Part shown: positions 1-50,927 of the stretch, piece by piece
Position numbering within the stretch: the first letter of the stretch is position 1
How the letters are laid out: each line of letters opens with the position of its first letter
NCBI RefSeq assembly: GCF_041956535.1
Contig: NW_027192237.1
Location: forward strand, 7,351 to 58,277
DNA: 50,927 nucleotides
Source of the DNA: Calcarisporiella thermophila CBS 279.70
Lineage: Eukaryota; Fungi; Calcarisporiellomycota
Direction of reading: 5' to 3'
The notes under the pieces: generated by a model
Database searches by the model: none
What the model saw: only the letters and a program-made list of their open reading frames with translations
What the model was told of the DNA's origin: nothing
Made by a program: the position numbers and the translations under genes

Positions 1-280
1 ATATGAATATGCTTGTATTCAAAAAGAAAGGAATTTTAAGTGAACACCAATTAGGAAAATATTATAGATAAAAACTTGGTCTTTTACAACTGTCTTCAGA
101 AATTGTTCAAAGATCTTTTATTTTTTTATTTTTTGCTTTTTCTTTTGCATAAAATATCTTCTTGTCAAACTATACTTAGTTGCATTCCGTACAGTAACCA
201 CAACTATTACCATCCCACTCAGCATGGATAACATTAATCTCCTAGACTTTCATTTTCATAGACTGGAATTGCTGCTGACA

Positions 281-637
281 TCAAGTGCAAAAGTTGCCTA
301 AATTCCTACATAACCCCTTCTGACACTTTATGCTGCGAGCTGGTTTGCAGGATTTGAGATCATGATATCCTACCCCCTCTACTCTACCAATGTTGATATT
401 GCCGTTAAACAAATCACAAGAAACACATTGTTGTTCGTGGTGTGCAGCTATTATTATGCCCTGTAGGCAGTTTAATGCATCACCGGGGCCATCGATCGGG
501 ACATTGCTCCCTTGCTTGACACAGCGTTGGAAGATTTGTCCATTACACGCTTTGAAATTCACAGTAATTTCCTGGTCCTTACACGCGTGAACAAGAATAG
601 CAGTGGATAAAATAATAGCAACGACTGATTTTAGCAT
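281..637 (-). CDS. Small secreted cysteine-rich protein (118 aa, 10 Cys), effector-like
   Basis: ATG-initiated intronless ORF; hydrophobic N-terminus MLKSVVAIILSTAILVHA ending in a VHA cleavage-like site; 10 Cys in the mature part. Confidence 0.7.
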   Translation of the reverse strand: MLKSVVAIILSTAILVHACKDQEITVNFKACNGQIFQRCVKQGSNVPIDGPGDALNCLQGIIIAAHHEQQCVSCDLFNGNINIGRVEGVGYHDLKSCKPARSIKCQKGLCRNLGNFCT

Positions 638-1757
638 TTTCTTTATAAGATAAAATTCACTAAGCTTGAAAAAAATTAACTGGTAAAAATCGTGAAGACA
701 AATAATAAGTGATTATTTATATTGTTAACCGGGACACAAGCCTGATGTGAATAAGCATGGAACGAAAGGGTTCCACGCTTCAACGAAATAATTTTAAAAA
801 TTAAATAAACATATTGTAATACGGGTAATAATGATTAATGTGTTGTGCACCTTAACGTAATATGATTCAGTGTGTTATAATTCTCTAACATAAGAGTGAA
901 TAAATAAATATCAGATATATTTGTTAGAATGAAAGATTAATAATTTATATTACGATATATTATAAATGAAGAAAATGCTTGATATCATCAGAGAAAGAGA
1001 CATCTAAAGTAAAAAAATTCTAACAAGATTGAGCAGCGTGGAATACTGAGTCTTGATCTAGAATTCAATTTGTGTGGCTATTAATTCTGTTACAGCTGGT
1101 AGCACACGACTCAGTGAGTTTGCAAAATGTAAATTTGCGATTAATTTATCTTCTAAATTTGGAAGCCGTGCCTCATGCTTTGGTCATCCTGGAAGTTATA
1201 ATTCGTGACGCCGCTAAGTGACTAAGATGCCACAGGCTTGCATTAAAAGCATTTATACTATTTATATAAGTTTAACTACTGAAGATTATGTATAAGCTAG
1301 GGTCAGTGATCCAAGGGCTGAAAATGATTAATTTAAAATAGCTGGCTTCTCTTTAAAAGATTTTTCAAGGATTTTCTTGCATAAAGGTGACTTGTTTATT
1401 TGCTTAGTTTCCGTTGCTAGGATAGTTTGAGTTAGGCGAGTAAACTAAACTCCACTTGCTTTATTCCAATATGCAAATGTTCGATATATAACTTATATAC
1501 TCAATAGTTATGGTCTCACTAATTAGTCACTAAGTATAAGAGAAATCTGAAACTAGCAAATGTAACTGGTTTCATGCTTTGAGCGTTACATCACTCCAGA
1601 TATTTCTTAGAAGACCAGACTGCAAAATAGACAACTGAATTAAGGTTTAACTTGGGCTATAGGAGTGTTGTTGAGATATTGATTTACCGATATTACCACT
1701 TCGGGACATCAAATTTTAGTAAGCTTTAAACAATGCACTTTTGCAGAAACCAATTTA

Positions 1758-3371
1758 CAACTAGGGAGAAATGTGACAGTGTGCTTCAACAATTTTCCTT
1801 TGAATGCTCATATCTCCTGAATGGATGGAATATTATACAAGCGGCTTTAGTATTAAACACTGTTGGATCTACACTATGTGCTGTCCCAACCACTACTCCG
1901 GTTATAAATGCATCTCTGGTAAAACTAGGATATCATTGAATAGCACCCCGAATTTATGGGAAATTGGTGTCCTTTTAAATATTGATGTGTGCCAAAGATA
2001 CCCAAATACTTTTATATTTTCTTCACCATTCCATCTAAATATTTTTTATTTGCAACGGTGATGCTTTTATCTTTTAGCAATGTCTTGCACCTATGAAGCC
2101 AACTCGTAAAAAGATTCGAGAACGTGTGCTTGAATTTTCAAGAAAGGGAGAGTCCACACCTAAGATTGCAGCACGAGTGGATATAGGCCGTGAAACTGCC
2201 AGAAAGATCATCAAGGAATGGTGCACCCCGAAATATCCTCCTATGAAGCCAAAATATGGTCGTCCACGTAGTCTAAGTGGATCGGATGAGAAATATATCG
2301 CTAAGAAGGCGTCAACCGGAGAGTGTTCTAAGCTTGCTGACTTGCAGCAAGCTATCAAAGAAGAGCTCAATAAGAGCGTAACAAACAAAACTGTAAAAAT
2401 ATGCTCAGACGTCACGAAGTAAAGCCTTGATCAAAGTCTTGGAAGCCTTTGCTGCTCCCGCGCCATTTTAAAACTAGATTCAAATTCACAACTTAACTTG
2501 ATAGATGGGGTTTTCAGACCACTCAAACCATAATATTCTCGGATGAAACCATTGTACCCTTTTTACAGACCACGGGAAAGGAATACACATACGTAAAGAA
2601 GGGGCAGCCTCTGCGTGCGTGCAATAGTATTTCAACCACGAAACAAGGGAAAGGAGGCAATCATGGTGTGGGTCTGCATTACTTCGCAAGGAGTGGGACT
2701 TCTACTTCGCGTTGAAGGCGGAATAAATGCTAGGATGTATCTGACCATTTTAGATGAAGGTTTTCTTGGAACACTCGAACGGTACGGGATAGATAAGGAC
2801 AAGATCGTATTCCAACATGATAGCGCCCCCCCTCATATCGCCAAGTCAACTCAAGCGTGGCTGCGAGATCGCAATATAAGGGTCTTAGAATGGCCTGCTC
2901 AATCACCAGCTTTGAATCCCATAGAGAACGCGTGGGGCCTCTTGAAGAAGGGGCTTCAAGATTATCCTACTCGGCCAAAGGATAGGGAAAAGCTCTGGGA
3001 ACGAATCAAATACACGTGGAAGAATATAGAAAAGACTTATATTGATAACCTATACGAGAGTATGTTGAGGAGATCCCGAGCAGTTTATAAAGCTAGAGGA
3101 GGATATACGAAGTATTAAAATATTTTTGTGAAATAATGATAATAAATATGCCTTCAATTTTATCATGAAGGCCATTTTTCCCGATCATCTATATAAATAC
3201 CCAGGGTTTTTTAGAAAATGCATTTATAACCGGGGTAGCGGTTTGAGCAGCACATAGTGTAGATCCAACAGTGTTTAATAATAAAGCCGCTTGTATAATA
3301 TTCTATCCATTCAGGAGATATGAGCATTCAAAGGAAAATTATTTAAACACACTCACATTTTTCCCTACTTG
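1758..3371 (+). mobile_element. Tc1/mariner (DD34E) DNA transposon, full length, with ~150 bp imperfect TIRs and TA TSD
   Basis: 1758-~1912 is the reverse complement of ~3218-3371; TA at 1756-57 and 3372-73; internal transposase. Confidence 0.92.
2093..3118 (+). pseudogene. Tc1 transposase, frameshifted
   Basis: HTH N-terminus (2093-2422), IIFSDET near 2531-2550, MVWVCI, FQHDSAPPH and SPALNPIEN with 34 residues between D and E, ending GGYTKY; split across frames. Confidence 0.9.
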
Positions 3372-3594
3372 TATACGCTCTCGCTCAGGTTTTAATTCTG
3401 GTTTCATATTGTAACCGTATGATATAATGCATTTTCATTTCTTGCTTAGCTGCTCTATTTCGCTTATTTTCTAATTTACTAGAGTAAGAGAGTACATTTG
3501 CGGATAGAGTGTTAACAAAAATGGTAGTGCGCTGCATGATGCTTTTGGAGAAAACTAACATGTTAAATGTTAAATGGGAAGATGAAAGAGGAAC

Positions 3595-4400
3595 ATAGAA
3601 GGCGGACTACATCAGCAGACCATGCTTTTCGATGATGAGGCCATTTTATTGGACAAAATGAGCTGCTTCCAGAGAATATCACATAGAGTATTAAAGAATA
3701 TATAAAGAAATATAAAGAAATCTGAGAAAAAATCAAGACTAAATAAAGTTGTGGCTTCCCAAGTGCAACTCCTTGGCCTTTTTTGAGCTGGCATACTCCC
3801 GTTTAAGAAACGGAGCCCTCGTCCACACATGCAAAAGATCAGTGCGCAGCTACCGAAAAACCGCACAATGCATAACTCTCTCCAGTGCCTATCTGCAAGA
3901 GATATCGGTGGACACCAGCGGACGATTTAACGGACGCGATCGGGCACAAAATACTATACGCACCAGAGTCCACCTTCATTTCAGAGGAGCCACAAGTTGT
4001 CAGGAAGTGCAGTTACCTCCGATCGGACCTCGACTATGAACGCACCTCTGATGAAACCATCGATCTTAACACTAATGAGAAATGCCGCCAGAAGACGCGG
4101 CACGAATCTGGCGGAAGTTTCAAAAAAGATTATGCCGATATCCAGACCCCTGGATATTCTTCTAAAAGATATTCGTCGAGCACGGAGCGTACTGAGCGAG
4201 GAAGTAACCGACCGAATGCTCCAAAGGACATCAGATGCGTGTGATTTAATTTTCAGCCTTGCATCGCATATCACCGTTACACGTCGCCATAGGTAATACA
4301 AGGCAGCAAATATTCCAACTTTCATATTGCACGACAGATTGGGGAAAAGATTCGTCATTGACGAAAAGAATTTACACGAAGACCTAACAACATATAGAAG
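3595..4400 (+). mobile_element. 5' fragment of a DIRS-type tyrosine-recombinase retrotransposon (terminus, ITR, gag-like remnant)
   Basis: 3610-3990 is clearly homologous to the ITR and downstream sequence of the DIRS element at 39073-39450; gag-like ORF 3997-4296 (ISRPLD...SHITVTRR). Confidence 0.75.
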
Positions 4401-4417
4401 GGAGCGGGTACACTCAC

Positions 4418-7373
4418 TGTAACAGCTTTTGGGACTGTTAGATATCCGAATTCCTTAATTCAAGAAAGAGATGAAGGATACCGTATCTTTTTCATCGCGA
4501 GATAACCGTGGCCAGTAAAATTGTCTGCGAAGATTTAGATAAGTTTTTCGTAATCGGGGTGTCCTGAGATGGGTGTGTCGTGAGGTTCTTGTAAAACTTT
4601 AGTCGTAAATCCTTGTAGTTGGGTATACATAGGCCAAATGGGGCATCGGTGTGGTTGTGAATGCAAAGAAGAACGCCTCGTATCTGGAATCAACTGAGTT
4701 TTGATTGTCGCGAATATTGAGCGAGTCTGGCAGCAACTTTAGGAGTCGAACGAGTTCATTGAAGTGTGAATCTTGGTTATAATCTTGAATGAAGTCGTAG
4801 AATATTTGTACTTCGATCGTTTTGTGTTCGCGAGGAGATGCGCGGTATGGTGGGAGGGAGATTGGTTTTGCATCGACGGTGTCTATCTTCATACGAATAA
4901 CATCAGTGTGTCCGATCTTGTTACCGTAAGTGAATGTACGGCGATTCCTCCTTAGTAGATCCGAAGATCTTTTGAATTGATGTGAGCTTCAGCTAAGGTA
5001 AGCTTGAATGTGCGCTCTTCTTGTTCAGTGTCGATGGTGGAGACTGAGTCTGATAATGTCAGAGTGGAAGCTGACAGCCGTGTCACTATGGCTAATCTTT
5101 TTCCTTTCTTGAGAGTGATTGGAAAGCATATCCGTTGATCACCTCAATGTATGGAGTTGATGTGTCGAAATTAATGATTGTGTGAGCGGCGCGTACGGAA
5201 ATGTTGATATTACAAAAGTCATTAAGGCACAGTCTGTTGGAATACGGGAAACTAAATTCACAGGAACAATTGCGCGGTGGCCTGGCCTTATTGTCGTGTC
5301 TTGAGCGGCGTAGGCGCGTTTTGTTCATTGGCACTATCTTTTTTTTGGCTTGTGAACGTTGTTTGGTGGATGTTGTGTAGAGTAGACCCGGTGGTTCGAT
5401 GCCTTCTGAAAGTAGAAGAATTTCGGTGTTCTTGGTCTCCATTTGAAGAGGAATCAGGTGGCCATTGCCGATGATAATTCCGGCGGAGAGTTGCTCGATT
5501 ACTGCAAACTTGAATATGGCTCAGAGCTTTACACGGTCATTTGGAATGAAGACTGCCTTCGCTTCTACTTCTCCATTCGGTCTGATTGGTGGTACTAACC
5601 CTGGGATAATAACATTTGGTCCTAACGTTATGGATGAATATTTCTGCGTTGACGAAATTCGATCTAGCAGTTCCTGGACGATCAGGTGGAGCTTCCGGCT
5701 CGATTTCGATAATGCGGTGTTAAGAGGCTTTGTATCCTCTTTCAGCACGCTCAACATCCTCAGAGGCGGCGCGCTTGGTGAAAATGCGTTGGGTTGGTGC
5801 TTGAGGCGACATCTATCGTGTTTGAATGGTGAACTTGTGTCGCGTGGTCTATAGTGTTGTCTTTTTGTTGCTCTGCTTGTGCAACTGGCTGAGCTTCAAC
5901 AATTTTACAATTGGTTTGTAACAAGACCAAGCCACCATCTCTCTTTCCTGATTCAATATTTCCTTTTATACCCTCATTGATTACCACTCTGATTAAGGTT
6001 CACCTTGTTTACTATTTAATCCTCGATCTTTGCTTATTGTTCCTTGCCCATTTTTTTGCCCATCTTTATCCATTTGTCCATTTTGCCCATTGTTCTAATT
6101 GAATAAGACCACTTTTCATATATTCAATAAGAATCTGAATCATTAACAGTCTCAGAGCTGTTACATGTTTAATGGGTAGTTGAGGTGGCTTGTACACTGG
6201 TGGTTTGCTTTGGCGGTTATTCGTCTTTCTCTTTGGTTCTTCCATTTTGAACTTCGGGCAGTCGAGTCTCCAGTGATCACCTTGGCAAACTGGACAGGGA
6301 TAAGGGGATCGATCCCTTCTGAATACTTTGTCCTGATCTGGCTTGAATTGTTTATCGCGGTCGCGCGAATTATCTGGCTTGGTTTCCTGGTCAAGTACTA
6401 AATCAATGAGAATTCGGCGGAAGTCTTGAGCCTTCCGCGCTGGGCTGCCTATGTGCTTTTGCAAGATTCCTAATATCTCTTGGAAGACCATTAAAGAATT
6501 TCGAAAATGATAGTCCGATTGTTGTTCTCTCAATACACTCGTCGTGCTAGCGAGTATTTGTCTCAGAAGTGGTTTGCGATTGGTTCTCTACCGTTGAACG
6601 TACGATATCGGAGTCGGAGAGCAAGTTGCGCTTCATAGTCAGGAGATCTGAAATAATCTCGTAGACTTGCACACCAAACGTCCCATTTGGTCATTGATGA
6701 GCGTTGTTCTTCTCTGAGATTGAAGAACCAGTCAAGAAGCCCCATTCTTTGTTACATTACGAAGCATTAAAATCTGAGTTCGCAAGCTTAGTTCTTACTG
6801 CACTTTTTGATTTGTATGACACGTTCGATTCACATGTCAACGTCCTCGGATGCGGTACCTTTAAAGGCGGGTACATTGGTAATTTCGAGGCGTCTAGGCT
6901 TGTTGGTGGGCTCAGGAGTTGCGGTTCGAACCGGATTGTTGGGGTGAATATCGGGGACGTCATTACTTTGGTCACTGCCGATAGAAATTGGGCTGGCATA
7001 TTTTGAAGAAGCTGGCTGGCTTGACTGTTGCGAATTCTTCAGGATATGGCTGAACTTGAGCATCATTTTCTCCATTTTCATGGTTTGCTTTTGAACCATT
7101 TCAGCAATAACTTGAACGGTAATTTCTTCTGTGGAAGGAGTTGAAGTAGTAATTGCCGTTGGAGGTGGTTGAGTTGAGTCGGCTGTGCGACTGCTAGTGG
7201 ATTCTGCGGCGTTGGCAGTGTCGCTGCGTAGGACGCGAGTTTTGCGGGAGCGGCCCGTGGTTGAGATTGGTGGTGGCATTATGGGGAGTAGCTGTTGTAT
7301 CCCGCTAAGTGTATACCAGTTGGTTGATCTTTTGGCTTTATACGTTTAATCCTTACTCGGACGAAAACATCAA
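4418..7373 (-). mobile_element. Degenerate Ty3/gypsy LTR retrotransposon internal region (gag, pol fragments) with a partial LTR at 4418-4470
   Basis: gag 7279-6066 with CPVCQGDHWRLDC knuckle; IDTVDAKPISLPPYRAS pre-RT motif; integrase Zn-finger region HDTPISGH...QFYWPRL near 4480-4610; many stops, frameshifts and deletions. Confidence 0.85.
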
Positions 7374-7733
7374 TGTAACAGTTTTGGAGACTGTTAGATA
7401 TCCGAATTCCTTATAATAGAATTCAAGAAAGAGGTTAGAGACAATAAACAGATGGGAGTGGGTTTACAGCCAACCGCAAAACCTTAGCAACAAATTGAAA
7501 ATATCAATTAAAACCTCAATATTTCAGTAACCTCTTTCCGAGGAAAAGTGTAAATAATGTTGAGATAAAACTACAACGCCTACCCTATTTTCAAAGATAC
7601 ACGCCACCCCGACTTACCAAAGAATAGCCAGGTTACCGGGGTGCAGTATTTGAAAGGAGTGCATTGCTAAATTTTGCTGGTTTTTGGATAATGATTACAT
7701 TATTTAAAAAACTTATTATTGTATATTTGTTAA

Positions 7734-8730
7734 CTAATACTTTGTATGCTCTCTCTTGGCTGAAACCACAGCACATTCCGGCATACTTGCATAGAGTTTG
7801 ATATTATATTCGGACTCTATACTCTCCCACTCCTCCGCTCGCTCCCATAGCTCATCTTTATCCTTTGGCATTCCTGGATGAGAATTGAGTTTTCGCTTCA
7901 ACTCACTCCAGACAAACTCTATGATCAAATCTGGAGACTGTGGGAGCCACTCTATCACGATTATCTTATTGTTCTTCAACTAATCTTTGGTGATATTAGC
8001 AGTATGTTTGGGATCATTATCGTGCTGAAATATAACTTTCGACTTATTGACCCCAAAATACTTCAAGGATCCTAGGTAGTCTTCAGAAAGAATCGTGCAA
8101 AGTGCAGCGTCTAGCCCTTCATCAGCACGACACAGATTTCCAACCCCATATTCAATAACACAGCCCCACACCATCAATACATTACCTATCTGTTTCAGTG
8201 TGGGTTGAATATGTCTACTGCGAAGTATTTCTCCCTTGTGCCTGTAGTATTGCTTTCCTGAACGTTCGTAAACGTTAATTTGGTCTCATCGGAAAACACT
8301 ACCCGCTTTCGATCTTCCCTATTCCAATTTAGATGTTTTCTCGTGAACTCCAGACGTTTTCTATAGTGAGCAGCTGAGAGAAGAGGCTTCTTTTGGTGCA
8401 ATCGAGTCAGTACCTCTTCTCTTTGAATATCTCTCCTCACGGTATCATCAGTCAATTCTCTGTCGTATTCCTCCTTGAAATATATCCTCACATCGATTGC
8501 ATTTTTACGTTGACCACGTGTCACATGTTTGATTATCTTTCTCCCTTCTCTCTTACTCAGAGCGCGAGGGATGGCCACCCGATGACCTTTTAAGATCAGG
8601 GCGCCGCCTTGCTTCTTCTCTTATAATCCTAGCTGATGTAGTGAAATGGACGTCCAAAGCATCGGCGATTTGATTTGAGGATTTACTCTCTTTCGCGAAC
8701 GGAAGATAAAATCTCTGAATTTGCGATGGA
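7734..8730 (-). pseudogene. Tc1 transposase remnant
   Basis: HTH (SSNQIADALDVHFTT), VVFSDETK, MVWGC, FQHDNDPKH, WLPQSPDL in successive frames. Confidence 0.88.
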
Positions 8731-9461
8731 AAAACTTATTGAACAATATCACCGTATAGAGGATTTCGATCTTGTCGAAAAAGATGGGTTATATCTGATC
8801 TGCGGCAAAGATAGTTATTATATCATTATAGCAGGCAGGAGAAGATAGTAATTAACCGCCTTATTTTAATATAGAAAAATACTATCCAATATCGCACAGC
8901 AGTCATATATCAGTCTGCGGCTGCAGCTCGGTAAAGCAATATCTTCTCCCGTGTGCCCATCTCTTCTCCTTTCGTAAAAAGCAAGGCAAGGATATGATCT
9001 ATGAATCGGAGATAGCACAGCGCTGGTTCATAACTCCGCACATATCCACCATATTGGAAAGCACTGAGCCGTCAAATTTTGAGCAGCAATCCTCTAAATC
9101 TCTGGAAGCTTGGGAAATTGCTAAAATGGGATTTCCAAAATGTGTGGACGACGATGTGTTGTTCACCTTGGTTACCCGTGCTATATCAACTGCTCAACAG
9201 CTTGTTCAACATCTTCCTGTTGAAAGGGCTAAACAAGAACTTAATTCATTTATTGCTCGTTCGGAGCCGGTAATTAATACGGCTGGGCTATATGGTTCTC
9301 CGGGGCCGATTGCTAGCATAGCCGACCCACAAGAAGTCGTGACAAAAGGTAGACCTAAATCCAATAAACGCCTGAAGTCTCAGCATGAGGTAAAGATGCG
9401 TCTTTGCCGTGGATGTAAGCAGACTGATCATGACCTACGTAATTGTCCTAGTCGGAATTAA
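8731..9461 (+). pseudogene. C-terminal fragment of a MULE/FAR1-like transposase (SWIM finger, GRP AT-hook, Zn knuckle)
   Basis: VCGCSSVKQYLLPCAHL (SWIM) just upstream of and in frame with ORF 8994; KGRPKS and CRGCKQTDHDLRNC at the C-terminus. Confidence 0.7.
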
Positions 9462-10066
9462 TGTATGTAAATATAATATTATTGATAATAAATGAATAAA
9501 AGTAAGAAATGTGGCAGATGTTATTGGTACATATCATTTACTACCAAGTTCAATTTTTGGTTGATTTACTGAGAGTTAATAACATGTAGCTCGTGACTTT
9601 GAATTTGACGATTAATTATTCAAGAAAATTAATTAACCAACTTAGCGGTAATTAATAGTTATACCCGGGTACAAATAGAATTACCCTTTAATTAATATTT
9701 TCAATTTGTTGCTAAGGTTTTGCGGTTGGCTGTAGATAGAATCTCGGGAGTATCGGAATGAAACCTTAACTATTACACCCATAAATAAGTTTGTAATCAA
9801 TAAGTAAATAAAAGGAAAGAATATCAAGTAATTAATATATATAAATAATTATTACAGTTAATATTATAGTAGAAATTCGGTCGTGTAACAGGAACATATT
9901 ATTGAAAATAACCTGTGATTGTTTTTTTTTATTCATAATATTTCCATCAATATTATACGAAAGGCTATTGGATTATTTATTTATACTGAAAATTTCAATC
10001 GAGGCACATTACATAGCCTGTATTAAAAATGAGGGATGTGTCAAAACTTTTAGGAGATACGTCAAT

Positions 10067-10513
10067 TTAAATCATTCCATTATTGTTCATCGACTTCTCT
10101 GGAATGTGTTCGTCAACTGCCCAGTGTTCTGCTATCTTGCCATCCTCGAAGCGGTAGATGTCCACAGATGCTGAGCCGAGATCTGTTTCATTTGCCTTTA
10201 AATGGACATGAAGCCATACCATATCCTTTTCGGCAATTGAACGTCTAACAGATATGGATAAATCCGGGACTTTCTTAAAGAGTTCATTCATTCCACTGTA
10301 AAAGCCTTCTTTTCCGTCGGGAAACTTGGGGCTATGCTCCACATATTTAGAACTAATATACGTATCTACCACATGTTGTAACATATCTTTGCGTCCGAAT
10401 AGCAATTCGAGAAACTGGACTGCGATTTTCCTGTTTTGCTCAGGGTCATTGCAATTTTCGTAACGTTCAGAAAGACTGAAGCCCTGCTCAGAAACTAAAG
10501 ATGATGTCATCAC
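10067..10513 (-). CDS. SnoaL-like/NTF2-family protein (bacterial-type), intronless; start uncertain
   Basis: YVEHSPKFPDGKEG, IAEKDMVWLH, VDIYRFEDGKIAEHW and terminal NNNGM motifs typical of SnoaL-like proteins. Confidence 0.8.
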   Translation of the reverse strand: MMTSSLVSEQGFSLSERYENCNDPEQNRKIAVQFLELLFGRKDMLQHVVDTYISSKYVEHSPKFPDGKEGFYSGMNELFKKVPDLSISVRRSIAEKDMVWLHVHLKANETDLGSASVDIYRFEDGKIAEHWAVDEHIPEKSMNNNGMI

Positions 10514-11465
10514 AAGGAACCAAATTAAAATAAGAATAGTAGGAGTAAAGAATTATATGTTAATAGTTATCGATAATGACGGTGCTATATGTAGAGAAAT
10601 GAGAAATATGCCAACTAATGCAATGACGAAGCCTGAATGCCACCTTTTATAGTTTTGACTGGAATTACTTCAGATGTGTTAAAACCGGGGTTAGATAAGT
10701 CCGGAGATGATCGCTGTTCCGGATTTATTCACTAAGAAAGTCTGCTATTTCCGAATAATGGGTTAATTGAATTTTTTATGTATTTTAATAAACCACAGTA
10801 AGTTATATAAATAATGGTTTGTGTTACCACAACAGAAATAAATACCCGAAGGTCATCATCAAGATCTCTCGGTGAAATATTATGCTGGTAGAAACAATAG
10901 TCCATAAAACCCGAATCCTTTTTGCCCTCAAACTTCGTTATCCTACTCTTGGCTCTAACTAATGGATGTTTCTATATTTGAATCAATGATCGTAGGAAAT
11001 TGGCAAATGATATTGCGCCGAATATCCGAATACCAAATTTTTATTAGCCTATACACGCTACATAACAAATGATTGCTAACCAATGTTTCATAATTAAGCA
11101 AAGGAGTAGGTTTACATTGGGCTATGCTCAGTGATTTATTTTCACTTTTTTTTGTTCAAATCAAGCAAAAACAGTTTTGTGATGGCTCCTTTTGCAAACT
11201 TAATAAATGTAATGTAGTGACCATTTCGCGATTCACAAGAAGGGCTCTGTTATCCTTATTACAGTGGAAATTCAGTTAATATATATGTACGGGGGATTAC
11301 ATTATGGTGTAGGGGAGGGACCTACGTTGTTTTTTTTGTGAATGACGGAGCATGCAGCAGATAAAGCATGAAGGATAATTTAGCCCGGAGCCAGTGAATG
11401 AGAGAAAAGTATTATTAATATACTATTCAACTAGCAATATCATGTATTGGTATTAATTGATTATA

Positions 11466-11806
11466 TTAGTATTTATCGGCATATATATCCTTGTTGGAAT
11501 GAAGCCAATTGTAAATAAAACCGTACTGTTTGTTTTGCATAGATGCCGTAATGCCACCACAATGGCTATGGCCACAAACAATGATGAAGTCAACTTTGAT
11601 CACTTCAACCGCATACTGCAAAACGCTCAAAAGGCTCATATTAGTATTGTCACATACATTGACAATATTACGGTGAAACCAGTAGATCACCAGGATCTAG
11701 AAAAAAGCAGTTGTCGGTAAAAAGGGTGCAAAGTTTCTAACTCATAAGTAGTTGCACATAACATATTTAAAGATTTCCGTCTCAGGAACTCGAGCATCGG
11801 CGCAAC
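11466..11806 (-). pseudogene. Beta-carbonic anhydrase pseudogene (core exons)
   Basis: Exon 11806-~11763 encodes GCADARVPE after a TTAG acceptor; next exon DPGDLLV/HRNIVN (1-bp frameshift), LSVLQYAVEV, IIVCGHSHCGG; truncated C-terminus. Confidence 0.85.
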
Positions 11807-12143
11807 CTAATTGAATAAGGTCAACACTGCCCTACAAAAAAATATCATAACGAAATTTGTTAGAAAGTATAAATAAAACAATGATTTACCTTGATAAATC
11901 ATAGTGAAATTTGATCAAATCAGGGATGTAAGACTGATATATTTGTAAAATTGGATAGTGGTTTTTCACGTGATATTAAATAACTGGCTGTAAACCTTTA
12001 GTTGCGAGTAATTAACGCCATGATATTGGAGTTTGAGATAATTCAATTTCAAAGTTAGAATTAGGTTAAGTAATTCTGGCCCTAAAAAATTATCGTTCAG
12101 TTTGACTTGGCCCAGTTCCACAGCCGAAATCAAATATTGCGCT

Positions 12144-13132
12144 NNNNNNNNNNNNNNNNNNNNNNNNNNNNNNNNNNNNNNNNNNNNNNNNNNNNNNNNN
12201 NNNNNNNNNNNNNNNNNNNNNNNNNNNNNNNNNNNNNNNNNNNNNNNNNNNNNNNNNNNNNNNNNNNNNNNNNNNNNNNNNNNNNNNNNNNNNNNNNNNN
12301 NNNNNNNNNNNNNNNNNNNNNNNNNNNNNNNNNNNNNNNNNNNNNNNNNNNNNNNNNNNNNNNNNNNNNNNNNNNNNNNNNNNNNNNNNNNNNNNNNNNN
12401 NNNNNNNNNNNNNNNNNNNNNNNNNNNNNNNNNNNNNNNNNNNNNNNNNNNNNNNNNNNNNNNNNNNNNNNNNNNNNNNNNNNNNNNNNNNNNNNNNNNN
12501 NNNNNNNNNNNNNNNNNNNNNNNNNNNNNNNNNNNNNNNNNNNNNNNNNNNNNNNNNNNNNNNNNNNNNNNNNNNNNNNNNNNNNNNNNNNNNNNNNNNN
12601 NNNNNNNNNNNNNNNNNNNNNNNNNNNNNNNNNNNNNNNNNNNNNNNNNNNNNNNNNNNNNNNNNNNNNNNNNNNNNNNNNNNNNNNNNNNNNNNNNNNN
12701 NNNNNNNNNNNNNNNNNNNNNNNNNNNNNNNNNNNNNNNNNNNNNNNNNNNNNNNNNNNNNNNNNNNNNNNNNNNNNNNNNNNNNNNNNNNNNNNNNNNN
12801 NNNNNNNNNNNNNNNNNNNNNNNNNNNNNNNNNNNNNNNNNNNNNNNNNNNNNNNNNNNNNNNNNNNNNNNNNNNNNNNNNNNNNNNNNNNNNNNNNNNN
12901 NNNNNNNNNNNNNNNNNNNNNNNNNNNNNNNNNNNNNNNNNNNNNNNNNNNNNNNNNNNNNNNNNNNNNNNNNNNNNNNNNNNNNNNNNNNNNNNNNNNN
13001 NNNNNNNNNNNNNNNNNNNNNNNNNNNNNNNNNNNNNNNNNNNNNNNNNNNNNNNNNNNNNNNNNNNNNNNNNNNNNNNNNNNNNNNNNNNNNNNNNNNN
13101 NNNNNNNNNNNNNNNNNNNNNNNNNNNNNNNN
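12144..13132. other. Assembly gap (N run)
   Basis: Run of N. Confidence 1.
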
Positions 13133-14721
13133 CTGATTATTATGAGCAGAATGATTTAGTTACCTCCACTTCAGCATATATCTCTTTCTTCTCGAAAACT
13201 TCTGGCATATTATGATGTCTCTCATTGATATCTACCTCCATTATTGCCTATAATATATATTTGCAAAAAGGATCTACTATTATTCTATTTTTTTTTCAAT
13301 GGGCGATAAACCTACCGCAACTGTATAGCCAATGCGCCTGAAATCATTGCAATATCTTCTACATTTGATCGAACTAAGTATATGGCCATCCTGAGTTCGG
13401 AGACGGCCGTATTGAAAACCAATTCTAGAGACATCCTGTACCAACATAATATGATATTACACTATACTGTATTACTTTTTATTGTTCAGTTAAATATTTG
13501 ATTACCTGTTGCTCAGAGATGTTGGTGATGCCATCCAAAATATACAGTATGCATAGTGCTGCTTGAGACGACGATATTCAAGTTTGTTTAATTCATGCTG
13601 CTTCCTCTGCCAATACAGCTCTTCTGGACGGTCTTTTAATGCTAATATATTTTTCTTCACCCAAGTTGCGCAAGGTTTTTTAGTGGGAAAGCTGCGAGAT
13701 GCGAATGAGGGTAAATACCGGATATGATTTAATTGCTCTCGGATCTTTAATTGATTTACGAGAGAAGTGTAAGGATGAACTCTTGATCTAGTTTAAAATG
13801 ATGAGGAATAGAAGTGAGTAAAATTTATCACAAAATATAATACATATTCAAAGAAAAGCGAGATAGTAGCTGATGATACTAGTACCTGACATACTGCCCA
13901 ATCATACCGCAATACCTCTCCATTGGAAATTGCCAATAGGCCCATGGAGGGCCATGTTGTAGAATCGAGTCGGCGACATGGAGTATAGGGTGTAAGGAAA
14001 TTCGATGTGCCGACAAGTATTCGATACTCTGCCCAGAGTATTCTCTAAATACACTAACAAAAATGCGTTAGCTTTGTTAATCAATCTGTTATCTTCAATA
14101 TATGGCCAACTATTACTCTGCATAATGTAGATAGAACAAGTGTAGATTCCCCCATACCGTTTGGATGTTCGTACTAGTCAATGACCAAGCAAGGCAGAGG
14201 CGAACAGCCGAAACGAACTTAAGCCAACCTTTTAACACTCTTCATTTAGAAAACATGACATTGAATGTTAAATGCTGGGTTGAAAGCTTTAGACAGGCGA
14301 TCATTACCTCGGAGGCATATGCTCTTTAAGACGATATATATACCATAATCTAGAATTCTTTACTAAAGCAACATGTATTGCCCTAAGGATTAATTTGCGC
14401 TAAGATACTGCAATTACTAAAAATACTTAATTACGATCAAATATGATTGGAGTAAAATTTCAATAGTCTGATCTAAGTAACTGGACACGTTTTATCAAAC
14501 ATTTATAGCCTATATTAATTAAATCTTTGATTTTAGATACGAAGCACCTGATTGCTTATGACTTGCAACGTGGCACGATATTCTATATCACAACCTTTGG
14601 ATAAAAACATTCGTTAATTTTTCCCAAGGTACCCCCAATTCTTTATTTTTATTTTTTATTTATTTTTATTCCTTATTTTATTTTTCTTTCAAATATTCTA
14701 ACCATCAAGAAGCGCTTTTCA

Positions 14722-16095
14722 ATGGACCATGTTCATCCAGATTTCGATATTTTCGTCCATTTCCTCGTAGAATTATTCCCAGCTGAAGCACTTTTGTCGC
14801 TCGCTACAGCAGCAAACAGGCGCAGAGAAATATTGATGGAGCATGAGAGAAATCAAAGCACCAGTAATAATAATGCTTGTAACAACTTCAATTCTATAAT
14901 CACCCCTGCTTGCTCAGCAGGTAATTTGGACTCTCCCAATGCAAGCCAGGAAACTTCTGAGAATGCTTGGCAAGATAGAAGTAGTAACCAAAGAAGTAAC
15001 GATAGTGATTTGGCAAGTGATGCAGAGGTACGTGCTCTTGAATTGTGAATTGGTTTTCATATACACTCCTTTTTACTAGATATATTAACAAAGCAATAAT
15101 TGAACCATGTTAGAAGGTAGCGAATGGCGAACGTGGCATTAGGAAACCAAAGCTTTTTGGAAATAAAAGCTATATTAATGTTGCGGCATACTTGAATATT
15201 GATCCGACTGATGCCAGAATGTATCGTGTAAATAATTGTAGAGCATTATGTTTAATAAGGAATAGAACTACTGTAAATCTTAAACTGTGATATTATAGGA
15301 TGTGTTACGGCGTATCATGAAAGAGTTAGGTATGGATTTTAATAAACCCTATAACGCTCAATATCAGTACATTACTAAAAGAGTGGTACGAAAGGTACAT
15401 CGCAATATGACCACTGTTAGCGTCAAGATTTCATTTTTTAGTAATTTCGATTTAGTTTATAAAGGAGGCAGATGACTTTCCTACTACTCAGGGCGATTGG
15501 GCTATATACGAATTGATAAAGCAGCTAATACATAATAGACGTATCTAGCTCTTCCATGCGCTTTTCTACTCCCCATTTAATTGTATAATACTAACTACCA
15601 CTTTTATTATTTTAATATGCATAGGTGCTTACCAATCAGTAAAAGCAAAGGGTATTGCTACACAACCAAGCAGAACTACTGACGAGGCGGAGGATCAAGA
15701 CTCGAATGTTGAACTAAGCACTGTAGAAAGCGATATCCAGGAAGAAGTTTCCAGCGTGTCAGATGAAGGTGGCATATCAACTTCAATTAACTTCAACATC
15801 ATTTGAAGATTAATATTTTCGCTTATCTATTTCTATAGATAATAATATTAATGAGAATCTCAGAGTATCTCCTGCAGATTTAAGAGAGTTTATTCGAAGC
15901 GAAGTGCGTGAAATGACAGGAAACCTAGGTCATTTAGTATCATATCACGCAAGGAGAGGAGGGGTCCAAATTACCTATTTAACGGGTAGAGGCAGAGGCA
16001 GAGGCAAAGGCAGAGGAAAGAAAATTAGTATTGAAAATAGACCGAGAAGATATCAGCCAACAAGAGCAGCCAGAAAGGAAAGCAAAAATGGATAA
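14722..16095 (+). pseudogene. Multi-exon accessory (ORF2-like) gene of the CACTA-like element, probably decayed
   Basis: ORF 14722 ends at a GTACGT donor; downstream AG/GT-bounded segments read KVANGERGIRKPKLF..., DVLRRIMKELGMDFNKPYNAQ..., FIKEADDFPTTQGDWAIYELIKQLIHNRR; basic RGRGRG tail. Confidence 0.45.
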
Positions 16096-16454
16096 TAAAT
16101 ATATATATCAGAATTAAATAAATACCTATTATTTACTACTAATTACCTATTCGTTAAATATTCATTATTAACTCTACAAAGTGCTATCAAAAGGGGAACA
16201 TAAAAGAGCATATAGAATATATGTGACGATAAGAAAACGTATAGGAACATAGAGGTTTTGTTCGGGTTTCATAATGCCCGATGTTTTCTAAACATTTTAT
16301 TTATCCGAGTTTTTTGTAGGGCTGAGATGAAATAGAAACATGACAATTCAAATTTTATATAATAGAAAAATAACAAAACTCATTTCCTATTCCAAAGGAA
16401 ATAGTGAGAACAAAATCTATAATCCATCATAAAACCTTTTAAAGCAATTGAACC

Positions 16455-19085
16455 AACCGTTCCCTTTCGATGTTCGATTCTCGGACGAAACTCTTTTACC
16501 AGGAGAATCCATCGTGCAATATGTCCCACTGGATCCACAGTATCCATGATCTGCTTAAAAGCACTGTGATCGGTTTGTACGACTATCTCATACCCGTAAC
16601 TAAAAGGCTTAAATTTCTTAAGTACCCAGCACACAGCAAGTACCTCTTTTTCGGTAGGTGTATAATTAAGTTCTGCTGGTCGTAAATTTCGACTAACGCA
16701 TGCAACAATGTACTCAGCACCTTGGCCATTACGTTGTGCAAGAATAGCTACAAGACCATTGTTGCTAGCATCAGTTTGGACATAAAAAGGACGAGTAAAA
16801 TCAGGATGTTGCAGAACTGGTGCTTTCACTAAAGCTTCACGAATCTCTTTGAAGGCATCACGTTGGCGATCTCCAAATTGAAAAACCACGTTTTTCCTAG
16901 TTAGATCGCTTAAGGGTTTCGCCCTCTGAGAGAAGTTTTTAATAAACCTGGGGTAATAACTAGATAACCCATAAAAACGACGCACTTCTGTGAGATTGGT
17001 TGGTTCTTGAAAATCTGCGATCGCCTGAAACTTTTCGGGATCAGTCCTAATGTCCTCTTCTCCGATAGTGTGGCCCAAGTACTTGCCCTCTCGTCGGAAG
17101 AGCTTACACTTGTTCTTCTTTATCTTAAGGCCGGCACCGTTGAGAGCTTCAAACACTTTCTTCAAATGTTCGAAATGTTCTTCCACTGATGCTGAGAAAA
17201 CCAACAGATCATCCATCTAGGGCAGACAGAAATTCCACTTCATGCCCGCACAAACAACGTCGATCATAAAGTGCCTCTCAAGCGTTTCTTGACACCCCCC
17301 TTTTTTAATATTACGAATCATACTTCCTATAAGGATAAAACAACAAATAAATATTATATTTTTTTGCATAACCTTATAACATCAGCTCTCATTCCATGCA
17401 CATCAAGGAGTGCTATGTTTGTCACTTTTCAAGGGTAAACGCGTTTTAAACCGAAATTTTTTTGGGACATATTTGCTCGTTTAGTCCAGTGTGGATTAAT
17501 ACCCTTGTAATTCAACAACAAAATGCAACCATTGCCCGAAATTTATCCCATGTATTCTGTTAGCCTCGCTTTTACGTTGAAAAGTAGCAGAAGCATTTGT
17601 TAGGCCAAATGCCATAACGTTGAACTCAAAGAGGCCAAGCGGAGAGGTAAACGCAGTCTTCTCTTTATCCGCTTCCTCGAGCTCAATTTGTCAGAAACCC
17701 GATGCCATATCAATAGTTGAGAATACTCTCGCACCTCGCAGATGAGAGAAATAATCTTGCGAGTTCGGGACAAAGGATAACTCTCCCTTTTTGTAACATC
17801 ATTCAGGCGGCGATAATCGACAGCCATCCGCGTAGTTCCATCCTGTTTTTCCACAGGGTTCAACGGTGCCACCCACGGAATTTTGGACGGTCGGACGATG
17901 CCGTTGTCTATAATATGCCTCAATTCCTGAATCGCAGGGTCTCGAAAAGTAGGAGAGAGTCGACGTGGTGGAATATTAATGGGTTTCGCATCCCCAGTAT
18001 CAATTCCATTTCGAACGACGTTAGTACGCCCGGGTTTCCTTGGGTTACCCGCGAAAACTTGAAGGAATCTCCCGAGCAAATTCGCAATTTGCTCGCGTAC
18101 TTCAGGGAAATCACACTCAGCCGTAGTGTCGACATTCACCCCCTCAGGAGTCTTCCCTTCAAGGATGGAAGAAGGAGTTGGAACGGGTTGCTCAGAATGG
18201 ATAGTTCTTATAACTTCTTTCCCATGGCGATATAACACTTCATCTTTACATTCAATGAAAAAGTCATGCTTTCCCAACGTAGTCATATCGAGAATGACAT
18301 CGTATAGGGATACAGGAACCACAAGCATCGACTCAGTCATCGAGTACGTTCCAAGTTGAATGGGCATGGTTGTTTTTCCAAATACATCGCTCTGTTGAAA
18401 GAAAGTCGACCAAGCCTGTACACAAGGAGTCGGCTGTACTGAGAGGCCTAGGCGATTTACAATAGATTGACTCACTAGCGCTCTCGCCACGCCAGTATAT
18501 AGAAAGACAGGTATCAGTTGGGTATTAATAGTCGCAGTGACCACTAATGTCCTTGATTGGGGCGAAATGTTAACTGCGGAAGTAGTCACAAATTTCTTCG
18601 GACAATTTGGTGCAAAGTGATTTGGATCTCCGCACACATAGCATCTCTTGAGCTCTTTCGAATCCTTCGAGTCTTTCGCTTCATCCCTGGCTTTATCATC
18701 CCTTTCAGCCCTTTCAGCCCTACGGTAACAACGTGGACGGCTCTTTTTATTCGAACTACCTTCGTTCGACTTAGACTTGGAACTCTCTTCCAGTATAGCC
18801 TGGCGCATTGCCATTACTCGCTGGTTCTTCGATTTATATGTAAGGTGAACGTCCTCTGCCTGACATAACAACCTCACGGCAGTCTCCAGATCCTTGCATA
18901 GGCCCCAGTTCACATATACTGCAATTGAATCTCTAACTGCTCCTCTCAGGAGCCCAACTTGGTTCTTATCCGTAAACATTATTTCGCGCCTTTGAAGGAG
19001 CTTCTCAAGCTCTTCACACACGACAGCGACATGTTCCCCGTCGTGCTGCTTCAAGTTGAAGAGTTTAGCGAGATAATAATATATA
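16455..19085 (-). mobile_element. Degenerate Ty3/gypsy gag-protease-RT-RNase H
   Basis: CYVCGDPNHFAPNC knuckle, degenerate protease (LYTGV), RMAVDYRRLN, MAFGLTNASATFQR, (stop)MDD, VQTDASN, YTPTEKE, TDHSA; ~300-bp insertion at ~17270-17570; no LTRs seen. Confidence 0.9.
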
Positions 19086-19486
19086 TCACGCTCGTGCATA
19101 TGCAGCCACACTAATTCACCAAGCGCAGAATGCCGCTTGAAGCTCACACTAGAGTTGGGGTTTTGTTGGACATAAGTTTCGGCAAAACCAATTAATGCAC
19201 CGACCCCATCAGCAAGTTCGGGATTGTGTTGTATGTTAGTTTGCCCAATGATTTTCTCAGCCGCAATTCGAGGATTGTGCTCGTTGAATGCGAGAAAGTA
19301 GAATGCTACATCTGTCGATTTTATGTTTCTCATTAGAATCAAGTGTTCGAAATTTGCCTTCTTTGTCCTGCTAAAAGTCTGGGCTTTAGAGAAAATTAAT
19401 AAATCATTAATAGAGAAAGCTAATAACATTACGAAGCAAATAATAAAGCTGAGCTTAGATATAGGAGTAGACGAAGTATTTAACAT
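19086..19486 (-). pseudogene. N-terminal part of a secreted SnoaL-like protein, fused in frame to gypsy Gag
   Basis: Hydrophobic LSFIICFVMLLAF, then FYFLAFNEHNPRIAAEK, IQHNPELADG, KRHSALGELVWLHMH; lacks the DIFR..GKI.EHW C-terminus. Confidence 0.7.
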
Positions 19487-21704
19487 AATTGTTGATATAG
19501 ATATCAAACGTGTGTTTATAAGGTCAAATATGAATTATAATATAAATAAGCAATGAGTTTTGATTTATATTGTGAATTCATCGAAATATTTATACAATTT
19601 CAGTCCAGTACTGTTTCTATAAGATATCAATATTATACATACGATGGTCACATTGCAAAATACAAACTAAATTTGTTGAAATAGTCTTTTTATCCAAATT
19701 CGACCATAGCCTGTAAATGTAGATTAAGGGCAGAAGGAAGGCAACTCTCTTGGAAGATTCCAGAGAGAGTAGACCAAGTACATAAATATCAGCGTCATCC
19801 AGAGTTATAGTAGAAATTGGAGTGGTTGGTTTATGGCTCATCATCAATCCTTATATAAAGTCTGTAGGGTGAAAATACTGTAAAATAGAGAAAGTATAAG
19901 CGCATGTATAAAGGACTGAGTACCTTCGTGATTCCCTAGATATTTACTAATGCTTCACGTATTTTTTCAGAGTTTTTTATATGGAGAAATGTTTACAAAC
20001 TATAGTAATATTGTGGCGTCAGAGCATTATAGAAAAACGCGGAAGTTTTTCCGTCTTTTCTATATGCTTCTATACTTTATCTATTCAATTTCACCTGGTG
20101 AATTTTGTAGATGTAAGAAGTTAGTAATAAAGATTACTTTGAACTTTCTCCCTATATCTTTTTTATTAGAATATTTCAAGCAGATAGCACATTCTACTGT
20201 TTTCATAGTCTTAGTTACAGTGTTGAAAATGAGTTTTACCACCGCCTTATTGTTGGTACTTGACTTTGCACAAGCGCAGCAATCCTCCTCTAACCTACCA
20301 AGAAACATTTCGAATGAGAGCTTTTAAAAATTAAACTAACAGCAGTTTACATTTACTAGAATTCTACCAAGATATACACTGTACTAGCCTCACTCCTACT
20401 TCGACATGCAATGTTTCGAAATCGAGATAAATTAAAGGACGGGAACAGGAGTACTTTTCAATTATACCTAGAACTGCCTGAGAAAAGATCAATATAAAAA
20501 TGTAACATCCTATCTTACCCCGATCAAGTAATTGGTATATGTTATAGATTTTCACTTTTTTGAGACGAGAGGATTGTCAAGCCAATACCTATAAATACAA
20601 CAACTCGAGATTTTTATGAACCAAATCTTACTCAATACTCTTAGCTTGGCGTTACTTCGTTTCCTTAATTTTTTCCAATAGATATAATGCATTTACTTTT
20701 CAAGCATATAGGTGAAGGAGCTTTTTTCAGCGACACGCTATTTTACTCAATTATCTTATTGTATCACAATTAGCTACTTTTATGTTGCTCACTAGATAGA
20801 TGAATATCCGTTTTCTGATGGAGAATCGCAGGCGACCACATATTAACACCCTCTGTTTGGGAGCAAATTGGAACTGAAATGGACGAATGCCGGAAAAAAA
20901 TTCCAAGATGCTTTGGACGACCACCACGCAACATCCATAAGCACAATAAGTAATATGGCTGAAGAGTGGATGAACTGGACCACCCGATTTTTTCTTACTT
21001 TTCTCGATGTTAAGTTCCCGTTCAGGTCAAGGACCAGTGGATTCTTTATTAGATGACTTAACCATTGTACGTTGTATTTATATCCATTATCTACCTGTCT
21101 CTAGAATATAAGATGGGTAGGCTAAATTCGTATCGGTCGTCTGACTTGGTCTTATTTGGACTATCACAAACACGGATATAAGTTCTTTACGGAAAAACCT
21201 CGAGTCGCTTTATGAATATTACATAGGAAAACTTCAAAACAGTGGCATGAATTTTTTTAAAATAATTTTATTATTTTTTGGTAGAGAATACACCGGAGAA
21301 ACAAGGAAGTTATTTCCTTTACATCATATAGTTTTTTTATTGTTTTTTTCACGTCCATGGTTCTATCCTGGATTAAGCACCGTCATGAAATTTCTAGCAA
21401 TTCCCAATGAAGAGATATAGTAGTATAATGGTGCCATATTTAAATTACATTTATTCTCTTTCATAATTGAATAGAAACATGCTGTTCTTCAGTTTTCTTA
21501 TTCTGGACTAAAAGATCAAAACGGCATCTTTATGCAAATCTTAGGAGTCAGATGACATACAAAGAGCAACTTAGTCACATTCAAATTACCACAATTTTTG
21601 CATTAATAATGATTTCCTCTATGAGAAAGCGTCCTGCTCGCTGGTCAAATAAAAGTGTCTAATCAAAAATAACTCTTTGTTTAGACACGATTAAAGCTTC
21701 TGTG

Positions 21705-21965
21705 TTAGCTCATTTTTACTCAAATTTAAAGGATTTTTTTAAAGAGGCTTAAATCCCTGGCCTACACTCACGGCCGATATATGTCTCCTAAATTTTTATC
21801 GGCCCGAATTATTTTTCTTGGGCCGAGACGGATAAATTTCTACGAAATGCATTCCATGATTTCCCTATTCACCATAGCAAAAATAATTATGAACCAATAA
21901 TTTATCTAGTGTGTTTCCTAAGAAATTAAAATTTCAGCGGAGTTTACTTAGTGGTTGCTTATTAC
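21705..21965. repeat. Diverged ~250-bp repeat, inverted copy at ~45425-45690
   Basis: Collinear shared words TAAGTAAACTCCGC, TATTGGTTCA, GAAATTTAT, GTCTCGGCCCAAG, GGCCAGG between the reverse complement of this segment and 45425-45690. Confidence 0.7.
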
Positions 21966-22153
21966 CGGGAAGCTAAGTTCCGTAATTTAAAACTCTATCA
22001 TTAGTCATACATATCGTACGAAACTCGGAGATAGATCCTCCAACCTCTATTTAAGCATTCATCCAGGAAATTTTTTACAATAACCTTCTTTATATTCTCA
22101 ATTTTATCCGTTATCAGCGTATATACTATTATTATTAATTCCAAGTTTCAACA

Positions 22154-23345
22154 ATGTTCATCGACTCTCCTCTTTCTCGGCTAAGCCACGAGCAGCTAGA
22201 GCAATACCTGGATCGGATCGAGACATCCTTAAAGCAGCTCAAGCTTGGTGACGAAATTCATCCTGTATATGATAACAAAGCTTACATTATAAATGGTGAC
22301 GCACTCCCATCCCCGACGCTTCATGTCCTAACCAAGATTGTGCGTGCACATGCGACACATATTCCTTTTGGAAACGCTGGAATGGTATACTTTGACGTCG
22401 ATGCACCCAACTGGGCTCCTACCGCAGATGTTAGCGCTGCCACCGAGCCACCTATGAATGTGACATACGTCAGTACGGAGCTTGAACATATCTTCCATAA
22501 GCTAATCCATCGTAAGCTGGATGCATATTGCTATGAACAAAACGAACTCCTAGCCGCAGCCTTGAGAACTCTTGGCTTTACTGTCTGGTCTGGAAAAGCC
22601 AGGGTGTCCAGTTCACAATACCTACCAGACCGAGAATACACCTTCTTTCCTCTTTATCACCAAATTCTCTTCGTTTTAATCGACGGCCAAGAATACTTAT
22701 GTGATGTTGCGTATGGCGGTGTCTTTTTCCTCGCACCCATTCCCATTCGAACGAATGAGGTAGGCATTACCATATAATGAATATTCATGTGTGTGATGGC
22801 ATCGAGCATTTGCGTACAGCGCATCTGCTCTTAGCTGCTTAATACCAACATCGTCATTGTATTTCATATTTTAGATCATCAAGGGTGTCGGCCTTATTGG
22901 CGATGAGGTGAAATTTGAACGGCAAGAATGTTCTCCTAGTGCGGCTCGTCCACATACCACTCCTGTATTTGGTACTAGTGCATTGCGCACTCCGTTAACC
23001 TTGTTCGCGCGGCATAATTCAGATGCAGATTTTGTTCCGCATTACTGTTTTACTGATGATGAGTTTTTCCCGGTGGACTATGTTTCCGCAAATATTGCTC
23101 AATATTCGGTTCGTGGCCTTTTCAGCCATCACCTATTAGTGCAACTGCCTGACAAAGACGGTCGCGGCAAAAAAACTTTATTTGATGACACATTCAAGAT
23201 ACTCCGCGATGGTGTTGTTATCGAACGTCGTACTCTTACCAGCGAAGCTGAACGCATCCAGGTGTTGAAGGAGCATTTCCACCTGGAGTTTACTGAAAAG
23301 GAATTGCGCTCTCCTCAAGCTTGTCGTTTGAGTTTGGATAAATGA
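22154..23345 (+). CDS. Arylamine N-acetyltransferase-family enzyme (~358 aa); exons 22154-22759 and 22875-23345
   Basis: Cys-His-Asp triad motifs YCYEQNELL, YHQILFV, LCDVAYGG; HIPFGN; intron 22760-22874 (GTAGGC...TTAG) joins the two ORFs in frame. Confidence 0.9.
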
Positions 23346-24140
23346 AATATACCAGTAGTAGTATTCTTATTTTTACGACAAAAGATGAGTCGCATTCATT
23401 TTATTGATACGTCCCATAACAATGATATTGTTATGGCTGCTATAGAGGACACTAGTCGTTGAAGCCGTTGATATATCCTTGAGATTCGCTATTGTTTTTT
23501 GTTGATCGAATTTACTTAGATAACAGATCGATTTACAATAAAATATATTTCAATTATTTATCAACTGCGTAGATGACTATCAGATAGAATAAATAGAAAA
23601 AAAGAAGTTAAAAAATGACTTTTCTTCCATCTCCTTCCATGGCAACCCTTATAAATCAATAAGTCAAACAGGATTCCATGGATTTATGCAAGATATTCAA
23701 CCGTGCAATGATAAAAGTGCACATAACTTTCTCTCGTTAAGTCGTCAATTACACAGGCACCCTATACAGAGGTGATTGAATTGCGAAGAAATTGCCTTAT
23801 CAATATCTCTCTTTTGGTGCTTTTAATATACATTCTAGATATACCATGATTCCTGATTCATAAAATTCCATTTATCATATGTCTATATTTTTGAAAAAAC
23901 ACATATAACAGGGGTAGCAAGTGAATCAACAGTATGAGAATTTCCATATTTTAATTATATTTGTAGCGCTTGTATTTTTCTTTATTCACTTAGGAGATAT
24001 TTGCAGAGAATTAATAAGTTGTAAAACATAGTGGCAATTTTGTCTTCATTGGTACTACTAAAGAATCATTTTGTTGAGAAAAAAAAATGAAAAAAATATA
24101 AAGTTTACACCGCCATCGAGGAAATACGATACTTATCAGC

Positions 24141-26108
24141 CTAATTAGCACCGACCGCAACTTTTTCCAACCCAATAGTCGCTTTAGCATCACTGGCTCG
24201 AACCAAAGCAGCAATCTCGTGTACGTCCAACTCAGGTTGCCACACGACTTGACAGTTTTCGAGCTTCCTTATCTTACCGCAGGTATAGCACTTTCTCCAA
24301 TCAGGCCGCGAGGCGACCCAGCTTCCACAGTGCTCACACCTCCTAGTGAATACATCCTTCCAAGTCTTCCCCTTCAAGTAGTTTAGCTCAATGTCGTAAT
24401 AACGAAGAAGACCATCCCAGCGGAAGTTGAAGCGGTTAGAGGCCACAGCCTCTCGTTTAATAGCATTCGAATACTCAATCAATTCATTAACAGTCTCAAT
24501 GGAAACAGGTTCGTACAGCGGACCATCGAGTAGCTCAATGGTCTTCCTCGCGACAGCATCATACTCTGGCACTTGGGATCCCCATTGCCAATTCTTGGAG
24601 TGGTCAACATAAGTTGCAAATGTTAGGTTGTAATCTTGTCGGATGAGTTGCCATCCAGGAATACCTATGCCAGCAAAGAACTGCCAGAGGGTAGAAACTT
24701 GGGGTCCAAGCTCAGGATGGCGGAAACAGAGGTAATTGAACTTGTTCATCTGGTGCAGTGAAGGGATAAGCTTGTCACAAAATTCGTCATATGGCTTGAA
24801 CAATTCCAAGCGTTTCTCCGGATCTGACGTAGCCAAGGCCTTGTGAGTCAGCTCAGCCGCGTATGTAGAGGTCGACATGCTAGCCGTGATTCCAGGAGAA
24901 TGAAGGGGATTGGTGAATCCTACGGCATCACCAATGGCGAACCATCCAGGTCCAGAAACCTTGGGAGACTGGTAAGCGAGTTGTTTGCGAACAAACCAAG
25001 TGGTGTTCGGTCCATATAGATCCTCGATCAACTCGTAATTCTCCATCACCCGTGAGATCATGGGGTAGCGCTTCACCCAATAGTTAAACTTCTGTTCGGC
25101 TTCCCTAGATCCGTACGGCGTCAAATCTTCGGGATACCGTGCGTCATCGCGAACAGCAAACCCAATACTAACGACCCACTGAAGCTTAAGATCAAACATC
25201 CTTGCAAGCTCTTCAGACGATGGGATTTCATCTGCAGGGGTCTTGTTCTCGGCATGATCAAGCAAGTAGTTCATCATATCCATCAAGTTAGGGATGGGAC
25301 TACCTTCCCAGGATGGCAAGCGAATCACCCAGGCCCATCCTTCGGGGAAGCAGAGGTGATTTGTGTGGTCACCCTCAAAGAATCTAAGCGGAATCTTGGA
25401 CTCATCCTTACAAGTAAAGTAGGCCCAGTATGCGTTGACGTTCCAGCCGTCGAATCGCTTGAGGCGAGCTTCCTTGGAAGCAAACTGGCGGAATCTGCCT
25501 GTAGCGTCAGCTAAGAACTGTGAAGAGATGGGCTTGGAGATTTTGGATGCGTTTTCCACTACATGGATAGTATTTCCAGTACCGGAAAGTTTTATTTCAT
25601 GGATATCAATCGTATGGCCATGGAAAACATTGACACCATGTCGCTGAGCATAAACCGTGAACAGCAGCTCGCTGATGGGACGCTCTATCTGGTAGCCAGA
25701 TAAGAACAAGCAAGGAGTTCCATTGCTGCAGAAATCGGTATAATACTCCGGATTTTGTGCATCGAAGAAATAGAAGCAGAGGCCATCCTTGAGACCAAAA
25801 ATGCGTAGGAGCACTTCCGCGTTGAGTCCCATCATCTTGCACCAAAGGGAAAAAAGAGGAAGCGTGCTTTCCCCAATTTTGTAACCTGGTTTGGGTGACT
25901 TCTCCACGACTGTGACGTTAATGCTAGGGTCAAAGCGTTTAGCGTGAATAGCGTAGATGAGACCATGAATACCGCCACCCGCAACCACTACATCCTGCTT
26001 CTCAGGAAGTGTAGGGCTAATGTTATTGGAATTAAGGATCTCTGCGGTCGAAAGGCCTTGCTGTTGAGCACGTTCGGCAAATGTGTGGCGAAGTTCAACA
26101 ATAGTCAT
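24141..26108 (-). CDS. Flavin-dependent halogenase, MalA-type with C-terminal Zn-binding Cys4 (655 aa, intronless)
   Basis: GGGIHG FAD motif, KIGEST, putative catalytic Lys107 (GLKDG), WAWVIRL (WxWxI), GDAVGFTNPLHSPG, CxxC-x12-CxxC (C591/594/607/610). Confidence 0.92.
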   Translation of the reverse strand: MTIVELRHTFAERAQQQGLSTAEILNSNNISPTLPEKQDVVVAGGGIHGLIYAIHAKRFDPSINVTVVEKSPKPGYKIGESTLPLFSLWCKMMGLNAEVLLRIFGLKDGLCFYFFDAQNPEYYTDFCSNGTPCLFLSGYQIERPISELLFTVYAQRHGVNVFHGHTIDIHEIKLSGTGNTIHVVENASKISKPISSQFLADATGRFRQFASKEARLKRFDGWNVNAYWAYFTCKDESKIPLRFFEGDHTNHLCFPEGWAWVIRLPSWEGSPIPNLMDMMNYLLDHAENKTPADEIPSSEELARMFDLKLQWVVSIGFAVRDDARYPEDLTPYGSREAEQKFNYWVKRYPMISRVMENYELIEDLYGPNTTWFVRKQLAYQSPKVSGPGWFAIGDAVGFTNPLHSPGITASMSTSTYAAELTHKALATSDPEKRLELFKPYDEFCDKLIPSLHQMNKFNYLCFRHPELGPQVSTLWQFFAGIGIPGWQLIRQDYNLTFATYVDHSKNWQWGSQVPEYDAVARKTIELLDGPLYEPVSIETVNELIEYSNAIKREAVASNRFNFRWDGLLRYYDIELNYLKGKTWKDVFTRRCEHCGSWVASRPDWRKCYTCGKIRKLENCQVVWQPELDVHEIAALVRASDAKATIGLEKVAVGAN

Positions 26109-27317
26109 TGAAACAGAATATGATTATGACTGGGTTGGAGAGTTGGAAAGACCAGATGTGAATGTCTTAAAATATGCATTCGCTCCATAGGGGAGCTTCC
26201 TCATCCGGATATATACCGAATTTCCGACTGGTTGCACTAAAGGTTAGGTGGAAAATTAAGGATACTTATAAAGTATAAGCTTGTAAAGCAAGATTGCGTA
26301 ACCAAGGATGTGGAACCAACTGATATTTTGCCGGCCTGTAGACTAGCGGTGACGAGGTATGGCTCTAGGTTGCTTAGGTGATCAGCGGTAGGTGGAAGTG
26401 TTGAAGATTGAGCTTTAATAGACGTGTCCGACCACGATAGGACGTATTCATCATGCTCATTTTTGGTAGGGTCTGTGTATGGAATCTGCTCAAACTCACT
26501 TTAATTTACGAATTAAACTGTGATATATAGCGTAACACTATCCCTAAGCGGAGATTATTTGTTGTTAGTCCCTTATCTGAGTTCGGTCATTAAAAAATCG
26601 GAACAAAAATACCTCGAAGAGGAAAATAAAGCTTAAATGAATAATTAAAATCTCAGATAACTTATGTTAATGAAAGTCTACCCTAATACTCTAATACCAA
26701 AAAAAGCTTTACAACAATGATCTCTTCATAGCAGGTGATGGTGTCATAGATTACTCATAAAATAGACTCTACAACCTTATTCACGAACCAATAGCACACA
26801 TGGCGTTATCACGAGCGGTAAGTTCCATGGATTCGATCTTACACTTAAATTACATCAGTCATGCAAATCCTTTATTGAATTCGGAAATCTAAGGAAGCTT
26901 GAGGGACAGATCATACTGCAAGTATTAAACTCAAACAAATCATGCACGGCTGTGGCTTACCACTTCGCACCCCCCCCCCGTAGAATTTGGCCAGCGAATA
27001 GCGACTAGAAAGTATTTGAACAGTAACATGAGACTCGGTATAACTTTCGACATAGCGTAACCGCGTTTTTTTGCTAGTTCCACAAATATTATCTTAGCTC
27101 TATTTGTACATAAGTTGCAACGTTGAGGTATATATAAGATAAGCTGCGTTCGTCCCCACCACAAGTTCATTTGGTAGCTGTCTGACACACCATTGCGTAT
27201 GTCACGTAGCCGTATTTAGTGCTAGTATCGAATTCTTGCTCATTAAAACCTGCAAATAATTGCTATCTTTAGTAAAACCAACGAATACTACTTTAAGATC
27301 AATTTCTTTTCAATATC

Positions 27318-29463
27318 ATGGTGAACGCTGAGGAACATGCCAATATTAATGGCCAAAATGGCTCTAATGCTAACAACATTGCCCATAAGATTACTGATCT
27401 CATCGGCCGGTATCGAATCATTAGTGAAAATGACCAATTTGACAAAACAGGTCGAGACAAATTGCTCTCCCAAATTAGCGCTATGGTGAAGAACGAGGAA
27501 GCCATCCAAATGATTCTGCCTGGTTTTGCTTTCAAGAGCCCTAATGACGACATCAAAGTCATTGGTAAACTTCCCGACAAGGCAGAAGAGCTAGCACTTT
27601 TGCATCTTGACGGTCTTTGCGACTCCATAAAGGAAATTTACTCTAAGGGAGCCAGACTCACTATTGTCAGTGACGGTCTTGTCTACAATGGTAAGTTATG
27701 ATCAAGCCTGACTAAAGTTTAGTGTTAATTGAATAAAGAGAATCTTATATCTCAGTTGCTGACATCTAAATTATTTTTTTACGCCTATAGACCTCCTGCA
27801 CGTCGCCGATGAAGATGTCTGGCGATATAGTATTGCCATCCGAGAGATGTCCAAGGACATACGCGCCGAACATATCCATTTTGTTCGTGTGAGCGAGCTG
27901 CTAGGTGAAACTGCACCCCAGACGGAGGAGGAGTACCTCACCAGAGTTAAGGGCATTCGCACTCGCCTCTTCGAGGAATATCTTCCAGCCGGGTATGACT
28001 TTGAGCAGAAGTTAAAGGAAGATGCAGATGTTTTGGCCACCCATCAAAGTTATATTAAGGTGGTAAAGAAAGATCTGGCCAAGGTGCTCAATGGCAGCGC
28101 ACCAGAAGTTGCAGAAAAAATGCAGTCCGATGTAGCCAAGCAAATGATTCAACGTGGCCAGGTACAATTAATCTGTTTAAGATATTGCTGTGAACTCTTG
28201 CTTCTTTCACCGCAATACCACTGACTCTATAGTATTGTCTTGCTCTAGTGTTTCGCCAACATTATAGCATCCAAGTATTCTAGTCACGTTCGTCTCTCGA
28301 TTCATCCTTCCAACAACATAAACAAGTTGTCCATCTCATTATTTCCTGGTAAGAAGTACGCGACTATACCCATAACGCCTTGGCATAGCACAATATTCTT
28401 GGATGCCACCGGTAATTTCGATGTACTACTGCGAGAAGATATTTCGGATAGCAAGACAAAAACCCAAGTCATTCTCAAGGACGATAAACCCTGGCTAATG
28501 CGAGAAATAGACAGTGTTTACGAGTGGGAGGGCATGGATATTGCTTTTGAACCCTTATATCCCTGTGGCATCATGGTCAAACCTACGCGCAAAGGTCAGA
28601 TATACAACTTCGTAGACGTCGACATGCAAAAGGTTAGACGACTCGCTCTATCCAACGCCCCTGTCATTCTTCGTGGTTTCGCCATGCCCGTCGAAAAGGA
28701 AATATTCCGCAGGAAAGCGGCTGAGTTAGGTGAGATCCAGATGTGGCCTTTTGGAGACATCCTGGAAGTTCGAGAAAACGCTGATCTCAACATGAATAAT
28801 GTCTTGACCCGTGAAGATATGCCTTTCCATTATGATGGCTGTTTCAAGATGGTTGAAAATGACAAAGGAGAAGTCGTTCCAAAGCCGCCACTGTGAGTAT
28901 CAATCCCTTCTTACTTCGTGCCAAATATCCTAATAATGAATAATCTAATGTGGCGTCCTCTGCTTACCGAATGCGATAGCTTCCAGATGTTCCGCAACAA
29001 AGCTAGCACCGCCGTGGGTGGATTGACCCTTTTCTCATCATCCAAACTACTCCTTGAACTGCTACCATCCGATCTTTCATTTGAGAGACTCAAAAATCTC
29101 GAGTGGTCCAGTTATACGCCAGAGAACGATGCGTTTGGAGGCAAACCCATTGAACAACCGTTGATCTCGCCTCACCCTGTAAACGGTGCGCCAACGATAC
29201 GCTTCCATGAACCATGGCCCGAGACCAAGACAGCCTCTTGCCAACCCACCTATGTCAGCATTCTAGGTGTCAGCAAAGAGGAAAGCGATGAGATTTGCGA
29301 GAAGCTGACGGTCTTATTATACGACAGGCGTATATGCTACCGTCACCAATGGCAAGAGGGCGATTTTCTCTTCAACGACAACATGGCAACGCACCATACA
29401 CGTACGGCATATCAGACCGGCTACCGCGAACTATGGCGTGTTCACGTAGATGCAGCTTGGTAA
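27318..29463 (+). CDS. Isocyanide synthase (PvcA/Dit1)-Fe(II)/2OG dioxygenase (PvcB/TauD) fusion, copy 1 (~623 aa); exons 27318-27690, 27791-28161, 28249-28892, 28980-29463
   Basis: LPGFAFKSPN, LPDKAEE, SDGLVYND, RLSIH, TPWH; WPFG, HYD (28828-36), IRFHEPW, NDN..THHTR, RELWR; three GT-AG introns restore one frame. Confidence 0.93.
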
Positions 29464-29587
29464 ATGCTGCAAGTGTAGTTTTTTCTTCATATGCGATATC
29501 AATAAAAACTATGTCTTAATCATAGAGTAGCAGTATATTCTGATCTAATATGGTATTAAAGATAAAAACTTGGCGTGGTATACATAC

Positions 29588-29925
29588 TGTACATACAAAT
29601 ATACCCATATAAGAAGTGGGCATAGGGAAAACATAGGGAAATAATATGGAACACATGCGGAATACCTCACTTTCCTATAATTTCCCTATAATTTCCTTTA
29701 TTTCCTCTAATTTTACTATAAATTCCGAATCCTTACCCATATAAAAATCCATATAAAATCCATATAAAATCCATATAAACTCTATTAAAAATTATAGAAA
29801 ATATCAGGAAATCATAAGGAAAATGAGGTGTTCACTATGTTTTCCGCATTTTTTCCCTATTTTTTCCCTATGTGATTTTCTATAGTTTATATTTGTATAT
29901 AGCGTATACGCTATATACAAATATA
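29588..29925. repeat. Foldback/MITE-like element with CCATATAAAAT tandem core and adjoining perfect 38-bp palindrome (29888-29925)
   Basis: Left arm (CATAGGGAAA repeats, ACCTCA) is the imperfect reverse complement of the right arm; TATATTTGTATATAGCGTA|TACGCTATATACAAATATA. Confidence 0.7.
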
Positions 29926-30396
29926 GGCTCCAAGTTAAATAAATAGTGATATATTTTATAGGATTCCTTGGAGTTTAGTGTATCATATTGGATCACCCTG
30001 ATCGTTCTCATTCATGCGTGGGATCAGGCAGTGGACGAGGCGCCGGCTTCAGCCCGTGTTCTGCATACAATAGCATATGACGACGTTTATTATTATCGGG
30101 CCTCGCTGGCTACCCGTGTGCTTAGACTTGAATTGCGTTATCTTCAAATTCGCATCAACTCCCTTATATCTCCGATAAATATTTTTTGATCTATTCCTTA
30201 CTAGTCAGTGTGTACTACGAAGTAAAATAAAATTATTAAGTACTACGTTAGACTACATTAGAGCTCTTTGATACGCTACATAATTTCCTGCTGAATACCA
30301 CTGAGCCATAAAATTATGTAATAATTATTTTCATTGATGTTTATATACCCTGGAGCCTCCCTCTTCGTCCTTATCAAGGTACAGAGCCTATTCGAG

Positions 30397-31956
30397 ATGG
30401 TCGTGCCGCGCGTCCCGCATCTTTTCATTTCATTCTCAACTGGCCATGGCCATGCTGTGCCAATCTTAAGTTTTGCTCGTCGTCTAATTAATACGCCGAA
30501 TGCTCTCTCAGACACGGGCGCCACCCATGGGCATAAAATTCTGGTCACCATAGCCATAGTAGACACGTTTGCCGATGAACTTGTCGCTACTGGGTTCATT
30601 CCCTCACCCGATGAACATGCCGTAATCTTACGTGGTTCCTATGGTGAGGTGCGTCTAGTCAAGCTACACGACCTTCTCGTGATTGATCCTCAAAAGGACG
30701 GCAAGTATCCCTCCAAAGGTTTCCAATGTTATATCGAGTCAGCTCGTCAAACTGGCAGTGCCATCGAGCGTTATCTTCGCGAGCAGCAAAATCCAAATAA
30801 CCTTCACCCCGTCACGGCTGTGATCTTGGACACATTTATTGTTCGCAGCTGTCCCAAGACACCAAACGCTGGATTACCCTTTTATATTATAATGACAACA
30901 GGATTTTCAACGAGCCCAGATACTATGTTCCCACTGCCTCCGCTGGACATGAAAGCGGATGTACCATATGATCAAGATGTCCGTATGGATTCTATCTCAC
31001 CCGATAACTTCGGATTGATATTTGCACAGCGTCACCGTGCCGCCACCCTGCTTCCCGAATGTCGTGGATTCCTGTGGAATACCGTGGACGGTATTGAAGG
31101 CGATATCTTGCAAACCAGCAAAGTATGGCAAGCCAATTATCCAGGCGTACCTGTGCGCTTCTTAGGCCCTCTCAACTGGATTGATTCGGTGGATAACTCT
31201 GTGCCATCCACTGCTTCTTCAGCCGCCACTGCTCAAAAAGACAGTAGACTCCAGAAGCAGCAAGCCATTGATGCATATGTCCGGCAGTGGATGGATAGTC
31301 AAGAGGACGCCTCTGTGTTATTTGTGGCATTTGGTTCGGTGACCGTAACTACCCCTGAGCAAAAGGTCGAACAGCTTCGAGGACTGATTTCAAGTGGTAG
31401 GCGCATTCTGTGGGTGTTGCGTGGTAGCATGGAACCTATCTTTCCATATGTTCAAAATCATCCTGGCATTCCAGAAGGCATGCTCGTTGCTCATAGCAAT
31501 ATCAAAGTGGGAGACAAACCTGGTGAGGTAGTGATAGTACCATGGGCTCCTCAACGCGACATCCTAGCTCATCGTGCTACAGCTGCATTTTTGACGCACT
31601 GTGGTTGGAATTCGACGATGGAAGCGCTCATGTATGCTCGTCCCACTCTCGGATGGCCAGGATTTTGCGACCAGGCCGATTCGGCCAACTTCTTAAAGAA
31701 GCTTGGCGTGGGTATCAACTTCCCAGATACTGCCGCTCCCGTTGTGGGTCCAGTACCAAGCATGGAATCTGCCCGCGTTGTTCCCCATGATGAAATCACT
31801 GAAAGAATTAACGAGCTCTTTGCTTCCGAGAATTTCCCTCAATTCGTCGCAAATGCGAAAAAATATAGCTTAGCCATGCGATCTGCTTGGAATATTCCTG
31901 ATGGATCTTCCTATCTTGCCCTTGTGAACTTTGTAGCAGAACTTGACAAGTTTTAG
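30397..31956 (+). CDS. GT1 UDP-glycosyltransferase (~519 aa, intronless)
   Basis: N-terminal GHGH catalytic His; VLFVAFGS; full PSPG box WAPQRDILAHRATAAFLTHCGWNSTMEALMYARPTLGWPGFCDQ; ATG at 30397 chosen as start. Confidence 0.93.
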   Translation: MVVPRVPHLFISFSTGHGHAVPILSFARRLINTPNALSDTGATHGHKILVTIAIVDTFADELVATGFIPSPDEHAVILRGSYGEVRLVKLHDLLVIDPQKDGKYPSKGFQCYIESARQTGSAIERYLREQQNPNNLHPVTAVILDTFIVRSCPKTPNAGLPFYIIMTTGFSTSPDTMFPLPPLDMKADVPYDQDVRMDSISPDNFGLIFAQRHRAATLLPECRGFLWNTVDGIEGDILQTSKVWQANYPGVPVRFLGPLNWIDSVDNSVPSTASSAATAQKDSRLQKQQAIDAYVRQWMDSQEDASVLFVAFGSVTVTTPEQKVEQLRGLISSGRRILWVLRGSMEPIFPYVQNHPGIPEGMLVAHSNIKVGDKPGEVVIVPWAPQRDILAHRATAAFLTHCGWNSTMEALMYARPTLGWPGFCDQADSANFLKKLGVGINFPDTAAPVVGPVPSMESARVVPHDEITERINELFASENFPQFVANAKKYSLAMRSAWNIPDGSSYLALVNFVAELDKF

Positions 31957-33488
31957 TTGTGGGCTTGTTCTTGATTTTTTGGATTTAAAGCGCGTTCATT
32001 ATTTTTGATAGAATATGACAATTTGAATATGATAAATATCTATTGCAATTTTGAATTGATTTCAATTTGATGTATATATATTTTGATAATCAATGAAGCA
32101 CATTTGCACGCTTCCAGTAATACACGCTCATGGGAAGGAACACAGGTTCCAACTGGCAGAGTATTTTCAAACTTCAGCTAATGAGATTGATGTTGACAAT
32201 ATTTTGAGTTTAATTATTCAATCTGCTCATTGAATTTTTTATCATACTTCGTGCTAAGAAAACTTGTGGAAAAAAGGGCACATACATTCAGAAAAAAAAA
32301 AACGGTGAACTTGGCATCGCCTACTTGAATAATTCTATAACACTACCTTTTTGGTAGATATAATAAATATGGAAATTTAGTGAGGAACCATATAATAAAA
32401 CAAGGGAATTAAATACTCAAAGAAAACGATCTAATTATTTAATGGTCAAAAGATACTGTATGCTCTAAGATAAGCTGAGGATAATAATATATAAATAAAA
32501 GATAAAAATAAATATGGTCATGACTGGTGTCATTAAAGAAAGCTGAGCGGGTTTACGTCAAGGCTTAGAGAGATATTGCTCGAGTGGTTCGTCCCGCTAC
32601 AACTTCCTCTTGATTGGGCCGAGTATAGTCCTCGCATCTATTACTCTATGAGCTGCCATTCTCTCCATATACCACTTTGTGAGCGATGCTTAATATTCTA
32701 TTGGTTCATATGCACGAGAAGGACAAGAGATACAAGGTATGCACGAGGTAAAATCCATTAAGACGTGTTTTACAGCCATGAGTTCACTAATGACTTTTAA
32801 CTGTTGTCTTAAATCTTATTACCTACATATATGAAGTCGACCTCTTCTCTCTCTTCTTTCAATGTATATGAGTCGTCCTCATACTCTTTGAAAGGAGAGA
32901 GGAATTCTGTGCATAATAGCCAACCCTGATTCAACTACTTTTTCCTCCTACCCCTTCAAGAAGTCTCGAGTTGAGCGGATGGGGAAGGATACTGTTCCAC
33001 TAGCTTTAAGCGAAGAAAGATTCAGATTTGACCACAAAATAAGATCAAATTTATCTCGATTTCATTAATATACATACTGATTAAAAAAATGGAACACTTC
33101 GACAAAAAACATATTTCTTCATTTTTTCGAGCCTTCATGAAGAAAGGACACGGAATTGTCAGATTGTATTTTATTAAGCAAATTTCACAATGCTCTTGGA
33201 TGGGTTTACGAAACCATACAATTCTATGAAAGACAACAAAAAGAAATAGGCAAAAATGCTTGAGAAAGTTAAGATATTGTACGGTTAAACAGGGCATCTC
33301 TTTAAATTAGAGTGAGTAGGTAAATATAACATCCAATGGGTACTATGGCACGCAACAAAATTCATAAATATGAGTGCATAAAAAATAAAATATTACGGAT
33401 GGGAGCGTAGAAGCAAGAATAATCAAATGTCTTCACAAAGAGATCTTAATCATAAATAGGTCTCAAGTTATAAAATCGGAGTTTGGTA

Positions 33489-35276
33489 CTATACAGGAGA
33501 CATGTCTGACTCCTTCTCATTTTTCATACCTTCCTCGGCATTCAATGGCGTTGGAGTGGACGCGGCAGAAGCCTGTGGTGTTAATTCGATGTGTTTCAAG
33601 CCCAAGGTCAGTAAGATCATTATTCCAGTTAATGGCGTCATGGCGATGAAAACCTTGTGGAAGGCTTCTCCATAAGCAACACCAATGATTTTTTGATCTT
33701 CCGGTGACAACGTCGATATGAATTCAATGCCTTTGTTGGCAGTTTCAATGAGAACAGCGCCATTCGGTAAGCCAGAAAGGGACTCTTGAATTATATTTAG
33801 CTGGATGGCGCTAAAGATGGCAACGCCAATGACACCACCAATAGTACGGAAGAAAGCGATCAGCGTGGTTCCCGAAGACATGTCCTGCGGTACCAGCGTT
33901 GCTTGCGCAGCGATAATGGAAGTTTGGAAGGAGAAACCTGCGCCAATACCGCAAATGACAAGAAAACCGGCAGACATGCCGGGCGAACTATGTTGATCTA
34001 GGAGGATTAATAGGCCACTTCCGAGGGTGCTGATAATAGAGCCCAATAGGATGAAAGGGCGATAGGATCCCGTCTTGGAGACAACCATCCCGGATAAAGT
34101 AACGGTCAAAGCGAGCGGAATCAAGAAAGGGAGCAATTGTAGACCGGCTTGGATAGCCGATTCACCACGCACGGCTTGGAAAAAGATAGGAATGACGAAG
34201 ATCAGCCCAAAGAAAAATATGCCGAAGACAAAGGCAATGAGCGAACTGAGGGTGTAGTTAAGACTCCTGTAGAGCCCAAGTGGCATGATGGGCTCAACGG
34301 CCACCTTAGCTTCGATGAAAAAGAAGATGCCGCACAGGACAACACTAACGACATAGAGTGCAATGATCACAGCGCTATTCCACGCGTGAACATGGCCGCC
34401 CCACAGTGTCGCCAACAAAAAGCAAACCACGGCGCTTACAAAGGTCAGACTGCCAAGCCAGTCAATTCGCCGGAGTTTTGCCATGAACGATGTCCGTACC
34501 TCTGGAAGCACAAGGAATATCATCGTCAATATAATGCCCGGAACTACAAGTGGAACGTTGATGTAGAAGGACCATCGCCATGACACCTTATCGGTAAATA
34601 CACCACCAAGGAGGGGCCCAATAGCGCTTGCCAGTGCAAACATCATGCCAAACACACCCATATACTTGCTGGACTGCTGAACGCCAACCAGCTTCACCAG
34701 AAGGACCATCGGTAGGTCCATCATGCCGGCCGCGCCTATACCCTGGATCAACCGTGCGCCAATCAACATAGACATACTCTGCGCGGCTCCACTTATCACA
34801 GAGCCAACCAAGAAGATGGCCATCGAGAATAGATACGTGTTTTTTCCGCCAAAGATATCCGCTAATTTACCGTAAATCGGCTGCAGCGAGCTACCCGCCA
34901 GCAAATATACCGTAGCAACCCAGCTGACTGATTCAAACTCATGGAAGTCGTAGGCAATCCTCGTGAGTGCCGTTGAAACAATCGTATTGTCGAGAGCACC
35001 CAAAAAGAAAGATATTGACAAACTACCAAGCACGAGGAAAAGATCGCGACCACTAAGCGCATTTCCATCGTCGGTGCTGTGCATGGTGTCCGACTGTTTA
35101 ACATCGGCATGCTGATCAACCAATTCAGTTGATGGCAAAGACGCATCCGAAACCGCATCTCGCGGAAGGATCACCTCATCTTGAGACACAGATTTCACTT
35201 CACAAGACTCCGTTGAGCCGACCGAATCGAGCGTCGGCTGATCAACTTCCGCAGAGTGGCTCGGCGATGCTGCCAT
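33489..35276 (-). CDS. MFS DHA2 (14-TM) drug/toxin efflux transporter (595 aa)
   Basis: LDNTIVSTAL, YGKLADIFG, RLIQGIGAAG, GPLLGGVFTDKVSWRWSFYINVP, FFRTIGG. Confidence 0.95.
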   Translation of the reverse strand: MAASPSHSAEVDQPTLDSVGSTESCEVKSVSQDEVILPRDAVSDASLPSTELVDQHADVKQSDTMHSTDDGNALSGRDLFLVLGSLSISFFLGALDNTIVSTALTRIAYDFHEFESVSWVATVYLLAGSSLQPIYGKLADIFGGKNTYLFSMAIFLVGSVISGAAQSMSMLIGARLIQGIGAAGMMDLPMVLLVKLVGVQQSSKYMGVFGMMFALASAIGPLLGGVFTDKVSWRWSFYINVPLVVPGIILTMIFLVLPEVRTSFMAKLRRIDWLGSLTFVSAVVCFLLATLWGGHVHAWNSAVIIALYVVSVVLCGIFFFIEAKVAVEPIMPLGLYRSLNYTLSSLIAFVFGIFFFGLIFVIPIFFQAVRGESAIQAGLQLLPFLIPLALTVTLSGMVVSKTGSYRPFILLGSIISTLGSGLLILLDQHSSPGMSAGFLVICGIGAGFSFQTSIIAAQATLVPQDMSSGTTLIAFFRTIGGVIGVAIFSAIQLNIIQESLSGLPNGAVLIETANKGIEFISTLSPEDQKIIGVAYGEAFHKVFIAMTPLTGIMILLTLGLKHIELTPQASAASTPTPLNAEEGMKNEKESDMSPV

Positions 35277-36097
35277 GGTTATGATAATGAAGAGTATTTG
35301 GAATTGATCTCGTTACAGCGGTAATGAACTGTACTTTTGGAAAATGAATGCAATCTTTACAACACGATTCCGACAATCCTATCTAATAAAATATAATAAG
35401 TGGGACTTCGAAGAGATGTTGATTGGGAAAGGAAGATGGAATGTCGAACTAATCTGATTTTGAGGGGTAACCAAGACGTGACGCAGCGCGGGATGTACCG
35501 GTATTGCGACGAACTTAATTCTATTAAATAACTCTCGGGGTTCTCAAGCTATCTTAGCTCCTATCGCAGCTTCACAATATTTCAGAAAATTTAAGGTAAT
35601 AAAATCGACCCTGTGTAAACAGCAATAGAGGATCACCAAAAACTTATTGTATTAAAGTATGCTATTCGTCCGTGATGAACAACGATATCTTGAGTTTCAC
35701 GAATACCATTGTCCTTAGATAAGTGAATAATTATTGGATAAACTTATTATCAAACATTAATATTAAAATTAAAAACTTTAAATATAACTCAGTTTCCCTC
35801 TACTGTCCTATTGATCCATTTTGAGCACATTTTTCTTCACAACCCTAGCATTTTGTTACCGTATTGTAAACCAGCTCAGCGGATTGCGTAACCTACAAAA
35901 ATTTGTCATAGATTTGGACTCACTATATCACGGTCCTACCATATTCGCCTAAATCCCATAGAATATGTCGGAGCATCGCAATTGTTACCTCAAGATCTTT
36001 GGATCTTCTATCCTTCGACCACGATGTACAATCTAATAGGTGTTCGATATTGTATAAACTTTGCACAATAGGCATTAAGTCATTTTGTTGTGACTCA

Positions 36098-36299
36098 CCC
36101 TACAAAAAATGTGCATGGTGAAAACAGACAGGATATGAAGATAGGAGGCAAGGAGAATATTTTGCGATTCTCTATAATTCTACTGTGATTTCTAAACTCT
36201 TCACCATGTTAAAATATTATACTAATTTAGAGAATCGCAAAAGTTCTCCAGGCCTCTTGTATGTTACTATATGTTTTCACCATATGCTTTTTTGTAGAG
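36098..36299. mobile_element. CCCTA-family MITE in the MFS/ICS2 divergent promoter region
   Basis: CCCTACAAAAAATGTGCATGGTGAAAACA...TGTTTTCACCATATGCTTTTTTGTAGAG; internal GCGATTCTCTA/TAGAGAATCGC inverted pair as in the 40838 MITE; no TSD match. Confidence 0.65.
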
Positions 36300-36741
36300 G
36301 TAGAAGCCTAAAATTTTAGGTTTAGCCATGTTTTGTGAATGACCCTACCGATATATGAAATATAATAAAATTTACACATCGGGGTGCGTCCGAACTATCA
36401 TTCACTTGCTTTACCATATTGTAACATTTTCTCTAAACTCTTGGCCGGGTCACCTATAGTCACCTAATTTGCCCCTTATATTAGAGATTAAGATAAAGCG
36501 CAAAATAACAAGCCAAACCCAGAGTTCACATTTTAATTTTTCTCCTACACTTGTTTTGCTTCTTCTTAACATTCTTAACGACGCGTGGTCTGTCAAAAAC
36601 TGCCACCTACTATTAAAGATCTCCATATCGACGAACGCAGTACTCTTAACCTCATTTAAGAAAAGCATCAGTTCTTCCAATAATTCCCACTAGCTAGTGT
36701 ATATTGTTGTTTTCCTATTACTCAATTGAATTTCGCAAAAA

Positions 36742-38828
36742 ATGGTTGGAATCATCCCTACTCCCGATATTCAGCTAGGTCTTGAGTCTATTAAGTATCA
36801 GAATGCCGACCAGAAAGCTCACAAAATATGCGAAATTCTCGCCCGATATCGTATCTCCGGCCCAGTCGACTTGTTTGAACAAGTTGGTCGTCCCAAGATC
36901 CATGCCAAAGTGCGAAACATGATTTTGAATAGTCAGCCAGTAGAAATGATCCTTCCCGCATATCCCTTCAAGAGCCCCAATAGCACATATAAAGTGATTG
37001 GTGTTCATCCAGATAAAGCTGAGGAATTCTCATTAATCCACCTAAACGGACTTTGCCAGTCTATTACCGAAGTGTATCCAGGTGGCGCCAAGGTTGTTAT
37101 TGCCAGCGATGGACTTGTATACAATGGTAAGGTTCTTATACAATTTACATTAGGTGGTAGCAATTAGTAACATATTTTAACTCACGTGTTTCTGCTCGTC
37201 TTTTACAAAAATAGATCTCTTGAGCGTGTCTGATCAAGTGACTTGGAGGTATGATTTGGGCATCCGCGACATAGTAAGGAAACTCGACCTAAAGCATATT
37301 GAGTTTGTTCGCGCCTGCGAATTAATCGGTGAACCTGTTCCTCAAAGTGAAGAACAGTATATCGAGCGAATTGGCCATGTCAAGGCTCGACTTTTCAATG
37401 AATATCTTCCCGAGGATTATGACCTCGAGAAAAATATTCAAGAAGATCCCAATGCATTGGCTACTTATCGTGGTTATCTTCGTTTTCTCGCTCTCGATCT
37501 CAAGGGGGTCTTGGCCGGAAATATGGCAAAATCTGCTCAAAAGAAGGCGATCAAAGTTATTGCAAAGGAAATGATTAGACGCGGCAAGGTAAGCATTGGC
37601 ATGACAAGTGGATTGGTCGCACATTGATCTGGTAATCTAATATACGGTAAATATCTAAATTGAATGTTGTCTGGTAGTGCTTTGCAAAACTTATTGCAAT
37701 TAATTTCGCATCGAGCGTGCGGCTATCAATTCATGCCGCCGACAACACCGACAAACTCGCCATAACTTTGTTCCCTGGCCAGCATTTTGTAAAAAATCCT
37801 GTGACTCCTTGGCACAATACACCATATCAAGATGGAAATGCCACTTTTGCTGTGCTTCATCGCGAGAATATCTCAGAAAGCAATGTAAAAACACAAATTG
37901 TCCTGAAGGAAGACAAACCTTGGATTGTACGCGAGAATAACGACACATATGATTGGGAGAGAATGGATCTTAACTTTGAGCTCATGTACCCATGTGGTAT
38001 CATGATTTCACCCGTGAACAAGAATCAAGTATATAATCTCGTCGATGTCGACATGAAGAAAGTTCGACATCTCGCTCTCTCCAATTCTCCTGTCATTTTC
38101 CGTGGCTTCTCCATGCCCGCAGACGATGAAATCTTCCGCAAGAAAGCGGTTGAGCTAGGTGATGTTCAGATACGATCTTTTGAAGATATCCTAGAAGTTG
38201 AAGAAAACGCTGATTCCATTATAACTACGACTCGAGAAACTGTGCCATTCAATTTCGATGGTTGCTTCAAGATGAGCAAAAATGAAAAGGGAAAAATCGT
38301 TTCTCAGCCACCACTGTAAGTATCATCAAAGGCTGCAAAGCTAAACTCCCTTGCCATGACTAATCTAATTGACATTACTCTCGGATGAACACTAGATTCC
38401 AGATTTTCCACAGCAACTTTAATGCGGCCGTGGGTGGGTTGACTCTTTTCTCATCGTCCAAATTGTTCCTTAAGATGCTTCCGGAAGGCATATCTCTTGA
38501 GATGCTCAGTAAGCTAGAGTGGACCAGCAGTGGGTCTGCAAACGGTGATTTCATAGACACCCACCACAAATTACCACTGATCGTGCCCCACCCTGTGACT
38601 GGAGCACCCGTATCGCGCTTTCATGAGCCATGGCTGCAGTCTAAAACAAGCGGCAAACCTATCGATATTAGTATAGTAGGAGTCAACAAAGAGAAGAGCA
38701 AAGACATTTGCGAAAAGCTGACGGCCCTGTTTTACGACAGGCGCGTTTGTTATCGTCATCAATGGGAAAGTGGTGATATTCTCATCAGCGACACTATGTC
38801 CGTGCATCATGCACGTGCGGTATATTAA
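36742..38828 (+). CDS. Isocyanide synthase-dioxygenase fusion, copy 2 (~609 aa), dioxygenase domain probably inactive; exons 36742-37126, 37215-37588, 37678-38315, 38396-38828
   Basis: LPAYPFKSPN, SDGLVYND, TYRGYLRFL, RLSIH, TPWH intact; same three intron positions as copy 1; HYD changed to NFD (38251-59); premature TAA removes RELWR. Confidence 0.9.
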
Positions 38829-39020
38829 TGTGGTTCTTGTGAGTTATGATGTATTTACGTTGATTCAACTTAGTGAAGGAAGGAGGCTTAATTGAGGAGT
38901 TTATTTATTTTTTCTTGTCCATATATATTATATTTTTAAGATATCTATATTCGTATAAACTTCCATACTTTTAAGTGAGCTTGAAGCAATTTCGAAGATG
39001 AATAGTGTCCGTATTTTTAA

Positions 39021-40599
39021 TTTAGCACTAAGCCTAGCGTATGCGACGGCTTAGTATAAATGGAATAGGCAGTCAGCAGTCCATGCTTCACGATGATGAG
39101 GCCGTTTTATTGGACAAATGAGCTACTTCCAGAGAAGTTTGCATAGAAAATTAAAGAAATTTAAAGAAAAATAAAAAAATCTGAGAATAATCAAGAGTAT
39201 AAAAGGCTGCCGTTTCCCAAGTGCAACTCCTTGGCCGTTTTTTGAGCTGGCATACTTTCGTTTGAGAAATGGAGCCCTCGTTCACGCAAGCAACAAATCA
39301 GCACGCGAGTACTGAAGGATCTCTCTTGGCACTACTCTCTCCAGTGTCTATCCGCGAGAGCCATCAGTGGACGCCAGCGAACGATATAGCGGACGCGATT
39401 GGGCACAAAACACCATACGCACCCGAGTCCATCCTCACGTCTGAGGAGCGACAAGTCAATACGCACAGGGAAAATCGGCGGATTCCTGCCTTCTATATCG
39501 CTCAGCAATCGGGGAACTACAGACAAGCCATCCATCTCATCTCGATTCCATCGTCTCTAGATTCCTTAGGATAGTAGACAGATTAGCGCCCCCCTTAAAC
39601 CTGGCAGAAGACCCTATCGACATCACCCCGATTCTGGAACATCTCAGAGGAACGCCCAACACTGAACTATCCCTGCGCAACCTTACTTACAAGTTGGCAT
39701 GGCTCCTGGCGGTAGTCACCTTTCCTAGAGTATCCGCTCTAGCACGCATGGACCTTCAGTCGATCGCGGTCGACGTAACAATGATGAAGGGGAAGATAAT
39801 AGCACCGAAGGAAACGAGAAGAAATCGGCGCATCATAAAACCCTTCCATGTCCATCGATTCCCAGACCCCAACCTCTGTCCAGTAGAGTGTTTCATTGAA
39901 TATAGGAGGCGCTGGCAAGAGCAGGGTAAACTGCAACAAGGCTCAGAGGTATTCCTCTGCCCTGGAATTGCTCGCCCTGCCAGGCCCGCAACGATTTCGC
40001 GATGGATCAAAACAATCTTCGCAATCGCCTCACCCGACGCAAGAGCCCACGACGCGCGAAAAACAGGAGCCGCCCTCGCTCTACGAAGATTCAATGTAGA
40101 CACAGTGGTCGCAATAGGGAATTGGTCTTCCACCACTACTTTCGACCTATACTACCGCAGGGATAGAGCTGTAAATGCCGATATCTCGGGCGCGCTTCTC
40201 TCCTTAGGACTCGAGGAAGCGCGCTAGGGCCCTCTGGATCATCGTGAAGCATGGACTGCTGACGTAGTCCGCATTCTGTTTTAGCACTAAGCCTAGCGTA
40301 TGCGACGGCTTAGTATAAATGGAAAAGGCAGTCAGCAGTCCATGCTTCACGATCCCACCCCTAAATGTTTTTATTTTTTATTTTTTCTTATATCTCCCCA
40401 CCCCTCTTCTCGGGAGGGCCAAGGAGTTGCACTTGGGAAACGACAGCCTTTTATACTCTTGATTATTCTCAGATTTTTTTATTTTTCTTTAAATTTCTTT
40501 AATTTTCTATGCAAACTTCTCTGGAAGTAGCTCATTTGTCCAATAAAACGGCCTCATCATCGTGAAGCATGGACTGCTGATGTAGTCCGCATTCTATTT
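39021..40599 (+). mobile_element. Non-autonomous DIRS-type retrotransposon: 164-bp ITRs (39073-39236, 40417-40580), internal end-junction region (40238-40353), no RT
   Basis: Near-perfect ITRs; internal copy of the right end joined to the left end; tyrosine recombinase ORF. Confidence 0.9.
39694..40227 (+). CDS. DIRS tyrosine recombinase catalytic domain (5'-truncated)
   Basis: R (PRVS), K (PKET), LCPV, HxxR (HDAR), GNWSS, YYRR; upstream in-frame DITPIL...LSLRNLTYKL. Confidence 0.85.
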   Translation: MAWLLAVVTFPRVSALARMDLQSIAVDVTMMKGKIIAPKETRRNRRIIKPFHVHRFPDPNLCPVECFIEYRRRWQEQGKLQQGSEVFLCPGIARPARPATISRWIKTIFAIASPDARAHDARKTGAALALRRFNVDTVVAIGNWSSTTTFDLYYRRDRAVNADISGALLSLGLEEAR

Positions 40600-40837
40600 T
40601 AATTTTTTTAGCGAGCATTGATTTATGAAGTTTTTACTCTATAGATACCTTATTATAACTGCGCCACAGTGAAGCAGCTGATGGATAGTTGTCAAAGGAA
40701 AAATGCTGCATTTTTATAAATCGATTTTTGATAATTTTACAATTGAAAATGGGCTATTTGAAAGTAATTTTAATGGAGTTCCAAACCTAGCGGTAAGGTT
40801 GAGAGCCCGATGCTCAATCGCGGGTTAATGTGAGAGA

Positions 40838-41290
40838 CCTACAAAAAACCCGCCTGGTGAAAACTGCTAGAAAGCGAATAGGAGCATGTAGAAAAGATGG
40901 AAGAGGTTCGCGATTCCCTAAATTTTTACAAACTTTTCACCCATTTTTCACGATATTAATAATGGGAGAGGAGTCTACAAATTANNNNNNNNNNNNNNNN
41001 NNNNNNNNNNNNNNNNNNNNNNNNNNNNNNNNNNNNNNNNNNNNNNNNNNNNNNNNNNNNNNNNNNNNNNNNNNNNNNNNNNNNNNNNNNNNNNNNNNNN
41101 NNNNNNNNNNNNNNNNNNNNNNNNNNNNNNNNNNNNNNNNNNNNNNNNNNNNNNNNNNNNNNNNNNNNNNNNNNNNNNNNNNNNNNNNNNNNNNNNNNNN
41201 NNATTATAGGGAATCGCGAACCTCCTCCATCTTTTCTACATGCTCCTATACGTTTTCTAGCAGTTTTCACCAGACGGGTTTTTTGTAGGG
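40838..41290. mobile_element. CCCTA-family MITE, ~83-bp TIRs, AGA TSD; spans a gap (40985-41202)
   Basis: 40838-40920 is the reverse complement of ~41207-41289; AGA at 40835-37 and 41291-93. Confidence 0.8.
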
Positions 41291-42573
41291 AGATGACTGG
41301 GAAAAGCGAGAGATTCATAGGGTAAATATGCCAGAAAAACTATTTATACAAAAAAATTGGCCACGTACAGGTTGCCGAAAAATAGTTGACGGAGACTGAC
41401 ATCTTATCGATATAAATCAAAAAATTAATAACTACCCTAGAGGAACGAGTGAGAATATTATTATAAACATATTTGTGACCTGCACTAATTTTAGGAATAC
41501 AAGCAAGTCACGTTTAAAAATGAGAAATAAATCGCCGGTGGAATATAGTTGATTATATATAAAATTTTTCAAGATGGCAAATAAGAGGACAATCAATTTC
41601 AACGGCTACAACTCGCTTCGCTTTGAATCGAGCACATTCAGACGATCCACCGTCTTATCAGGGGTGTCAGGAAAGACCAGCTGTACGGGTTTGCCGAGCC
41701 GATACCTGTCGCCCCTTGCCGGATATTAGGAGAGCGTGGCGGTGAGAATCATAGGCTCCTTGGTTGCTAGGATTAATGGCTCCCGTCCAGAGTGATCAAT
41801 CGCCACTGTGAACGAGAGTACATCACGTTCTTCATATTTCGGTGGAAAGTTTTGGATAACTCGCAGAGTGCTTTGCGGAACCAGATCAACGTCGTCCTGC
41901 TCCGTTGTTTACCGTCCTACCGCCTGCAAGCTCACCCGTTTAAGTTTTGAACCCAATGGTGCGAAGCCGGACACTGTTGAACGGGTCATTGGGATTGTCT
42001 AAGACACGTTGTTTAATGCCGCCGCGCAAATCGACTTGGTGCTTCGCCCCCTGAATTTCTAACACGCTGTTGATCGCTAACATGGATGACGGCTATATCC
42101 AGATTCTTGTTGTACCATAGTTGATATGGCGATTTCCCATTGATTGGCTTTGACGGTCACATATTTTTCACCAGTGTAGCTGTTCGCACAGCTTCGGTCC
42201 ATAATTCTTTGGGGACTTGCGATTGTTCTAATAATGTTCGCACAATCTCTAAGATGCTACGATTTGCGCGCTCGGCCGCGCCATTGCTCTCCGGGGTATA
42301 TGACGTTGTAGTCTGATGTTGAATCCCCCGTTCTTGCAGCACCTTTGCAACCGCATTATTCACGAATTCTGTTCCCCTATCGCTCCTGAACGCCTTTATC
42401 TCTGTTCCCGCTTCTTTCTCTGCCGCAAGAGTTGGGACATGGGGAACATTCGTCGTTGCAAACGTCACGTCCTCGCCGTTGGCGAGTCGCATGGAGACCT
42501 CGATATCACCGATCCCGAAAGCCTCGATTTTTGTGTTATCACCAATCTTAACATGCTCGCTACACGGAGCATA

Positions 42574-42785
42574 TGTCAGGATTTAATTTTTACTTAATTT
42601 TACATGCATCTAATTATTACTTGTTTGGGTGTATATGAAAATCCTGTTTATTGTTTTTGTTGTTATTCTTTAAATAGTTCAGCTATTTGTTTTCTGATCC
42701 TCACTCCTATTTTTCTCTTATATTTTTACTATTATTATTATAGTAAACTATAGGAGTCCGAAAGTCGAAAACTACTTTCGTTACA
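42574..42785. repeat. Solo LTR (212 bp), TSD GCATA
   Basis: TG...CA ends; GCATA at 42569-73 and 42786-90; related to 46755-46995. Confidence 0.88.
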
Positions 42786-43496
42786 GCATACTTGGTAAAG
42801 AGGTCACGTTGATAACACACATGCTGCGTAGTGCCCGAGTCCACAATCCACGCGTCTTGAATTGACCTGATTACGCGGAGGGCGAGTACTGGCAGCAAAA
42901 CCTTTGACTCATTCTTCTTGCCATTTTCCTTATTTCCCTTTCCTTTTCATCTATGGCATTCTCGTGTCATATGTCATGGTTTTCCGCACACGAAGCATGT
43001 AATATTGCGCCGATTACCCGCTTGATGGGTTCCTGCATTCGCGCGTTTGCCTTGCATAAACATCATGCGTTGGCCGTCGCTTATACTATTGCGTTCATTG
43101 CGACGTCTGTCTTCAGCAAGAATATGGTCGCGCACATTTGCTGATGTGAGCGTATCCATTGTCATAGTGGCGGCTACAGAGTCATAACTGGATGGTAGGC
43201 CACAAAGCATCATGACGGCAATCTCTTTGTCGTCGATATTGACGTCGATAACACGCAGTTGCTGAATGATTTGCTGAACGCGCGTAATGTAGTCCGTGAC
43301 GGATTCTTCAGATTGCATTTCAGTCCGAAACAATTCACGTTTGAGGGACACAATTGCAACAAACTCCGACTGTCTATGATGGCGCTTAAGTCGGTCCCAG
43401 GCTTCTTTCGCGGTCTCTACATCGTCAATAAGCATGAGCTGTTCGTTGTTCACAGCTTGGTAGATCAGACTCAATACTTGGTTATTGGATGGGGAA

Positions 43497-43768
43497 TGTA
43501 ACAGTTTTTGAGGACTGTTAGATATCCTTATTCTTAAAGAATAGAATTCAATTCAAGATAGAATGGAATTCAGGAAAGAGGTGAGGAACAATAAACAAAA
43601 GGGAGTGAATTTAAATAGAATCTCGGGAGTATCTAAGTGGAACGTTAATACACCAATAATAAATTTGTGGTCAATAAGTATATAAAAGGAAAGGTAATTA
43701 AATAAGTAAATAATGTAAATAAGGAAGTATTATAATTAATATTATAGTGTAAATTCGGTCGTGTTACA
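43497..43768 (-). repeat. Solo gypsy LTR (272 bp), TSD GGGAA
   Basis: TGTAACA...TGTTACA; GGGAA on both sides; near-identical inverted copy at 46406-46677. Confidence 0.92.
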
Positions 43769-44466
43769 GGGAACTAGAGTCAGGTTTATAATCCCCTGTC
43801 GGCTCGATCTCATTAACTATATTGCGCTCACGTAGCATGGCGCGCATACGCAGTGCCTATGCCGTATAGTTCGTTCCATCCAATCGTTCGATTGTTAAGC
43901 CATGTGTTGACATGACGAGGGAGGAGGAGGTAGAGAAAGAATTGAGACTCTTAATCTGTTGGATTTTAATGAGTGTATATTGATCACCCTCTAGATTAAA
44001 ATCCAACAGACAGACACAACTTCATATTGAAATGTTGTTATTTTTATTTCAAAGTATTAGTTAATAAAAGTGAAAGAAAGAAAGCTTATTTTTTTCGTGC
44101 GTTGATGGTTAAATACACTGTGTGTTAGCTAAGTTAGGTGTGGCAGAAGTATTTTCAACTTCCGAACACTTTTATTTTTATTATATTTTACTACAGTAAC
44201 TAAATAGGAGTAAGAATCTATAGGACCGCGAAATATTTAATTATATTTATTTATTATAAAAATATATTCAAAAAATAGAAAAAATATAGCCTGCATCAGG
44301 TCTACAATTATCTTCTATTTAATTTTATTGTATTATTTGTAAATGCTATAAGGCTATGTAATTTGTTATTTTATTTAAAAATTACTAATTAAAGCGAAAA
44401 ATGTTATGATAAAAGAAATTTTTTGAGAACGAATCTCAAAACACCCATACTAACATCCCCTTGTTC

Positions 44467-44703
44467 TTACCAGTTCGGGGTGACAGTTTTGCAACATGCC
44501 TTAGCTAACTCATCACTTTTGCATGTAACGGTGGCTTTACGGAAATCTTTGACTCCATAAAGACATGCAGAACAATCTGCGTCAAGTGCTGTGAAAGTTA
44601 TATATCCTTCACATTGTTTTGTCTGACCGCTTATAGCAACCTTAACAGATAAGGCAGAACAGGTAACAAAGAAAGATAGAATTATAGGTAGATATTTCAT
44701 CAT
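44467..44703 (-). CDS. Small secreted cysteine-rich protein (~78 aa, 6 Cys in mature part)
   Basis: MMKYLPIILSFFVTCSA signal-like N-terminus; CxxC and CC. Confidence 0.6.
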   Translation of the reverse strand: MMKYLPIILSFFVTCSALSVKVAISGQTKQCEGYITFTALDADCSACLYGVKDFRKATVTCKSDELAKACCKTVTPNW

Positions 44704-45171
44704 ATCTGTTGTAAAATTATATCTAATCTTTTGAAACAAATAGCAGATGGGGTTAAATTTTGTTGTAATCTACTGTATTTATATCCATTAAACTGTACAG
44801 AGCAATAGTCGATCGGAATATCACCATGGGAAATATGGCGCAATTCAGAATAACTCCTCACATGACTTAAGGTTAAGTTCGAAGGAGTCACCTTTGTTGT
44901 TGTTACAGTTTCGGCCAAAAGTTTTGACTCACCTTAGAAAATTCTACTTCGACTTGATTTTTTCTTTATACTAACTCCAACCTGAATAATAATAGTATAT
45001 TATAAAATCCCACTTGTACGACTTTTATTACATAAACAATAGAATATCCGTCAATAGACTTTTTTAGGAAAAATATTCATTTAATCTGAAATTTTTGGAA
45101 ATTTGCCTATTGAAGTTTTTGATGGGTTTGGGCTTTTTTATTTCTTTCTTGAAAAACACATGATATACTAA

Positions 45172-45255
45172 GGTCGAGTTTCAGCATATACTGTATGCTG
45201 AAACTCGACCCAAGTATACTATATTTACAGTATATAAATATAGTATACTTGGGTC
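45172..45255. repeat. Two overlapping perfect hairpins (17-bp and ~21-bp stems)
   Basis: GGTCGAGTTTCAGCATA/TATGCTGAAACTCGACC and GACCCAAGTATACTATATTTA/TAAATATAGTATACTTGGGTC. Confidence 0.85.
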
Positions 45256-45259
45256 ACTG

Positions 45260-45365
45260 TCTAGTATATCCCCCTTTGGTTTCAAGGACGGCTTTTACCC
45301 GCTCAGGCATTGTGCTAATAAGCTTTTCGCAAACGTCCTTTGGGATGGATTCCTAGACGATGTTG
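45260..45365 (-). pseudogene. Tc1 transposase C-terminal scrap
   Basis: Minus strand reads ESIPKDVCEKLISTMPERVKAVLETKGGYT. Confidence 0.7.
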
Positions 45366-45920
45366 ATTTTCCCCATAAATCAGCCTTGCTTGTAATTTTA
45401 GGAAAAATACTCCTCAGCCCTATAAGAAGCTACCATAAGTAAACTCCGCGGAAAATTTAAGGAATTTTTTAGTAAAAATGCCAGTTAACCTATTGGTTCA
45501 ATAGGAATATTAACATAGTGATTAAGGAAATCAGGAAAAGTGCCTTGTGGAAATTTATTTGTCTCGGCCCAAGTAAAAAATTTTGAGCCGAAAATAAGAT
45601 GTGGAAACAGGACTCGGCTGAGATTCTACGGCCAGGCCAAAAAGTCCCCTTAAAAATTCCCCGAGATTTCCAAGATTGAAAATGCTACTCAATTTTAATC
45701 AAATATTAAATCACATATTGTTGTAATACAGCCGCGTCCGAAATTGGAGGAATATCCAAGCCACATCTCCTAGGTATTTCATCATCTCCTTATAAAATTA
45801 GAGTGGGAAAGTTATTATAAAAAAGCTGCAGTCTACACTTTTTTTAGGGATATATGCATGCCATGTTTAACAAACAAAAGTTGGCGTTCTGGGAAGTTGA
45901 AGTTATAGAGAGAGCACTTC

Positions 45921-46155
45921 TGTAACAGGGTTCGAATGGTAAACAGGCGATCTTAATAAAATATACAGATCGGTGAGGAGAAAAAAGGAACAATTAGTTT
46001 TTAAATAAGAAAAGAATATGAAATCTCCGATAAATATATCTTCCCATAAACATTATACCAGAAAATAACAAAGTAATAACTAAGCCATAATAAGTTAATA
46101 ATAATGATATTATATCATAGCATGAGAAAAGATGAAAGCGGGTCGTCCTGTTACA
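45921..46155. repeat. Solo LTR (235 bp), TSD ACTTC
   Basis: TGTAACA...TGTTACA; ACTTC on both sides; same family (inverted) as 47071-47344. Confidence 0.88.
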
Positions 46156-46405
46156 ACTTCTACATAATTCAATATCTTATATTTTGTATGCAATTTCTTT
46201 AGAATCGAATCTTTATTGCTCATTTATTCCTTTCTTCCCATTCTACCCTGATATACAGAAAGTGCTTATTCTCTAATAAAAATATTGATAAGAGCTGCCA
46301 GAATGAAACCCATCCCTAACAAGATCCGCGCTAGTATCATCCAGCGCGCAGAAGAAGTGGCCTCCTCACGAATGATTGCTGATGCCCTGAATATAATTTA
46401 TTTAT

Positions 46406-46695
46406 TGTAACACGACCGAATTTACACTATAATATTAATTATAATACTTCCTTATTTACATTATTTACCTATTTAATTACCTTTCCTTTTATATACTTAT
46501 TGACCACAAATTTATTATTGGTGTATTAATGTTCCACTTAGATGCTCCCGAGATTCTATTTAAATTCACTCCCTTTTGTTTATTGTTCCTCACCACTTTC
46601 CTGAATTCCATTCTATCTTGAATTGAATTCTATTCTTTAAGAATAAGGATATCTAACAGTCCTCAAAAACTGTTACATTGGTGTTTTCGTCCGGG
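46406..46695 (+). repeat. Gypsy 5' LTR (46406-46677) with PBS TGGTGTTTTCGTCCGGG (46679-46695, tRNA-Val-like)
   Basis: Near-identical to the reverse complement of 43497-43768; leader matches the reverse complement of ~7296-7373. Confidence 0.85.
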
Positions 46696-46754
46696 TAAGG
46701 ATTAAACGGATAAACCCAAAGGTCAACCAACTGGTATTCAACTAGCGGGATACA

Positions 46755-46995
46755 TGTCATGATGTTAATTTTACCATCATGACGCTATTAAGGTCTAAGC
46801 CATAAATGGCCTAGGATCGTAATACCAATTTTATTAACTGTTATTTTGTATAACATTATTTTATCATTCGATTGTTTGATCTTTAAATAGTCTCTGCTAT
46901 TTGTTTTCTGGTCCTTACTTCTTTTTCTTTGTTCTTTTATTATATTTTATTATATTATTATAGAGGAGTCCAAAAGTAAAAATACTTTTGTAACA
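46755..46995. repeat. LTR of the 42574 family, without matching TSD
   Basis: TG...CA ends; shared TTTAAATAG..GCTATTTGTTTTCTG..GGAGTCC blocks. Confidence 0.7.
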
Positions 46996-48527
46996 CTTTG
47001 CGTTGGGAGTCAGGTGTGCCTTTGCGAGGTTCCTGATATTCCTCGGTAATCCATTGAGGATCTCGCAAATTGTAACAGGACGAACCTACTTGCAGTACTT
47101 TTCATTATTATGTGACGGTTAATTTCATTCATCATTCTCGTTTTGAGTTTATTATTACCTTTTTAATATTTGTTTTATTGTTTTATGGAAGCTGCATCTT
47201 TAGTCAGCCTTTGGAAAAGCCAGATTATGTCATATTAGTTGATTTCCTATTTTTTATATATATACTCATTCAGTCTATTTTGTTGTTCCTCACCGATCTT
47301 CTATTTTTATAAAGATCTTCGTCTACCATTCGAACCCTGTTACACAAATCATCACTTTGTGGCTGTTCTCTCCGTATACCCGTCGCGCCAACGAGTATTT
47401 GTTCCGATAATAATTCAGAATTGATTCCTTGCCATCAAAGATGCGGTGTCGGAGTTTTAGTGCAAGTTGTGCCTCGTAATCAGGGGGCCTGAAATAGTCG
47501 CGTAAGGCGGCGCACCATTCGTCCCAGGTAGTTAGGGCGCAACGCTGTTCTTCTCCGAGATCGAAGAACCAGTCGAGAGCTTCTTCCTTCAATATATTTG
47601 GTAGCATCAGAATGACTTCGTAATCGGAGGTCCTGCTGCAACTCTTCATCTGGCTGACCCTTTCGATCCAAAGATCAACATCCTCCGAAATGGTGCCTTG
47701 GAATATAGGTATGTCGTTAATATCTAGGCGTCGAGGTCTGTCGCTGTTATCAGTGCCAAAGGAATGGTTGTGTCGGATTGCCAAAAGATCATCGTCGTGC
47801 ATTTTTTCGATTGGGGACGGACTGGCGTATTCAGGAGAGATTACTTGGGTAGGAACCTGTGGTTTCTCCAAAATCCTCCCGAACATGTTTAGCATCTGTT
47901 CCATCGCTGAAGATTGCCGTTGTTGGGCTTCGGACAGTTGCTTCAAAATTTCTGATTGTTGCTTTAGCAGCAAATGAACGGTGGTTTCCTCTTGTGAAGA
48001 GGCTAGGGCAAGAGTTGCCGTAGTGGGCGATGAGGTTGAGTCGGCGGGGCGACTGCCAGATGATTCCGCGGTGTTTACAGAGTCGCTGCGTAACACGCGG
48101 GTTGAAGATTGTATTTCGCGGGCGCGGCCCGAAGTTGGAAGTGTAGGAGGCATTAGGAAGGATATACACTCAGGAATTTGCTATTCTGTTATCTCGTGTA
48201 TACCCGGGTTCTCCACCAGTGTAACAGTTCAACAACTGTCAGAAATGTTATCCCTTAAAGAATGGGGAAAGGTCGATATTATTATTAAAACTGTCCAAAA
48301 CATAATGAATGAATCGTATCCTCACCTTATTAAAGAATGGGGAAAGGTGAGGAACCCAAAAATCAAGGAATTAGGAGATATATAAAGAAGAATTCAAGAA
48401 AAACAAAGCTGCATCACAGAACTAGATCGTAATTTAATAATTAAATGAAAGAAACGAGTATATGTGAGTATAAAATGTATTAAATGAATGGTGTAAAAAA
48501 AAGGGGTCGGAACTTGGTCGTGTTACA
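46996..48527 (-). mobile_element. Truncated gypsy element: 5' LTR 48220-48527, PBS TGGTGGAGAACCCGGG (48203-48218, tRNA-Ala-like), gag from 48153
   Basis: Gag homologous to that at 7279 (RVLRSD, RRL.I..P.F.GT.SEDVD, LRDYFR.PDYEAQLAL); gag resumes after the solo LTR as EILNGLPRNIRNLAKAH. Confidence 0.88.
47071..47344. repeat. Solo LTR (274 bp), TSD CAAAT, inserted in gypsy gag
   Basis: TGTAACA...TGTTACA; CAAAT at 47066-70 and 47345-49. Confidence 0.9.
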
Positions 48528-48876
48528 ATTACTTCCAAAGGAGTTGGCTTTATGTGCCGAATCAATAAGGGATTAGATGCAGAACTCTACCAGAATATTT
48601 TAGGAGATGTGTTAATGAGAACGTTAGATTGGTATGAACTGGACAAGGATCAGATCATTTTCCAACATGATAATGATCCTAAACATACCGCGCGTAGCAC
48701 AGTAGAATGGCTAGCAAACCATAATGTTAACGTACTAGAATGGCCAGCTCAGTCTCCTGATTTAAACTCTATCGAGTTCATGTGGGATGAGTTAGACAGA
48801 AGAATCCAAGATCGTGAGCAGCAGCCGACTAATGCTGAGGCACTTTAGGATATACTGCAGGAAGAGTGGGAGAAGA

Positions 48877-49556
48877 NNNNNNNNNNNNNNNNNNNNNNNN
48901 NNNNNNNNNNNNNNNNNNNNNNNNNNNNNNNNNNNNNNNNNNNNNNNNNNNNNNNNNNNNNNNNNNNNNNNNNNNNNNNNNNNNNNNNNNNNNNNNNNNN
49001 NNNNNNNNNNNNNNNNNNNNNNNNNNNNNNNNNNNNNNNNNNNNNNNNNNNNNNNNNNNNNNNNNNNNNNNNNNNNNNNNNNNNNNNNNNNNNNNNNNNN
49101 NNNNNNNNNNNNNNNNNNNNNNNNNNNNNNNNNNNNNNNNNNNNNNNNNNNNNNNNNNNNNNNNNNNNNNNNNNNNNNNNNNNNNNNNNNNNNNNNNNNN
49201 NNNNNNNNNNNNNNNNNNNNNNNNNNNNNNNNNNNNNNNNNNNNNNNNNNNNNNNNNNNNNNNNNNNNNNNNNNNNNNNNNNNNNNNNNNNNNNNNNNNN
49301 NNNNNNNNNNNNNNNNNNNNNNNNNNNNNNNNNNNNNNNNNNNNNNNNNNNNNNNNNNNNNNNNNNNNNNNNNNNNNNNNNNNNNNNNNNNNNNNNNNNN
49401 NNNNNNNNNNNNNNNNNNNNNNNNNNNNNNNNNNNNNNNNNNNNNNNNNNNNNNNNNNNNNNNNNNNNNNNNNNNNNNNNNNNNNNNNNNNNNNNNNNNN
49501 NNNNNNNNNNNNNNNNNNNNNNNNNNNNNNNNNNNNNNNNNNNNNNNNNNNNNNNN
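48877..49556. other. Assembly gap (N run)
   Basis: Run of N. Confidence 1.
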
Positions 49557-50927
49557 GTTTGAAAAATCGACTTTTATGGATAACTTTCAAGTAAAAGGGT
49601 TTTTTGCAAGGGCATATAGATGGAATGATCGGGCAAGGGTGTTTATAGTTGATGTACGTAACGCAACTTGCAGTACCTCCATTTGGAGATATAAGACGAA
49701 ATAATGAGAAATTAAAAAAACATGGGCTCAATTTTTAAGTCCAATGTACGATATCAAGAGATGTTTTGATACCTTACACGTTTTTGAGGGCTGTTTTTTG
49801 CCTTAATTTCTCTAAAGCACTAAATTTAGAAAACAAGTGGTGTGTTCTCGCGCTCGTTCTCCTTGCTCGATATTAGTGGGCGGTCTGAACGAGTTTTTTC
49901 TGATTGATAGTCAAGTAAACATTGCATACTGACACATTTTGAGAAAACGTTGTAATGAAGATCAAAAAGAGTAGCAATTTGTTGGTACAAATAAGCTTAT
50001 ATTGAGAATAAAAGAATATGCGTTCATATCTTTTTGGATAGTGGCTCCATGAGCATGAGCTTATATCTGTTGATGGATGTCTATCTCAAGTATTATTTAA
50101 AATTAAAACAAAAAATTATAATAATAAAGTTATTGAATAAGCAAACTTTTCCAGATGGCGGATGGATTTTCAACGAAATTGCAAAAGTCATATATACGTT
50201 TTGTTAAAACTCAGCCTCCTATCTCTCGGAAAATTTTCGTTTAAACTTTTGTGATAATTATGAAATGGTATTGCCTTTATGTTATATTATTATAATATAA
50301 ATCATCATTGGTATACTTCATGGGATAAAAGGACAATAAGAGCGATAAGAAAAACACTTTAATTTCATATACCTTCGTGCGGCATACTGTAAATTGCTTT
50401 CCATTCTGTCATTACTAGTGACAGCATATATGGTTTTATCGCTACTATCCACTCAAATTCACTTCTCCCTCTCTCTTTGGAGAACCATTACTCTTACTCT
50501 TACCGTTACGCTTCCCAATATTTACTGTATAGCCATTTTACAGCATCTATTTCTTAAATATTTATTTATTGGTTTCCTTAGCTATTTGATTTGCTAGATT
50601 TATATCTACAACTTTTATTTTCTATCCCCTCCTTTTTCCTTCTCCCTCTTCCATTCTCCTATTTTACCTATCCCTTTACGCTGAAATTTCACTCGTATAG
50701 AGCTACCTAGCTATTTGACCCATTCAGTTTGTTTACATCTACTCTTATTATCGAGTTCCTTAGATAGTTGGTTTATTCGATTTAGAGTTATACTTATTCT
50801 TATCCCCTTTTCCCCCCTTTTACTTCTATTTTATTCCTCTCTCTCTATAGTGAAATCTCACCAGCCTACTGATAACCACCACCCACACGAGTGCGACGTC
50901 ATCAATTCTTACTTAAGCCTAGCGTAT

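What the first reader, a model, noticed from the sequence alone, without database searches (positions are those of the whole stretch)
22154..38876. Candidate new fungal pathway: halogenated, glycosylated isocyanide gene cluster (2x ICS-dioxygenase, MalA-type halogenase, UGT, NAT, MFS)
Seen: six contiguous, mostly intact secondary-metabolism genes forming an island in otherwise TE-decayed DNA, with no NRPS or PKS in the window. Established: PvcA/IsnA-type synthases turn Tyr or Trp into isocyanides; PvcB/IsnB dioxygenases decarboxylate them to vinyl isocyanides; bacterial rhabduscin and byelyankacin are glycosides of such aglycones; MalA chlorinates indole rings. Inference: the cluster makes a ring-halogenated aryl or indolyl vinyl-isocyanide glycoside, possibly acylated and exported by the MFS. 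I know of no characterised fungal isocyanide cluster with this enzyme combination, but cannot check that here.
Basis: partly seen in the sequence, partly recalled or inferred. Interest (0 to 1): 0.93.

Follow-up and report, generated by a model that had tools for sequence, protein, structure and literature searches.

The report
Halogenase-linked fungal isocyanide gene cluster
A heat-loving, early-branching fungus carries three versions of a gene cluster that probably makes a chlorinated, sugar-capped isocyanide from tyrosine; its core enzyme pair also occurs in lichens, moulds and a yeast, and I found no paper describing it.

Summary
The six genes are real. The genome is Calcarisporiella thermophila (Mucoromycota). 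The core (MalA-type halogenase, isocyanide synthase-dioxygenase fusion, UGT, MFS) recurs intact on contig C30 and partly on C2. The NAT is found only in the window copy. The two fusions are not equivalent. ICS1 has an intact dioxygenase with the decarboxylating (PIsnB-type) signature and a divergent synthase. ICS2 has an intact synthase, but its dioxygenase has lost an iron-ligand His and ends at a premature stop. Parajaminaea shows a more advanced form of the same split. Tyrosine is likelier than tryptophan: the halogenase lacks MalA's Glu494, and the UGT needs a hydroxyl. Best guess (about 50%): a chloro-4-hydroxystyryl isocyanide glycoside, a fungal parallel to rhabduscin. MalA nests among synthase-linked halogenases, on a partly open backbone. 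No product, expression or enzyme data exist here. I found no paper on this pairing in the held library. An unchecked first-stage note on this same stretch also proposed the split; the scan has not reported it on other DNA.

The parts
22154..23345 (+). Arylamine N-acetyltransferase-fold acyltransferase, 358 aa, intron 22760-22874; accessory, membership uncertain
   Evidence: PF00797 in both exons; Cys-His-Asp present; no copy beside the C30 or C2 clusters, four paralogs elsewhere at 31-40%
24141..26108 (-). MalA-family Zn-binding flavin-dependent halogenase, 655 aa
   Evidence: MalA' E 2e-248; Lys107 = MalA Lys108, WxWxI motif, four Zn Cys, His253/Ser409/Phe489 equivalents kept; Gly482 at Glu494 plus 7-aa insertion; TM 0.93
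27318..29463 (+). ICS1: isocyanide synthase-dioxygenase fusion, 623 aa; exons 27318-27690, 27791-28161, 28249-28892, 28980-29463; divergent synthase, intact dioxygenase
   Evidence: PF05141 and PF02668 exon by exon; synthase 52% and dioxygenase 82-84% to the C30/C2 paralogs; His-Tyr-Asp at 28828-28836; 42 of 43 conserved dioxygenase columns; 55 of 63 conserved synthase columns, with changes at 27519-27539 and 28042-28053
29584..29907 (.). Palindromic non-coding element (MITE-like) between ICS1 and UGT; not part of the pathway
   Evidence: inverted arms; at least 12 other places in the genome at 75-88%
30397..31956 (+). GT1 UDP-glycosyltransferase, 519 aa from this ATG (a 539-aa model starts at 30337), intronless, PSPG box ending in Gln
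   Evidence: PF00201; 76% to the C30 copy; next relatives are own-genome paralogs at about 30%
33489..35276 (-). MFS DHA2-type efflux pump, 595 aa
   Evidence: PF07690; TIGR00711 220 bits; 78% to the C30 copy
36742..38828 (+). ICS2 (VTP21DRAFT_9061), 609 aa; exons 36742-37126, 37215-37588, 37678-38315, 38396-38828; intact synthase, decayed dioxygenase
   Evidence: identical to P0173; synthase 74-75% to C30/C2 with dN/dS about 0.11; Asn in place of the iron-ligand His at 38251-38253; TAA stop ahead of both conserved Arg
38829..38876 (+). Remnant of the ICS2 C-terminus beyond the stop, with a second stop
   Evidence: aligns to the last 16 residues of ICS1

Best explanation
This is one of three related isocyanide biosynthetic loci of Calcarisporiella thermophila and belongs to a wider, apparently undescribed family defined by an isocyanide synthase linked to a MalA-type halogenase. 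Likely route: (1) the ICS2 synthase domain, possibly ICS1's as well, turns L-tyrosine and ribulose-5-phosphate into the isocyano acid; (2) the ICS1 Fe/2-oxoglutarate dioxygenase decarboxylates it to 4-hydroxystyryl isocyanide; (3) the halogenase chlorinates the ring ortho to the phenol, once or twice, at an unknown step in the order; (4) the UGT glycosylates the phenol; (5) the MFS exports the product, presumably a metal-binding antimicrobial. The NAT is an optional add-on of this copy. The two fusion genes share the work that one intact fusion does on C30 and C2. Shown: gene anatomy, motifs, linkage, reciprocal divergence. Inferred: every chemical step, the substrate, the halogen and the product.
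For: Four-gene core repeated on C30 at 76-87% protein identity with silent sites 40-46% different. Halogenase and synthase within about 13 kb in Usnochroma, Xanthoria, Antarctic endolith contigs, ERR14888963, A. clavatus, P. hordei and Parajaminaea. The linked synthases form one clade with the Calcarisporiella ones (100/99; 96), and the partner dioxygenases do too (100/98). ICS1 has Lys at PIsnB K107 and His at N188, the published signature of vinyl-isonitrile-forming enzymes, plus the H101, D103, H250, W74 and R265 equivalents (PMC9467999). Pointers to tyrosine: a UGT acceptor needs a hydroxyl (own knowledge); the A. clavatus cluster holds a DAHP synthase; the Parajaminaea cluster holds a phenol-hydroxylase-type monooxygenase and an intradiol dioxygenase; Glu494, which helps MalA bind its indole substrate (PMC9144378), is Gly here. 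Related clusters carry DJ-1/PfpI genes, a common isocyanide-cluster feature (PMC10153163). IsnA+IsnB+GT suffice for rhabduscin (PMC6386379).
Against: No sequence rule for Tyr versus Trp in the synthase was available to test. The K/H signature comes from bacterial enzymes and is shared by most fungal fusions surveyed, so it does not single out this cluster. No flavin reductase, regulator or DJ-1 gene lies in the window cluster, and no shared promoter motif was found. Most ascomycete members show no intact dioxygenase or UGT within 10 kb, so the family's products differ. Some close halogenases have no synthase nearby.
Confidence: 0.5

Rival explanations
1. Same early steps, but the isocyanide is only an intermediate: the end product is a halogenated styryl formamide, amide, isothiocyanate or dimer, with the NAT acylating an amine or the sugar.
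For: The NAT has an intact triad and sits at the cluster edge. Related clusters carry hydratase-like DJ-1 and GST genes. The genome has unlinked DJ-1 genes at 33-35% to the cluster-type ones.
Against: No DJ-1, GST or P450 in any of the three Calcarisporiella loci as far as read. C30 has no NAT in its readable flanks.
Confidence: 0.2
2. Tryptophan route: a halo-indolyl vinyl isocyanide, the halogenase acting on the indole ring as MalA does.
For: About 56-60% identity and the same fold as MalA; His253, Ser409, Phe489 and Ser129 equivalents kept. A DAHP synthase feeds Trp as well as Tyr.
Against: Glu494 is replaced and the segment carries an insertion shared by synthase-linked halogenases. An indolyl vinyl isocyanide offers no hydroxyl for the UGT. 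Characterised fungal aromatic synthases (XanB, Dit1) use Tyr (own knowledge; PMC5974471).
Confidence: 0.12
3. The window copy is a decaying duplicate and C30 is the working cluster; the ICS1/ICS2 pattern is decay rather than division of labour.
For: ICS2 has two stops; the contig is small and transposon-rich; the C2 copy already has its UGT broken by a retroelement.
Against: Halogenase, UGT, MFS, NAT and ICS1 are open. ICS2 synthase dN/dS is 0.11-0.12 and ICS1 dioxygenase 0.13-0.15. The losses are complementary, and the same complementary pattern recurs in Parajaminaea.
Confidence: 0.1
4. ICS1's synthase is an active enzyme with a different amino-acid substrate, so the window cluster makes two isocyanides or a mixed product.
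For: It keeps 55 of 63 family-conserved columns despite 48% divergence. It branches outside ICS2+C30+C2 (AU p 0.0002) and its silent sites are near saturation, so it looks like an older paralog kept under selection.
Against: It has lost a Pro invariant in all other members and the Tyr-Arg pair shared with bacterial PvcA. In Parajaminaea and ERR14888963 the second gene's synthase half is plainly degraded.
Confidence: 0.08

Closest known systems
Rhabduscin cluster (isnA, isnB, GT) of Xenorhabdus/Photorhabdus
   Same: Synthase + PIsnB-type decarboxylating dioxygenase + glycosyltransferase, predicted to give a 4-hydroxystyryl isocyanide glycoside (PMC6386379, PMC9467999).
   Different: Bacterial, no halogenase. 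The fungal UGT is a lineage-specific eukaryotic GT1, so the resemblance is convergent, not homologous as a cluster.
Xanthocillin (xan) cluster of Aspergillus fumigatus, XanB ICS-dioxygenase
   Same: Fungal synthase-dioxygenase fusion (PMC5974471); a 761-aa A. fumigatus fusion (P0188, taken to be XanB from memory) has the same dioxygenase motifs.
   Different: That protein is in a different synthase clade. The window cluster has no P450 for dimerisation, no regulator and no hydratase, and adds halogenase, UGT and NAT.
A. fumigatus icsA/icsB (4G) cluster and GCF 1 of Nickles et al.
   Same: Two synthase genes in one cluster; loss of the dioxygenase half from fusions has been proposed (PMC5974471, PMC10153163).
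   Different: No halogenase is mentioned for either; products unknown. Reciprocal loss across a pair is not described in the text read. I could not test whether this family equals one of the catalogue's GCFs.
MalA/MalA' of the malbrancheamide NRPS cluster
   Same: Same fold, Zn site, catalytic Lys and flavin motifs; 56% identity.
   Different: Different substrate-binding segment, no Glu494, no NRPS context. MalA sits inside a clade whose sampled early branches are synthase-linked.

Membership tests
Fungal isocyanide synthase clusters | PF05141 backbone with intact synthase motifs | tested here: met
   ICS2 keeps 58 of 63 conserved columns, including all near-invariant ones but one Leu-to-Ile change; E 6e-24 to PvcA
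Fungal isocyanide synthase clusters | Linked tailoring and transport genes conserved across loci | tested here: met
Fungal isocyanide synthase clusters | Co-regulation (shared promoter motif or co-expression) | tested here: inconclusive
Fungal isocyanide synthase clusters | An isocyanide is produced | not testable with these tools
   needs expression and LC-MS
PIsnB-type vinyl-isonitrile dioxygenases (ICS1) | His-x-Asp...His iron triad, substrate Arg and Trp, Lys/Arg at K107, Asn/His at N188 | tested here: met
   alignments to 7TCL and 3EAT; PMC9467999; 42 of 43 columns
PIsnB-type vinyl-isonitrile dioxygenases (ICS2) | Iron triad and substrate Arg | tested here: not met
   first His is Asn; stop ahead of both Arg; 7 of 43 conserved columns lost
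MalA-class flavin-dependent halogenases | Catalytic Lys, WxWxI motif, GxGxxG, four-Cys Zn site, MalA fold | tested here: met
MalA-class flavin-dependent halogenases | Indole-alkaloid substrate site (Glu494 segment) | tested here: not met
   Gly482 and a 7-residue insertion; role of Glu494 from PMC9144378
Rhabduscin pathway | IsnA + IsnB + orthologous GT | tested here: not met
   the UGT's only close relatives are Calcarisporiella paralogs; works-like claim only
xan gene cluster family | XanB-clade fusion with P450, regulator and hydratase | tested here: not met
   different synthase clade; none of those genes in the window cluster
A catalogued ICS gene cluster family (Nickles et al.) | Listed in the 3,800-cluster catalogue | tested here: inconclusive
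   A. clavatus NRRL 1 is among the input genomes, so its cluster may be catalogued unremarked; 'halogenase' and 'Calcarisporiella' do not occur in the preprint or in the held, truncated supplement; journal version not held
Arylamine N-acetyltransferases | Cys-His-Asp triad and PF00797 | tested here: met

The most novel reading that the evidence does not exclude
An isocyanide synthase-halogenase partnership spans Mucoromycota, Basidiomycota and Ascomycota (notably lichens) and makes an unreported class of ring-halogenated fungal isocyanides. It is the original setting of MalA-type halogenases, MalA being a later recruit to an NRPS pathway. Its two-domain backbone has repeatedly been split between duplicate genes and re-joined by recombination.
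Probability: 0.35. Interest if true: 0.8.

Novelty: new variant of a known kind. Interest (0 to 1): 0.62.

Why it matters
Few fungal isocyanide clusters have known products, and I found none with a halogenase in the held papers. This family predicts halogenated isocyanides in culturable fungi (A. clavatus NRRL 1, Penicillium species, C. thermophila), and the intact four-gene C30 copy is a compact test case. It offers a natural substrate class for some of the many uncharacterised MalA-like halogenases (277 in one survey, PMC9144378), which are of interest as biocatalysts. It shows a repeated secondary-metabolite cluster in a Mucoromycota thermophile, where few are expected. It also gives a testable case of a bifunctional enzyme dividing its two jobs between duplicates in separate lineages.

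Tried and rejected
Contamination: rejected, as the core lies on three contigs including a 1.57-Mb one, the UGT and NAT have native paralog families, and a genome-wide repeat sits inside the cluster. Simple recent tandem duplication of ICS1/ICS2 in the window: rejected for the synthase half (AU p 0.0002; introns 1-2 unalignable), with the caveat that long branches can bias this test. Recent transfer from a sampled ascomycete: not supported, as the Calcarisporiella halogenases lie outside the 41-row clade that holds the lichen, Eurotiales and MalA rows (99 SH-aLRT); older transfer versus differential loss is unresolved. Shared promoter motif: none across all promoters; GCGTAAC occurs 4 times against 0.7 expected but only in the window and was picked after the fact. 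Satellite resistance genes: genome DJ-1 genes are only 33-35% like the cluster-type ones, and the loci fetched hold no match to the Parajaminaea monooxygenases. The first metagenome scan with the single protein found nothing; the alignment scan worked. Spliced models were searched exon by exon by reference; the joined-protein database search was left out. Joined models were used only inside local scripts, with X at the ICS2 stops. The halogenase tree is the quick version, since the careful search did not finish.
Full report
OBSERVATION. All six genes are present with clean GT-AG introns and Pfam matches over cut-off: NAT (22154-23345 +), halogenase (24141-26108 -), ICS1 (27318-29463 +), UGT (30397-31956 +), MFS (33489-35276 -) and ICS2 (36742-38828 +). 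The halogenase and ICS1 form one divergent pair, the MFS and ICS2 another. The flanks are transposon remains. Spliced genes were searched exon by exon by reference. Joined models were built only inside scripts, and the joined database search was left out.

ORGANISM AND SISTER LOCI. The top halogenase hit, annotated from Calcarisporiella thermophila, is 100% identical to a gene on contig C30 of this genome, and the ICS2 model equals VTP21DRAFT_9061. The genome is therefore C. thermophila, Mucoromycota. It holds four synthase fusions and three MalA-type halogenases, all paired in three loci. C30 has halogenase, one intact fusion, UGT and MFS in the same order and orientation as the window, at 76-87% protein identity with 40-46% of fourfold-degenerate sites changed, which indicates long purifying selection. 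C2 has halogenase and an intact fusion, but its UGT is cut after 122 codons by a retroelement and it lies at a contig end. No NAT lies beside either sister locus; the other NATs are 31-40% paralogs elsewhere. Assembly gaps flank C30, so that absence is not absolute.

THE TWO FUSIONS DIFFER. Against the intact C30/C2 proteins, ICS1 is 52% identical in the synthase half and 82-84% in the dioxygenase half; ICS2 is 74-75% and 61-63%, with the crossover at the linker. ICS2's dioxygenase has Asn for the first iron-ligand His and a stop ahead of both conserved Arg, and has lost 7 of 43 conserved columns; ICS1's has lost one. ICS2's synthase is intact with dN/dS about 0.11. ICS1's synthase has lost an otherwise invariant Pro and the Tyr-Arg pair shared with bacterial PvcA, yet keeps 55 of 63 conserved columns: it is altered, not shown to be dead. 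It branches outside ICS2+C30+C2 (AU p 0.0002), its silent sites are near saturation, and only its third intron resembles C30/C2. So either ICS1 or the C30/C2 gene is probably a recombinant mosaic of an older and a younger paralog (inference; long branches may bias the test).

CONSERVATION ELSEWHERE. The closest outside halogenases (59-66%) come from lichen-forming and Eurotiales fungi. A synthase lies within about 13 kb of the halogenase in Usnochroma, Xanthoria, a dozen Antarctic endolith contigs (probably one species), run ERR14888963, Aspergillus clavatus, Penicillium hordei and the basidiomycete yeast Parajaminaea phylloscopi. A more distant halogenase on a soil contig also sits beside a fusion. 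No synthase was seen near the Bogoriella, P. coprophilum or Gyalolechia halogenases, or near three distant ones with long flanks. The linked synthases form one clade with the Calcarisporiella proteins (100/99). The ascomycete synthases carry only a remnant of the dioxygenase half. Parajaminaea has two adjacent genes, one with intact synthase plus dioxygenase remnant and one with synthase remnant plus intact dioxygenase; the latter falls in one clade with the window dioxygenases (100/98). ERR14888963 also has a second gene with a degraded synthase, cut by the locus edge. Partners elsewhere are MFS, DJ-1/PfpI, GST and Zn-cluster regulators, a DAHP synthase in A. clavatus, and a phenol-hydroxylase-type monooxygenase and intradiol dioxygenase in Parajaminaea. 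The UGT has no close relative outside this genome, so glycosylation is a local addition.

THE HALOGENASE. It has MalA's fold (TM 0.93), catalytic Lys, WxWxI motif and Zn site, but Gly at Glu494 and a seven-residue insertion there. The same segment motif marks 28 of the 120 hits, including the synthase-linked ones that kept this stretch. Glu494 helps MalA bind premalbrancheamide (PMC9144378), so MalA's indole specificity does not carry over. In a quick tree the three Calcarisporiella enzymes are sister to a 41-row clade holding the lichen, Eurotiales and MalA rows, whose early branches are synthase-linked and within which MalA lies. The backbone inside that clade is partly open, so 'MalA was recruited from an isocyanide cluster' is a hypothesis. 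The tree gives no donor for a transfer. High identity across phyla and the lack of other Mucoromycota among the 120 listed hits leave old transfer or repeated loss both open.

MECHANISM. Shown: anatomy, motifs and linkage. From the literature: synthase then Fe/2-oxoglutarate desaturation builds vinyl isonitriles, and Lys/Arg at K107 with Asn/His at N188 marks the decarboxylating type (PMC9467999); ICS1 has Lys and His. IsnA, IsnB and a GT make rhabduscin (PMC6386379). Inferred: tyrosine to isocyano acid (ICS2), to 4-hydroxystyryl isocyanide (ICS1), ring chlorination, O-glycosylation and export; 50%. Rivals: further conversion of the isocyanide (20%), tryptophan route (12%), decaying copy (10%), ICS1 using a second substrate (8%).

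NOVELTY. Isocyanide clusters, fusions, two-synthase clusters and loss of the dioxygenase half are known (PMC5974471, PMC10153163). Four paper searches found no synthase-halogenase cluster, and the catalogue preprint mentions neither halogenases nor Mucoromycota. The library lacks most subscription journals, and the A. clavatus cluster may be catalogued without comment. Unchecked first-stage notes on this same stretch propose the reciprocal split and a mosaic origin; I had reached and tested these before reading them, and they are not independent support.

VERDICT. A real, conserved and apparently undescribed variant of fungal isocyanide clusters, with a testable product prediction but no chemical or expression evidence. 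Interest 0.62.

Noticed in passing
window 10067-10513 (-): Intronless 148-aa SnoaL-like gene (PF07366, E 2e-15) about 12 kb from the cluster, separated by a Ty3 element; no sign that it belongs to the pathway.
   Followed up: partly
window 29584-29907: Palindromic MITE-like element with at least 12 other copies in the genome; a partial copy also lies upstream of the C2 UGT.
   Followed up: partly
window 39021-40599: Short tyrosine-recombinase (DIRS-like) retroelement remnant with repeated ends directly after ICS2; PF00589 match below cut-off.
   Followed up: no
window 16380-19507 (-), 42157-43474 (-), 47323-48153 (-), 2615-3118 (+), 8195-8578 (-): Ty3 gag/RT/RNase H, copia gag/integrase, a second Ty3 gag, and Tc1-type DDE and HTH fragments.
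   Followed up: no
L019 2387-6460 (G000:C2 about 1560386-1564460): The UGT of the C2 sister cluster breaks off after 122 codons and is followed by a DIRS-type RT/RNase H element.
   Followed up: partly
L025 3255-4802 (G000:C2 about 1551255-1552802): Berberine-bridge-type FAD oxidase 5 kb beyond the C2 halogenase, next to a P450-like fragment; possible extra genes of the C2 locus.
   Followed up: no
L033 10001-19229 (Gyalolechia ehrenbergii): Halogenase, regulator-like gene, MFS and DJ-1 in the lichen cluster order but with no synthase within 10 kb.
   Followed up: no
L001 12684-14351 and L035 633-2842: The 555-aa no-Pfam gene beside the lichen halogenases is 51% like the C-terminal part of the A. 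clavatus Zn-cluster gene, so it is probably the pathway regulator; Calcarisporiella has no counterpart in the window.
   Followed up: partly
L066 781-3608 (SRR24994259): Unnamed organism with a synthase-dioxygenase gene 58% like the C30 dioxygenase half, next to a DJ-1 gene 70% like Parajaminaea's.
   Followed up: no
G000:C35 139223-150321 and C22 52627-142758: Expanded, partly tandem family of intronless GT1 glycosyltransferases from which the cluster UGT seems to derive.
   Followed up: no
window 26292-26303 and 35882-35893: A 12-base word containing TTGCGTAA (bZIP-site-like) occurs in both divergent promoters of the window cluster but not in the C30 or C2 promoters.
   Followed up: partly

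Follow-up and report, generated by a model that had tools for sequence, protein, structure and literature searches.

Why should one gene cluster hold two copies of the same two-domain enzyme? The question is raised by a stretch of 50,927 nucleotides from Calcarisporiella thermophila (hereafter the window), where two genes for fusions of an isocyanide synthase (ICS) with a TauD dioxygenase lie inside a cluster of halogenase, UDP-glycosyltransferase (UGT) and MFS exporter genes (Table 1). Such fusions make up about one third of fungal ICS backbones (PMC10153163). A sequence-only reading had proposed that the two copies arose by duplication and that one now serves as the synthase and the other as the oxidative decarboxylase, each carrying a dead domain. 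The motifs it quoted for each copy are all present, and the proposal survives in part: copy 2 is canonical as a synthase with a dead dioxygenase and copy 1 has the only intact dioxygenase, whereas the death of the copy 1 synthase is not borne out.

The locus and its genes

Our splice models are identical to the public proteins VTP21DRAFT_9058 and VTP21DRAFT_9061; all six introns are GT-AG, and the ICS exons of both copies score 48-101 bits against a PF05141 cut-off of 26.4. Two further paralogues of the fusion gene, on contigs C30 and C2, occur in the same genome. Halogenase paralogues flank both of them, and halogenase homologues flank ascomycete synthase-type ICS genes. On C30 a single such fusion gene is accompanied by the same set of halogenase, UGT and MFS genes. 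An arylamine N-acetyltransferase-family gene lies at the edge of the window cluster; its membership of the pathway is uncertain, and no such gene was found in the unmasked DNA searched around the C30 and C2 clusters.

Table 1. Positions in the window of the two fusion genes, their diagnostic features and the neighbouring genes
Feature	Position	Strand	Remarks
Arylamine N-acetyltransferase-family gene	22154..23345	+	Cluster edge
MalA-like flavin-dependent halogenase	24141..26108	-	Paralogues beside the C30 and C2 fusion genes
Copy 1 (VTP21DRAFT_9058)	27318..29463	+	623-aa ICS-TauD fusion, 4 exons; intact dioxygenase, altered ICS pocket
Copy 1 exons (splice model)	27318-27690, 27791-28161, 28249-28892, 28980-29463	+	
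Copy 1 motif LPGFAFKS	27516..27539	+	P71A; column is Pro in 139/139 homologues
Copy 1 altered helix THQSYIKVV	28039..28065	+	Y209H, R210Q, G211S, F215V, L216V
Copy 1 mosaic breakpoint zone, approximate	28411..28570	+	Codons ~305-355; ancient ICS upstream, young dioxygenase downstream
Copy 1 intact Fe/2OG centre	28744..29439	+	W414, H442, D444, K448, H539, H602, R612, R616
Copy 1 dioxygenase motif starts	W414 28744, HYD 28828, H602 29395, RELWR 29425	+	From sequence
UDP-glycosyltransferase	30334..31956	+	C30 has an intact paralogue, C2 a fragment
MFS exporter	33489..35276	-	Paralogue on C30
Copy 2 (VTP21DRAFT_9061)	36742..38828	+	609-aa ICS-pseudo-dioxygenase fusion, 4 exons; canonical ICS
Copy 2 exons (splice model)	36742-37126, 37215-37588, 37678-38315, 38396-38828	+	
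Copy 2 motif starts	LPAYPFKS 36952, TYRGYLRFL 37463, RSFE 38173, NFD 38251, SDT 38787, TAA 38826-38828	+	From sequence
Copy 2 dead dioxygenase features	38173..38828	+	W->R 38173, iron His->Asn 38251, N->T 38793, early TAA 38826
Copy 2 fossil terminal strand	38826..38873	+	Homologous to the RELWRVH strand; 3 stops/16 codons

Copy 2: canonical synthase, pseudo-enzyme dioxygenase

ICS conservation was scored on 139 homologues over 69 highly conserved columns, of which copy 2 retains 62 and both copy 1 and C30 retain 61. Copy 2 carries the motif set LPxFPxKSPN, PDxxE, SDG, Y-R-G..F-L..D, RLSIH and TPWH, and its description as a canonical synthase stands, with the exception that LPAYPFKS is not itself the canonical form: the family consensus is LPAFPFKS (119/139 homologues), and the Tyr (F70Y) is unusual, occurring in 1% of homologues, although it is common to ascomycete synthase-type partners.

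The dioxygenase half has lost the equivalents of W74, H101, R261 and R265 of the desaturase PIsnB (PMC9467999). Since the Trp has become Arg, the first iron-binding His has become Asn and both terminal Arg lie behind the stop, we classify it as a pseudo-enzyme; with these losses the domain is catalytically dead, unable to bind iron or substrate normally. The terminal Arg strand, earlier described as lacking, is indeed absent from the protein but is present in the DNA, as a fossil that differs by 42% from its C30 counterpart. Its rescue by read-through is blocked by the three stops, and rescue by splicing fails as well, as the possible GT-AG pair at 38820-38873 joins only to another stop.

As the sequence-only reading had observed, the frame of this dead domain stays open: there are no stops in 271 codons, where about nine would be expected under neutrality over a dS of 0.66, against three in the 16 codons behind the stop (p 1e-4). 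Omega on the copy 2 dioxygenase branch is 0.37, which is below 1 (p 4e-6) and above the background of 0.17 (p 0.036), and that of the ICS domain is about 0.11-0.14; the splice sites are intact and both deletions are in frame. The per-domain dN/dS comparison thus speaks against neutral evolution of copy 2, and the substitution pattern shows that the reading frame of the dead domain is preserved by a constraint that is relaxed, yet real.

Copy 1: intact dioxygenase, altered synthase pocket

The dioxygenase of copy 1 is intact, as had been claimed. Its W414, H442, D444 and K448 align with W74, H101, D103 and K107 of PIsnB, and its H539, H602, R612 and R616 with N188, H250, R261 and R265 (PMC9467999), so that the iron triad, the Trp, the terminal Arg pair and the K107 plus N/H188 signature of PIsnB-type desaturases are all found; the structural model matches PIsnB/PvcB with Z of 27-29. 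It is well supported, at the level of aligned residues, that no dioxygenase of the cluster other than that of copy 1 is intact, and that this one bears the PIsnB-type signature of decarboxylative desaturation.

The AlphaFold model of copy 1 (pLDDT 93) also matches the synthases PIsnA/PvcA (Z 36; for PIsnA, Z is 36.5 at an rmsd of 2.3 across 308 residues). Most conserved ICS columns are kept, yet P71, Y209, G211, F215 and L216 are changed, and the Y, R, F and L positions of the altered helix are conserved in bacterial PIsnA and PvcA also. Among the 139 homologues, at least four changes at the P/Y-R-G-Y/F-L/D motif positions are found only in copy 1 and in the dioxygenase-type clade discussed below. 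The claim that this synthase is dead is nevertheless not supported: K73, K80, D87, D119, R246, R263, H267 and TPWH are retained, as is every invariant Lys, Asp, Arg and His, and omega lies well under 1 (p 3e-19). The domain is ancient, with saturated synonymous sites, and accelerated decay is ruled out by a clock-like branch and the low omega. Its changes cluster in a single helix and a single loop, whereas the losses of the copy 2 dioxygenase are scattered; as a sequence pattern, such clustering would fit changed specificity as well as death. The copy 1 ICS has probably kept its fold around a remodelled pocket, and its share of the pathway flux is probably small.

History of the two copies

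The three intron positions shared by the copies, on which the duplication had been argued, are confirmed, with identical aligned codons and phases (1, 0, 2). However, introns 1 and 2 have counterparts matching in codon and phase in genes of Penicillium, Aspergillus and lichen fungi and therefore do not date the duplication, which rules them out as proof of a recent one. The two ICS domains are 48% identical.

Both motif sets are intact within one protein in the C30 and C2 paralogues, whose ICS domain is 73% identical to that of copy 2 and whose dioxygenase is 83-84% identical to that of copy 1. Across the domain boundary the synonymous difference between copy 1 and C30 falls from 0.55 on the upstream side to 0.28 on the downstream side (permutation p 0.001), and the same test finds no break along the gene between copy 2 and C30. 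By this measure copy 1 is a mosaic with its breakpoint at the domain boundary, which is at odds with decay after one simple duplication. In terms of the duplication-degeneration-complementation model, the gene pair does not have a single divergence date along its length, and of a reciprocal loss only that of the copy 2 dioxygenase is seen in the sequence. An ICS clade of copy 1, C30 and C2 excluding copy 2 was rejected (p-AU 0.003); for the branching order of the four dioxygenases, p-AU was 0.20 and informative sites were divided 5 vs 5. No similarity was found between the upstream region of the C30 gene and that of either window gene.

Split pairs in other fungi

Pairs of a synthase-only and a dioxygenase-intact protein were found in P. 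antarcticum, on a halogenase-bearing metagenome contig and in Parajaminaea. The ICS domain of the Parajaminaea dioxygenase-type partner has eroded, losing its motifs and falling to 23% identity, and most of the dioxygenase has disappeared from the synthase-type partners elsewhere; judged from the sequences, erosion is more advanced in these related pairs than in Calcarisporiella. The altered helix is the first part to be lost in the dioxygenase-type clade, whose members bear the database name 'Isocyanide synthase A'. Copy 2, C30, C2 and the synthase-type proteins form one clade (support 95/85), and the Calcarisporiella dioxygenases cluster with the dioxygenase-type proteins (SH 100). Orthology of the copy 1 ICS to the dioxygenase-type clade gave a p-AU of 0.22. 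At 16 ICS sites copy 1 agrees with the dioxygenase type where copy 2 and C30 differ from it, although the agreements may represent the ancestral state. Certain dioxygenase-type genes, in A. clavatus and P. oxalicum, and certain synthase-type genes, in lichen fungi, have no partner within 10 kb, which weighs against a division of labour. A scan of bacterial genomes gave one weak locus.

A probable division of labour and its alternatives

Copies 1 and 2 probably form a split two-step pathway with a division of labour, a reading that we favour with some reserve; outside support comes from the split pairs of other fungi and from the paralogues, which unite both good halves. Copy 2 would condense an aromatic amino acid with ribulose-5-phosphate to an isocyano acid; the MalA-like halogenase suggests Trp as the substrate, though Tyr is possible. 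The isocyano acid would diffuse to the copy 1 dioxygenase and be converted to a vinyl isocyanide, which the halogenase, UGT and MFS proteins may then tailor and export. The split would be old and shared in kind with the synthase-type/dioxygenase-type pairs of Dikarya, and later recombination at the domain boundary may have made the dioxygenase halves more alike and either given rise to the bifunctional C30 and C2 paralogues or maintained them.

The most serious alternative, which we consider unlikely, is that both ICS domains are active on different amino acids (such as Trp and Tyr, or halogenated and plain forms), copy 1 being a complete two-step enzyme that also finishes the product of copy 2, so that only a dioxygenase function was lost, from one copy. 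The ancient, strongly constrained copy 1 ICS with its key residues kept and its localised changes would suit this, and ICS and IsnB enzymes do tolerate substituted substrates (PMC5947517, PMC9467999). However, the residues lost in copy 1 are conserved in Tyr-using PIsnA and PvcA and in nearly all fungal homologues, the same helix goes first in the dioxygenase-type clade, the Parajaminaea ICS being mostly gone, and a copy-2-type ICS alone suffices for the C30 cluster.

It is improbable that copy 1 is a normal bifunctional enzyme and copy 2 a redundant booster of a slow first step on the same substrate, in the manner of AmbI2/WelI2. Hapalindole clusters do combine a duplicated, functionally redundant IsnA with one dioxygenase (PMC4236562), and the copy 1 ICS is under purifying selection, but six near-invariant pocket substitutions make unchanged activity unlikely, and AmbI1/I2 have kept all six motifs where the Calcarisporiella domains have diverged much further. 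That the two proteins are an obligate heterodimer, with the dead domains as an interface for channelling the isocyano acid, must be regarded as very improbable: the intermediate is reported to be unstable (PMC4236562) and the dead domain of copy 2 is constrained in frame, but PIsnB is a monomer (PMC9467999), and partners elsewhere without most of the dioxygenase or, in Parajaminaea, of the ICS indicate that complete dead domains can in general be dispensed with. The analysis yielded no evidence of the heterodimer scaffold suggested earlier, and folding, not the need for a dimer interface, is the likeliest reason why dead or altered domains are retained. That copy 2 is just a decaying pseudogene, as its lost catalytic residues and early stop might suggest, is scarcely credible, neutrality being ruled out by the omega values and stop-codon counts, with intact splicing, in-frame deletions and a tail that decays freely only behind the stop.

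Taken more broadly, and more tentatively than the division of labour itself, the widespread two-ICS clusters of fungi may perhaps reflect a reciprocal origin of pseudo-enzymes (a synthase whose dioxygenase is dead or shed, and a dioxygenase whose ICS is dead) that is reversible by domain-boundary recombination. This genome would then hold both a split pair and re-fused enzymes, making a halogenated, glycosylated vinyl isocyanide of a kind undescribed from Mucoromycota.

The division of labour gives a testable function to unexplained fungal two-ICS clusters. Some ICS-TauD fusions may in practice be dioxygenase-only, which changes product prediction and heterologous expression, where both genes would be needed. 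The four paralogues of one genome amount to a natural experiment, comparing a split pair with a bifunctional version among the same tailoring genes, and the pair allows a test of how specialists emerge from fused enzymes. The pocket changes of copy 1 single out a helix that may govern how active an ICS is or which amino acid it takes, and copy 2 offers a clean case of selection maintaining a dead enzyme domain whose age can be read from the decaying tail.

Comparison with known systems

A. fumigatus XanB and Vibrio IsnAB (PMC5974471) share the PF05141 plus PF02668 architecture, with about 40% identity in both domains; the Calcarisporiella cluster differs in having two fusions, each off-consensus in the opposite domain, with the dioxygenase of copy 2 dead. 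Similar in gene content, by description (IcsA/IcsB were not among the hits), are A. fumigatus icsA/icsB (4G) and the clusters of GCF 1, which have two ICS backbones, one scored as monodomain and one as ICS-dioxygenase, with transporter and, in ascomycetes, DJ-1 and TF genes (PMC5974471, PMC10153163). Nickles et al. have proposed that monodomain ICSs arise from ICS-TauD by loss; the portions of PMC5974471 and PMC10153163 drawn on here report neither an eroded ICS in the two-domain partner nor a division of labour. The likeness lies in the two ICS genes and the transporter, whereas the Calcarisporiella pair has both full domains, a UGT and a halogenase, and no DJ-1 or TF genes were found near it.

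The rhabduscin system of Photorhabdus and Xenorhabdus includes a glycosyltransferase, and by analogy the Calcarisporiella pair may functionally rebuild such a two-protein IsnA plus IsnB system. The copy 1 dioxygenase shares the ligands and the K107 and N/H188 signature of PIsnB (PMC9467999); the bacterial proteins, however, are single-domain, whereas the Calcarisporiella fusions each carry a dead or altered domain and are accompanied by a MalA-like halogenase.

The AmbI1/I2/I3 and WelI1/I2/I3 systems, which accept halo-Trp, likewise have two ICS domains and one working dioxygenase (PMC4236562, PMC5947517). Their I1 and I2 proteins are at least 78% identical and redundant, in contrast to the 48% identity and saturated synonymous sites of the Calcarisporiella ICS domains.

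Results

The gene pair and its cluster

The window holds two fusions of an isocyanide synthase (ICS) with a TauD dioxygenase, referred to as copy 1 and copy 2, with a UGT and an MFS exporter between them and a MalA-like flavin halogenase adjoining. The GT-AG introns of the two copies have the same phases and interrupt the same aligned codons in our splice models, which are identical to the public Calcarisporiella thermophila proteins VTP21DRAFT_9058 and VTP21DRAFT_9061 and contain every sequence motif quoted in the sequence-only reading. Database searches used individual exons or protein ids as queries, joined splice models being used only in local scripts. Retroelement remains on either side of the cluster, recognised by ORF reading only, include gypsy-like gag/pol pieces, a tyrosine recombinase-like ORF and copia-like pieces.

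Table. Locations of the genes, clusters and remnants discussed in the text
Feature	Location	Content
Copy 1 (VTP21DRAFT_9058)	window 27318-29463	four exons, PF05141 then PF02668
Copy 2 (VTP21DRAFT_9061)	window 36742-38828	four exons, PF05141 then PF02668
Remnant terminal strand of copy 2	window 38826-38873	
Retroelement remains	window 16380-19507, 39694-40227, 42157-43474	
C30 paralogous cluster	contig C30, about 69400-79200	halogenase, one bifunctional ICS-TauD, UGT, MFS
C2 third cluster copy	contig C2, about 1557800-1569600	intact halogenase and bifunctional ICS-TauD, UGT fragment, intervening retroelement DNA
Parajaminaea phylloscopi (basidiomycete) genes	contig 7288-11491	ICS-only gene beside dioxygenase-intact gene, plus DJ-1, MFS

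The dioxygenase domains

On alignment to the decarboxylating enzyme PIsnB, for which residue roles are available (PMC9467999), copy 1 was found to have equivalents of Trp74, His101, Asp103, His250, Arg261 and Arg265, together with the Lys107 and Asn/His188 signature typical of decarboxylating enzymes. In copy 2 the Trp is replaced by Arg, the first iron His by Asn and an Asn conserved at 93% by Thr, and the stop precedes both Arg residues. The terminal Arg strand, held to be missing from copy 2, is indeed absent from the protein, but a remnant persists in the DNA. This remnant differs by 42% from the paralogue on contig C30, as against only 10% between copy 1 and C30, and since the tail has decayed to this extent the early stop is probably old, with a wide margin on a comparison of only 48 bases. 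Most changes in the tail are C to T or G to A, which fits neutral mutation with an AT bias.

None of the 271 codons before the stop is itself a stop, compared with three of the 16 codons of the remnant, which begins at that stop (Fisher p 1e-4). Simulated neutral drift gave about 9 stops at the branch dS of 0.66, and an open frame would be 1% likely even at a dS of 0.2. In a codon model the branch omega was 0.37, less than 1 (p 4e-6) and higher than the background value of 0.17 (p 0.036). The proposal of a dead dioxygenase in an open frame is thus upheld by the lost residues, the stop-free codons and the omega, and sequence comparison gives good support for a domain that is catalytically dead yet maintained by selection.

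The ICS domain of copy 1

Across 139 homologues, 69 columns reach 90% conservation or more; the ICS of copy 1 retains 61 of them, as does that of C30, and the ICS of copy 2 retains 62. For the ICS of copy 1, omega lies well under 1 (p 3e-19), although with dS at the upper bound the value itself is unreliable; its branch in the tree is not longer than the sister path, and its model matches the fold of PIsnA, a bacterial ICS, with a Z of 36.5. P71A falls at a column elsewhere invariant in the homologues, and one helix carries Y209H, R210Q, G211S, F215V and L216V, of which the replaced Y, R, F and L are present in PIsnA and the second bacterial reference, PvcA. Of the homologues compared, copy 1 and one ascomycete clade are alone in altering four or more positions of this motif set. 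The suggestion that this domain is dead is not borne out, given the conserved columns, omega, branch length and fold; the domain is altered, and its death is not established.

Paralogues and the history of copy 1

Two additional ICS-TauD genes occur in the genome, on contigs C30 and C2, each close to a halogenase paralogue; on C30 the UGT and MFS follow the order seen around copy 1. Both proteins have a canonical ICS helix and a complete dioxygenase centre. Their ICS domains are 73% identical to copy 2 and 51-52% to copy 1, and their dioxygenases 83-84% to copy 1 and 62-63% to copy 2. As both motif sets are also kept, the single C30 protein combines the good halves of the window pair, and its cluster is a natural control against which to compare the split pair.

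At about the domain boundary, the synonymous divergence of copy 1 from C30 drops from 0.55 to 0.28 (permutation p 0.001); between copy 2 and C30 there is no such break. Between copy 1 and C30, dS is saturated in the ICS and 0.59 in the dioxygenase, similar to the values for the halogenase (0.73) and MFS (0.75), and an ICS clade of copy 1, C30 and C2 without copy 2 was rejected (p-AU 0.003). On these sequence comparisons copy 1 is therefore a mosaic, its ICS half being ancient and its dioxygenase half of recent common ancestry with those of the other three genes. The C30 and C2 genes may be re-fusions or may preserve an ancestral state. Introns 1 and 2 are common to Calcarisporiella and ascomycete genes, and intron 3, among the genes examined, occurs only in the four Calcarisporiella genes.

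Split pairs in other fungi

The closest relatives of the copy 2 and C30 ICS domains are proteins of 440-580 aa (synthase type) in which the helix is canonical and a working dioxygenase is lacking, frequently adjoining a halogenase of the same family as that of the window. The Calcarisporiella dioxygenases have as their closest relatives, at 54-59% identity, fusions of about 600 aa with a partly deleted ICS helix (dioxygenase type). The two types occur together in Penicillium antarcticum, on a halogenase-bearing metagenome contig and in Parajaminaea phylloscopi. In Parajaminaea the ICS of the dioxygenase-type gene has 23% identity left and its motifs are gone; the public model of this second gene begins within the eroded domain. 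Split pairs form a graded series, in which the Calcarisporiella pair stands early. For some members of either type a partner is absent within 10 kb. The copy 1 ICS may belong with the dioxygenase type, a grouping neither established nor rejected by the tree test (p-AU 0.22).

Lichen-type contigs (Xanthoria) carry a synthase-type ICS, a MalA-like halogenase and an unannotated gene of 535-555 aa; a dioxygenase-type partner is absent within 10 kb. The isocyano acid may be the end product there, or another enzyme may act. Top non-self matches of the window halogenase (66%) and ICS fusions are ascomycete or basidiomycete, with no other Mucoromycota among the matches listed. Acquisition of the cluster by horizontal transfer appears plausible from sequence.

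Discussion

By analogy with PIsnA/PIsnB and AmbI1-3 (PMC9467999, PMC5947517), copy 2 would make an isocyano amino acid, with Trp or Tyr as candidate substrate, the dioxygenase of copy 1 would decarboxylate it to a vinyl isocyanide, and the halogenase and UGT would modify this product before export by the MFS protein. We favour this route with moderate confidence. Its main rival, in which the copy 1 ICS, altered in one helix and retaining most conserved columns, is active on a different amino acid, seems rather unlikely; under both, copy 2 is reliant on the dioxygenase of another protein. The heterodimer scaffold envisaged earlier finds no support, because PIsnB is a monomer and the dead domains have been lost from other pairs.

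A limited search of the open-access literature found no publication on Calcarisporiella thermophila ICS genes and, in the portions of text available, no description of ICS erosion in a two-domain partner. ICS-TauD fusions, two-ICS clusters (icsA/icsB, GCF 1) and TauD loss from fusions are already known (PMC5974471, PMC10153163). Ascomycete relatives have a DJ-1/PfpI isocyanide hydratase gene inside the cluster, whereas Calcarisporiella contig C47 is without one and several lie on other contigs of the genome.
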